DNA of 64,000 nucleotides from Escherichia coli (GTDB taxonomy: Bacteria; Pseudomonadota; Gammaproteobacteria; Enterobacterales; Enterobacteriaceae), in the NCBI RefSeq assembly GCF_044324875.1, contig NZ_CP172185.1. One strand, 5' to 3'. The notes beneath the pieces are model-generated. The model was not told where the DNA came from, ran no database searches, and worked only from the letters and a program-made list of their open reading frames with translations. Both the position numbers and the translations under genes were made by a program. This document shows positions 1 through 64,000 of this stretch, in pieces (positions within the stretch are counted from its first letter, which is position 1; every line of letters starts with the position of its first letter).

Positions 1-1270
1 TCGAATCACCGATGGTCTGACGTGGGTCCAGCGAAGCGTAAGGGTCCTGAAAAATAAACTGAATATCGCGGCGCAATGCCTGAAGTTTACCGGATGACAA
101 GGTATCGATTCGCTGACCGTTAAAGATAATTTCGCCGCCCTGCGATTCGACCAGGCGCAGCAACGCCCGCCCGGTAGTGGATTTACCGCTGCCAGACTCG
201 CCCACCAGCGATAGCGTTTCGCCAGGCCAGAGATCAAAACTGACTTTCTCAACGGCATGCACTTCCCGCGTTACGCGATTCAACAAACCGCTGCGCAAAG
301 GGAAACGGGTGACCAGATTACGCACCCGTAAAACAGGTTCGCCATCCACCACCGTTTTCTGCTCGATGGGGGGGGCCTGTTTCGCTGGATGTTCAAGCGA
401 TATCAATGGGAAACGTCGGGGATAATCTAACCCTTTCATCGCACCAAGTTGCGGAACAGCAGCTAACAGCGCACGGGTGTAAGGATGTTGCGGTGCATGG
501 AAAATCTGTTCGACGCTACCCGTTTCCACCGCCTCGCCCTGATACATCACCAGTACCCGATCGGCAATCTCTGCCACCACGCCCATATCGTGAGTGATAA
601 AGATAACGCCCATCGACATCTCTTTTTGCAATACTTTGATTAATTGCAGGATCTGCGCCTGAATAGTGACATCCAGCGCGGTGGTTGGCTCATCGGCAAT
701 CAGCACCGCCGGGCGGCATGACAGCGCCATCGCAATCATCACTCGCTGGCGCATCCCGCCAGAGAGTTGATGCGGATAACGTGAAAGAATGGTTTGTGCC
801 TCCGGAATGCGTACCTGATCCAGCATCCGCTTCGCCTCGACCATCGCTTCTTCACGACTGGCGTTCTGATGCAGACGAATTGATTCGGCAATCTGTTCAC
901 CCACAGTAAATACCGGGTTCAGCGATGTCATCGGTTCCTGAAATATCATCGCCATATCCGCACCGCGCACATGGCGCATTTGTGCAGCGCTCTGCTCGCT
1001 AAGTTCAATCACTTCGCGACTGCGCCGCCGCAACAGCATTTTATCGCACTGTACTAAACCGCCCGCCTGTTCCAACAGACGCATCAATGCCAGCGCAGTC
1101 ACTGACTTACCGGAGCCGGATTCGCCAACAATTGCCAGCGTCTCACCGCGTTGCAGGCTAAAAGAGAGATTGCGGACCGCAGCTATTTTCTGCTGGTCCT
1201 GCATAAAGGCAATATTCAGATTTTCAACCGCCAGCACATCACCGGCATCAAGTTCATCACTGTGTGGCAA
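1..1270 (-). CDS. gsiA: Glutathione ABC importer ATP-binding protein GsiA, N-terminal part (about 420 codons); gene runs off the window start
   Basis: Continuous minus-strand reading frame from about 1270 to position 1; Walker A-like motif [14 protein letters not shown] read near 1100-1150; putative TTG start overlapping the iaaA stop; position downstream of iaaA as in K-12. Confidence 0.8.
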
Positions 1271-2222
1271 CGGTGTCCCCTTTTTCACGGTAGATACCGG
1301 TGGTTGGCGTATCGCCTGCGTAGCCCCAGGCGCGATACATTCCTTCGGTGTTAAACGGTAGCGCGATATTACCTTCATGGTCGATAGCGATTAAGCCACC
1401 GCTACCGCCAAGCGCAGGGAGTTTTTCCATTACTACCCGCTCGCAGGCTTCCGCGAGACTTAATCCGCCGTAATCCATTAACGCGGCGATGTCATATGCC
1501 GCCAGCGCGCGGATGAAGACTTCGCCCGTGCCGGTACATGAAACCGCCACACTGGCGTTATTGGCGTAGCATCCGGCCCCCACTAAGGGACTATCGCCAA
1601 CTCGTCCGGGTAATTTATTGGTCATTCCGCCTGTGGACGTGGCTGCCGCCAGATTGCCGTCTAAATCCAACGCCACGGCCCCCACGGTGCCCATTTTCTG
1701 TTTTTCATCCAGTGGCGCACCGCTATGGTCGAGGACTGTTGCCCCTTCCTCGCGCGCTGCCAGTAGTTGTTCATAACGCAAAGGCGTGGAGAAAATCTCC
1801 GGTGAGACGCGCTCCATGCCATGAGCAAACGCAAAATTTTCTGCCCCTTCGCCAATCATCATCACATGCGGGCTTTGCTCCATCACCAGCCGGGCGGCAA
1901 GAACCGGATTACGCAGATGACTAACGCCCGCCACCGCACCGGCTTTCAGGGTGTTACCATCCATTACACAGGCGTCCAGTTCATGGGTTTCATCACGCGT
2001 AAAGACAGCGCCAATTCCGGCGTTAAACAGTGGACACTCTTCCAGCAGACGCACCGCTTCCGTCACCACATCCAGCGCACTTTCGCCCGCTTCCAGCATT
2101 TTCTGCCCGGTTTCAACAATGGCAGACAGCGCCTCGATGTAGCGTAATTCCTGTTGCAGACTCATCTGCGCGCGGCTAATTGCACCTGCGCCGCCATGAA
2201 TTGCAATGACTGCTTTGCCCAT
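1257..2222 (-). CDS. iaaA: Isoaspartyl peptidase / L-asparaginase (Ntn hydrolase)
   Basis: 321-aa ORF starting [14 protein letters not shown] with the threonine-nucleophile region GTVGAVALD; length and synteny match K-12 iaaA. Confidence 0.9.
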
Positions 2223-2425
2223 AGTATTCGTCCATTAAGGGTGGCTCGCCACTTTTGCTATAAATATCAGAATTTTTATGAATTACTCATTCAATTTTTG
2301 AATATAGAAAGATGGATATGGCATGTAAAGGCAGGAGCCAACGCTACGCCCGAGGTGGCATACAGTCTGTGGCGTTTTTCTGACATAATAGGCAAATTCG
2401 ATTTTGCCTCCGCAGGAGTGTTTTC

Positions 2426-3661
2426 ATGGAATTTACCACCGGATTGATGTCGCTCGACACCGCGCTTAATGAGATGCTTTCTCGCGTCACCCCACTGACC
2501 GCCCAGGAAACGCTGCCACTGGTACAGTGTTTTGGTCGTATTCTGGCGAGCGATGTCGTTTCGCCACTGGATGTCCCGGGGTTTGATAACTCCGCTATGG
2601 ACGGCTACGCGGTGCGTTTAGCCGATATTGCCTCCGGGCAACCGCTGCCCGTTGCCGGTAAATCCTTTGCCGGTCAGCCGTACCATGGTGAATGGCGTGC
2701 GGGTACCTGCATTCGTATTATGACCGGTGCGCCGGTGCCAGAAGGCTGCGAAGCGGTGGTGATGCAGGAGCAGACTGAACAAACGGACAATGGCGTGCGT
2801 TTTACTGCTGAAGTGCGTAGCGGGCAAAATATTCGCCGTCGCGGTGAAGATATCTCTGCAGGTGCGGTTGTTTTCCCGGCGGGAACTCGCCTGACTACCG
2901 CTGAACTGCCAGTGATTGCTTCGCTAGGGATTGCCGAAGTTCCGGTGATTCGTAAAGTGCGTGTAGCGCTGTTTTCTACCGGTGATGAACTCCAGTTGCC
3001 AGGCCAGCCGCTGGGCGACGGCCAAATCTACGATACCAACCGTCTCGCCGTACACCTGATGTTAGAACAGTTGGGATGCGAGGTAATCAACTTAGGGATT
3101 ATCCGCGACGATCCCCATGCCCTTCGCGCCGCTTTTATTGAAGCCGATAGCCAGGCGGATGTGGTGATCAGTTCCGGCGGTGTTTCAGTGGGTGAAGCGG
3201 ATTACACCAAAACCATTCTTGAAGAGCTGGGGGAGATCGCCTTCTGGAAGCTGGCGATTAAACCAGGTAAACCGTTCGCGTTCGGAAAACTTTCTAATAG
3301 CTGGTTCTGCGGCCTGCCGGGCAACCCGGTTTCAGCAACGCTGACCTTCTATCAACTGGTACAGCCTTTGCTGGCAAAACTAAGCGGCAATACCGCCAGC
3401 GGCCTGCCCGCGCGCCAGCGTGTGCGCACGGCATCGCCTCTGAAGAAATCGCCAGGACGCCTTGATTTCCAGCGCGGCGTGCTGCAACGCAACGCCGATG
3501 GCGAACTGGAAGTGACGACCACCGGACATCAGGGTTCACATATATTTAGCTCCTTTAGCCTCGGCAACTGCTTTATCGTACTGGAGCGCGAGCGCGGCAA
3601 TGTAGAAGCGGGCGAATGGGTGGAAGTAGAACCGTTTAACGCGTTGTTCGGAGGCCTGTAA
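2426..3661 (+). CDS. moeA: Molybdopterin molybdenumtransferase MoeA
   Basis: 411-aa ORF with MoeA-type motifs ([11 protein letters not shown]); shares the ATGA start/stop overlap with moeB. Confidence 0.92.
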
Positions 3662-4410
3662 TGGCGGAACTCAGCGATCAGGAGATGCTGCGCTACAACC
3701 GGCAAATCATTCTGCGCGGTTTTGATTTTGACGGTCAGGAGGCGCTAAAAGATTCTCGTGTGCTGATCGTCGGCCTGGGCGGCCTCGGCTGTGCAGCTTC
3801 GCAGTATCTGGCAAGCGCCGGTGTCGGCAACCTGACACTGCTCGACTTCGACACGGTTTCGCTCTCGAATCTGCAACGCCAGACGCTGCACAACGATGCC
3901 ACGGTCGGGCAACCGAAGGTGGAATCCGCCCGTGACGCCCTGACGCGGATCAACCCACATATCGCGATTACGCCAGTCAATGCACTGCTGGATGACGCAG
4001 AACTTGCTGCGATGATTGCAAAACACGATCTGGTGCTCGACTGTACGGATAACGTTGCGGTACGTAATCAACTGAACGCAGGCTGTTTTGCCGCGAAGGT
4101 GCCGCTGGTTTCCGGCGCGGCAATTCGTATGGAAGGTCAAATCACGGTCTTCACTTATCAGGACGGCGAGCCTTGCTATCGCTGCCTCAGCCGTTTGTTT
4201 GGCGAGAACGCGTTAACCTGCGTAGAAGCAGGCGTGATGGCACCGTTGATCGGCGTAATTGGTTCGTTGCAGGCAATGGAAGCGATCAAACTGCTGGCAG
4301 GTTATGGCAAACCGGCCAGCGGGATAATCGTCATGTACGATGCGATGACCTGTCAGTTTCGCGAAATGAAACTGATGCGTAACCCGGGGTGTGAGGTGTG
4401 CGGGCGGTAA
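3661..4410 (+). CDS. moeB: Molybdopterin-synthase adenylyltransferase MoeB
   Basis: 249-aa ORF; ThiF/MoeB nucleotide-binding motif LIVGLGGLGC and C-terminal CxxC pairs. Confidence 0.92.
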   Translation: MAELSDQEMLRYNRQIILRGFDFDGQEALKDSRVLIVGLGGLGCAASQYLASAGVGNLTLLDFDTVSLSNLQRQTLHNDATVGQPKVESARDALTRINPHIAITPVNALLDDAELAAMIAKHDLVLDCTDNVAVRNQLNAGCFAAKVPLVSGAAIRMEGQITVFTYQDGEPCYRCLSRLFGENALTCVEAGVMAPLIGVIGSLQAMEAIKLLAGYGKPASGIIVMYDAMTCQFREMKLMRNPGCEVCGR

Positions 4411-4485
4411 TTGCCACCTCCAGGCCTGATAAGACGCGGCACTCCGCCACGTCATCAGCAATTTATGAGGATGCAGAACGTCCGG

Positions 4486-5148
4486 TTAAATCGACGTTCT
4501 GCCAAACGCTCCCTGCCAGTCCTGCTCAAACTTCGCCACTGCGGCATCAACCGCCGGATAGCTAATCATCTGTTGTGCCACATCCAGCGGCAGAGTAATT
4601 GATTCACATCCTGCCAGTAAGCAGTCCAGAGCCTGACGCGGGGTTTTGAAACTCGCTGCCAGCACTTTCGCCTGCGGCGCATGCATTTTCAATAACTGGT
4701 GTAAGTCGGTCACAGTCTGAATACCGCAACCGCCCTGAGCATCAATACGGTTGACGTAAGGCGCAACATATTCCGCACCTGCCAGCGCCGACAGCAGCCC
4801 TTGTGCCGCGCCATATACCGCGGTTCCCAGCGTCGGAATCCCTTCCGCTTTTAACATCTTAATAGCTGCCAGCCCCTCAGCGGTCACAGGAACTTTCACC
4901 ACGATATCCGCAATAATAGAACGCAATTTACGTGCGTCATTCACCATCCCTTCAGCAGTGGTAGCCATTACCTGGGCAAACAGACGCCCCTGACCGCCCA
5001 TCGCTTCATGAAGTTCCGGAAGCACAACCTCCAGCGGTTTTTTACCCGCGGCGATAATGCTTGGGTTAGTGGTCACACCCGCCAGCGGAAAAATACGTGA
5101 CAGCGCCTTCACCGCAACAACGTCTGAAGTATCCAGATACAGTTCCAT
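4486..5148 (-). CDS. fsaA: Fructose-6-phosphate aldolase 1
   Basis: ORF 4486-5220; start set at the internal [10 protein letters not shown] (220 aa), a transaldolase-like TIM barrel. Confidence 0.88.
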
Positions 5149-5278
5149 AACCATCCTCAAAATGTACTTTTTGTCTGAATGTAGACTATCACGGGAAAAC
5201 TCTCTGAACAGTTGACGCACATCAATCTAACTTTCATTCGAAAGTATTTTAATGTTTGAACGAAACAGAGAGGCAACT

Positions 5279-6178
5279 ATGATTTTCAATATTCAGCGCT
5301 ACTCGACCCATGATGGCCCCGGTATCCGCACGGTCGTATTTCTTAAAGGCTGTTCGCTGGGCTGCCGCTGGTGTCAGAACCCGGAAAGCCGCGCCCGCAC
5401 GCAAGATCTGCTGTATGACGCACGACTGTGTCTGGAAGGCTGCGAGCTGTGCGCTAAGGCCGCGCCGGAAGTGATTGAGCGCGCGCTGAATGGTTTGCTT
5501 ATTCATCGGGAAAAGTTAACCCCGGAGCATTTTACGGCGCTAACCGACTGCTGCCCGACACAGGCGTTAACCGTGTGTGGTGAAGTGAAAAGCGTTGAGG
5601 AGATCATGGCGACCGTTTTGCGCGATAAACCGTTTTACGATCGCAGCGGCGGCGGCTTAACGCTTTCTGGCGGTGAACCGTTTATGCAGCCGGAAATGGC
5701 GACGGCGCTGCTGCAAGCCAGCCACGAGGCCGGCATTCATACTGCGGTAGAAACCTGTCTGCATGTGCCGTGGAAATATATCGCCCCTTCTCTGCCCTAT
5801 ATCGATCTGTTTCTTGCCGATTTAAAACACGTTGCCGACGCGCCGTTTAAACAGTGGACCGACGGTAACGCCGCCAGAGTGCTGGATAACCTGAAAAAAC
5901 TCGCCGCAGCGGGCAAAAAAATCATTATCCGCGTGCCGCTGATTCAGGGCTTTAATGCCGACGAAACCTCTGTAAAAGCCATTACCGATTTTGCCGCCGA
6001 CGAGCTGCACGTTGGCGAAATTCATTTCCTGCCCTACCACACGCTGGGCATCAACAAATATCACTTACTTAATCTGCCCTATGACGCCCCGGAAAAACCG
6101 CTTGATGCGCCAGAACTGCTCGACTTTGCCCAGCAGTATGCCTGCCAGAAAGGGTTAACCGCGACCTTACGAGGATAA
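5279..6178 (+). CDS. pflE: Glycyl-radical enzyme activating protein (radical SAM), PflE/YbiY
   Basis: CxxxCxxC radical-SAM motif ([13 protein letters not shown]) near the N-terminus; start set at MIFNIQRY; directly upstream of the glycyl-radical enzyme gene. Confidence 0.88.
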
Positions 6179-6183
6179 CAACC

Positions 6184-8616
6184 ATGACCACACTGAAACT
6201 GGACACGCTCAGCGACCGCATTAAAGCGCACAAAAATGCGCTGGTGCATATTGTGAAACCGCCGGTCTGTACCGAGCGCGCGCAGCACTATACTGAGATG
6301 TATCAACAACATCTCGATAAGCCGATCCCGGTACGTCGCGCGCTGGCGCTGGCGCATCACCTGGCGAATCGCACCATCTGGATCAAGCACGATGAGTTGA
6401 TCATTGGCAACCAGGCAAGCGAAGTTCGCGCCGCGCCGATCTTCCCGGAATATACCGTCTCCTGGATCGAAAAAGAGATTGATGATCTGGCGGATCGTCC
6501 GGGTGCTGGTTTTGCGGTGAGCGAAGAGAACAAACGTGTTCTGCATGAAGTGTGCCCTTGGTGGCGTGGTCAGACGGTACAGGATCGCTGCTACGGCATG
6601 TTTACCGATGAGCAAAAAGGTCTGCTGGCGACCGGCATCATTAAAGCGGAAGGCAATATGACTTCCGGCGATGCGCACCTGGCGGTGAATTTCCCGCTGC
6701 TGCTGGAAAAAGGGCTTGATGGTCTGCATGAGAAAGTGGCGGAACGTCGCTCGCGCATCAATCTGACGGTACTGGAAGATTTGCACGGCGAACAGTTCCT
6801 GAAAGCGATTGATATCGTGCTGGTGGCAGTCAGTGAACACATTGAACGTTTCGCTGCCCTGGCGCGTGAAATGGCAGCCACTGAAACCCGCGAAAGCCGT
6901 CGCGATGAACTGCGGGCGATAGCAGAAAACTGCGATCTTATCGCCCACCAGCCGCCGCAGACTTTCTGGCAGGCGCTGCAACTGTGTTACTTCATCCAGT
7001 TGATTTTGCAGATCGAATCCAACGGTCACTCAGTATCGTTTGGTCGTATGGACCAGTATCTCTACCCGTACTATCGACGCGACGTTGAACTGAACCAGAC
7101 GCTGGATCGCGAACACGCCATCGAGATGCTGCATAGCTGCTGGTTGAAACTGCTGGAAGTGAACAAAATCCGCTCCGGCTCACACTCAAAAGCCTCTGCG
7201 GGAAGTCCGCTGTATCAGAACGTCACCATTGGCGGACAAAATCTGGTTGATGGTCAACCAATGGACGCAGTGAATCCACTCTCTTACGCGATCCTTGAAT
7301 CCTGCGGTCGCCTGCGTTCCACTCAGCCTAACCTCAGCGTACGTTACCATGCGGGAATGAGTAACGATTTCCTCGACGCCTGCGTGCAGGTGATCCGCTG
7401 CGGCTTCGGGATGCCAGCGTTCAACAACGACGAAATTGTCATCCCGGAATTTATTAAACTCGGCATTGAACCGCAGGACGCTTACGACTATGCAGCGATT
7501 GGTTGTATCGAAACCGCCGTCGGTGGCAAATGGGGCTATCGCTGTACCGGCATGAGCTTTATCAACTTCGCCCGTGTGATGCTGGCGGCGCTGGAAGGCG
7601 GTCGTGATGCCACCAGCGGCAAAGTGTTCCTGCCACAAGAAAAAGCGTTGTCGGCAGGTAACTTCAACAACTTCGATGAAGTGATGGACGCGTGGGACAC
7701 GCAAATCCGTTACTACACCCGCAAATCAATCGAAATCGAATATGTCGTTGACACCATGCTGGAGGAGAACGTGCACGATATTCTCTGCTCGGCGCTGGTG
7801 GATGACTGTATTGAGCGAGCAAAAAGTATCAAGCAAGGCGGCGCGAAATATGACTGGGTTTCTGGCCTGCAGGTTGGCATTGCCAACCTCGGCAACAGCC
7901 TGGCGGCAGTGAAGAAACTGGTGTTTGAACAGGGCGCGATTGGTCAGCAACAACTGGCTGCCGCACTGGCGGATGACTTCGACGGCCTGACTCACGAGCA
8001 ACTGCGTCAGCGGCTGATTAACGGCGCGCCGAAGTACGGCAACGACGACGATACTGTCGATACGCTGCTGGCTCGCGCTTATCAGACCTATATCGACGAA
8101 CTGAAACAGTACCATAACCCGCGCTACGGTCGTGGTCCGGTTGGCGGCAATTATTACGCGGGTACGTCGTCTATCTCCGCTAACGTACCGTTTGGCGCGC
8201 AAACTATGGCAACGCCGGACGGGCGTAAAGCGCATACCCCGCTGGCAGAAGGCGCAAGCCCGGCTTCCGGTACTGATCATCTTGGCCCTACTGCGGTCAT
8301 TGGCTCGGTGGGTAAACTGCCTACGGCAGCGATTCTCGGCGGCGTGTTGCTCAACCAGAAACTGAATCCGGCAACGCTGGAGAACGAATCTGACAAGCAG
8401 AAACTGATGATCCTGCTACGCACCTTCTTTGAAGTGCATAAAGGCTGGCATATTCAATACAACATCGTTTCCCGCGAAACGCTGCTGGAAGCGAAAAAAC
8501 ATCCGGATCAGTACCGCGATCTGGTGGTGCGCGTAGCGGGTTATTCCGCCTTCTTCACCGCGCTCTCTCCAGACGCACAGGACGATATCATCGCCCGTAC
8601 TGAACATATGCTGTAA
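6184..8616 (+). CDS. pflF: Glycyl-radical enzyme (pyruvate formate-lyase-like) PflF/YbiW, substrate unknown
   Basis: 810-aa ORF with the C-terminal glycyl radical motif RVAGYSAFF; paired with its activase. Confidence 0.9.
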   Translation: MTTLKLDTLSDRIKAHKNALVHIVKPPVCTERAQHYTEMYQQHLDKPIPVRRALALAHHLANRTIWIKHDELIIGNQASEVRAAPIFPEYTVSWIEKEIDDLADRPGAGFAVSEENKRVLHEVCPWWRGQTVQDRCYGMFTDEQKGLLATGIIKAEGNMTSGDAHLAVNFPLLLEKGLDGLHEKVAERRSRINLTVLEDLHGEQFLKAIDIVLVAVSEHIERFAALAREMAATETRESRRDELRAIAENCDLIAHQPPQTFWQALQLCYFIQLILQIESNGHSVSFGRMDQYLYPYYRRDVELNQTLDREHAIEMLHSCWLKLLEVNKIRSGSHSKASAGSPLYQNVTIGGQNLVDGQPMDAVNPLSYAILESCGRLRSTQPNLSVRYHAGMSNDFLDACVQVIRCGFGMPAFNNDEIVIPEFIKLGIEPQDAYDYAAIGCIETAVGGKWGYRCTGMSFINFARVMLAALEGGRDATSGKVFLPQEKALSAGNFNNFDEVMDAWDTQIRYYTRKSIEIEYVVDTMLEENVHDILCSALVDDCIERAKSIKQGGAKYDWVSGLQVGIANLGNSLAAVKKLVFEQGAIGQQQLAAALADDFDGLTHEQLRQRLINGAPKYGNDDDTVDTLLARAYQTYIDELKQYHNPRYGRGPVGGNYYAGTSSISANVPFGAQTMATPDGRKAHTPLAEGASPASGTDHLGPTAVIGSVGKLPTAAILGGVLLNQKLNPATLENESDKQKLMILLRTFFEVHKGWHIQYNIVSRETLLEAKKHPDQYRDLVVRVAGYSAFFTALSPDAQDDIIARTEHML

Positions 8617-8761
8617 TCTCCTCGGCCCGGCGGCGGCGTCGCCGGGCTAAATCATTCACATCATCAATTTCACCCTTACTTTCATTCGAAATATAATTTG
8701 TGCTCTGCGTCACATTGTTATTACACTGTTACGGTTTCATTTTCGAGCCAGGAGCACACCT

Positions 8762-9577
8762 ATGAGCGTAAAAGTTATCGTCACAGACATGGACGGTACT
8801 TTTCTTAACGACGCCAAAACGTACAACCAACCACGTTTTATGGCGCAATATCAGGAACTGAAAAAGCGCGGCATTGAGTTCGTTGTCGCCAGCGGTAATC
8901 AGTATTACCAGCTTATTTCGTTCTTTCCTGAGCTAAAGGATGAGATCTCTTTTGTCGCGGAAAACGGCGCACTGGTTTACGAACATGGCAAGCAGTTGTT
9001 CCACGGCGAACTGACCCGACATGAATCGCGGATTGTGATTGGCGAGTTGCTAAAAGATAAGCAACTCAATTTTGTCGCCTGCGGTCTGCAAAGTGCATAT
9101 GTCAGCGAAAATGCCCCTGAAGCATTTGTCGCACTGATGGCAAAACACTACCATCGCCTGAAACCTGTAAAAGATTATCAGGAGATTGACGACGTACTGT
9201 TCAAGTTTTCGCTCAACCTGCCGGATGAACAAATCCCGTTAGTGATCGACAAACTGCACATAGCGCTGGATGGCATTATGAAACCCGTCACCAGTGGTTT
9301 TGGCTTTATCGACCTGATTATTCCTGGCCTGCATAAAGCGAATGGTATTTCGCGGTTACTGAAACGCTGGGATCTGTCGCCGCAAAATGTGGTAGCGATT
9401 GGCGACAGCGGTAACGATGCGGAGATGCTGAAAATGGCGCGTTATTCCTTTGCGATGGGCAATGCTGCGGAAAACATTAAACAAATCGCCCGTTACGCTA
9501 CCGATGATAATAATCATGAAGGCGCGCTGAACGTGATTCAGGCTGTGCTGGATAACACATCCCCTTTTAACAGCTGA
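8762..9577 (+). CDS. ybiV: HAD-family sugar phosphatase (Cof-type) YbiV
   Basis: 271-aa ORF with N-terminal DMDGT HAD motif I and GDSGND motif III. Confidence 0.88.
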
Positions 9578-9728
9578 CCTCTCTACCGGAGCCATGCGCT
9601 CCGGTTTTCCCTTCTTTTTACATCCTGTACATCACATCAAATCATTAAACTTGCATTAACTTATTTATAACTTATATTGTCACATGCAAATCATCATAGT
9701 TTCGAATGAAAGTTAATGCGAGGTGGTT

Positions 9729-10994
9729 ATGGCTTCTACTTTTACCAGCGACACATTGCCTGCCGATCACAAAGCAGCTATCCGTCAGATGAAGCACGCG
9801 CTGCGGGCACAGCTTGGCGACGTCCAGCAGATCTTTAATCAGCTAAGCGATGACATTGCTACGCGAGTGGCTGAAATCAACGCACTCAAAGCACAGGGCG
9901 ATGCCGTCTGGCCGGTGCTGTCTTATGCCGATATCAAAGCAGGTCATGTTACTGCAGAGCAGCGCGAACAGATTAAACGTCGCGGTTGTGCGGTGATAAA
10001 AGGCCATTTCCCCCGCGAACAAGCGCTAGGCTGGGATCAGTCGATGCTGGACTATCTGGACCGCAACCGCTTTGACGAGGTCTACAAAGGCCCCGGCGAT
10101 AATTTCTTCGGGACGCTCAGCGCTTCACGTCCCGAGATTTACCCCATCTACTGGTCGCAGGCGCAAATGCAGGCCCGCCAGAGTGAAGAAATGGCGAATG
10201 TGCAGTCGTTTCTCAATCGTCTGTGGACATTTGAAAGTGATGGAAAGCAATGGTTTAACCCGGATGTGAGCGTCATCTACCCTGACCGTATCCGCCGCCG
10301 TCCGCCCGGAACGACCTCCAAAGGTCTTGGAGCGCATACCGACTCCGGGGCGCTGGAACGCTGGCTGCTTCCAGCGTATCAGCACGTTTTCGCCAACGTC
10401 TTTAATGGCAATCTGGCGAAATACGATCCCTGGCATGCGGCACATCGTACGGAAGTTGAAGAGTACACGGTGGACAACACCACCAAATGTTCCGTGTTTC
10501 GGACATTCCAGGGCTGGACAGCGCTCTCTGATATGCTGCCTGGTCAGGGGCTGCTGCACGTCGTGCCCATTCCTGAAGCCATGGCGTACGTACTGTTACG
10601 TCCGCTGCTTGATGATGTGCCGGAGGATGAACTGTGCGGCGTAGCGCCCGGAAGAGTATTGCCGGTATCAGAGCAATGGCATCCACTGTTGATTGAGGCG
10701 TTAACCAGCATTCCAAAACTCGAAGCCGGAGACTCCGTCTGGTGGCACTGCGACGTCATCCATTCCGTTGCCCCCGTTGAAAATCAACAGGGCTGGGGCA
10801 ACGTGATGTACATTCCTGCGGCACCGATGTGCGAGAAAAATCTTGCCTACGCGCACAAGGTGAAGGCCGCACTGGAAAAAGGCGCATCGCCGTGCGACTT
10901 CCCGCGCGAGGACTATGAAACAAACTGGGAAGGACGCTTTACGCTTGCCGACCTCAACATTCACGGTAAGCGAGCGTTGGGAATCGACAGCTGA
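9729..10994 (+). CDS. ybiU: DUF1479-family protein YbiU
   Basis: ORF 9723-10994; start set at MASTF to give 421 aa; synteny. Confidence 0.8.
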   Translation: MASTFTSDTLPADHKAAIRQMKHALRAQLGDVQQIFNQLSDDIATRVAEINALKAQGDAVWPVLSYADIKAGHVTAEQREQIKRRGCAVIKGHFPREQALGWDQSMLDYLDRNRFDEVYKGPGDNFFGTLSASRPEIYPIYWSQAQMQARQSEEMANVQSFLNRLWTFESDGKQWFNPDVSVIYPDRIRRRPPGTTSKGLGAHTDSGALERWLLPAYQHVFANVFNGNLAKYDPWHAAHRTEVEEYTVDNTTKCSVFRTFQGWTALSDMLPGQGLLHVVPIPEAMAYVLLRPLLDDVPEDELCGVAPGRVLPVSEQWHPLLIEALTSIPKLEAGDSVWWHCDVIHSVAPVENQQGWGNVMYIPAAPMCEKNLAYAHKVKAALEKGASPCDFPREDYETNWEGRFTLADLNIHGKRALGIDS

Positions 10995-12064
10995 GTGTCG
11001 TACAGCCCTTCCCGTTCCACGGCGGTGTTCCCTTTTCCTGGGCGAACCCGCCGCACTGACTCCCGCACCGCCAATCGTCCGTGCAGCAGCAGCGAGCCCA
11101 CCGGAGCATCCGGGCGAATCAGCCGCTGTTGCAACATTTGCACCGCTTCATTGCCTAGCTCATCGCATGGCACATGCACAGCCGTCAGGGGAACATCCTC
11201 GATTGCCGCAAGGTTAAAGCCGTCGATACTCATCACCGAGACATCCTGTGGTACGCGCAGACCACGACGATGTAGCGCATTTACCGTTCCCGCCGCCATA
11301 AAATCCCCGCCGACCAGAAACGCCGTCGGCAACGTCTTGCCATTGGCGGCATCCAGCCACGCTCCGACCTTTTCTTCCGCTTCTTTAGCGCTAAAACTGC
11401 TGATATTCAGCAAATGACGGTCATGGTGAAAGGCCAGATTATGCTGACGCCATGATTCTTTAATCCCTGCAAACCGCTGCTCCATAGTGTAGCGGCGCAG
11501 GCACATCACATTCATCACCTCCCGGTGACCCATTTCAAACAGATAGCGGGCGGCGAACGCGCCAATTAACCGATGGTCCGGCGCAATCGCCGGGAGGCGC
11601 ATTCGTTCATCACGGCAGTTGATCAGCACACAAGGCTTAGCGAGATCGGCGGCCAGATCATGGATGTGCGGATCGTCAATCCCCAGCAGGATCGCCGCCT
11701 GCGTATCTGCTTCATTCATCCGCGAGAGAAATAGCGCGGGATCGCTGTCAAACTCCTCCAGCGCGCAGTAACGCAGCCGCACTTCATGCGGCGATAACGC
11801 TTTGCTGATGCTCTGGATCACACGGTAATAAAAGATATCAGATCGTTGGTCAAAAGCGCGTTGCGGCGCGAAAATAATCAGGTTGTTCAGCAACATACGA
11901 CCTGCTGCCATGCCATCCATCACGCCCAACTCACGCGCGCAGGCCAGCACCTGTTCGCGAGCGCGTGCACTGGTATTCGCTTTGCCAGCCAGCACCCGCG
12001 AAACCGTACTCGGCGATAGCCCGGTACGTGCGGCGATATCGGCGATTTTCAGCTTCTTGTCCAT
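10961..12064 (-). CDS. LacI-family transcriptional regulator (accessory module)
   Basis: N-terminal HTH KIADIAARTGLSPSTVSRVL followed by a periplasmic-binding-protein-like sugar-binding fold; start set at MDKKLK inside the longer ORF 10961-12142. Confidence 0.8.
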   Translation of the reverse strand: MDKKLKIADIAARTGLSPSTVSRVLAGKANTSARAREQVLACARELGVMDGMAAGRMLLNNLIIFAPQRAFDQRSDIFYYRVIQSISKALSPHEVRLRYCALEEFDSDPALFLSRMNEADTQAAILLGIDDPHIHDLAADLAKPCVLINCRDERMRLPAIAPDHRLIGAFAARYLFEMGHREVMNVMCLRRYTMEQRFAGIKESWRQHNLAFHHDRHLLNISSFSAKEAEEKVGAWLDAANGKTLPTAFLVGGDFMAAGTVNALHRRGLRVPQDVSVMSIDGFNLAAIEDVPLTAVHVPCDELGNEAVQMLQQRLIRPDAPVGSLLLHGRLAVRESVRRVRPGKGNTAVEREGLYDTQLSIPNARLP

Positions 12065-12352
12065 TTTGTGATCTGCCTCTAATTCGGAAATGACAGAATT
12101 TTCATGAGCAAAAAAGCCCATTCTGTCTGGCATTAAATCCATTTCAGTAATGTATATCAGTCACTCATGGAAAAACGTGCACAAAACCCGCTTTCTTTCG
12201 CTTTTAGGGTCTCTTACTGTGAATTGGTAGAACAACTTCCATACAAAAATAATGGAAAAACGAACAATAAAGACTTTATTTATCAAAAAGTTAAAAGTGG
12301 TGTGACAACTCCATTCTGACGTTGCCGCACAAACCCTATACCATTCTGTGGA

Positions 12353-13660
12353 GTGCATATGAGTCAGGGTATCAATAACGATATGACTGCCAGTAAACCG
12401 CGCCATATCGTCAAAAATCTGCGTTGGTGGATACTGGTCCTTTTTTTGCTCGGTGTTACTGTCAACTACATCACGCGTAACTCGCTGGGTATTCTCGCCC
12501 CCGAACTGAAAAGCAACCTGGGGATTACCACCGAACAATATTCCTGGATTGTAGGTGCTTTCCAGCTCGCCTATACCCTATTCCAACCGTTGTGTGGATG
12601 GCTGATTGACGTCATTGGCCTCAAACTGGGCTTTATGATCTGCGCGGGACTGTGGGCGCTGGCCTGTCTGATGCATGCGGGGGCGGGAAACTGGGTACAT
12701 CTGGCGCTGTTGCGCTTCTTTATGGGCGGTGCGGAAGCCGCGGCAACCCCAGCAAACGCCAAAACCATCGGTGAATGGTTTCCAAAATCAGAACGCCCGA
12801 TCGCCGCAGGCTGGGCAGGCGTCGGTTTTTCCATCGGTGCCATGCTGGCCCCACCGATTATCTATTTTGCCCACGCTTCATTCGGCTGGCAGGGTGCATT
12901 TATGTTCACTGGCATCCTGGCGATGCTGTGGGTGGTGCTGTGGTGGGCGTTCTATCACAACCCGGATAAGCATCCTAACCTCAGCAAAGCCGAGCTGGAC
13001 TTTATCCGCCAGGATAACGAAGCGCCCCCTGTCAAGTTACCCTTTCTGACCGCACTGAAAACCGTAGGCAAAAATAAACGCTTTTACGGTATCGCTATCC
13101 CGGCCTTTATGGCAGAACCGGCGTGGGCGGTGATGAGTTTCTGGGTTCCGCTATACCTGTCCAAAACCTATGGCATGGACCTGAAGCAGATCGCATTATT
13201 CGCCTGGTTGCCGTTCCTCGCCGCTGATCTTGGCAGTATTGCCAGCGGCTATCTGACCAAACTTTACACCCGCCTGTTTGGGCTGAGTCGTGTGAACTCC
13301 GTTGTCGCATCATCGGTCAGTGGCGCATTCCTGATGGTTTCGCTGGCGGTGATGGCCTTTACCAATAACCCGTATATCGCCATCGTCCTTATTTCCATCG
13401 GCGGCTTCGGTCACCAGATCATCTCCTGCATGCTGAGCGCACTGGTGGTGGAATCCTTCGACAAAGGTCAGATGGCCACTGTTAACGGCATGCGCGGTTC
13501 TGCCGCGTGGATCGCAAGTTTCCTGTTCTCCCTGATTATCGGGGTTACCGCTGACAAAATCGGCTTTAACCCCCTGTTTATCGCCATGGGCTTCTTTGAC
13601 CTGATTGGTGCTTTCTTCCTGGTCACCTTTATTGCTGAACGTCGCGCAAAACGCGCCTGA
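12353..13660 (+). CDS. MFS transporter, anion:cation symporter (ExuT/DgoT-like) type
   Basis: 435-aa ORF with about 12 hydrophobic segments and MFS-type loop motifs; immediately upstream of a GH31 gene. Confidence 0.8.
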   Translation: MHMSQGINNDMTASKPRHIVKNLRWWILVLFLLGVTVNYITRNSLGILAPELKSNLGITTEQYSWIVGAFQLAYTLFQPLCGWLIDVIGLKLGFMICAGLWALACLMHAGAGNWVHLALLRFFMGGAEAAATPANAKTIGEWFPKSERPIAAGWAGVGFSIGAMLAPPIIYFAHASFGWQGAFMFTGILAMLWVVLWWAFYHNPDKHPNLSKAELDFIRQDNEAPPVKLPFLTALKTVGKNKRFYGIAIPAFMAEPAWAVMSFWVPLYLSKTYGMDLKQIALFAWLPFLAADLGSIASGYLTKLYTRLFGLSRVNSVVASSVSGAFLMVSLAVMAFTNNPYIAIVLISIGGFGHQIISCMLSALVVESFDKGQMATVNGMRGSAAWIASFLFSLIIGVTADKIGFNPLFIAMGFFDLIGAFFLVTFIAERRAKRA

Positions 13661-13662
13661 GA

Positions 13663-16038
13663 GTGGATGTAAACATGAAAACGCTGAAAAACTGGACCCT
13701 GCACAAACAGTCTGCCCACCACGTTGAACTGCTGGTCGATGGCCAGCATATCCTGTGCCTGTACGTGCTGGAAGAAAATCTGTTCCGCGTGCTGTTAAAA
13801 CGCAAAGGCGAGCTGGCGCTGGATCGCACCTGGAGCATTGCTCCGGCGCAGGATGTGCCATGGGAAGGGCGCAGCCGCGAAGATCTCAGCGGCTTTAGCC
13901 TGCCCGCGTGGACATTGATCCAGCACGACGACACCGTGGTTATCGCCACCGAGTCACTGCGTGCCACCGTTCACCAGCCGCTGTGGCTGGAGTGGCACTA
14001 TCGTAACAACGAAGGCGAATGGCTGCCGTTGGTGAATGACCGCCCGACCAGCGCTTATCTGCTGAATGCCCACGGCGACGGCGTGGCGCACTATCAGAGC
14101 CGTCGTAAAGATGAACGCTTTTATGGCCTCGGAGATAAAGCCGGCGACCTGCAACGCAACGGTAAACGTTACGAGATGCGTAACCTCGACGCGATGGGCT
14201 ACAACGCCGTTAGTACTGACCCGTTGTACAAACACATTCCATTCACCATCACCCGCCGCGATGACATTAGCTTCGGCCTGTTTTATGACAACCTCAGCAG
14301 CTGCTGGCTGGATCTGGGCAACGAGATCGACAACTACCACACCGCCTATCGCCGCTGGCAGGCGGAAGCGGGTGATATCGACTACTACCTGTTTACCGGC
14401 GAACGCGTACTTGATATCACCAAAGCCTTCGTACGCCTGACCGGCAAAACCCTGTTCGGACCGAAATGGAGCCTGGGCTACAGCGGTTCAACTATGCACT
14501 ACACCGATGCGCCGGACGCACAAAATCAGTTGATGAACTTTATCCGCCTGTGTGAAGAACATGCGATTCCCTGCGATTCGTTCCAGCTCTCTTCCGGTTA
14601 TACCTCAATTAACGGCAAGCGCTATGTGTTCAACTGGAATTACGACAAAGTGCCGCAGCCGAAAGTGATGAGCCAGGCATTTCACAATGCTGGTTTGCAC
14701 CTGGCCGCCAATATCAAGCCGTGCCTGTTGCAGGATCACCCACGCTATAACGAAGTGGCAGAAAGAGGACTGTTCATCCGTGATTCAGAAACAGATGAAC
14801 CAGAACGTTCCAGCTTCTGGGATGACGAAGGTTCTAACCTCGACTTTACTAATCCGCAGACCATCCAGTGGTGGCAGGAAGGCGTGACCACACAGCTTCT
14901 GGAGATGGGTATCGACTCCACCTGGAACGACAACAACGAATTCGAAGTATGGGACGGTGAAGCACGCTGTCACGGCTTTGGTCAGACGATCGCGATCAAA
15001 CATATTCGCCCGGTGATGCCACTGCTGATGATGCGAGCCTCGATGGAAGCCCAGCAACGTTTCGCTCCGGAAAAACGTCCGTACTTGATCTCCCGCTCCG
15101 GCTGCGCGGTAATGCAGCGCTATGTGCAGACCTGGAGCGGCGATAACCGCACTAGCTGGGACACTCTGCGCTACAACACCCGCATGGGTCTGGGGATGAG
15201 CCTCTCCGGGCTGTATAACCTCGGTCACGACGTCGGCGGTTTCTCCGGTGATAAGCCGGACCCGGAACTGTTTGTACGCTGGGTACAAAACGGCGTGATG
15301 CATCCGCGCTTTACGATTCACTCGTGGAACGATGACCATACCGTAAACGAACCGTGGATGTATCCGGGCGTCACTCCGGCGATCCGCAGCGCTATTGAGT
15401 TGCGCTATCGCCTGCTGCCCTACTTTTATACCCTGATGTGGCAGGCATACGCCGATGATGAACCAATGCTGCGTCCGACTTTCCTTGACCACGAGCACGA
15501 CGTTCAGACTTTTGAAGAGTGTGATGACTTCCTGCTTGGTCGCGATATTTTGGTTGCCAGCGTCGTAGAGCAAGGCGAGCGCCAGCGCCGTGTATGGCTG
15601 CCAGATAACGAAACTGGCTGGTACGATTTCTACAACGGCGAATGGTTCAGTGGCGGTCAGTGGATCACCCTCGACGCACCGCTGGAGAAACTGCCGCTGA
15701 TGGTGCGTGCCGGGGCTGGTCTACCGCTCAGCAAACGCATCACCTATGTGAGCGCAGAACAAGACGATACCCGCGAACTGAAACTGTTCCCGCTGAAAGG
15801 TGTGGGCACAACGTCCGGCCTGCTGTTTGAAGACGATGGCGAAAGCTGGGGCTACCAAACTGGTAATGCGCTTTGGGTGGAATGGGAAATGGTTTGCGAT
15901 GGGGCGACCATCAACCTGAAAGTCAACGCGCGCGGGGATTATCGACCTGCATGGAGTGCACTGAAAGTGTCATTACCAGTGGAAGAAAAACGCACGCTGC
16001 TGGTCAATGGTGTTGAAGGGAGTGAATGGATGCGTTAA
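13663..16038 (+). CDS. Glycoside hydrolase family 31 (alpha-glucosidase / alpha-xylosidase-like)
   Basis: 791-aa ORF with GH31-like catalytic motifs WNDNNEF and HDVGGFSG. Confidence 0.8.
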   Translation: MDVNMKTLKNWTLHKQSAHHVELLVDGQHILCLYVLEENLFRVLLKRKGELALDRTWSIAPAQDVPWEGRSREDLSGFSLPAWTLIQHDDTVVIATESLRATVHQPLWLEWHYRNNEGEWLPLVNDRPTSAYLLNAHGDGVAHYQSRRKDERFYGLGDKAGDLQRNGKRYEMRNLDAMGYNAVSTDPLYKHIPFTITRRDDISFGLFYDNLSSCWLDLGNEIDNYHTAYRRWQAEAGDIDYYLFTGERVLDITKAFVRLTGKTLFGPKWSLGYSGSTMHYTDAPDAQNQLMNFIRLCEEHAIPCDSFQLSSGYTSINGKRYVFNWNYDKVPQPKVMSQAFHNAGLHLAANIKPCLLQDHPRYNEVAERGLFIRDSETDEPERSSFWDDEGSNLDFTNPQTIQWWQEGVTTQLLEMGIDSTWNDNNEFEVWDGEARCHGFGQTIAIKHIRPVMPLLMMRASMEAQQRFAPEKRPYLISRSGCAVMQRYVQTWSGDNRTSWDTLRYNTRMGLGMSLSGLYNLGHDVGGFSGDKPDPELFVRWVQNGVMHPRFTIHSWNDDHTVNEPWMYPGVTPAIRSAIELRYRLLPYFYTLMWQAYADDEPMLRPTFLDHEHDVQTFEECDDFLLGRDILVASVVEQGERQRRVWLPDNETGWYDFYNGEWFSGGQWITLDAPLEKLPLMVRAGAGLPLSKRITYVSAEQDDTRELKLFPLKGVGTTSGLLFEDDGESWGYQTGNALWVEWEMVCDGATINLKVNARGDYRPAWSALKVSLPVEEKRTLLVNGVEGSEWMR

Positions 16039-16217
16039 ATCATTACCGGGGCCGGGAGGCGACTGCGCCTTACCCGGTCCAGCCATCGAATCCTTTACCT
16101 CAGTATTTCACGCTGCAGGAAGGCAGCAAACCTGTAAACCCCGGGAGCTTAAATAAGTAAGTGACCGGGGTGAACAGGTGAAGCCAATGCATCTGCCGCA
16201 TGAAAGACGGCGGGAAA

Positions 16218-17813
16218 TTAACCGTCGATCCCTTTACTACGCAGATAATCTTCGTAATTACCGCTAAAGTCGATCACGCGTTCCGGGGTGATTTCCAGAA
16301 TACGGGTCGCCAGGGAGCTTACGAACTCACGGTCGTGTGAAACAAAGATCAGCGTGCCCTGATACAGTTCCAGCGCCATGTTCAGCGACTCAATAGATTC
16401 CATATCCAGGTGGTTGGTCGGTTCGTCCATGATCAGAATGTTCGGCTTCTGCATCATTAATTTACCAAACAGCATCCGCCCTTTTTCTCCACCGGAAAGC
16501 ACTTTCGCTGGCTTTTTGATGTCGTCCTGGCTAAACAGCAAACGACCGAGAATGCTGCGTACCGCCTGCTCGTCATCGCCTTCCTGCTTCCACTGGCTCA
16601 TCCATTCGAACACGGTCAGATCATTTTCGAACTCATATTCATGGTCCTGGGCGTAGTAACCAATGCGTGCGTTTTCAGACCATTTTACGGTGCCGCTGTC
16701 CGGTTGCAGATCGCCCACCAGCGTTTTCAGCAGCGTTGATTTACCGACGCCGTTGGTACCCAGTACCGCCAGTTTTTCACCGACCTCCAGCAGCAGGTTG
16801 AGATTTTTAAACAGCGGACCGTTATCAAACCCTTTGGTCAGACCTTCCACTTCCAGCGCGTTACGGAACAGTTTCTTATCCTGTTCAAAACGGATGAACG
16901 GGTTCTGACGGCTGGAGGCTTTCACCTCTTCCAGTTTGATTTTATCAATCTGGCACGCGCGCGAAGTTGCCTGGCGAGATTTCGAGGCGTTGGCACTAAA
17001 GCGGCTAACGAAAGATTGCAGCTCAGCAATCTGCGCTTTCTTCTTGGCGTTATCAGCCAGCAGACGCTCACGCGCCTGGGTCGCCGCCGTCATGTACTCA
17101 TCGTAGTTACCTGGATAAACGCGCAGCTCGCCGTAATCCAGATCAGCCATGTGGGTACAAACCATGTTAAGGAAGTGACGGTCGTGCGAGATGATGATCA
17201 TGGTGCTGTCACGCTCGTTCAGCACCTGTTCCAGCCAACGAATGGTGTCGATGTCGAGGTTGTTGGTCGGTTCGTCGAGCAGGAGAATGTCCGGATCAGC
17301 AAACAGCGCCTGCGCCAGCAGCACACGCAGCTTCCAGCCAGGAGCAACTTCACTCATCGGGCCGTAGTGCTGTTCCACTGGAATTCCCACGCCAAGCAAC
17401 AGTTCACCGGCGCGAGCTTCCGCAGAGTAACCGTCCATTTCGCCGTATTTCACTTCCAGATCGGCCACTTTATAGCCGTCTTCTTCACTCATTTCCGGCA
17501 AAGCATAGATGCGGTCACGCTCCTGTTTCACTTCCCACAACTCTTTATGCCCCATGATCACCGTATCCAACACAGTGAACTCTTCAAAGGCAAACTGATC
17601 CTGACGCAGCTTACCAATGCGCTCGTTGGGATCGAGGGAAACGTTACCCAACGTCGGCTCTAAGTCGCCGCCGAGGATCTTCATAAAGGTGGATTTACCA
17701 CTACCGTTCGCGCCAATCAGGCCGTAACGGTTGCCGCCGCCAAATTTGACGGAAATGTTTTCAAACAACGGCTTACTGCCGAACTGCATGGTGACGTTAC
17801 TGGAAACTAACAC
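16218..17813 (-). CDS. ybiT: ABC-F family ATPase (two nucleotide-binding domains, no transmembrane domain)
   Basis: 531-aa ORF with two Walker A motifs ([18 protein letters not shown]) and two LSGG signatures. Confidence 0.9.
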
Positions 17814-18031
17814 AGGCGTATCCTGAAAAGAGATATGACAAACCGCGCATTATGCCATAAGTCTGAAAGAAGATCCTGCTCCTCGCTTAAGGTCTACACT
17901 CAAGCCAAAGGCAAAAAATGTGATTTCGTACACATCTGATTTCACTGTGAGCTGGAATGAACTTATAATGCGCTTCCAATACTCTAATATTCTCAACCCA
18001 ATGGCCTGCCAGGCACAAAATCTCGCTTAAC

Positions 18032-18952
18032 ATGAATATGAAATTGAAAACATTATTCGCAGCGGCCTTCGCTGTTGTCGGCTTTTGCAGTACCGCCTCT
18101 GCGGTAACTTATCCTCTGCCAACCGACGGGAGTCGCCTGGTTGGTCAGAATCAGGTGATCACCATTCCTGAAGGTAACACTCAGCCGCTGGAGTATTTTG
18201 CCGCCGAGTACCAGATGGGGCTTTCCAATATGATGGAAGCGAACCCGGGTGTGGATACCTTCCTGCCGAAAGGCGGTACTGTACTGAACATTCCGCAGCA
18301 GCTGATCCTGCCGGATACCGTTCATGAAGGCATCGTCATTAACAGTGCAGAGATGCGTCTGTATTACTATCCGAAAGGGACCAACACCGTTATCGTGCTG
18401 CCGATCGGCATTGGTCAGTTAGGCAAAGACACGCCTATCAACTGGACCACCAAAGTTGAGCGTAAAAAAGCAGGCCCGACCTGGACGCCGACCGCCAAAA
18501 TGCACGCAGAGTACCGCGCTGCGGGCGAACCGCTTCCGGCTGTCGTTCCGGCAGGTCCGGATAACCCGATGGGTCTGTATGCACTCTACATCGGTCGCCT
18601 GTATGCTATCCATGGCACCAACGCCAACTTCGGTATCGGCCTGCGTGTAAGTCATGGTTGTGTGCGTCTGCGTAACGAAGACATCAAATTCCTGTTCGAG
18701 AAAGTACCGGTCGGTACCCGCGTACAGTTTATTGATGAGCCGGTAAAAGCGACCACCGAGCCAGACGGCAGCCGTTATATTGAAGTCCATAATCCGCTGT
18801 CTACCACCGAAGCCCAGTTTGAAGGTCAGGAAATTGTGCCAATTACCCTGACGAAGAGCGTGCAGACAGTGACCGGTCAGCCAGATGTTGACCAGGTTGT
18901 TCTTGATGAAGCGATCAAAAATCGTTCCGGGATGCCGGTTCGTCTGAATTAA
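18032..18952 (+). CDS. ldtB: L,D-transpeptidase (YkuD domain) LdtB/YbiS
   Basis: 306-aa ORF with signal peptide and catalytic HGC motif in [16 protein letters not shown]. Confidence 0.9.
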
Positions 18953-18969
18953 TCGTCAAAACGTTAAAC

Positions 18970-19000
18970 AAAGGCGGACTCATCATCCGCCTTTTTTATT
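18970..19000. terminator. Rho-independent terminator between convergent ldtB and ybiR
   Basis: GC-rich hairpin GGCGGACTCATCATCCGCC followed by a T-run. Confidence 0.7.
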
Positions 19001-19010
19001 TGGCCAGACC

Positions 19011-20129
19011 TTAGTTAGCCGGGAGCATAACGAATAAAACGTATCCCACCAGCGCCGCCCACAACAGCATCGGTATCGAATAAAGATGAAAACGCCACCA
19101 GATACGGCGATCGTTCGCCATCCGTAGCGCAATCAAATTTGCCAGCGATCCGGGTAATAAACCAAAGCCCCCCACGTTTACCGCCCATGCCAGCAGCAAC
19201 GACGGTGGCACATAGTTCAGCAACAATATGGTACTCGGCACGTTACTGATCACCTGCGATAAACCGATTGCCGTTAACCATAATCCGGGTTCGGATAAAT
19301 GACTCACGTTACTTAACCCCCCCTGCAAAGCTGGCAGTTGGGTTAGTAAATGGACGTCGATAAACATCGCCATAAACACCAGCAGCAGCGTCCAGTCCAC
19401 ACTCAACACCACGCGACGTGCCAGCAGCGCAAAGCCCGCCGCCACAATCACCAGTCCCCACAGCTCTTGTTTTAACTCCAGCGCCGTCAGAAAGACGATA
19501 TACAGCCCCAGACAACTCCACACCAGCCGCGGTTTCCACTCCGGAGTTTGCACCCCCGTATGGTATTGCAGTGCCTTTCCAGGGAAACAACACCAGCACA
19601 GGAGCAGGAGCGTCAGCATCATTGCGCCAGCCAGTGGTGCCATTTGGGCAATAAATCCGGCAAACGAAAGATCAGAACGTCCCCAGATAAGAATATTTTG
19701 CGGGTTGCCAATTGGCGTCAGTAGCGAACCAGCGTTGACTGCCAGCGCTTCAAAAATAATCAGCCGATTAACCGGGATCTCACACAGTCTTTTTAGCGTG
19801 ATAGTCAGCGGAACAACAATAAACAGCGCGACATCGTTGGTCAGAAAGGTAGAAAGCAGCGCCGCCGCCAGCACCATAAACATCGCCAGCCGACGCTCCG
19901 TAGCAAAGCGGCGCACCATTTTGCGCCCCAGCACATCAAAATAACCGCTTAACTCCACACCTTTGGTCAGCAGCATCAGGCCGCTTAAGGTGATGATGGT
20001 GTGCCAGTCGATAGCAGCAGGCCAGGATTTCGGTGCAAAAGGCACGAAAAAGCTTAATCCGATACCAACAAGAATTAATAACTGAAAAAAACGATCACCT
20101 TGCAGCGTGCGTAAAAAAGGCAGGCTCAT
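19011..20129 (-). CDS. ybiR: Inner-membrane transporter YbiR (ArsB/NhaD-like permease)
   Basis: 372-aa polytopic membrane ORF; overlaps the mntR stop, consistent with an mntR-ybiR operon. Confidence 0.85.
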
Positions 20130-20593
20130 TTGGCACCGTGTTTCTGGGTAAACAAACGAAAGGCATCCAGCGTCTCTTCACTAACATGGTGCTCCATGCC
20201 TTCCGCGTCGCGACGGGCGATTTCCGGACTGACGCCCAACACCAACAAGAAATTTTCGACTATCTGATGTCGCTCGCGGCTTTCCTGCGCCAGTTTCTCT
20301 CCTTCTGCCGTTAAAAACACGCCACGCCAGGGGATCATTTCAATCAGCCCCATGGTTGCCAGCCGCTTAAGCATTTTCGCCACTGTCGGTTGCGAAACCC
20401 CCAGACGAGCAGCCATGTCCACCTGACGAGCTTCCCCCACTTCCCTGATCAAGTCAGAAATCAGCTCAACGTAATCATCAATAAGCTCGCGCCGATGCGC
20501 CTCTCTGACCTGGCGGAACCCTTCAACGTGCTCTTCCACGTTCACTAACTGCGTCACTTTTTTTGCTGTTGGCGTACCTGCGCGACGACTCAT
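20126..20593 (-). CDS. mntR: Manganese-responsive transcriptional regulator MntR (DtxR family)
   Basis: 155-aa ORF with a DtxR-type HTH ([14 protein letters not shown]). Confidence 0.9.
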
Positions 20594-20703
20594 TGTGCTT
20601 CCTCATTATGGTGACGCATACCTAGCGTTCTCATTTCGTGCGCACATTGTAAACCAGAGTTGCGAAGGTACAAAAAATTAACGTTTTAGCAATAGCTATA
20701 TAA

Positions 20704-20719
20704 TATAGCCTGTGCTATA
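20704..20719. promoter_or_regulatory. Putative MntR operator upstream of mntS
   Basis: Palindrome TATAGC-CTGT-GCTATA, resembling the MntR box at the sitA promoter in this window (38521-38558). Confidence 0.5.
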
Positions 20720-20778
20720 TCTGTATGTAATGCAATCATCCCTCAAGGATCGACGGGATTAGCAAGTCAGGAGGTCTT

Positions 20779-20907
20779 ATGAATGAGTTCAAGAGGTGTA
20801 TGCGCGTGTTTAGTCATTCTCCCTTTAAAGTACGGTTAATGCTGCTCTCTATGTTGTGCGATATGGTCAACAACAAACCGCAGCAAGATAAACCTTCCGA
20901 TAAATAG
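20779..20907 (+). CDS. mntS: Small protein MntS (42 aa), manganese homeostasis
   Basis: 42-codon ORF MNEFKRCMRVFSHSPFKVRLMLLSMLCDMVNNKPQQDKPSDK with an RBS (GGAGG) 6 nt upstream; not in the ORF track because it is short. Confidence 0.85.
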   Translation: MNEFKRCMRVFSHSPFKVRLMLLSMLCDMVNNKPQQDKPSDK

Positions 20908-21178
20908 CGGCGTCGCGGTACGCCGCTTCACTCCTGCTTTTATGCAGGCACAACGCGTTTTGGTCTGAAAAACCCCACTTTTTGTCGGATTTGCAATCCC
21001 CTTCGCAAAAGATTTGTTCGTCAGTAGTTGACCTGAACGGCGGCTCGCTCTATCTTCTTGCAGCCCTGCGTATATTGCGGCTCGCGGATGCGGACCCCTT
21101 TCCCCTCTTCACGCACTCTTGCAGGTATTGACCCTTGACGCCAGGGTAAGCACATGGCGTTTGTTACGATAGTGGCAT

Positions 21179-22762
21179 ATGAATTTAACCCTCAAAGAAT
21201 CGCTTGTTACCCGTAGCCGGGTATTTAGCCCGTGGACTGCGTTCTACTTTTTACAGTCGCTATTAATTAACCTCGGCTTAGGTTATCCCTTCAGTTTGCT
21301 CTACACCGCTGCGTTTACGGCTATGTTGCTTTTGCTATGGCGAACATTGCCTCGCGTACAAAAAGTTCTGGTCGGTGTCAGTTCGCTGGTGGCGGCTTGT
21401 TATTTCCCTTTTGCTCAGGCCTACGGCGCGCCTAATTTCAATACATTGCTGGCATTGCACTCCACCAATATGGAAGAGTCGACCGAAATCCTGACGATTT
21501 TTCCGTGGTACAGCTACCTGGTCGGCTTATTTATTTTTGCGCTCGGCTTAATAGCAATCAGGCGAAAAAAAGAGAATGAAAAAGCGCGCTGGAATACCTT
21601 CGACAGCCTGTATCTGGTATTCAGTGTGGCGACATTTTTTGTTGCTCCCGTGCAAAACCTGGCCTGGGGCGGCGTATTTAAACTGAAAGATACTGGCTAT
21701 CCGGTATTTCGTTTTGCTAAGGATGTCATCGTCAATAATAACGAGGTGATTGAAGAGCAAGAACGGATGGCAAAACTTTCCGGAATGAAAGATACCTGGA
21801 CGGTCACTGCCGTTAAGCCGAAGTATCAGACCTATGTGGTGGTGATCGGTGAAAGCGCGCGTCGCGATGCCCTCGGTGCCTTTGGCGGTCACTGGGACAA
21901 TACCCCGTTTGCCAGCAGCGTTAACGGTTTGATATTTGCTGACTACATTGCCGCCAGTGGCTCCACGCAGAAATCGCTTGGCTTAACGCTCAATCGCGTT
22001 GTCGATGGCAAACCACAGTTTCAGGATAACTTTGTCACCCTGGCAAATCGCGCGGGCTTCCAGACCTGGTGGTTTTCCAACCAGGGCCAAATCGGCGAAT
22101 ACGATACCGCCATCGCCAGCATCGCCAAACGTGCAGATGAAGTGTACTTCCTGAAAGAAGGTAATTTTGAAGCAGATAAAAACACGAAAGACGAAGCGTT
22201 ACTGGATATGACCGCTCAAGTGCTGGCGCAAGAGCACTCGCAACCGCAGCTGATTGTTTTACATCTGATGGGCTCACATCCGCAGGCCTGCGACCGGACA
22301 CAAGGCAAATACGAAACCTTTGTGCAATCGAAAGAAACGTCGTGCTATCTCTATACCATGACGCAAACAGACGATTTACTGCGTAAGCTGTACGATCAGT
22401 TACGCAACAGCGGCAGTAGCTTCTCGCTGGTTTACTTTTCTGACCACGGTCTGGCCTTTAAAGAGCGTGGCAAAGACGTGCAATACCTTGCCCATGATGA
22501 TAAGTATCAGCAAAATTTCCAGGTGCCTTTTATGGTCATTTCCAGCGACGATAAAGCGCATCGGGTGATTAAAGCCCGCCGCTCAGCCAATGACTTCTTA
22601 GGTTTTTTCTCCCAGTGGACGGGAATTAAAGCGAAGGAAATTAACATCAAATACCCGTTTATGTCTGAGAAGAAAGCCGGGCCGATATACATCACCAACT
22701 TCCAGTTACAGAAGGTAGATTACAACCATCTCGGAACCGATATTTTCGACCCGAAACCTTAA
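21179..22762 (+). CDS. opgE: Phosphoethanolamine transferase for osmoregulated periplasmic glucans OpgE (YbiP)
   Basis: 527-aa ORF with N-terminal transmembrane segments and a sulfatase-like periplasmic domain. Confidence 0.88.
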   Translation: MNLTLKESLVTRSRVFSPWTAFYFLQSLLINLGLGYPFSLLYTAAFTAMLLLLWRTLPRVQKVLVGVSSLVAACYFPFAQAYGAPNFNTLLALHSTNMEESTEILTIFPWYSYLVGLFIFALGLIAIRRKKENEKARWNTFDSLYLVFSVATFFVAPVQNLAWGGVFKLKDTGYPVFRFAKDVIVNNNEVIEEQERMAKLSGMKDTWTVTAVKPKYQTYVVVIGESARRDALGAFGGHWDNTPFASSVNGLIFADYIAASGSTQKSLGLTLNRVVDGKPQFQDNFVTLANRAGFQTWWFSNQGQIGEYDTAIASIAKRADEVYFLKEGNFEADKNTKDEALLDMTAQVLAQEHSQPQLIVLHLMGSHPQACDRTQGKYETFVQSKETSCYLYTMTQTDDLLRKLYDQLRNSGSSFSLVYFSDHGLAFKERGKDVQYLAHDDKYQQNFQVPFMVISSDDKAHRVIKARRSANDFLGFFSQWTGIKAKEINIKYPFMSEKKAGPIYITNFQLQKVDYNHLGTDIFDPKP

Positions 22763-22769
22763 AAACAAA

Positions 22770-22797
22770 AATCCGCCCCGAGAGGCGGATTTTTTAT
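22770..22797. terminator. Bidirectional rho-independent terminator between opgE and ompX
   Basis: Hairpin ATCCGCC-CCGAGA-GGCGGAT followed by TTTTTT. Confidence 0.75.
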
Positions 22798-22810
22798 ATC
22801 ACCGAAGTGA

Positions 22811-23326
22811 TTAGAAGCGGTAACCAACACCGGCAATCCAGGTGCCTACGTCAACGCTACGAATACGGCTCTGCTCGTAAGAGAAGTCCAGAGCAACGTT
22901 TTCCATCGGGTTGAACTGCAGACCAGCACCGTAGGAGAAACCGTAGTCGCTGGTGTCGTGTTTGTAGGTCGGGTATTCAGTGGTCTGGAATTTACCATAA
23001 CCCACACCCACTACACCGTAGATGCTTGCCCAGTCGTTAATGCGGTAAGCCGGACCAGCAGTGATGCCGTAGTACTGGTTTTTGTTGTAGTCACCAGAGC
23101 TTGCAGTACGGCTTTTCTCGGTGTAAGTGAAAGAACCGATCACACCCAGCGGGCTGTTGTCTTCTTCATAGCGGTATTTCAGGTTGAAACCGCCCATTTT
23201 GTTCATTTGGCCCTGAGCGTCGCTCTGTGCGTAACCGCCAGTTACGGTAGAAGTTGCAGCTACGGAAGTACCTGCGGTGAAAGCCAGAACTGCGGCCAGT
23301 GCTGAAAGACATGCAATTTTTTTCAT
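22811..23326 (-). CDS. ompX: Outer membrane protein X (8-stranded beta-barrel)
   Basis: Start set at MKKIACLSALAAVLAFTAGTSVA signal peptide, ends with aromatic GVGYRF; 171 aa. Confidence 0.92.
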   Translation of the reverse strand: MKKIACLSALAAVLAFTAGTSVAATSTVTGGYAQSDAQGQMNKMGGFNLKYRYEEDNSPLGVIGSFTYTEKSRTASSGDYNKNQYYGITAGPAYRINDWASIYGVVGVGYGKFQTTEYPTYKHDTSDYGFSYGAGLQFNPMENVALDFSYEQSRIRSVDVGTWIAGVGYRF

Positions 23327-23678
23327 AACCACCTCAAATGTGATTCAAATAAGTCCTAAGTTTTAAATATATCAAAAATTAATGGGAAACTCTTCGCGAT
23401 TTGTGATGTCTAACGGGCCATTTCATGTAACAGAACGTTTCCATACACCGCTATCCATCTAAATTTAAATCACTTTTTCAGAGAACTGCGTAAGTATTAC
23501 GCATGTTTTCCCTGTCATTCATCCAGATTATTCCTAATCACCAGACTAATGATTCCATCAATCCTGGCGCATTTTAGTCAAAACGGGGGAAAATTTTTTC
23601 AACAAATGCTCAACCAGCATTGGGTATATCCAGTACACTCCACGCTTTACTTAGGTTTAGATATTTGTGGGAGAAAGG

Positions 23679-43723: not shown

Positions 43724-44352
43724 AGCATGAAGAGTTTGAGGAAACTGAAGAGCTTCAAGCAATGAATCATATAATAAGCAGGCATAAGAGCGACATAACT
43801 ACAGGCGGAAACAGCGATACAAGAAAACTACTGGTTTAGGTCACAATGCAGCAAAATGACAAACTCATACGACGGTTCTTGTGAATGATGCGGTGCCTAA
43901 CCCGCAAATATCAGCATGATTCACCGTAGAACTTACTGATACAAGATAACGTAATGATTGAGCTTATCTCATATGGGGTAACGCGCAATAAAAATAGTTG
44001 AAACATTGTTTATAATTGTTCAATCTATCTTATTTTTATTAATATAGTTGAGCTTCTCAACACATTACTTTAAAGTTCTACACTAAAGAGAACAAAATTA
44101 TCACAACGGATATGGAGATACTTTCAGGCCAGTCAAACCGGTTTAACTGATATGGTTGAATACACGCTTGACTATGAATGGTTTATGGTATTCAGTCCCG
44201 ATAACTATGGGGCCAGTTTTGTGTAGCTTTCAACTTTAGTTGTTTTCACTCATCATAGATGATGCAATAAAAACATCATTTTCTCACGCATTGCATATTG
44301 CTGGTATATCCATATCGCATGTAGCACAGAGTGTTGACTAAATTATAGAAAT

Positions 44353-44820
44353 ATGATTTTTTATCTCATTGACAAAGAAGTTAAGGACCGAGAGATGAGT
44401 TTTAATACCACACACGAGAAATCTGAAATCTATCGTCTGATCCTTAGAGAAAGTGAACTCATTACAGCATGGGTAAAATCTGGAGACACGCCGTCAGCAG
44501 TTTACGGAAAACTACGTGATAAAAACCCGGATATAATCTTTTCGATAAATGGCTTTTTATATAACCTACGTAACTTTAACTATGCACTATATGAAACAGC
44601 CACAAAGAACAAAAGCAAAACAAGGTTAATAATACTCAACCATTATGATGATATTGCATCAGCTATCCGTGCTGGTCATACGCTTAAAGGTGTTTACAAA
44701 CTCGTATGCCCACATATAACATATAACTGTTTTATTACACAACTCAGGAAAACCTATCCTGACCTGCATTCTCAGGGTAAAGCGAATCGCAGCAACAAAA
44801 ACAGAATAATAGCTAACTGA
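44353..44820 (+). CDS. Hypothetical protein (141-155 aa) in an AT-rich region, possible C-terminal HTH
   Basis: ORF with alternative start MSFNTTHEK at 44395; the segment ASAIRAGHTLKGVYKLVCPHITYNCFITQLRK resembles a resolvase-type HTH; low GC. Confidence 0.4.
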   Translation: MIFYLIDKEVKDREMSFNTTHEKSEIYRLILRESELITAWVKSGDTPSAVYGKLRDKNPDIIFSINGFLYNLRNFNYALYETATKNKSKTRLIILNHYDDIASAIRAGHTLKGVYKLVCPHITYNCFITQLRKTYPDLHSQGKANRSNKNRIIAN

Positions 44821-45128
44821 TGATATATAAAATGTTTTACACTATATCTTTTATTGTAACTAAAATTACTTTGATCCTACAAAAAGAAAGGTAAGAAGGG
44901 GTTTAAAAGATCATCACGAGACAACTGTTCTAGTTTTTTAAGCCCCCCATTAATTTAAAAAACAGATACCAAGCATGAATAAGATTATATAAATTTCATT
45001 ACATACAATTCATTACTGTCCGGACAAACATTGTTGTTTATAAAATATAACACACCAATTGTAAAGCTGTGAGGTCATGCTACTTTTAACAGAATTTTTA
45101 AACAAGAGGGAATGGGAGACCATTAATA

Positions 45129-45314
45129 ATGCAAGAAACAAAAATCAACCGCAAATCTAACTGTACAAACTGCAATATTCCCGGATGTAAGCAAACCCCG
45201 TTTTGCAAGTACTGTCGTAGTGTCAAAGATATATCCGGAGCTAGACGCTCTTTATATCTCCATGTAGCAATATTCATCATTATTATTGTACTTACTATTA
45301 TTTCAGTACTTTGA
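45129..45314 (+). CDS. Small Cys-rich protein with C-terminal transmembrane helix (61 aa)
   Basis: CTNC...CKQTPFCKYC followed by hydrophobic VAIFIIIIVLTIISVL; RBS-like GGGAGA upstream. Confidence 0.35.
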   Translation: MQETKINRKSNCTNCNIPGCKQTPFCKYCRSVKDISGARRSLYLHVAIFIIIIVLTIISVL

Positions 45315-45989
45315 CAAGCCTTTTTGCACCAACTGATGTACACAATCAGATTTCAGCCTGTCCGTAATAATTATATTTGATATTACATTAACGCTCTTTA
45401 ACTGTAGGACAGCACAGCGTAAATTGTTGAATAGTTCATTTAAAAAATCATAAGGATAAAAAACCAACACTTAAAACATTGTTCTTTTTCAAGAACACAT
45501 AGTTAAATAAAATAACAAACCACTACCAACTTTAAAACATTAAAAAAAACTGTGAGAGATTACTTTAAAAAGAGTTCATAGCTTTTTAATAAACCATATA
45601 AAATAAACAATACATATGTTACCCCCCCAGCAAAAACGTGACAAAAACATAACACCATAAGCAGGTACCATATAACCGCACACCACCATAACGAATTGGT
45701 CACTGGTTCATGACAAACCGTTCATAATTGCTAAAAATATTAATACACCATCATATAGACTTTCATGTCTAATGAAAAAAATATTTATACTCCAGAATAG
45801 CCACAACCTTTATAAAATTCAGCTCATTAGAATATAAATGCATATGCCAATGAACAGAATACATTCTCATCCTTATTGAGGAACATACTGCCTGAGAGAA
45901 AAATCATCACTCAGACTTTGAAATAACATTGTCGAGTTCATATTATACAAAAGGGGAGTCATTCCCCTTTTTTAGCTTAGGTACTCAGT

Positions 45990-46811
45990 TTATAAAGAAA
46001 TGGCAGAATACTCTGTGTTTATCCATGAGTGTTCCTTTTCCCAGGTGAATATCCATTTACGTACTGGTCCGGCCATCACGTTAAGGTAATAACTGTCATA
46101 CCCGGCCATCGTCGCCACCGGGTGGTACCCTTTCGGCACCATGACCACGTCACGGTTATAGACCGCCATACATTCATCAAGTGTGCGGTCATCGGTATAC
46201 ACCCGCTGCATGCAGAACCCCTGTTCCGGGTTGAGGCGATGGTAATAGGTCTCCTCCAGATAGCTCTCCTGAGGCGGGTTATTCGTATCGTGTTTATGGC
46301 TCGGGTACGAACTGGTACAGCCTTCGTTGGTCCAGACCTCGACGACCAGCAGGCTGTCAGCGGGCTTGTCTTCCGGCAAAATATTATGCACATAACGCTG
46401 GTTGTGGCCGTTACCGCGCGCTTCGCCATCGATATCCTGAGGTGCAATCAACCGCGTCGGGTATGTCCCTTTTCCCGGAGCGGTACAGACTGCCAGCTCC
46501 AGTTTCGTCAGCGCCTTCACCTGCACTGCCTCCTGCGGGGTGACGTAAACCGCCCAAGGTTTGATGCGCTCGAACGGGCTCATCCGCTCCCCGATATCAG
46601 TAAACTGTGCAGAAGGAGTGCTGATGAAAGCGCGCCCGGCCACAAGCACCAGACAGCGCTCTTCACTGACAGCGGGCAGCGTCAGTTGCTGCCCTTCCTC
46701 AAGTTCATAGGCCTCAAAGCCAACATATCCCCATCCGGCGCTTTCCGGCGTGACAGACTGAGTCCGCCCCTCAGCGTTCGGCTGTTGCCAGCGTGATAAC
46801 AGACGTGACAT
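45990..46811 (-). CDS. iolB: 5-deoxy-glucuronate isomerase IolB
   Basis: 273-aa cupin-like ORF at the 3' end of the iol gene array. Confidence 0.75.
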   Translation of the reverse strand: MSRLLSRWQQPNAEGRTQSVTPESAGWGYVGFEAYELEEGQQLTLPAVSEERCLVLVAGRAFISTPSAQFTDIGERMSPFERIKPWAVYVTPQEAVQVKALTKLELAVCTAPGKGTYPTRLIAPQDIDGEARGNGHNQRYVHNILPEDKPADSLLVVEVWTNEGCTSSYPSHKHDTNNPPQESYLEETYYHRLNPEQGFCMQRVYTDDRTLDECMAVYNRDVVMVPKGYHPVATMAGYDSYYLNVMAGPVRKWIFTWEKEHSWINTEYSAISL

Positions 46812-46820
46812 GTCACCTCC

Positions 46821-47711
46821 TCAGATAAGCCCGGCGTCGCGCGCCAGGCGGCTCAGATTGTTATATCCCAGACGGGCGTAGGTCAGCGGATGGGCGATCG
46901 CCGGGTCCTGTTCAGCCTCCACCACCAGCCAACCGTGATAATCCTGCGTTTTCAGCAGTTGCATAATCGGCGGATAATCCACGCAGCCGTCACCCGGCAC
47001 GGTAAACACGCCGCTCAGCACCGCGTCGAGGAAGCTGGTTTTACGGTTTTTGACGTCCGCCAGCACGTCGGCGCGCACATCTTTGCAGTGAACATGATTG
47101 ATGCGCGATGCCCATCGCTGTGCCACCGCCAGCGGATCGGCCCCGGCAAAGGTCAGGTGGCCGGTATCCAGCAGTAAACCAACCTCCTCACCCGTGTGGA
47201 GCATCAGGTTGTCCACGTCTTGAGCGGACTCAATCACCGTGCCCATATGATGGTGGTAAGCAATCTGTACCCCCTGTTGCTGCGTATAGCGGGCGAACAC
47301 GGTGAGCTTCTCACCATACTCTTTCCAGCATTCCTGCGGGAAACGTGGGCGCAGGTGAACCGGCGTCTGCTGCTCACCGTGAATGCAGCCACTCACTTCC
47401 GCAAAAACCAGTACTTTTGCACCCAGCTCTCGCAGCAGCGTCAGATGCGACTGCACAGCAGCAATCTCGTCCTCTACACTGCGTTCCAACAGGCGGCCGG
47501 AATACCAGCCGGAGACCAACTGCAGGTCGTGGCGCTGCAAAATGGGCCCGAGCAGGCGCGCTTCTCGCGGGAATTTATTGCCCAGTTCGAAGCCAGCAAA
47601 ACCGGCCTCTTTCCCTTCACTCAGGCAGGTCTCCAGAGATGTCTCCGCGCCCAGTGAAGGCAGATCATCGTTCGTCCACGTCAGCGGGTTGATGCCCAGT
47701 TGTACACTCAT
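46821..47711 (-). CDS. iolE: Inosose dehydratase IolE (xylose-isomerase-like TIM barrel)
   Basis: Sugar-phosphate isomerase/epimerase fold; start set at MSVQLGINPLTW, just after the iolC stop. Confidence 0.75.
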   Translation of the reverse strand: MSVQLGINPLTWTNDDLPSLGAETSLETCLSEGKEAGFAGFELGNKFPREARLLGPILQRHDLQLVSGWYSGRLLERSVEDEIAAVQSHLTLLRELGAKVLVFAEVSGCIHGEQQTPVHLRPRFPQECWKEYGEKLTVFARYTQQQGVQIAYHHHMGTVIESAQDVDNLMLHTGEEVGLLLDTGHLTFAGADPLAVAQRWASRINHVHCKDVRADVLADVKNRKTSFLDAVLSGVFTVPGDGCVDYPPIMQLLKTQDYHGWLVVEAEQDPAIAHPLTYARLGYNNLSRLARDAGLI

Positions 47712-47722
47712 TGTCGTCTCCA

Positions 47723-49627
47723 TTATGCGTGTCCGCGCTCGCGCCACCAGGCGATAAGCTGCAGGTAGTTGTCCCGGATGCGCGCCACCAGCTGCGCATC
47801 GTCAATATCGTGTTTCAGCCATGCGCGGGAGGCATCGCCAAACAGCGTGCGCCCCACGGCGAAGCCTTTCACCAGCGCCTGCCCCGCGGCAGCTTTGAAG
47901 TCGGCACGCAGCTGTTCCGCCGGAGCATCCAGACCGAGGATCACCACGCCGCGGCAGTGCGGGTCCCGGCGCGCGATAATCTCGCTCAGTGCCGTCCAGC
48001 CTTCGGCGGAGAGCGGCGGCAGTTTCCACCAGTCGGGGTAAATGCCAAGGTTGTAGAAGCGGGAAATGGCACGCAGATAAAGTTCGTCACTGCGCGGCAT
48101 AGTGGCGGGTAATATCACCTCCAGCAGCAGTTCATGTCCGGACTGACAGCAGGCGTGGTACACCTCGGCGATTTTCTGCTCCTGCTCCAGACGCAAGCCG
48201 TGGGCATCTTCCGGATGGAAAAAGACCAGGCACTTCACCACATGCTCCTGCGGCCAACTGATAAGCTGGGTACCAATGTTACCGTGCTCCATCTCCAGCG
48301 GACGCGAGCCTGGCAGTTCAATGGGACGACCAATCCACCACCCTTCGCCGGTAATGGCGTTCAGCGCATCCTGACCAAAGGTGCCATCGCACAGCAGGCC
48401 GGCTTTCCCCTCCAGCCCGGCAGAGCTTGCCGCCTCTCGGCTGGCCTGCAGGATCAGCTGTTTCAGCGCCGGAATACGCTTAAGCGACGCGCCGCACTGC
48501 AGCGCCATATCTTCCAGTTGACTGCGGTGATCGAACGCCATCACGCACAGCTCCGGCCATTCGCGGCGGCGGGTGGTCACCCGGTGCAGATGGTTAAGAC
48601 GCGGGTCAATGTCCGGGCGCGGAACGAGCGCGGCGCGGGAGAGGTAATCATCCAGCTCAATTTTGCTCGGCATCGCCGGTGCACAGCCGTGGCGCGAGAC
48701 CACCAGCGCCCCACAGGCGTTGGCGTAGCGGCACGCCTGCTCCCAGCCCTCGTCGTTCAGGTAACCGCGCAGCAGGCCAGACATAAACGCATCTCCCGCG
48801 CCAAGGACGTTAAGCACCTCCACACGCACGCCGGTCACCGTCAGGCCGTCATCCAGCCGAGGTGGAATGGCATCGGTATACACCGAACAGCCCAGCGCGC
48901 CGCGCTTGCAAACCAGTGTCGCCTTGCTGACGTGGCGCACCTGTGCCAGCGCCTGCAACGTATCGGTGCTGCCCCCCGCAATGTGAAACTCCTCTTCGGT
49001 GCCGACAACGACGTCGAAAAGGTGTAGCACCTCCTGAAGTTCACGGGTAACCTGTTCGGCAACGATAAAACGCGTTTCGCCGTCTCCTAGAGAGGTTAGT
49101 CCCCACAGCACCGGACGGTAGTCGATGTCCAGCACCGTGCGCACGCCGTGACGGCGGGCGTAATTCAGCGCCGTCAGCACCGCCTCGCGGGTCTGCGGGT
49201 GAGAAAGGTGAGTCCCGGTGATGGCAATACACCGTGCGGAGGCAATGTAGCTTTCGTCCACATCGCTGGCAGTAATCGCCATATCCGCGCAGTTATCGCG
49301 ATAAAAAATCAGAGGAAAGGTGTCCCGGTCTTTAATGCCGAGTAGCACCAGCGCCGTGAGGCGTTCTTTATCGGTGATCAGATGGCTGGTATCGCAGCCC
49401 ACCTGGTTTAACTCTTCCCGCAGGAAGCGCCCCATATGTTCATCGCCAACGCGCGCCAGCATTGACGAGCGTAAGCCCTGACGCGCGGTACCGTACGCCA
49501 CGTTGCCGGACGAGCCGCCGAGATATTTGGCGAAGCTCGACACATCCTCCAGGCGGGCACCAATTTGCTGGCTGTAGAGGTCTACCGCCACGCGGCCCAT
49601 GCATATCACATCAAACTGCTTTTCCAC
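47723..49627 (-). CDS. iolC: 5-dehydro-2-deoxygluconokinase IolC (PfkB kinase) fused to a C-terminal DUF2090/aldolase-like domain
   Basis: 634-aa ORF; N-terminal ribokinase-family motifs (GGSSGNVAYG, GAGDAF); long C-terminal extension as in enterobacterial IolC. Confidence 0.75.
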   Translation of the reverse strand: MEKQFDVICMGRVAVDLYSQQIGARLEDVSSFAKYLGGSSGNVAYGTARQGLRSSMLARVGDEHMGRFLREELNQVGCDTSHLITDKERLTALVLLGIKDRDTFPLIFYRDNCADMAITASDVDESYIASARCIAITGTHLSHPQTREAVLTALNYARRHGVRTVLDIDYRPVLWGLTSLGDGETRFIVAEQVTRELQEVLHLFDVVVGTEEEFHIAGGSTDTLQALAQVRHVSKATLVCKRGALGCSVYTDAIPPRLDDGLTVTGVRVEVLNVLGAGDAFMSGLLRGYLNDEGWEQACRYANACGALVVSRHGCAPAMPSKIELDDYLSRAALVPRPDIDPRLNHLHRVTTRRREWPELCVMAFDHRSQLEDMALQCGASLKRIPALKQLILQASREAASSAGLEGKAGLLCDGTFGQDALNAITGEGWWIGRPIELPGSRPLEMEHGNIGTQLISWPQEHVVKCLVFFHPEDAHGLRLEQEQKIAEVYHACCQSGHELLLEVILPATMPRSDELYLRAISRFYNLGIYPDWWKLPPLSAEGWTALSEIIARRDPHCRGVVILGLDAPAEQLRADFKAAAGQALVKGFAVGRTLFGDASRAWLKHDIDDAQLVARIRDNYLQLIAWWRERGHA

Positions 49628-49639
49628 GTTGAACCCTCT

Positions 49640-50785
49640 TCAGACAATGTCATTCACGTTCAGCCAGAGGCCCTGCTGGTGTGAGAGTGCGATGGCATCC
49701 AGCACGCGCGAGACCTTCCAGCCCTCTTCGAAGTCCGGCCACATCGGTGCGTCGGTGGCAATGCCGTCTACCAGATCACGCACTTCCACCGTTTTTTGAT
49801 CGTTAAAGCCGATACCATGACCTGCGCCCATGCAAAACGCGCCGTAATCCGGGTGTGCCGGACCGACCAACAGTGTCTGGAACCCCTGACGGTTCACCGG
49901 ATCATCATGCAGATAGAGCTTTATCTCTGCCATCCGCTCTTGGGTAAAACTGATCGCTCCTTTGGTACCAGTAATGACGTATGACAGCCCCATCTTGCGG
50001 CCGCAGGCGACGCGGGAAGTTTCAATGACGCCCTGCGCCCCGCCCGCAAAGCGCACCATCGCGTGGGCCTGATCTTCATTTTCCACGGTGACCATTTCCG
50101 ACGATCCGGCCTTTGCCGGACGTGCCGGCACCACAATTTTCAGATCGCCACAGACCTGCTCAATCTCTCCCACCAGATACTGGGCCATATTGACGATATG
50201 TGCCGCCAGGTCACCCAGAGCCCCCAGTCCGGCGGTCTCTTTAAAACAGTGCCAGTGAATAGGGGAAAGCGGGTCGGCCATATAGTCTTCGTTGTGGGTT
50301 CCGTAGAAGTGGATCACCTCACCAATTTCGCCGCACGCAATAATCTCTTTCGCCAACTGTGCCGTCGGGTTTTTCATGTAATTGAAACCCACCAGCGTTT
50401 TCACCCCTGCCCGCTTCGCAGCGTCGACCATCTCACGCGCGTCGTGGGCATTCAGTGCCAGCGGCTTTTCCGAATAGACGTGCTTGCCGTGGCGGATCGC
50501 CTCCAGCGCCATCTCTTTGTGAAGATGGTTAGGGGAGCAAATATCCACCACATCAATGGCCGGGTCGGCCACGAGCACCCGCCAGTCTCCGGTTGAGCGA
50601 TTGAAGCCAAACGCCTGCGCGCGTTCTGCCGCCAGCGCCGGATTCACCTCAGCCACCATCTCGCGCACCAGTTTGCCGCGCAGATTGAACACCGTCGGTG
50701 CCTGGGCATAGGCAATGGCATGCGCCTTGCCAATATACCCGGTGCCAATCAATCCAATACGAACCTCTTTCATCGTGATCCTCAC
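49640..50785 (-). CDS. iolG: Gfo/Idh/MocA-family oxidoreductase (inositol 2-dehydrogenase-like)
   Basis: N-terminal Rossmann motif IGLIGTGYIGKAH; start may be the internal MKEV (50773). Confidence 0.7.
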   Translation of the reverse strand: MRITMKEVRIGLIGTGYIGKAHAIAYAQAPTVFNLRGKLVREMVAEVNPALAAERAQAFGFNRSTGDWRVLVADPAIDVVDICSPNHLHKEMALEAIRHGKHVYSEKPLALNAHDAREMVDAAKRAGVKTLVGFNYMKNPTAQLAKEIIACGEIGEVIHFYGTHNEDYMADPLSPIHWHCFKETAGLGALGDLAAHIVNMAQYLVGEIEQVCGDLKIVVPARPAKAGSSEMVTVENEDQAHAMVRFAGGAQGVIETSRVACGRKMGLSYVITGTKGAISFTQERMAEIKLYLHDDPVNRQGFQTLLVGPAHPDYGAFCMGAGHGIGFNDQKTVEVRDLVDGIATDAPMWPDFEEGWKVSRVLDAIALSHQQGLWLNVNDIV

Positions 50786-51810
50786 AGTGCGCCGCGACGG
50801 CTCTTGGCATAGGTGTCGAATGCCACCGCCAGAACGATAATTAATCCGGTGATAATTTGCTGGTAGTAGGCCGAGACGTTCATCAGTACCAGGCCATTAA
50901 TCAGAATGCCCATGATGATGGAGCCGATGATAGTGCCGCCGATACGCCCATATCCCCCCATCAACGACGTGCCGCCAATAACCACCGAGGCAATAACACG
51001 CAGCTCAAAGGAGATCCCGGCAACCGCCTCAGCGCTCCCCAGACGAGCGCTCAGGATGAAGCCCGCCAGCCCCGCCAGACAGCCAATCAGCACATAGACG
51101 CTAACCAGCACACGCTTCACGTTTACCCCAGCCAGACGTGCCGCCTCCGGGTTGCCACCGATTGCATAGACGAAGCGCCCCCAACGGGTTTTATGCAGTG
51201 CCAGATAACCACCAATGGCAACGATGGCGAAGATCCAGATCGGAATGGAGATGCCGAGCAATTCCCCTCGTCCCCACCAGCGATAACCCTGATCGAAGCC
51301 GGCAATCGGCGCACCGTCGTTAATCACGAGCGTCAGACCACGCCAGATGGTCATCCCGCCAAGGGTGACGATGAACGGTGGTAGGCGCAGGCGGGTGACG
51401 CCCAAACCGTGCAGGAAGCCAATCGCTGTACCCATGGTCAGACAAATCCCCAGCCCAATCAGCCAGCTCATACCGCCCCAAGCGTTCGGATCGACTGTGG
51501 TGAAATTGTCGCCTTTGATCACGTACGCCGCTGTCATGGCGCACACTGCCAGAATAGAGCCCACGGAGAGGTCGATCCCAGCGGTCAGAATGACGAAGGT
51601 CATCCCCACGGCCATGATTCCGTAGATGGAGACTTCGGTCAGGATGTTGAAAATATTGCGTTCAGAGAAAAAATTACTGTTCTGCGACTGAAAGAAGATC
51701 AGCAGCAGGATCATGAAAATCAGTACCCCGAAGCGCTCGAAGAAGGCAATGGGATCGATGCGTCCGGCGCGTTTTACCGGGACCTGCGTTTTAGGAATCA
51801 TCTGCGTCAT
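50782..51810 (-). CDS. Sugar ABC transporter permease (RbsC-like)
   Basis: 342-aa polytopic membrane protein; third gene of a binding-protein/ATPase/permease cassette. Confidence 0.8.
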   Translation of the reverse strand: MTQMIPKTQVPVKRAGRIDPIAFFERFGVLIFMILLLIFFQSQNSNFFSERNIFNILTEVSIYGIMAVGMTFVILTAGIDLSVGSILAVCAMTAAYVIKGDNFTTVDPNAWGGMSWLIGLGICLTMGTAIGFLHGLGVTRLRLPPFIVTLGGMTIWRGLTLVINDGAPIAGFDQGYRWWGRGELLGISIPIWIFAIVAIGGYLALHKTRWGRFVYAIGGNPEAARLAGVNVKRVLVSVYVLIGCLAGLAGFILSARLGSAEAVAGISFELRVIASVVIGGTSLMGGYGRIGGTIIGSIIMGILINGLVLMNVSAYYQQIITGLIIVLAVAFDTYAKSRRGAL

Positions 51811-51821
51811 GAGAAACTCCG

Positions 51822-53369
51822 TTATGCCGCGTTCAGGGCGTTGTGGTTGATAGCCATCATCGTCATCAGCCGTTCTTCGTTAGCGTCGTCACCGTGGATC
51901 TCGCCAGTTAACCGGCCTTCACTAAGGGTGATGATCCGGTCAGACACCGCCATCACTTCAGGCAGATCGGAGGAGATCACGATCACCGCCACGCCCTTTT
52001 TCGCCATATCAAACAGCACCTGGTGCACTTCCGATTTGGTTCCAACGTCGATGCCACGCGTCGGCTCATCGACAATCAACACCCGTGGATTGAGCGCCAT
52101 GCAGCGCGCGAGGATAACTTTCTGCTGGTTGCCGCCAGAGAGCTTACGCACCTCTTGCGTGCTGTTGACCATTTTGATCTGCAGCGCCTGGCGGTAGGAC
52201 TCAATCAGGTCGTCCTCTTTGCGGGTATTCACAAACCAGCGCCACTGCAACAGCGAGGAGAGGCAGGAGAGCGACAGGTTGTAGCGAATCGACAGACCCA
52301 GCACCGCCCCCTCTTTTTTGCGATCTTCCGGCACCAGCGCCAGCCCTTGCTCCAGCGCATAAAGTGGGTCACGCGGCTGGTACGGCACGCCGTCCAGTTC
52401 AAAGCTGCCGGTGGTAAAGGCGTCGGCGCCAAACAGGCAGCGCGCTACCTCAGTACGACCAGCCCCCACCAGCCCAGCGATACCCAGAACTTCCCCAGCA
52501 TGGACGTGAAAACTGATGTCATGCAGGGCGATGCCGTGTGGATCCAGCGGCGGTTTTTCCCGGCTTAACCCCTTCACCGACAAACGGACAGGTTTGTCTT
52601 CATGGTGGGTTTCGCTGGCAGGGCGGCGGTTAAAGGCCACATCACGCCCTACCATCAGGCGGATCAACTGCTCTACGTTCGTCTCCGTCACTGCGCCGGT
52701 GCCGGTGAAACGGCCATCCTGGAAAACGGTGAAACGATCGCAAAGCTGGAAAACTTCATGCAGACGGTGAGTAACGTAAATAATGCTCACGCCGCGGTTT
52801 TTAAGCTCCCGCACCACGCGGTGCAGGCTTTCCACCTCGCTGTCACTCAGGGCGGCGGAGGGTTCATCCATGATGATCAGCCTGGCATTGAGGGTCAGCG
52901 CCCGGGCAATCTCCACCATCTGCTGCTGGGCCACGCTCAGACGGGCGACTGGCGTGGTGGGTGCGACATTCAGTTGCAGATAATCGAGAATCACCTGCGC
53001 TTCCTGATTGACCGCTTTTTCGTCGACGATCAGGTTACGTTTACGCGGTTCGCGTCCGAGAAACATGTTTTCCGCAACGGTCATATTGGGCAGCAGGTTG
53101 AATTCCTGATAGATGGTGATAATGCCCTTGTTCTGCCGTTCTACCGGGGAGTCGTCCACCGGCAGCGTTTCGCCATTGAACCAGATCTCCCCGCGCGTTT
53201 GTGGCTGTGCGCCCGCGAGTGCCTTCAACAGCGTGGATTTCCCAGCGCCGTTTTCGCCCAGCAAAGCGTGAATTTCACCCGTGCCGACGGTGAGCTGGGC
53301 GCTGCTCAGCGCCCATACGCCGGAAAAGCTTTTTGCCAGGTCGGTTACTTTCAGTAAGGGTTGCGACAT
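51822..53369 (-). CDS. Sugar ABC transporter ATP-binding protein (duplicated nucleotide-binding domains, RbsA-like)
   Basis: Walker A GENGAGKST and a second degenerate nucleotide-binding domain; 515 aa. Confidence 0.85.
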   Translation of the reverse strand: MSQPLLKVTDLAKSFSGVWALSSAQLTVGTGEIHALLGENGAGKSTLLKALAGAQPQTRGEIWFNGETLPVDDSPVERQNKGIITIYQEFNLLPNMTVAENMFLGREPRKRNLIVDEKAVNQEAQVILDYLQLNVAPTTPVARLSVAQQQMVEIARALTLNARLIIMDEPSAALSDSEVESLHRVVRELKNRGVSIIYVTHRLHEVFQLCDRFTVFQDGRFTGTGAVTETNVEQLIRLMVGRDVAFNRRPASETHHEDKPVRLSVKGLSREKPPLDPHGIALHDISFHVHAGEVLGIAGLVGAGRTEVARCLFGADAFTTGSFELDGVPYQPRDPLYALEQGLALVPEDRKKEGAVLGLSIRYNLSLSCLSSLLQWRWFVNTRKEDDLIESYRQALQIKMVNSTQEVRKLSGGNQQKVILARCMALNPRVLIVDEPTRGIDVGTKSEVHQVLFDMAKKGVAVIVISSDLPEVMAVSDRIITLSEGRLTGEIHGDDANEERLMTMMAINHNALNAA

Positions 53370-53420
53370 CAGCCTGCTCCTTATTTATGGGGAGCCGCCC
53401 GTACGGCGGCTCCAGACAAA

Positions 53421-54350
53421 TCAGTTACCGGCCTCAGCAATACGCTCAGCCTGTTGCAGGTTCTCTTTGGTGATCAGCGTCGGCGGATAGTCCGCCCCGG
53501 TGATAGTTTTTTTCTCACGCACGTTAGCCACCAGTTGGCTCATCGCCGTGGTCACCGCAAAGCCGGGACGCTGATCCGCCGTAACCGCCAGCCAGCCGTC
53601 GCGCACGCGGGCCAGTGCTTCCGGTACCGCATCAAAACCGGTGACCAGGATTTCACCCGGTTTCACACCCTGACTCTGCAGCGCTTCAATCGCCCCCAGC
53701 GCCATATCATCGTTGGCAGAGAGGATCACCTGAGGACGTTTTGGCAGCGACGGCAAAACGCTTTCGACAATGCGCATCCCTTCCGAGCGCATCCAGTTGC
53801 CGGTCTGATCGGCGACGATCTTGTACATATCCCCGCCAGCCTTCAGGCTGTCACGGATCCCTTTGGTGCGTTCAATGTTGGAGGAGGAACCCGGTTGACC
53901 GGTCAACAGAATGATCTCCGCGCCGTTGGGGAATTTGGTTTTGACGAAGTCGCCAATCGCCTGGCCGCCCTTGTAGTTGTTGGCACCAAAGTGCGGCACT
54001 TTTTTCTGGCTGTCGACAGAGCGGTCAAGCGTAACGACCGGCAGCTTCGTATCCTGAATTTCATCTACCGCACTGGAGACCGCGTTCACATCGTTCGGGG
54101 AGACGATAAAGCCCTGCGCACCACGGGTGATGGCGTTTTCCAGGTCAGCCACCTGCTTCGGTGAGCTGCCCTGACCGTCCAGTACCTGAAGTTTCACCCC
54201 CATCTCTTTTGCGGCTTTCACCGCCGTGCGCTGCATGTGAACTTCAAACGGCATGGCCAGGTTTGGCGTACTGAAAACAATTTGCTCGTTTTCGGCTATG
54301 GCGGCCCCGGATGTCATGGCGATTAGGGCGGCTAAGATCAGTTTTTTCAT
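53421..54350 (-). CDS. Periplasmic sugar-binding protein (RbsB-like; probable inositol-binding)
   Basis: Start set at MKKLILAALIAMTSGAAIA signal peptide; type-1 periplasmic binding fold. Confidence 0.8.
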   Translation of the reverse strand: MKKLILAALIAMTSGAAIAENEQIVFSTPNLAMPFEVHMQRTAVKAAKEMGVKLQVLDGQGSSPKQVADLENAITRGAQGFIVSPNDVNAVSSAVDEIQDTKLPVVTLDRSVDSQKKVPHFGANNYKGGQAIGDFVKTKFPNGAEIILLTGQPGSSSNIERTKGIRDSLKAGGDMYKIVADQTGNWMRSEGMRIVESVLPSLPKRPQVILSANDDMALGAIEALQSQGVKPGEILVTGFDAVPEALARVRDGWLAVTADQRPGFAVTTAMSQLVANVREKKTITGADYPPTLITKENLQQAERIAEAGN

Positions 54351-54381
54351 TATTATGTCTCTCTGTGTAGGGTTGTTGTGT

Positions 54382-64000: not shown

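Follow-up and report, generated by a model that had tools for sequence, protein, structure and literature searches.

The arrangement of the ybiY-ybiW locus is presented in Table 1. It lies in a 64-kb stretch of Escherichia coli DNA, which was analyzed as a whole and is referred to here as the window. The locus consists of ybiW, which codes for a glycyl-radical enzyme, ybiY, which codes for its activating enzyme, the divergent aldolase gene fsaA, separated from ybiY by an intergenic region of 130 bp, and the two genes ybiV and ybiU. Only 5 nt separate the stop codon of ybiY from the ATG of ybiW, and the sequence GAGGA is found directly 5' of this ATG. The two genes form a two-gene operon. The open reading frame enclosing ybiY spans 5252-6178 on the plus strand. 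A start at the ATG at 5252 was rejected: this codon is inside the conserved -10 region, and both the cross-genus alignment and RefSeq favor the conserved start at 5279, which gives a protein of 299 residues. The gene identities named in the original prediction, including this start, agree with the open reading frames, the family matches and the motifs.

The original prediction had also placed fsaA and ybiV next to the pair, and both genes are found there; E. coli records annotate fsa and "sugar-phosphatase YbiV" at the same places. The NCBIfam model NF009296 gives 451 bits for FsaA against a cut-off of 306. The product of ybiU has a PDB match (2dbi, "hypothetical protein ybiU"), and no NCBIfam family match was found for it. 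The hairpin directly after the ybiW stop codon is folded as well by none of 200 shuffled sequences. It was not called by the terminator scan, which itself was not enriched over shuffles (11 terminator-like sites versus 6.4). Having no T-tract, it is possibly a weak terminator or a stabilizer of the transcript.

Table 1. Features of the ybiY-ybiW locus, in the numbering of the window
Feature	Position	Strand	Remarks
fsaA, fructose-6-phosphate aldolase 1, 220 aa	4486..5148	-	NCBIfam NF009296 and Pfam TAL_FSA
FNR-type box TTGACgcacATCAA	5212..5225	+	centre 5218.5, 60.5 nt before ybiY ATG
Palindromic operator ACTTTCATTCGAAAGT, 16-mer, ybiY/fsaA control region	5230..5245	+	between FNR-type box and -10; probable YciT site
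Putative -10 hexamer TTTAAT of ybiYp	5248..5253	+	TTTAAT-like block conserved in cross-genus alignment
ybiY (pflE), radical-SAM activating enzyme of YbiW, 299 aa	5279..6178	+	CX3CX2C codons 5351-5374
ybiW (pflF), glycyl-radical enzyme, 810 aa	6184..8616	+	full-length PDB match, Pfam/NCBIfam, motifs
ybiW key codons	Cys441 7504-7506; Glu443 7510-7512; Gly786 8539-8541	+	
G+C-rich hairpin directly 3' of ybiW stop	8624..8648	+	MFE -22.5 kcal/mol, z = -3.68
Second operator copy, 14-mer, inside best sigma-70 match before ybiV	8678..8691	+	exact
ybiV, HAD-IIB (Cof-type) sugar phosphatase	8762..9577	+	Pfam Hydrolase_3 and TIGR00099
Third operator copy, reverse, ~16 nt before ybiU ATG	9698..9713	-	exact 14-mer 9700-9713; 1 mismatch to 16-mer
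ybiU, DUF1479/Gig2-like protein, 421 aa	9729..10994	+	Pfam Gig2-like 2.1e-154

YbiW is a member of the glycyl-radical enzyme superfamily and of its 1,2-eliminase group, and YbiY is a glycyl-radical-enzyme activase. YbiW consists of a PFL-like domain (PF02901, residues 11-671, 1.1e-208) followed by a Gly_radical domain (PF01228, residues 688-792, 1.6e-32), and it scores 1403.8 bits against TIGR01774, the model of PFL2/glycerol-dehydratase-type glycyl-radical enzymes, with a cut-off of 678.2. The putative radical residue Gly786 is located in the glycyl-radical motif RVAGY near the C-terminus. This motif is found in 79 of 80 orthologues, a truncated locus being the sole exception, and is invariant in an alignment of 22 orthologous sequences. 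A single Cys followed by Glu (GCxE) is the eliminase signature, while a Cys-Cys pair is typical of pyruvate formate-lyase. The active-site loop of YbiW is GCIE (Cys441 and Glu443) with no Cys-Cys pair, and it is found in 80/80 orthologues. YbiY scores 368.8 bits against TIGR02494 (cut-off 174.35) and contains the Pfam domains Radical_SAM and Fer4_12. Its CX3CX2C motif is CSLGCRWC (residues 25-32), and a second Cys-rich block, CLEGCELC at residues 51-58 (C51, C55 and C58), is accompanied by C91, C92 and C100.

The PDB search gave a match over the full length of YbiW (residues 1-810, 1850 bits) to the entries 8id7 and 8yjn, "Probable dehydratase YbiW". An AlphaFold2 model of the window protein, built on the alignment of 22 orthologues, has a mean pLDDT of 48.4 and a pTM of 0.47 and is too poor for a fold search. 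Structure prediction is unnecessary here because the PDB holds a sequence 99% identical to YbiW. The known 1,2-eliminases, that is glycerol dehydratase (1r8w), propanediol dehydratase (5i2a), CutC, HypD and isethionate sulfite-lyase, have the same PFL-like barrel, glycyl-radical domain and GCxE motif as YbiW, and are likewise served by their own activases, which carry additional ferredoxin-like clusters. However, their equivalog models all score YbiW far below the cut-offs.

RefSeq annotates ybiY and ybiW in 5425/5426 complete E. coli genomes, with 95-99% nucleotide identity, in agreement with the original prediction that the pair belongs to the conserved core genome. The wider comparison covered 80 Enterobacterales ybiW loci of up to 18 kb each, with the judgeable loci as denominators. 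The identity of YbiW across these loci is 85-99%, and ybiY is directly 5' of ybiW in 78/80. The association with the sugar genes had been described as fixed, which is an overstatement: a divergent fsa gene is adjacent in 60/78 judgeable loci, ybiV is downstream in 57/74 and ybiU in 53/71. In Klebsiella, Raoultella, Yersinia and others fsa is non-adjacent. The context in Yersinia differs further: an SgrR-like regulator gene and a gene for an MFS transporter are near ybiW, and both the operator and the FNR-type box are absent.

The proteins of the window and of E. coli K-12 (b0823/b0824) are nearly the same, with 804/810 identical residues in YbiW and 296/299 in YbiY; FsaA differs at 4 residues. 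The order fsaA<>ybiY-ybiW-ybiV-ybiU is shared with K-12 and other E. coli, and the control regions of the window and K-12 are nearly identical. The nucleotide identity of ybiW is 96.3%, the changes being allelic only. In this gene 6 amino acid differences stand against 90 nucleotide differences, which indicates strong purifying selection. The LacI/MFS/GH31 insertion that follows ybiU in the window strain is missing in K-12. The best identity over the ybiYW pair among complete E. coli genomes is 98.1%, and a non-E. coli origin was considered on this ground. It was rejected, since the flanks share 99.5% identity with E. coli ESC818, and the differences of ybiYW from K-12, nearly all of them synonymous, also count against it. 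The divergence along the window is mosaic: counted per 500 nt, the differences reach 26 inside ybiW, whereas most segments from 9.5 to 26.5 kb have 0-7.

The control region between fsaA and ybiY contains two conserved elements. The box TTGACgcacATCAA matches 9/10 positions of TTGAT-N4-ATCAA and is the single match to TTGAYNNNNATCAA in the window, although 26 of 100 shuffles also give one FNR-type match per 64 kb. The box is followed by the operator in 68/80 loci, the gap from the box to the CTTTC of the operator is 5 nt in 67 of these 68, and the half-sites are conserved despite 32 different 4-nt spacers. Class II FNR promoters have a site centred at -41.5. With this geometry the putative -10 hexamer and a predicted transcription start near 5260 can be placed, and the box is proposed to be a class II activator site at approximately -41.5. 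The protein bound there may be FNR. From the comparative sequences and the published data, such a site would turn ybiYp on when oxygen is absent. The Reg-Seq preprint reports that ybiYp is active only anaerobically, that YciT is enriched on it in a pull-down, and that an unnamed activator leaves a footprint ~15 nt upstream of the YciT site. The distance of 19 nt between the centres of the box and the operator agrees with this footprint. No paper dealing with ybiY together with FNR was found in the searchable literature, and FNR is not mentioned in the Reg-Seq preprint.

The exact 14-mer of the palindromic operator is present in three copies in the window, exclusively before ybiY, ybiV and ybiU. 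With at most one mismatch it precedes ybiY by ~50 nt in the majority of the 80 loci, and it is conserved across genera upstream of ybiV, in either orientation, and upstream of ybiU. No copy was found elsewhere within the 80 loci (up to 18 kb) away from these three promoters. Before ybiV the operator is part of a promoter match of 10/12, in which a predicted -35 element (first position 8669) precedes it and the -10 TATAAT (8692-8697) follows; the sigma-70 scan gave 6 promoter-like sites versus 4.4 expected from shuffles, which is no enrichment, and served just to place this operator. ChIP-exo peaks of YciT have been reported at ybiY/fsaA and at ybiV, and deletion of yciT alters the expression of ybiV (PMC8464067). 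YciT was linked to osmolarity by Gao et al. Taken together, the conservation and the published YciT occupancy indicate that ACTTTCATTCGAAAGT is probably the binding site of this DeoR-family repressor. In 11 loci of distant genera an orthologue of YciT (58-78% identity) is encoded immediately next to ybiW or fsa, and in 5 of these 11 pyrF is near yciT, as at the K-12 yciT locus. At K-12 yciT itself, where a copy might point to autoregulation, no match was found with up to 3 mismatches. The repressor would probably be released from DNA by a sugar phosphate of the pathway.

The original prediction had described the substrate of the enzyme as unassigned. This statement is out of date and is refuted because the substrate of YbiW was published in 2024: according to the summary in PMC12441222, citing Ma et al. 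(JACS 2024, 146:26187, doi 10.1021/jacs.4c07718, pmid 39283600), YbiW cleaves 1,5-anhydroglucitol-6-phosphate to 1-deoxyfructose-6-phosphate. In the same summary, 1,5-anhydroglucitol is taken up and phosphorylated to its 6-phosphate by the phosphotransferase system (PTS), the paralogue PflD forms 1-deoxyfructose-6-phosphate from 1,5-anhydromannitol-6-phosphate, and these pathways enable E. coli to grow on 1,5-anhydroglucitol. Ma et al. are also cited in 10.1101/2025.02.23.639758 and PMC12507026. The assignment is taken here from the review summary, the citing papers and the PDB entries, which name the protein just "Probable dehydratase YbiW". As far as it is summarized there, the published pathway bears out the earlier guess of an anaerobic sugar-derivative pathway tied to fsaA. 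The reaction of YbiW and its pathway have thus been known since 2024, and the window holds an unremarkable allele of an operon of the E. coli core genome.

The motifs and the chemistry of glycyl-radical 1,2-eliminases allow us to propose the course of the reaction. YbiY would use the [4Fe-4S] cluster held by its CX3CX2C motif and S-adenosylmethionine to generate a radical on Gly786. The radical would move to Cys441, which would abstract the hydrogen from C2 of the substrate; the C1-O5 bond would then be cleaved with Glu443 as the base, and the return of the hydrogen to the C1 radical would give a 1-deoxy-2-ketose. FsaA is expected to be the aldolase for the product of YbiW, 1-deoxyfructose-6-phosphate, which it is said to split into glyceraldehyde-3-phosphate, entering glycolysis, and hydroxyacetone. 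The latter is reportedly reduced to 1,2-propanediol by GldA. Glycyl-radical 1,2-eliminases in general carry out the radical elimination of a leaving group beside a carbinol carbon, and the YbiW reaction is of the same type. The difference, following the summary in PMC12441222, lies in the leaving group: YbiW expels the ring oxygen of a phosphorylated anhydro-sugar and thereby opens the ring, where the other enzymes release water, an amine or sulfite. On the basis of that summary, growth on 1,5-anhydroglucitol via YbiW is most likely restricted to strict anaerobiosis.

The lyase PflD and its activase PflC provide a close comparison. PflD (PDB code 8yjo) belongs to the fold family of YbiW and shares its GCxE and RVAGY motifs, is linked to the FSA-family aldolase gene fsaB as ybiW is to fsaA, and makes the same product; however, it has 765 residues and only 38% identity to YbiW, and its substrate is the C2-epimer (PMC12441222, in summary). 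The K-12 paralogous locus has the order gldA-fsaB-ptsA opposite frwC-frwB-pflD-pflC-frwD. It thus contains its own PTS (frwCBD, ptsA) and gldA, while no PTS genes are found at the ybiYW locus, and no YciT-type operator was found at pflD/fsaB with up to 3 mismatches. The GH31 gene at 13663-16038 of the window was considered as an alpha-1,4-glucan lyase supplying anhydro-sugars. This idea is not supported: among solved structures it is closest to hydrolases of the alpha-glucosidase II type, and it reached the cut-off of no NCBIfam equivalog.

The main natural substrate might instead be a different phosphorylated anhydro- or deoxy-sugar, such as a derivative of 1,5-anhydrofructose or of anhydro-sugars from plants or the diet. 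1,5-Anhydroglucitol-6-phosphate would then be one of several substrates, and YbiV and YbiU would process related compounds. In favor of this, the operator before ybiYW is also found at ybiV and ybiU, yet the summary in PMC12441222 gives them no role, and the different context in Yersinia points in the same direction. The high conservation of YbiW over the 80 loci, however, argues for a single conserved substrate, and we regard this explanation as improbable. Slightly less probable still is a diol- or glycerol-type dehydratase acting on a small polyol, for which the anhydro-sugar phosphate would be a mere surrogate. The nearest non-orthologous structures are indeed B12-independent glycerol dehydratase (1r8w, 2.4e-164) and a diol dehydratase (5i2a), the NCBIfam subfamily TIGR01774 is common to them, and the PDB name is "Probable dehydratase". 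Such similarity is expected because both reactions are the same kind of 1,2-elimination. The genes linked to ybiW code for an aldolase of six-carbon ketose phosphates and a sugar phosphatase and not for the utilization of propanediol or glycerol, the paralogous pflD locus carries a sugar PTS, and growth on 1,5-anhydroglucitol via this pathway is reported in the summarized work (PMC12441222). A second pyruvate or 2-ketoacid formate-lyase, forming acyl-CoA and formate, is very unlikely: the K-12 RefSeq name, the deposition of the PDB orthologue 6xs4 as "Formate C-acetyltransferase" and the Pfam PFL-like domain suggest it, and PflB/PflA do belong to the same superfamily with the same activation chemistry, but formate-lyases have a Cys-Cys active site and cleave a C-C bond with CoA, the PFL structure 1h16 aligns distantly to residues 254-806 only (1.4e-43), YbiW scores 161.3 bits against a cut-off of 994.2 for the PFL equivalog TIGR01255 and 581 against 1109 for the PflD-type model NF007437, and the reaction summarized in PMC12441222 is a different one.

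The preferred reading is that ybiYW codes for a glycyl-radical enzyme and its activase that carry out the key step of anaerobic 1,5-anhydroglucitol use under the proposed control of FNR and YciT, with a probability of about 0.88. A broader model can be put forward tentatively, at slightly less than even odds. The units fsaA, ybiYW, ybiV and ybiU would form one compact regulon; YciT, ancestrally encoded beside ybiW, would be a repressor sensing an anhydro-sugar or deoxy-ketose phosphate, FNR would be the anaerobic activator, and YbiV and YbiU would act in undescribed steps of 1,5-anhydroglucitol metabolism or detoxification. No statement of such a regulon was found in the searchable literature; Ma et al. 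(2024) may cover part of it.

The comparative analysis joins three data sets, namely the enzyme work of Ma et al., the ChIP-exo results on YciT and the promoters studied by Reg-Seq, in one testable model, in which FNR and YciT would act over a four-unit regulon with two members, YbiV and YbiU, that have no assigned role. This is worth recording, since public sources treat ybiYW as uncharacterized: the current names are "glycyl radical protein" in RefSeq and "putative pyruvate formate lyase" in K-12 RefSeq, and a 2026 preprint still terms the genes functionally unannotated. With the public annotation outdated, automated or unaided readers will go on flagging this pair. 1,5-Anhydroglucitol is in clinical use as a glycemic marker, and two human neutropenias involve toxicity of its 6-phosphate. 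In view of this clinical role, the sensing and consumption of 1,5-anhydroglucitol by gut Enterobacteriaceae is of some practical interest.

The open reading frames, the annotation and sequence conservation all confirm the originally predicted pair of co-oriented genes in the window, with 5279 as the annotated and conserved start of ybiY. An alternative in-frame start of ybiY, the ATG at 5252, was rejected, as it falls within the conserved promoter. The ybiW product consists of 810 amino acid residues and matches the Pfam families PFL-like (1.1e-208) and Gly_radical (1.6e-32). It scores 1403.8 bits against NCBIfam TIGR01774 (cut-off 678), which covers glycyl-radical enzymes of the PFL2/glycerol-dehydratase type. 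YbiY matches Radical_SAM and Fer4_12 in Pfam and scores 368.8 bits against TIGR02494, the glycyl-radical-enzyme activase family (cut-off 174). The catalytic motifs are intact in both proteins: Gly786 in RVAGY and Cys441-Ile-Glu443 in GCIE of YbiW, and CX3CX2C at residues 25-32 of YbiY with a second Cys-rich block. YbiW aligns end to end with PDB entries 8id7 and 8yjn ('Probable dehydratase YbiW') at 1850 bits, and its paralogue PflD is represented by 8yjo. The gene pair is itself the orthologue of E. coli YbiW/YbiY, and all defining features open to testing are present. Identity as a pyruvate formate-lyase was rejected: against TIGR01255 the score is 161 bits (cut-off 994), and the loop at the active site reads GCIE, not Cys-Cys.

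The literature check on YbiW found a published substrate assignment by Ma et al. (JACS 2024, 146:26187), as described in the review PMC12441222, so the original view that the substrate is unassigned is outdated. According to this review, the anaerobic routes that Ma et al. identified in gut bacteria serve 1,5-anhydroglucitol (1,5-AG) and 1,5-anhydromannitol, and each starts with PTS phosphorylation. After PTS uptake and phosphorylation, YbiW opens the ring of 1,5-anhydroglucitol-6-phosphate to give 1-deoxyfructose-6-P. Ring opening of this type is strictly anaerobic because the glycyl radical is needed, and these routes allow growth of E. coli and a large number of other gut bacteria on 1,5-AG (PMC12441222). 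The earlier hint of an anaerobic sugar-derivative pathway involving fsaA was right, judging by the pathway reported there. Ma et al. are also cited by two further papers. The finding is therefore already known, since the pair is the YbiW/YbiY orthologue itself and the substrate is published. ybiYW is described as lacking functional annotation in the 2026 version of the Reg-Seq preprint. Public names also trail the literature: for ybiW, the annotation of K-12 (b0823/b0824) and RefSeq PGAP still gives 'putative pyruvate formate lyase' or 'glycyl radical protein'.

The glycyl-radical 1,2-eliminases with an established mechanism include glycerol and propanediol dehydratases, CutC, HypD and isethionate sulfite-lyase. 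YbiW has the same way of working, except that its leaving group is the ring oxygen. The motifs, taken with this mechanism, allow us to propose that the CX3CX2C cluster of YbiY would cleave S-adenosylmethionine reductively to generate the radical at Gly786. Cys441 would become a thiyl radical and abstract the hydrogen at C2. The C1-O5 bond would be eliminated with Glu443 as the putative base, and the C1 radical would regain the hydrogen to give the 1-deoxy-2-ketose. In the abstract of Ma et al., FsaA (or FsaB) reportedly splits 1-deoxyfructose-6-P into glyceraldehyde-3-P and hydroxyacetone, and GldA is said to reduce hydroxyacetone to 1,2-propanediol. The content of the K-12 PflD locus, gldA-fsaB-ptsA divergent from frwC-frwB-pflD-pflC-frwD, is consistent with these steps. 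PflD shares 38% identity with YbiW and retains the motifs GC(V)E and RVAGY. Because its locus carries fsaB, this enzyme type is paired with an FSA-family aldolase twice in one genome.

Features of the window around ybiYW and in segments farther downstream
Feature	Coordinates	Strand	Remarks
fsa	4486-5148		divergent from ybiY, 130 bp between
FNR-type box	5212-5225		TTGACgcacATCAA
Operator copy 1	5230-5243		before ybiY
Conserved TTTAAT	5248-5253		-10 element if the box is at -41.5
Operator-like element	5254-5267		TGTTTGAACGAAAC, degenerate
ybiY	5279-6178	+	in-frame ATG also at 5252
ybiW	6184-8616	+
Operator copy 2	8678-8691		before ybiV, between -35 and -10 of a 10/12 sigma-70 match
CRP-type palindrome	8699-8714		TGTGC-N6-TCACA, before ybiV
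ybiV	8762-9577		neighbour of ybiW
Conserved block	about 9648-9680		AACTTGCATTAACTT...TAACTTA, two TAACTT repeats
Operator copy 3	9700-9713	reverse	about 16 nt before the ybiU ATG
ybiU	9729-10994		beyond ybiV
Three-gene insertion	10961-16038		between ybiU and ybiT
LacI-family regulator	10961-12142	-	insertion
MFS transporter	12353-13660		insertion; anion:cation-symporter type
GH31 glycosidase	13663-16038		insertion; 791 aa
Apparent genomic island	about 26570-64000		glnH-glnP interval

The neighbours fsa and ybiV were found as predicted. One genome per species was scanned, giving 80 loci, all from Enterobacterales, with YbiW 85-99% identical. ybiY lies directly upstream of ybiW in 78 of 80 judgeable loci, and fsa is the divergent neighbour in 60 of 78. 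Downstream, ybiV is found in 57 of 74 judgeable loci and ybiU in 53 of 71. The association with fsaA and ybiV, originally described as fixed, is thus frequent and meaningful but not fixed. fsa is missing beside ybiY in Klebsiella, Raoultella, Phytobacter, some Kosakonia, Yersinia, Entomohabitans and Affinibrenneria, and ybiV/ybiU are missing beside ybiW in Serratia, Buttiauxella, Yersinia and other more distant genera. The Yersinia loci are without FNR-type box, operator, fsa and ybiV; there the flanking genes are for an SgrR-like regulator and an MFS transporter.

Of 5426 complete E. coli genomes, 5425 have the 3338-bp ybiYW stretch by megablast, and it is annotated ybiY/ybiW there. Its top nucleotide identity to any of them is only 98.1%, while the adjoining 10 kb are 99.5% identical to several strains. 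Differences from strain ESC818 are unevenly spread, with up to 26 in 500 nt inside ybiW. At 6500-7500 (ybiW) and 2500-5000 (moeA-moeB-fsa) the window diverges by 4-5% at the nucleotide level from E. coli strains that are nearly identical elsewhere, and nearly all of these differences are synonymous. Relative to K-12, ybiW has 90 nucleotide and 6 amino acid differences, and ybiY has 17 and 3, respectively. The organism is an ordinary E. coli; its ybiYW allele is recombinant, has diverged synonymously and is under strong purifying selection. The divergent patches and the top identity of 98.1% suggest that an allele was imported from a lineage with few complete genomes.

Two further segments of the window were noted. 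The three-gene insertion is absent from K-12; at least 80% of the stretch 9600-20000 is present in 576 of 5426 complete genomes. For its GH31 protein, the nearest relatives are alpha-glucosidase II-type enzymes (5f0e, 1.5e-78), and no NCBIfam equivalog cut-off is reached. Farther along, collinearity with ESC818 stops just past glnH, and glnP, glnQ and ybiO were not found in the remainder of the window. This remainder contains a tyrosine recombinase, sitA, a TPR protein and transposases of the types IS66, IS3 and IS21, and has the appearance of a large genomic island, apparently inserted between glnH and glnP. Only 5 of 5426 genomes match at least 80% of the stretch 26000-46000.

The 64-kb window has three exact copies of the 14-mer ACTTTCATTCGAAA, only before ybiY, ybiV and ybiU, and at ybiY it forms a perfect palindrome, ACTTTC-ATTC-GAAAGT (5230-5245); the operator before ybiU likewise spans 16 nt, 9698-9713. 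Most of the 80 loci have the 14-mer, with no more than one mismatch, about 50 nt upstream of ybiY. It also precedes ybiV and ybiU, and no copy was found elsewhere in these loci, each up to 18 kb. YciT ChIP-exo peaks with a palindromic motif were reported at ybiV and ybiY/fsaA, and expression of these genes is altered in a yciT deletion strain (PMC8464067). YciT was also pulled down on ybiYp and argued to be a repressor (Reg-Seq preprint). These published data fit the palindrome as the operator of the DeoR-family regulator YciT. The degenerate operator-like element sits around the predicted ybiY start of transcription, some 10 nt downstream of the main palindrome; it reads TTCATACGAAA or TTCATATGAAA in other genera and could be an auxiliary YciT site.

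Other elements accompany the operator. The CRP-type palindrome directly 3' of the ybiV copy is kept in at least ten genera with a variable spacer, which suggests that ybiV may be under catabolite control. The conserved block upstream of ybiU, seen in all genera inspected, may be the ybiU promoter or the site of a further regulator. The FNR-type box, 4 nt upstream of the ybiY palindrome, matches the FNR consensus at 9 of 10 positions. Across genera its half-sites are conserved, its 4-nt spacer takes 32 different forms, and the same distance separates it from the operator in 67 of 68 loci. A position of -41.5 for the box would make the conserved TTTAAT the -10 element, place the start of transcription near 5260 and have the operator span about -30 to -15. 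The Reg-Seq preprint describes ybiYp as active anaerobically only, with the footprint of an activator some 15 nt upstream of the YciT site; it does not name the protein, nor does it mention FNR. From the sequence we infer that this activator may be FNR.

A YciT orthologue (58-78% identity) directly adjoins ybiW or fsa in 11 loci of the comparative set (L054, L059, L066, L068, L073 at 10482-11228, L074, L075, L077, L078, L079 and L082). They belong to distant Enterobacterales genera without ybiV and ybiU, namely Serratia, Buttiauxella, Enterobacter pulveris, Rouxiella, Brenneria, Affinibrenneria and Mangrovibacter. In five of them (L073 to L075, L077, L079) pyrF lies close by too, which is also the arrangement at the K-12 yciT locus. 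A class II aldolase gene (11261-12001) adjoins the yciT orthologue in Serratia sp. Ag1 (L073). Together with the published ChIP-exo and Reg-Seq data, this linkage supports YciT as the dedicated regulator of the ybiYW cluster. Potentially new content is limited to the synthesis of this regulatory model and to the question of the roles of YbiV and YbiU; it is modest and may already stand in Ma et al.

Follow-up and report, generated by a model that had tools for sequence, protein, structure and literature searches.

In E. coli, glucuronides are used by way of UidA, UidB, and UidR, with import of the glucuronide, hydrolysis in the cytoplasm, and delivery of the glucuronate to UxaC, UxuB, and UxuA, all under the control of a dedicated repressor and the hexuronate regulators. 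The same logic is proposed here for a 3-gene cassette, lfaR-lfaT-lfaA, although no homology connects its proteins with the Uid proteins: UidA is a GH2 enzyme for beta-linkages, UidB a GPH-family carrier, and UidR a TetR-type regulator. Among GH31 enzymes, YihQ offers the best precedent for action on a charged C6 substituent; with YihO it serves E. coli sulfoglycolysis, and it is likewise a cytoplasmic retaining alpha-glycosidase acting on an imported anionic glycoside. However, YihQ is 24% identical to the enzyme of our cassette, YihO belongs to another family than the cassette transporter, and no sulfoglycolysis genes lie near the module. YicI and YicJ also form a 2-gene operon of transporter and GH31 enzyme in E. 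coli, but with 22% identity between the enzymes and a GPH-type transporter. The closest solved structure is the ER glucosidase II alpha subunit (GANAB; PDB 5f0e), about 30% identical, with the same fold and catalytic machinery and with nucleophile, acid/base, and −1 subsite Arg and His all aligned; GANAB, however, is eukaryotic and lumenal, works on neutral substrates, and has WLDIEH and WNDMNE where our enzyme has QLSSGY and WNDNNE.

Nearest of all are the LfaA loci, in which a GH31 “alpha-glucosidase” lies within genes for glucuronate utilization. LfaA, with LfaT and LfaR, was reportedly placed in the gammaproteobacterial hexuronate regulon by the comparative genomics of Suvorova and colleagues in 2011. 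In a published reconstruction, the glucuronate locus KdgK-UxaC-UxuB-LfaA-UxuA includes LfaA as a GH31 alpha-glucosidase, and cytoplasmic hydrolysis of glucuronides by LfaA is offered as speculation (PMC5507952). As LfaA, the family has already been tied to glucuronate use through comparative genomics, and the name rests on genomic inference; in the literature we found no biochemical characterization or assay of any enzyme in this GH31 orthogroup.

The locus described here belongs to a 64,000-nucleotide stretch of an E. coli chromosome (the window), in which ORF calling gives 3 intact frames, at 10961-12142 (−), 12353-13660 (+), and 13663-16038 (+). By Pfam, their products carry LacI HTH and Peripla_BP_3, MFS_1, and 4 GH31 domains, respectively, between YbiU (Gig2-like/DUF1479) on the left and the ABC-F ATPase YbiT on the right, and RefSeq annotates the same 3 genes in near-identical strains. 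Both sources confirm the LacI-type, MFS, and GH31 identities and positions given in a preliminary description of this DNA, which also held that the genes interrupt the K-12 order and vary among strains. Both points are borne out: in MC4100 and MG1655, ybiU is followed directly by ybiT, and the transporter-glycosidase part is matched in 577 of 5,426 complete E. coli genomes (575 over at least 80% of its length), always on the chromosome, so that about 1 in 10 E. coli genomes keeps the cassette. Collinearity with K-12 ends at 10987 and resumes at 16225 (junction alignments; local blastn against K-12 MG1655, 800-880 kb); hence 5,237 bp in the window stand for a REP-containing spacer of 251 bp in K-12. 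When C-termini are compared across genera, the left end falls within the last few ybiU codons (GIDS before the stop in the window, GMDV in K-12) and the right end within the last 2 or 3 codons of ybiT (GIDG and GIE, respectively). The features are collected in Table 1; the transporter and glycosidase starts given there are the most likely ones.

Table 1. Features of the lfaR-lfaT-lfaA locus (window coordinates)
Feature	Position	Strand	Remarks
lfaR-like LacI-family repressor gene	10961..12064	−	367 aa probable, start MDKKLKIADIA; longer annotated starts 12121, 12142
Full segment missing from K-12	10988..16224		K-12 has 251 bp (857552-857802); local blastn against MG1655 800-880 kb
Candidate operator O1 ATGACAGAATTTTCAT	12090..12105		12/14 specified positions of palindrome consensus ATGAAAAnnTTTTCAT
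Candidate second operator O2 ATGGAAAAACGTGCAC	12167..12182		10/14; 77 bp from O1
ExuR/UxuR-type box 1 GAATTGGTAGAACAACTT	12221..12238		14/18 to AAATTGGTATACCAATTT
Third similar copy of candidate operator	12252-12267		Similar to O2
ExuR/UxuR-type box 2 AAAGTGGTGTGACAACTC	12294..12311		12/18; downstream of promoter-like site
lfaT-like MFS transporter gene	12359..13660	+	433 aa; probably anion:cation symporter group; paralog of hexuronate transporter ExuT
lfaA-like GH31 alpha-glycosidase gene	13675..16038	+	787 aa; nucleophile D419 (WNDNNE), acid/base D490 (WSGDNR)
Spacer, glycosidase gene to converging ybiT	16039..16217		REP-like G+C-rich palindromic sequence; read from sequence and alignment to K-12 REP spacer

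The last 34 nt of the lfaR-like gene overlap the 3′ end of the convergent ybiU. Its product carries LacI HTH (PF00356), Peripla_BP_3 (PF13377), and Peripla_BP_1 (PF00532), with no NCBIfam equivalog at cutoff; its annotated length is 386 aa in MEI003 but 367 aa in ST648, and Met20 is most likely the start. We scanned 56 LacI-type intergenic regions, ranging from E. coli to Pseudomonas, and in 55 of them the palindrome ATGAAAAnnTTTTCAT lies exactly 26 nt upstream of this Met20; the fixed spacing supports the 12064 start. The 15.9 kb of intergenic DNA holds 68 sites matching it at 12/14 or better, and the other 1.1 Mb of the loci holds 7; most regulator-bearing loci have a second copy at +101 to +104. 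The O2 block of the window stays conserved when intergenic regions of Enterobacteriaceae are aligned, and a 20-nt direct repeat joins 12167-12186 and 12252-12271. The palindrome is the likely operator of the LacI-type repressor. An N-terminal HTH, a periplasmic-binding-protein-like effector domain, and a predicted palindromic operator at a fixed position mark the protein as a LacI/GalR-family repressor, and the conserved predicted operator supports the suggestion of a dedicated repressor made in the preliminary description.

ExuR/UxuR probably also control the cassette, at 2 predicted boxes over the transporter promoter. Box 1 overlaps a promoter-like −35 element (TTGGTA, 12224-12229) that a promoter scan pairs with a −10 element (AATAAT, 12248-12253), and it is the only site of 14/18 or better in the whole 64-kb window. 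Box 2 contains a block, (T/C)GGTGTGACAAC, that is conserved in Enterobacteriaceae, and it resembles AAAGTTGTATGACAAGTT and AAAGTGGTATAACAAATA from the K-12 uxaC-exuT and exuR upstream regions, which themselves score 13-14/18. The E. coli boxes are imperfect, at the scores shown in Table 1; upstream of the transporter gene, Serratia, Hafnia, Pectobacterium, Yersinia, and Budvicia have boxes of 14-15/18. Across the loci, sites of at least 14/18 number 20 in the 27 kb upstream of the transporter gene versus 5 in 1.26 Mb elsewhere, an enrichment of about 180-fold, and ExuR/UxuR-type boxes are present in 14 LacI-type loci with no adjacent uxu genes.

The relatives also bear on the link to glucuronate. 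Orthologs of the enzyme, at 60-90% identity, extend across the Gammaproteobacteria and some Alphaproteobacteria, and in 21 of 80 related loci at least 2 of UxuA, UxaC, and UxuB (or an SDR mannonate oxidoreductase) are encoded within 8 kb of an ortholog that is 60-77% identical. The usual companions in these 21 loci are a UxuR/ExuR-type GntR regulator, KdgK, Eda, and this MFS or a TRAP transporter. Such D-glucuronate catabolic clusters enclose the GH31 ortholog in Vibrio, Pasteurellaceae, Marinomonas, Pantoea, and others, and the uxu neighborhood recurs in both Gammaproteobacteria and Alphaproteobacteria, where the Pseudovibrio and Stappia loci share the layout of the published LfaA locus. A box of at least 14/18 occurs in 26 of the 80 loci, and either a box or at least 2 uxu enzyme genes in 35. 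Association of the orthologs with uxaC, uxuB, uxuA, and ExuR/UxuR-type boxes is that of the LfaA orthogroup, and from family, layout, and the alphaproteobacterial loci we infer orthology to the published LfaA (the HL-91 protein). The E. coli copy stands apart, with its own LacI-type repressor and with no uxu gene adjacent to the module.

In 78 of the 80 loci the enzyme gene is paired with a transporter, either the MFS (65) or a TRAP system (13); the MFS gene lies next to that of the glycosidase, a median of 11 bp away, and this close pairing implies one operon. The MFS_1 protein of the window finds its best model in TIGR00893 (268.6 bits, below the cutoff of 395) and its best solved relative in DgoT (137 bits), and it is 43% identical to K-12 ExuT over 414 residues (E = 3e-120); its description as an anion:cation-symporter-type MFS is probably right. 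ExuT, the E. coli hexuronate transporter, probably belongs to the same MFS subfamily, and the lfaT-like protein is its paralog, not its ortholog; pairing with a glycosidase gene leads us to expect a larger substrate than that of ExuT. The nearest solved relatives of the TRAP binding protein are 4n8y, 4n91, and 4n15, which we take to be a hexuronate-binding group, reportedly so described by Vetting and colleagues in 2015. As a separate observation, both the TRAP and the MFS transporters resemble monosaccharide hexuronate transporters and might take up free glucuronate, in which case the substrate of the hydrolase would still need an explanation.

The glycosidase has the GH31 layout of a catalytic TIM-barrel with N-terminal, proximal, and distal beta-sandwich domains (PF01055 at 291.5 bits, PF13802, PF21365, and PF17137, all above cutoff). 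With no signal peptide, it is expected to be cytoplasmic. Both catalytic aspartates of the proposed GH31 glycosidase are present: D419 and D490 align with YicI D416/D482 and YihQ D405/D472 and are invariant in all aligned orthologs. Among solved structures, ER glucosidase II alpha scores highest (268 bits), followed by 6jr6 (263 bits); no NCBIfam equivalog reaches its cutoff. The canonical alpha-glucosidase motifs of the GAA, MGAM, GANAB, and MalA type are replaced, with QLSSGY for W-x-D-[IL]-[DE] at the beta3 end and WNDNNE for WNDMNE. This signature, Ser for the conserved beta3 Asp and Asn after the nucleophile, is common to a much larger GH31 clade whose distant members adjoin neutral-sugar ABC transporters, and it therefore carries no uronate-specific information.

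We regard the segment as a real, ordinary accessory sugar module, and judged from sequence it is probably, though by no means securely, a catabolic cassette that imports and splits a glucuronate-containing glycoside and that is ancestral beside ybiT; both the substrate class and the side of the glycosidic bond held by the uronate are inferred. An ExuT-like MFS symporter would take up an anionic alpha-linked glycoside with D-glucuronate, a retaining GH31 hydrolase would split it in the cytoplasm, and the freed glucuronate would enter the Ashwell (isomerase) pathway of UxaC, UxuB, UxuA, KdgK, and Eda, encoded elsewhere in E. coli. A LacI-type repressor at the ATGAAAAnnTTTTCAT operators would keep expression down, and ExuR/UxuR would probably add control at their 2 boxes. 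The preliminary description had held that the substrate could not be told from sequence; the neighborhoods of the relatives and the regulatory boxes now point to a glucuronate-containing glycoside.

The comparators put forward in that description, alpha-xylosidase and sulfoquinovosidase, are both rejected as identities on model scores and signature residues, and we give next to no credence to either. What speaks for them is the common family and, for sulfoquinovosidase, an anionic substrate and an equivalent of YihQ Arg301 (R316). That Arg, which is also found in glucosidase II, is the only one kept of the 5 YihQ signature residues (Q/K262, Q/E288, R301, W304, Y508): Q262 is T277, Q288 is a Ser (by strand anchoring), W304 is F319, and Y508 is F523. 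The C6-excluding, xylose-selecting C307/F308 of YicI correspond to S307/G308, the YicI-type model NF007940 gives 225.6 bits against a cutoff of 606, the identities to YicI and YihQ are low (see above), and no locus has sulfoglycolysis or xyloside genes nearby. A plain alpha-glucosidase for neutral alpha-glucosides (maltose, isomaltose, nigerose, kojibiose type), with only an incidental link to uronate genes, would fit the best solved relatives, which are alpha-glucosidases (glucosidase II, 6jr6, MalA), the family label “alpha-glucosidase” in the sources, and the ABC transporters beside distant clade members. We nevertheless find it quite improbable, given the Ser in place of the beta3 Asp, scores far below cutoff for every alpha-glucosidase equivalog model (MalA, 300.5 bits; cutoff 800), an anion-type carrier (ExuT paralog or hexuronate-type TRAP) as the near-constant partner, the recurrence of the uxu neighborhood in 2 classes, and the enrichment of ExuR/UxuR boxes upstream. 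The likeness to ExuT and of the TRAP binding proteins to monosaccharide hexuronate binders, together with the Pantoea and Erwinia uxu clusters, where the MFS is the only transporter, could also mean that the transporter is a second hexuronate (monosaccharide) importer and that the GH31 enzyme has a different cytoplasmic substrate or is not functionally coupled to the transporter. This too strikes us as improbable: the transporter-hydrolase pairing is near-universal, E. coli already has ExuT, and a cytoplasmic glycosidase within a monosaccharide pathway would find nothing to cleave. Nor would free glucuronate, to which ExuR and UxuR already respond, call for a separate dedicated repressor.

The cassette is not a recent insertion but an old enterobacterial one. 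No integrase, transposase, tRNA gene, or flanking direct repeat was found at the junctions and no mobility genes between ybiU and ybiT; flanking repeats are not significant, and GC3 (0.63-0.66) is like that of the flanks (0.54-0.63), unlike a mobile genomic island. The same 3 genes adjoin ybiT in at least 10 other enterobacterial genera, lying between ybiU and ybiT in Pseudocitrobacter, Kluyvera, Enterobacter, Citrobacter, Pluralibacter, Silvania, and related lineages, between moeB and ybiT in an Enterobacter sp., Dryocola, Cedecea, and Mangrovibacter, and after ybiU in Kosakonia, where the locus ends before ybiT. Compared with these genera, the module shows 72-84% nucleotide identity and its flanks show 72-87%. 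Within E. coli, where named carriers include ST69, ST405-like, and ST648 strains, the module of the window diverges from the ST648 allele as the flanking ybiT and ldtB do; lfaT has 30 synonymous and 4 nonsynonymous differences, lfaA has 24 and 9, and the glycosidase-ybiT spacer has only 4 differences in 179 nt. Between these 2 alleles the module is, as far as substitution patterns tell, under purifying selection and functionally maintained. From the same site in many genera and a flank-like divergence, between genera and between E. coli lineages, it follows that the cassette was most likely present in the ancestor and lost from the K-12 allele, which supports the earlier view of an old indel polymorphism without mobility genes. 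The locus has at least 3 states, not 2: B2 strains have lost ybiU in addition, as in CFT073, where the YbiT protein is the same and the right junction is K-12-type, but ybiU is missing. The cassette would have been ancestral beside ybiT in Enterobacteriaceae and retained in some E. coli lineages (ST69, ST405-like, ST648), with a deletion producing the K-12-type allele and the loss of ybiU shortening it further in B2.

The alternative, which we hold to be rather unlikely, is that the E. coli ancestor was without the module and that D/F lineages regained it from another enterobacterium by homologous recombination through the conserved ybiU/ybiT flanks. No Escherichia or Salmonella representative genome is among the 80 best of a larger set of matches in our species-level scan, which is indirect evidence; if these representatives do lack the module, its retention in E. 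coli would need several independent losses. Moreover, divergence from K-12 starts in the final codons of ybiU and of ybiT, as would the ends of a recombined segment, and the regulator, intergenic, and transporter part, including the 34-nt ybiU overlap, groups with Kluyvera and Pseudocitrobacter (nearest Kluyvera), whereas the flanks are nearest Citrobacter; at least one old recombination event was therefore involved. Against import stand a native composition, module genes with no more than 84.4% nucleotide identity in any sampled genus, which is the range of the flanks, and the ybiT- and ldtB-level divergence from ST648, so that any import would be older than the split of those lineages.

For an ancestral cassette that splits a glucuronate-containing glycoside, the interest lies in an enzyme specificity that may be new for GH31. 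It is possible, though we put it forward only tentatively, that LfaA is an alpha-D-glucuronidase, the carboxylate counterpart of the sulfoquinovosidase YihQ. Its natural substrates might then be alpha-glucuronosyl-glycerol from glucuronosyl-diacylglycerol, a phosphate-starvation lipid of plants, algae, and marine bacteria, and the aldobiouronic acids (GlcA or 4-O-methyl-GlcA alpha-1,2-xylose) from glucuronoxylan. LfaA may also give a large GH31 clade without a solved structure (Ser for the beta3 Asp, WNDNNE) its first assignable member. To our knowledge family GH31 holds no alpha-D-glucuronidase yet, and LfaA, if the assignment is true, would be its first.

In K-12 derivatives ybiT directly follows ybiU, and the three genes found at this place in the window interrupt that order, as the preliminary description had stated. 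Local comparison with MG1655 is collinear up to 10987 and resumes from 16225, with 5237 bp in the window versus a 251-bp REP-containing spacer at the same place in K-12, from which the module genes are absent. The difference between the alleles spans the last few codons of ybiU to the last two or three of ybiT, and the C-termini of both proteins, in both alleles, lie inside the range of variation among other genera. The ORFs and their Pfam domains are those of the LacI-family regulator (lfaR), MFS transporter (lfaT) and GH31 glycosidase (lfaA) originally described, and the RefSeq annotation of near-identical strains also has these three; Pfam and NCBIfam place YbiW, YbiV and YbiU on the left flank and YbiT, LdtB and YbiR on the right. 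The initial reading of the locus was essentially right, and the finding is real: the cassette is an ordinary accessory catabolic module of known kind.

Features of the lfa cassette and of the downstream island (window positions)
Feature	Position	Strand	Basis
ORF, LacI-family regulator (lfaR)	10961-12142	-	Pfam LacI HTH, Peripla_BP_1, Peripla_BP_3
lfaR/ybiU overlap	10961-10994		convergent genes, 34 nt
Candidate operator O1	12090-12105		palindrome match
Candidate operator O2	12167-12182		palindrome match
Third similar copy	12252-12267		palindrome match
Candidate ExuR/UxuR-type box 1	12221-12238		14/18
Weaker candidate box 2	12294-12311		
ORF, transporter (lfaT)	12353-13660	+	Pfam MFS_1
ORF, glycosidase (lfaA)	13663-16038	+	all four GH31 Pfam domains
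Region not collinear with K-12 or MEI003	26570-64000		
Tyrosine integrase gene	26736-27929		
myo-Inositol catabolic cluster	~45990-60246		

The module varies between strains, as had been proposed: its lfaT-lfaA part was matched in 577 of 5426 complete E. coli genomes (575 at ≥80% coverage), always on the chromosome, with identities tiered near 99.9, 99.6, 99.2 and 98.2%. Named carriers include an O102:H6 strain and strains labelled ST69 and ST648, which belong to phylogroups D and F. At least three states of the locus occur in E. coli: module present; the K-12 type, consisting of ybiU, the REP spacer and ybiT; and the B2 type of CFT073 and UTI89, with neither module nor ybiU. In CFT073 (L086, NZ_CP051263.1 881865-894329; locus positions 5146-7753), ybiV is followed by 199 bp and then ybiT. 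The B2-type spacer keeps ~160 bp of the K-12-type REP spacer beside ybiT, at 91% identity, and its YbiT protein is identical to that of K-12; since these are retained and ybiU is gone, the B2 state looks like a second deletion upon a module-less allele. The 3′ end of ybiU is without a match in 1320 of the 5426 genomes, which fits the B2 type. With its three states, the locus neatly illustrates how genes beside a REP-rich spacer are lost step by step. In the O91 strain RM7190 (L087, locus positions 4557-5537), the transposase gene of IS621 (IS110 family) sits in the K-12-type ybiU-ybiT REP spacer, as fits an element that targets REP sequences.

Outside E. coli, the cassette lies between ybiU and ybiT in Pseudocitrobacter, Kluyvera, several Enterobacter, Citrobacter, Pluralibacter, Silvania and related lineages, and after ybiU in Kosakonia, where the locus stops short of ybiT. 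Compared with those genera, the E. coli module is 72-84% identical in nucleotide sequence, and its flanks are 72-87% identical. This conserved position and flank-like divergence bear out the earlier idea of an old indel polymorphism. The convergent overlap of the regulator gene with ybiU has the same 34-nt length in E. coli, Kluyvera and Pseudocitrobacter; it is only 4 nt in Enterobacter and Citrobacter. Neither an integrase, a transposase, a tRNA gene nor a meaningful flanking repeat was found at the module junctions, in agreement with the original remark that mobility genes are missing from the flanks, and GC3 is 0.63-0.66 in the module versus 0.54-0.63 in its neighbors. A recent horizontal insertion or mobile island is ruled out by this native composition, by the lack of mobility genes, tRNA genes and flanking repeats, and by the flank-like divergence from other genera.

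Within E. coli, comparison of the window with an ST648 genome gives nucleotide differences of 2.6% in lfaT (30 synonymous and 4 non-synonymous changes), 1.4% in lfaA (24 and 9), 1.7% in ybiT (26 and 1) and 2.1% in ldtB (18 and 1); the aligned intergenic regions differ by a 1-bp indel, and the regulator gene is intact in both strains. Together with the conserved position, the flank-like composition and divergence and the absence of mobility features, these differences indicate long residence under purifying selection, and presence of the module is likely the ancestral state. The cassette was probably ancestral in Enterobacteriaceae and lost by most E. coli. Alternatively, the module may be an old import through the conserved flanks, which we retain as a possibility on 2 grounds. 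The part comprising lfaR, the intergenic region and lfaT is closest to Kluyvera/Pseudocitrobacter (in Kluyvera, 80.6% nucleotide identity for the regulator, 75.5% for the intergenic region and 84.4% for the transporter; related loci L010, L003 and L006 compared), but the flanking ybiU, ybiV and ybiW are closest to Citrobacter; and no Escherichia or Salmonella representative genome is among the best 80 matches listed in the species-level scan. Such conflict among the gene trees points to an old recombination event in one lineage.

The linkage of the cassette to ybiT looks older than that to ybiU, since four of five loci in which it follows moeB keep ybiT without the ybiU block. In an Enterobacter sp., Dryocola, Cedecea and Mangrovibacter the module stands between moeB and ybiT. 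Five loci (Enterobacter sp. Ag1, Atlantibacter, Dryocola, Cedecea and Mangrovibacter; L016, L017, L019, L020, L026) have iaaA-moeA-moeB directly followed by the cassette and are missing the block fsaA-ybiY-ybiW-ybiV-ybiU; ybiT is on the far side in 4 of the 5, Atlantibacter having other genes there. Serratia and Rahnella carry the cassette between der and xseA/guaBA. The conserved neighbors in Serratia, Rahnella, Atlantibacter and others were rejected as pathway partners, being the housekeeping genes xseA, guaBA, der, moeAB, iaaA and gsiA. In the species-level scan, lfaA orthologs at 60-90% identity extend over Enterobacterales, Pseudomonas, Aeromonas, Vibrio, Pasteurellaceae, Marinomonas and a few Alphaproteobacteria.

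A separate feature of the window is its right-hand part, which departs both from K-12 and from the otherwise near-identical strain MEI003. Collinearity ends in the spacer between glnH and glnP, 51 bp beyond the stop codon of glnH, and a genomic island follows that appears to split the glnHPQ operon. Besides the integrase gene it contains a TPR protein, remnants of the insertion sequences ISAs1 and IS66 and of sitA, and a complete cluster for myo-inositol catabolism, made up of iolB, iolE, iolG, iolD and mmsA together with a kinase/aldolase fusion, an ABC transporter and an RpiR regulator. At least 80% of 26400-51000 is present in one place in only 5 of the 5426 complete E. coli genomes, and in strain 135 the island is at a different site, adjoining ycjD/sapF. 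In MEI003 (L093, NZ_CP071263.1; locus positions 21837-23849) the place between rhlE and dinG, which in K-12 belongs to ybiA, is taken by an annotated type III effector gene; that region is absent from the window, which enters the island first.

Of 56 LacI-type intergenic regions scanned, with a spread from E. coli to Pseudomonas, 55 have the palindrome ATGAAAAnnTTTTCAT at a distance of exactly 26 nt upstream of Met20 of the regulator, and in most of these regions a second copy follows ~77 bp further on. The 15.9 kb of intergenic DNA contain 68 sites matching at ≥12/14, versus 7 in 1.1 Mb elsewhere. Such a fixed position supports the proposal of a dedicated repressor, for which these sites would be the operators. 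The same fixed spacing argues for a regulator start at 12064 (367 aa) rather than the longer annotated starts; in RefSeq the annotated length differs between strains, 386 versus 367 aa.

The class of substrate is indicated by the company the transporter and the enzyme keep. The transporter is 43% identical to K-12 ExuT and has DgoT as its best solved relative, as expected for the anion:cation-symporter-type MFS it had been called. In neighbor clustering over 80 related loci, with gene identities assigned by NCBIfam, lfaA is paired with this MFS in 65 (median gap, 11 bp) and with a TRAP transporter in 13, the nearest solved relatives of whose binding protein are 4n8y, 4n91 and 4n15, reportedly the hexuronate-binding group. 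The pair is embedded in glucuronate genes in Vibrio, Pasteurellaceae, Marinomonas, Celerinatantimonas, Pantoea, Erwinia, Aeromonas, Zophobihabitans, Pseudovibrio and Stappia, where the neighbors encode a UxuR/ExuR-type regulator, mannonate dehydratase, glucuronate isomerase, fructuronate reductase or SDR mannonate oxidoreductase, KDG kinase and KDPG aldolase, a set that corresponds to the D-glucuronate branch of the Ashwell pathway; at least 2 of these pathway enzyme genes occur within 8 kb in 21 of the 80 loci. In many LacI-type loci the DNA upstream of the transporter gene matches the ExuR/UxuR consensus AAATTGGTATACCAATTT at 14-15 of 18 positions, and 14 loci with a box at ≥14/18 have no adjacent uxu genes. 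At this threshold, 20 sites occur in the 27 kb that precede the transporter gene, versus 5 in 1.26 Mb elsewhere. Candidate box 1 overlaps a promoter-like -35, and no other site in the 64-kb window reaches the threshold; box 2 resembles the sites upstream of K-12 uxaC-exuT and exuR, which themselves score 13-14. The acidic glycoside of the preliminary description is thus supported by the glucuronate loci and the boxes, but its view that the substrate cannot be told from sequence went too far, as a glucuronate-containing class is indicated. On balance we lean towards a cassette that imports and splits a glucuronate-containing glycoside; the bolder reading of the enzyme as an alpha-glucuronidase we regard as tentative and rather doubtful.

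The name LfaA reportedly comes from a 2011 comparative analysis of hexuronate regulons. Assignment to GH31, as first made, is confirmed by the 4 Pfam domains and both catalytic Asp residues, the nucleophile D419 (WNDNNE) and acid/base D490 (WSGDNR), and the absence of a signal peptide implies a cytoplasmic site of action. All NCBIfam equivalogs fall below cutoff (MalA, 300.5 vs 800; alpha-xylosidase, 225.6 vs 606). Among solved relatives, ER glucosidase II alpha (268 bits) and 6jr6 (263 bits) match best; YicI and YihQ reach 124 and 108 bits. A sulfoquinovosidase was rejected on model scores and because only the Arg301 equivalent, also present in glucosidase II, is kept, W304, Y508 and Q262 being replaced by Phe, Phe and Thr; a YicI-type alpha-xylosidase was rejected because C307/F308 are Ser/Gly and the model score is under cutoff. 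The β3 Asp of canonical alpha-glucosidases is Ser here (QLSSGY vs WLDIEH), and the residue after the nucleophile is Asn rather than Met. These substitutions fail as a uronate marker in the -1 subsite, since the same signature runs across a wide clade in unrelated contexts: among the 130 best-matching representatives of 50%-identity clusters (P0121-P0246), the majority have the QLSSGY-type β3 and WNDNNE, down to ~35% identity, and distant members adjoin a sugar ABC transporter, or AP_endonuc_2 with DUF993. The Ser/Asn signature defines a large GH31 clade, for which no solved structure closer than ~268 bits was found. R169, H543 and H606 are among the residues invariant in the orthogroup and rare in the wider clade; R169 is three residues ahead of the N-domain loop Asp172, and position 606 follows a Phe that we align with GAA F649. 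By analogy with solved GH31 enzymes, the loops bearing these residues tend to line the +1 subsite, which weakly favors the uronate as the leaving-group sugar.

Among known systems, uidABC-uidR resembles the proposed cassette in glucuronide import, cytoplasmic hydrolysis and entry into the same pathway but is not homologous to it, and yihQ-yihO likewise has a GH31 enzyme acting on an anionic glycoside, but there the homology is limited to the enzyme and distant. A genomic reconstruction lists LfaA, a GH31 ‘alpha-glucosidase’, in a KdgK-UxaC-UxuB-LfaA-UxuA glucuronate locus and speculates on cytoplasmic glucuronide hydrolysis by it (PMC5507952). Literature searches for LfaA, LfaR and LfaT, for a GH31 alpha-glucuronidase and for the methylglucuronoxylose-use genes of Enterobacter asburiae yielded that paper as the sole relevant one, and neither a biochemical characterization nor a report of a GH31 alpha-glucuronidase.

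The case rises slightly above routine through an enzyme specificity that may be new to GH31, the wide occurrence of the orthogroup and the stepwise loss. The orthogroup, with its clear genomic link to glucuronate catabolism, is found throughout plant-, gut- and marine-associated Proteobacteria, and its functional assignment would close a gap in GH31, perhaps with a new specificity. If our reading is true, about one-tenth of sequenced E. coli, among them the extraintestinal lineages ST69, ST405 and ST648, would use glucuronate-containing alpha-glycosides that are closed to K-12, B2 and most commensal lineages, and this would be a small but concrete niche difference.

Follow-up and report, generated by a model that had tools for sequence, protein, structure and literature searches.

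Abutting MntR boxes in a common layout at the mntS promoter and at the promoter of an orphan sitA in Escherichia coli

The window analyzed in this study, a 64-kb stretch of E. coli DNA, contained mntR (20126–20593, minus strand), which encodes a Mn-responsive repressor of the DtxR family, and mntS (20779–20907, plus strand), which encodes a polypeptide of 42 amino acid residues. Both genes were found as open reading frames and in the RefSeq annotation of identical DNA. They were divergent and separated by a 185-bp spacer, inside which the operator described below was located. MntR of the window was 100% identical to the crystallized MntR of E. coli (PDB 2H09); the cognate regulator is thus encoded in the same genome. 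The mntR-mntS stretch was core E. coli DNA, with 5421 of 5426 complete genomes containing it, and the mntS locus of the window was 100% identical to those of thousands of E. coli genomes. MntS inhibits the exporter MntP and, as reported by Wright et al. (2023/2024), is what remains of a SitA signal peptide.

It had been noticed that matching TATAGC-N4-GCTATA palindromes are found upstream of mntS and upstream of sitA. The palindrome TATAGCNNNNGCTATA indeed matched exactly twice in the window, at 20704–20719 (TATAGCCTGTGCTATA) and 38521–38536 (TATAGCTTATGCTATA), and never in 100 dinucleotide-preserving shuffles of the window. The core ATAGC-N4-GCTAT with up to one mismatch was found six times, vs. 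1.4 expected. Two of these cores were upstream of mntS (20686, with one mismatch, and 20705), two were upstream of sitA (38522 and 38541, both perfect), one was in the dps promoter (24802) and one, with one mismatch, started at 44653 and likely arose by chance. The last core (ATTGCATCAGCTAT, 44653–44666) is a lone MntR-like core in a region whose G+C content is 33%, and it is probably no MntR site, given that about 1.4 such matches per window are expected by chance. Only the mntS and sitA cores formed box pairs less than 60 bp apart, 20686/20705 and 38522/38541, and the offset of each pair was exactly 19 bp. No box pair with a 19-bp offset was found in 200 shuffles. As the shuffles, 100 for the exact palindrome and 200 for the pairs, gave none, a chance origin of the palindromes and pairs was rejected. 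The dyad centers were at 20692.5 and 20711.5 at mntS and at 38528.5 and 38547.5 at sitA, 19 bp apart in both cases. Because each palindrome was a member of an abutting pair, the observation of single palindromes had captured half of what is present.

At mntS, the promoter-distal box A (TTTAGCAATAGCTATA, 20685–20700) had one mismatch in its left arm, and the promoter-proximal box B (TATAGCCTGTGCTATA, 20704–20719) was the palindrome noticed previously. Together with the flanking A/T, box B formed an 18-bp dyad at 20703–20720. In the 16-bp register, the operator read TTTAGCAATAGCTATA - taa - TATAGCCTGTGCTATA and its end was 59 nt from the ATG. The range first given for the palindrome, 20686–20720, takes in both mntS boxes, beyond the perfect one alone. 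Both boxes were also found in the same register in the mntS promoters of Salmonella, Citrobacter, Klebsiella, Kosakonia, Kluyvera, and Enterobacter. In these six genera, the left arm of box A was degenerate and the right arm was perfect throughout. Across all seven genera, box B was nearly invariant, its CTGT spacer included, and the geometry of the tandem pair was fixed. These boxes correspond to the paired MntR sites that overlap the mntS promoter of E. coli, as Waters et al. (2011) are cited in PMC11275975, where the spacing of the paired sites is described as identical to that of the cooperative mneP/mneS operators of Bacillus subtilis.

A scan with the consensus sigma-70 promoter identified no plus-strand promoter at mntS or sitA, and its only two candidates were on the minus strand of the mntR-mntS spacer. 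A promoter-like ATTACA-18-TATATT on that strand, at 20702–20731, overlaps the tandem operator; if it is used, mntR would be autoregulated. In addition, the motif CATTGTAAACCA (20645–20656), which lies upstream of mntR, was kept from E. coli to Rahnella.

The sitA promoter of the window contained three elements. A Fur-box-like sequence (ACTAATGATAATCATTTGC, 38496–38514) overlapped the putative -35 element. It was identical to the Fur consensus GATAATGATAATCATTATC at 15 of 19 positions, and no match with three or fewer mismatches was found. The distal box 1 (TATAGCTTATGCTATA, 38521–38536) was the palindrome noticed previously and its right arm overlapped the putative -10 element. Box 2, the sequence recognized as a full MntR box (AAACATAGCCGTTGCTATGTTT, 38537–38558; 38540–38555 in the 16-bp register), adjoined box 1, with the centers 19 bp apart. 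In the 16-bp register, the operator read TATAGCTTATGCTATA - aaa - CATAGCCGTTGCTATG and its end was 35 nt from the ATG. The -35 and -10 elements would be TTGCAT (38511–38516) and TATAAA (38533–38538), respectively; this assignment is an inference, given that the consensus sigma-70 scan called nothing there. The arms of box 2 were the same as those of the mntH box of K-12 (AAACATAGCCTTTGCTATGTTT).

Five further chromosomal and plasmid sitA alleles of E. coli and one metagenomic locus also possessed both boxes, 35–36 nt from the ATG. Among the six E. coli alleles, including that of the window, box 1 was perfect in two and had one left-arm mismatch in four. The window allele of the promoter was rare: only 16 of 20,395 records were at least 99% identical to it, and most alleles of E. 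coli chromosomes and IncF plasmids were 87–92% identical. The sister strain ECCNB12-2 had two copies of the sitA promoter. The palindromes fit the enterobacterial MntR box, their arms being those of the mntH and dps boxes, but the positions of the two palindromes are not equivalent, since the mntS copy is the proximal box and the sitA copy is the distal box, with the full box as its partner.

MntR-Mn is reported to act as a repressor of mntS, mntH, and dps and as an activator of mntP. The dps gene is also in the window, and a single perfect MntR box (CATAGCCGGTGCTATA, 24801–24816) was found 49 nt 5' of its ATG (24865). The box overlaps a -10-like hexamer, TATACT. As control of dps by MntR has been published (Yamamoto et al., 2011), the window contains the regulator gene along with three promoters of the MntR regulon. 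In K-12, mntH possessed one perfect box, and mntP possessed two boxes that were 40 bp apart and about 380–420 bp 5' of the ATG. The arms ATAGC-N4-GCTAT were common to the mntS and sitA boxes and to those of mntH, mntP, and dps. Given that the mntH and dps boxes are single and those of mntP are 40 bp apart, the abutting pair was limited to mntS and sitA within the set of E. coli MntR targets that was checked.

The gene served by the second operator, sitA (38591–39505, plus strand), was an intact open reading frame of 304 codons for a SitA of the short signal peptide type. This SitA was 97% identical to the main SitA cluster of E. coli and belonged to the Pfam family ZnuA. Of sitB, only codons 1–51 remained (39505–39657, plus strand), as identified by tblastn and annotated as a pseudogene by RefSeq in sister genomes, and tblastn found neither sitC nor sitD anywhere in the 64-kb window. 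As an ABC importer operon, the locus thus has an intact SitA, and full SitB, SitC, and SitD are missing downstream. An IS66-family element (tnpC, tnpB, and tnpA; 40167–42592, minus strand) was located just 3' of the point at which sitB is truncated (39657), with transposase fragments in between. With sitB cut short and sitCD gone, the sitA of the island is an orphan, and whatever MntR controls there is no working transporter. The same configuration, in which sitB is cut and IS66 remnants are present, was found in nine complete E. coli genomes, most of which were recorded from chicken or poultry. In annotations, this orphan sitA is not to be counted as a working Sit system for virulence or fitness.

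The mosaic island that carries sitA opens directly after the stop codon of glnH (26519–27929 region) with a P4-type tyrosine integrase gene (26736–27929), and it contains IS21-, IS66-, and IS110-type elements. In the window, glnP does not come after glnH. No tRNA gene was found at the island boundary or anywhere in the window. Strain GPEC1040 has a near-identical island elsewhere in its chromosome, where yhfS is the neighbor and the integrase protein is another one. Relative to the sister strain ECCNB12-2, a 2.6-kb IS21-family element (33930–36568; an IstA-like protein of 548 and an IstB-like protein of 332 amino acid residues) is an insertion. Moreover, the segment 10973–16224 of the window (about 5.2 kb) has no long match in ECCNB12-2, which is otherwise collinear and has only about 270 bp there. 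A G+C-rich block (0.54–0.60) at 45990–60246 holds a cluster resembling those for myo-inositol catabolism, with genes for IolB/KduI, PfkB plus DUF2090, GFO/IDH oxidoreductases, an ABC ATPase, a TPP enzyme, an aldehyde dehydrogenase, and an RpiR regulator. This cluster is followed on its 3' side by transposase genes of the IS110 and rve types (61021–61791 and 62370–63392), and the island appears to extend to the end of the window.

A scan of GTDB species genomes for SitA returned at least 80 loci/species, and E. coli and Salmonella were not among the matches listed. The sequence P0004 was considered as the SitA of Salmonella SPI-1 and rejected because its metagenomic context was unrelated. Among the loci listed, all 22 of Enterobacterales possessed two boxes, with up to two mismatches each, and the offset was exactly 19 bp and no other. 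In these 22 promoters, the arms were nearly invariant, while the spacers and the linker were variable, and most of the promoters also contained a Fur-like block (tgataatNatttNcattt) 5' of the MntR boxes. The 19-bp box pair was found at only 1 of the 58 non-enterobacterial loci listed. This locus (L079), of Pseudomonas oryzihabitans, has boxes about 117 and 98 nt 5' of the start of the SitA match with one mismatch each; the operon may have been transferred horizontally along with its operator. None of the 80 SitA loci listed had an mntR within a distance of 3 kb. As the pair was kept in all enterobacterial sitA promoters examined, the operator belongs to the sit operon's own promoter, moves with the operon and is no adaptation to the host. 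The original observation that mntR is in the same window, about 18 kb from sitA, was correct; the proposal that the acquired sitA had become wired into the host MntR regulon was not supported by the match, as the two-box operator is a conserved, integral part of sitA promoters.

An unbiased scan of metagenomes for the 16-mer of box B, TATAGCCTGTGCTATA, identified 80 loci. At all 34 loci that had a partner box, the partner was at exactly +19 or -19. At the 22 loci with the partner at -19, a divergent mntR was found in all 21 whose contigs reach far enough, and the operator was followed by a small MntS-like ORF (19 loci) or a full sitA (3 loci). At the 12 loci with the partner at +19, no mntR was nearby and 10 were followed by a full sitA of the short signal peptide type. 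The other two had no sitA match, and their contigs end soon after the operator. The remaining 46 loci had an isolated 16-mer; 45 of them were without a related gene nearby and one (L165) was next to a divergent mntR homolog. Thus, the neighbors of the tandem loci indicate that tandem MntR operators mark sitA or its relic. The perfect 16-mer with the CTGT spacer was the proximal box in the mntR-linked promoters and the distal box in the unlinked sitA promoters.

Several mntR-linked metagenomic loci departed from the common gene types. At L166 (1005–1270), mntR and the operator (ACTTTGCATTGGCTATGGAG-TATAGCCTGTGCTATA) both resembled those of Rahnella, and the only gene downstream was an ORF of 65 codons whose product begins MSKIRRVMHLYSHSPFYLRLMLLEMIVALFRGNKPA. 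The product was 54% identical to the SitA signal peptide of Rahnella vs. 46% to MntS of E. coli, and this ORF is possibly an intermediate or the outcome of an independent transition from signal peptide to small protein. At L114, L154, and L167, the tandem operators preceded divergent ORFs for 33–48 amino acid residues that kept only SPF-LRL-LL (e.g., MKKPLLLQLLCRSPFTLRLMLLEMLTAEKKSGG). A tblastn search with MntS of E. coli missed these three ORFs. Finally, L110 and L145 had the same tandem operator followed by a full-length sitA whose signal peptide contains an RRRR run (MSGLFRRRRVLAGALAAAAS) and looks twin-arginine-like; it is a third type of signal peptide in the mntR-linked group.

Wright et al. 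(2023/2024) reported homology between MntS and the long signal peptide found in some mntR-linked SitAs, such as those of Rahnella and Sodalis, and concluded that MntS arose by loss of the remaining sitA. Their preprint argues from the protein and the gene neighborhood; it does not mention operators, and the single use of the word promoter in it refers to mntP. As there was no mntR near the 80 SitA loci listed, the mntR-linked sitA clade was reached via Rahnella plasmids. On plasmid pRAHAQ01 of Rahnella aceris, mntR is divergent from sitABCD, and SitA begins with MEKGQSILKLFSYSPFRLRLMLVG, an MntS-like signal peptide. The motif SPF-LRLML was common to MntS and this signal peptide. The intergenic region contained CATTGTAAACCA, a degenerate box A (CTTTGCCTTGGCTATG), a gag linker, and a box B identical to that of E. 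coli (TATAGCCTGTGCTATA). The alignment between the mntR-sitA region of Rahnella and the mntR-mntS region of E. coli was collinear, with CATTGTAAACCA, box A, and the box B 16-mer followed by the ribosome-binding site and the ATG. SitA of the window was 63% identical to SitA of Rahnella, and the promoters of the island sitA and of mntS had no obvious similarity outside the operator.

Taken as a whole, these results are best explained, with a probability of roughly 0.85, by paired MntR operators that have the same layout at mntS and sitA because both promoters are of the sitA type. Each palindrome would be a half-unit of two abutting inverted repeats of 16–18 bp, TATAGC-N4-GCTATA, joined by a 3-bp linker. 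When Mn is plentiful, two MntR dimers would fill the pair, probably in a cooperative manner by analogy with B. subtilis. At mntS, the bound dimers would cover the -10 element and the start site region, and transcription of mntS would be off. At sitA, Fur would sit over the -35 element, box 1 over the spacer and the -10 element, and box 2 over the start site, by which control by iron would be added. The mntS promoter would have outlived the coding region of an ancestral, mntR-linked sitA, which decayed until the signal-peptide-derived MntS was left. The island promoter would be that of a mobile, mntR-unlinked sit operon that carried its own module of Fur, MntR, and MntR sites, and in the strain of the window this second sit operon would have been cut down to the orphan sitA. 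Reviews that cite experiments report that MntR represses mntS and sitABCD. According to such reviews, MntR and Fur repress sitABCD in Salmonella Typhimurium (Ikeda et al., 2005) and Shigella flexneri (Runyen-Janecky et al., 2006). A full-text literature search, whose coverage ended short of these two papers, found no description of two MntR boxes at sitA.

In B. subtilis, MntR dimers bind cooperatively to adjacent, abutting 18-bp sites at mneP and mneS, as resolved by cryo-EM (PMC11275975). Of the interface residues of B. subtilis MntR, R24, D27, R58, and G59 were conserved in E. coli as R56, D59, R90, and G91, and Y22, E55, K20, and V61 were replaced by E54, I87, V52, and F93, respectively. 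Given that the key Y22-E55 pair is replaced by E54/I87, cooperativity is not assured in E. coli, and cooperative binding of MntR at sitA is likely by analogy with B. subtilis.

How the two promoters came to be alike can be explained in another way, in which each gained its box pair independently because each needed the same repressor to act cooperatively. The two window promoters resemble each other in the box arms alone, the perfect CTGT-spacer 16-mer occupies opposite positions in the mntR-linked and unlinked promoters, and the same spacing is used by mneP/mneS of B. subtilis, which are distant and certainly independent. These features favor convergence. Against it, the pair was restricted to mntS and sitA among the E. 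coli MntR targets checked, and in the metagenomes all 34 tandem loci precede sitA or an MntS-like ORF where the gene is identifiable (two had no match). Moreover, the two clades have SitA proteins with 63% identity, and the Rahnella intermediate joins one clade directly to mntS. Convergence is thus considered unlikely, although it is the most probable of the alternatives. We infer common descent of the two promoter modules of the window from their architecture and the 63% identity of SitA.

The nature of the individual palindromes can be questioned as well. At sitA, box 2 (38537–38558) might be the only working box, with the upstream palindrome being essentially a -10 region that is A/T-rich by necessity. 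The right arm of box 1 does overlap the TATAAA assigned as -10, and common E. coli alleles have a mismatch in its left arm (TATAGG or TATTGC). A -10 hexamer alone, however, would not preserve the G/C of a left arm located 10 bp 5' of it, and both arms were kept at the 19-bp offset in 22 of 22 listed enterobacterial promoters while the 4-bp spacer was free to vary, which makes a single working box improbable. Least probable is that the palindromes are RNA or DNA hairpins, such as an attenuator, a terminator, or a recombination site, instead of protein sites. A terminator scan flagged 38537–38558 as a 9-pair stem with a T-rich tail, but this segment lies in the promoter region 5' of the gene served and not where a transcription unit ends, and the arms are invariant instead of co-varying. 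For its position and lack of covariation, the terminator reading was rejected. Furthermore, a search of the mntS/RybA locus against Rfam matched no family, and identical arms are found in the single boxes of dps and mntH, the former being a published MntR target and the latter being repressed by MntR according to reviews.

The collinearity of the operator with that of Rahnella provides support at the DNA level for the published proposal that MntS arose from the signal peptide of a transporter and retained the control circuit of its parent. On balance, we favor the interpretation that the abutting 19-bp MntR operator is a molecular fossil of sitA-type promoters and that the mntS promoter has come down intact, with each of its boxes, from a sit operon since lost, but with clearly less confidence than the paired layout itself. 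If this is true, the window shows the same process twice, as an ancient relic at mntR-mntS and, about 18 kb off, as a recently acquired and already eroded sit operon, and metagenomic intermediates such as L166 would trace repeated or stepwise transitions from signal peptide to small protein under unchanged MntR control. The island sitA is what is left of a second sit operon, which is decaying next to the relic of the first. Moreover, as the 19-bp pairing is strict across genera, it is a natural system in which cooperative binding of MntR in Gram-negative bacteria could be tested cleanly. The presence of MntR boxes at mntS and regulation of sit by MntR are already known, and no new wiring is found here; the small extension is support from the operators for a sitA origin of the mntS promoter.

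Compared with known systems, the mntS half of these results is a rediscovery. The promoter of mntS (rybA) in K-12 is the same locus, for which two abutting sites overlapping the promoter are described (PMC11275975), and no difference from it was found. The mntR-linked sitABCD of the Rahnella/Sodalis type is also related to the mntS arrangement; Rahnella retains the full transporter operon, whereas E. coli retains only the ORF derived from the signal peptide. The sitABCD promoters of Salmonella and Shigella are similar to the island promoter in that a Fur box, for which the island promoter has the Fur-like sequence, is followed by MntR boxes for dual repression by Fe and Mn, and sit promoters of E. 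coli and Shigella are 87–92% identical to the window allele. Different from these promoters, the window allele was seldom found, its box 1 is perfect, and the gene that it drives is an orphan sitA. The operators of mntH, dps, and mntP have the same arms as those of mntS and sitA, but none of them has the 19-bp abutting pair. Finally, the spacing of adjacent sites at mneP/mneS of B. subtilis is the same as that at mntS and sitA, and MntR of E. coli has kept four of the interface residues, but not the Y22-E55 pair. The mneP/mneS arrays, however, activate efflux genes from upstream and need three to four sites, whereas the operators of mntS and sitA consist of two sites that would overlap the core promoter and serve repression.
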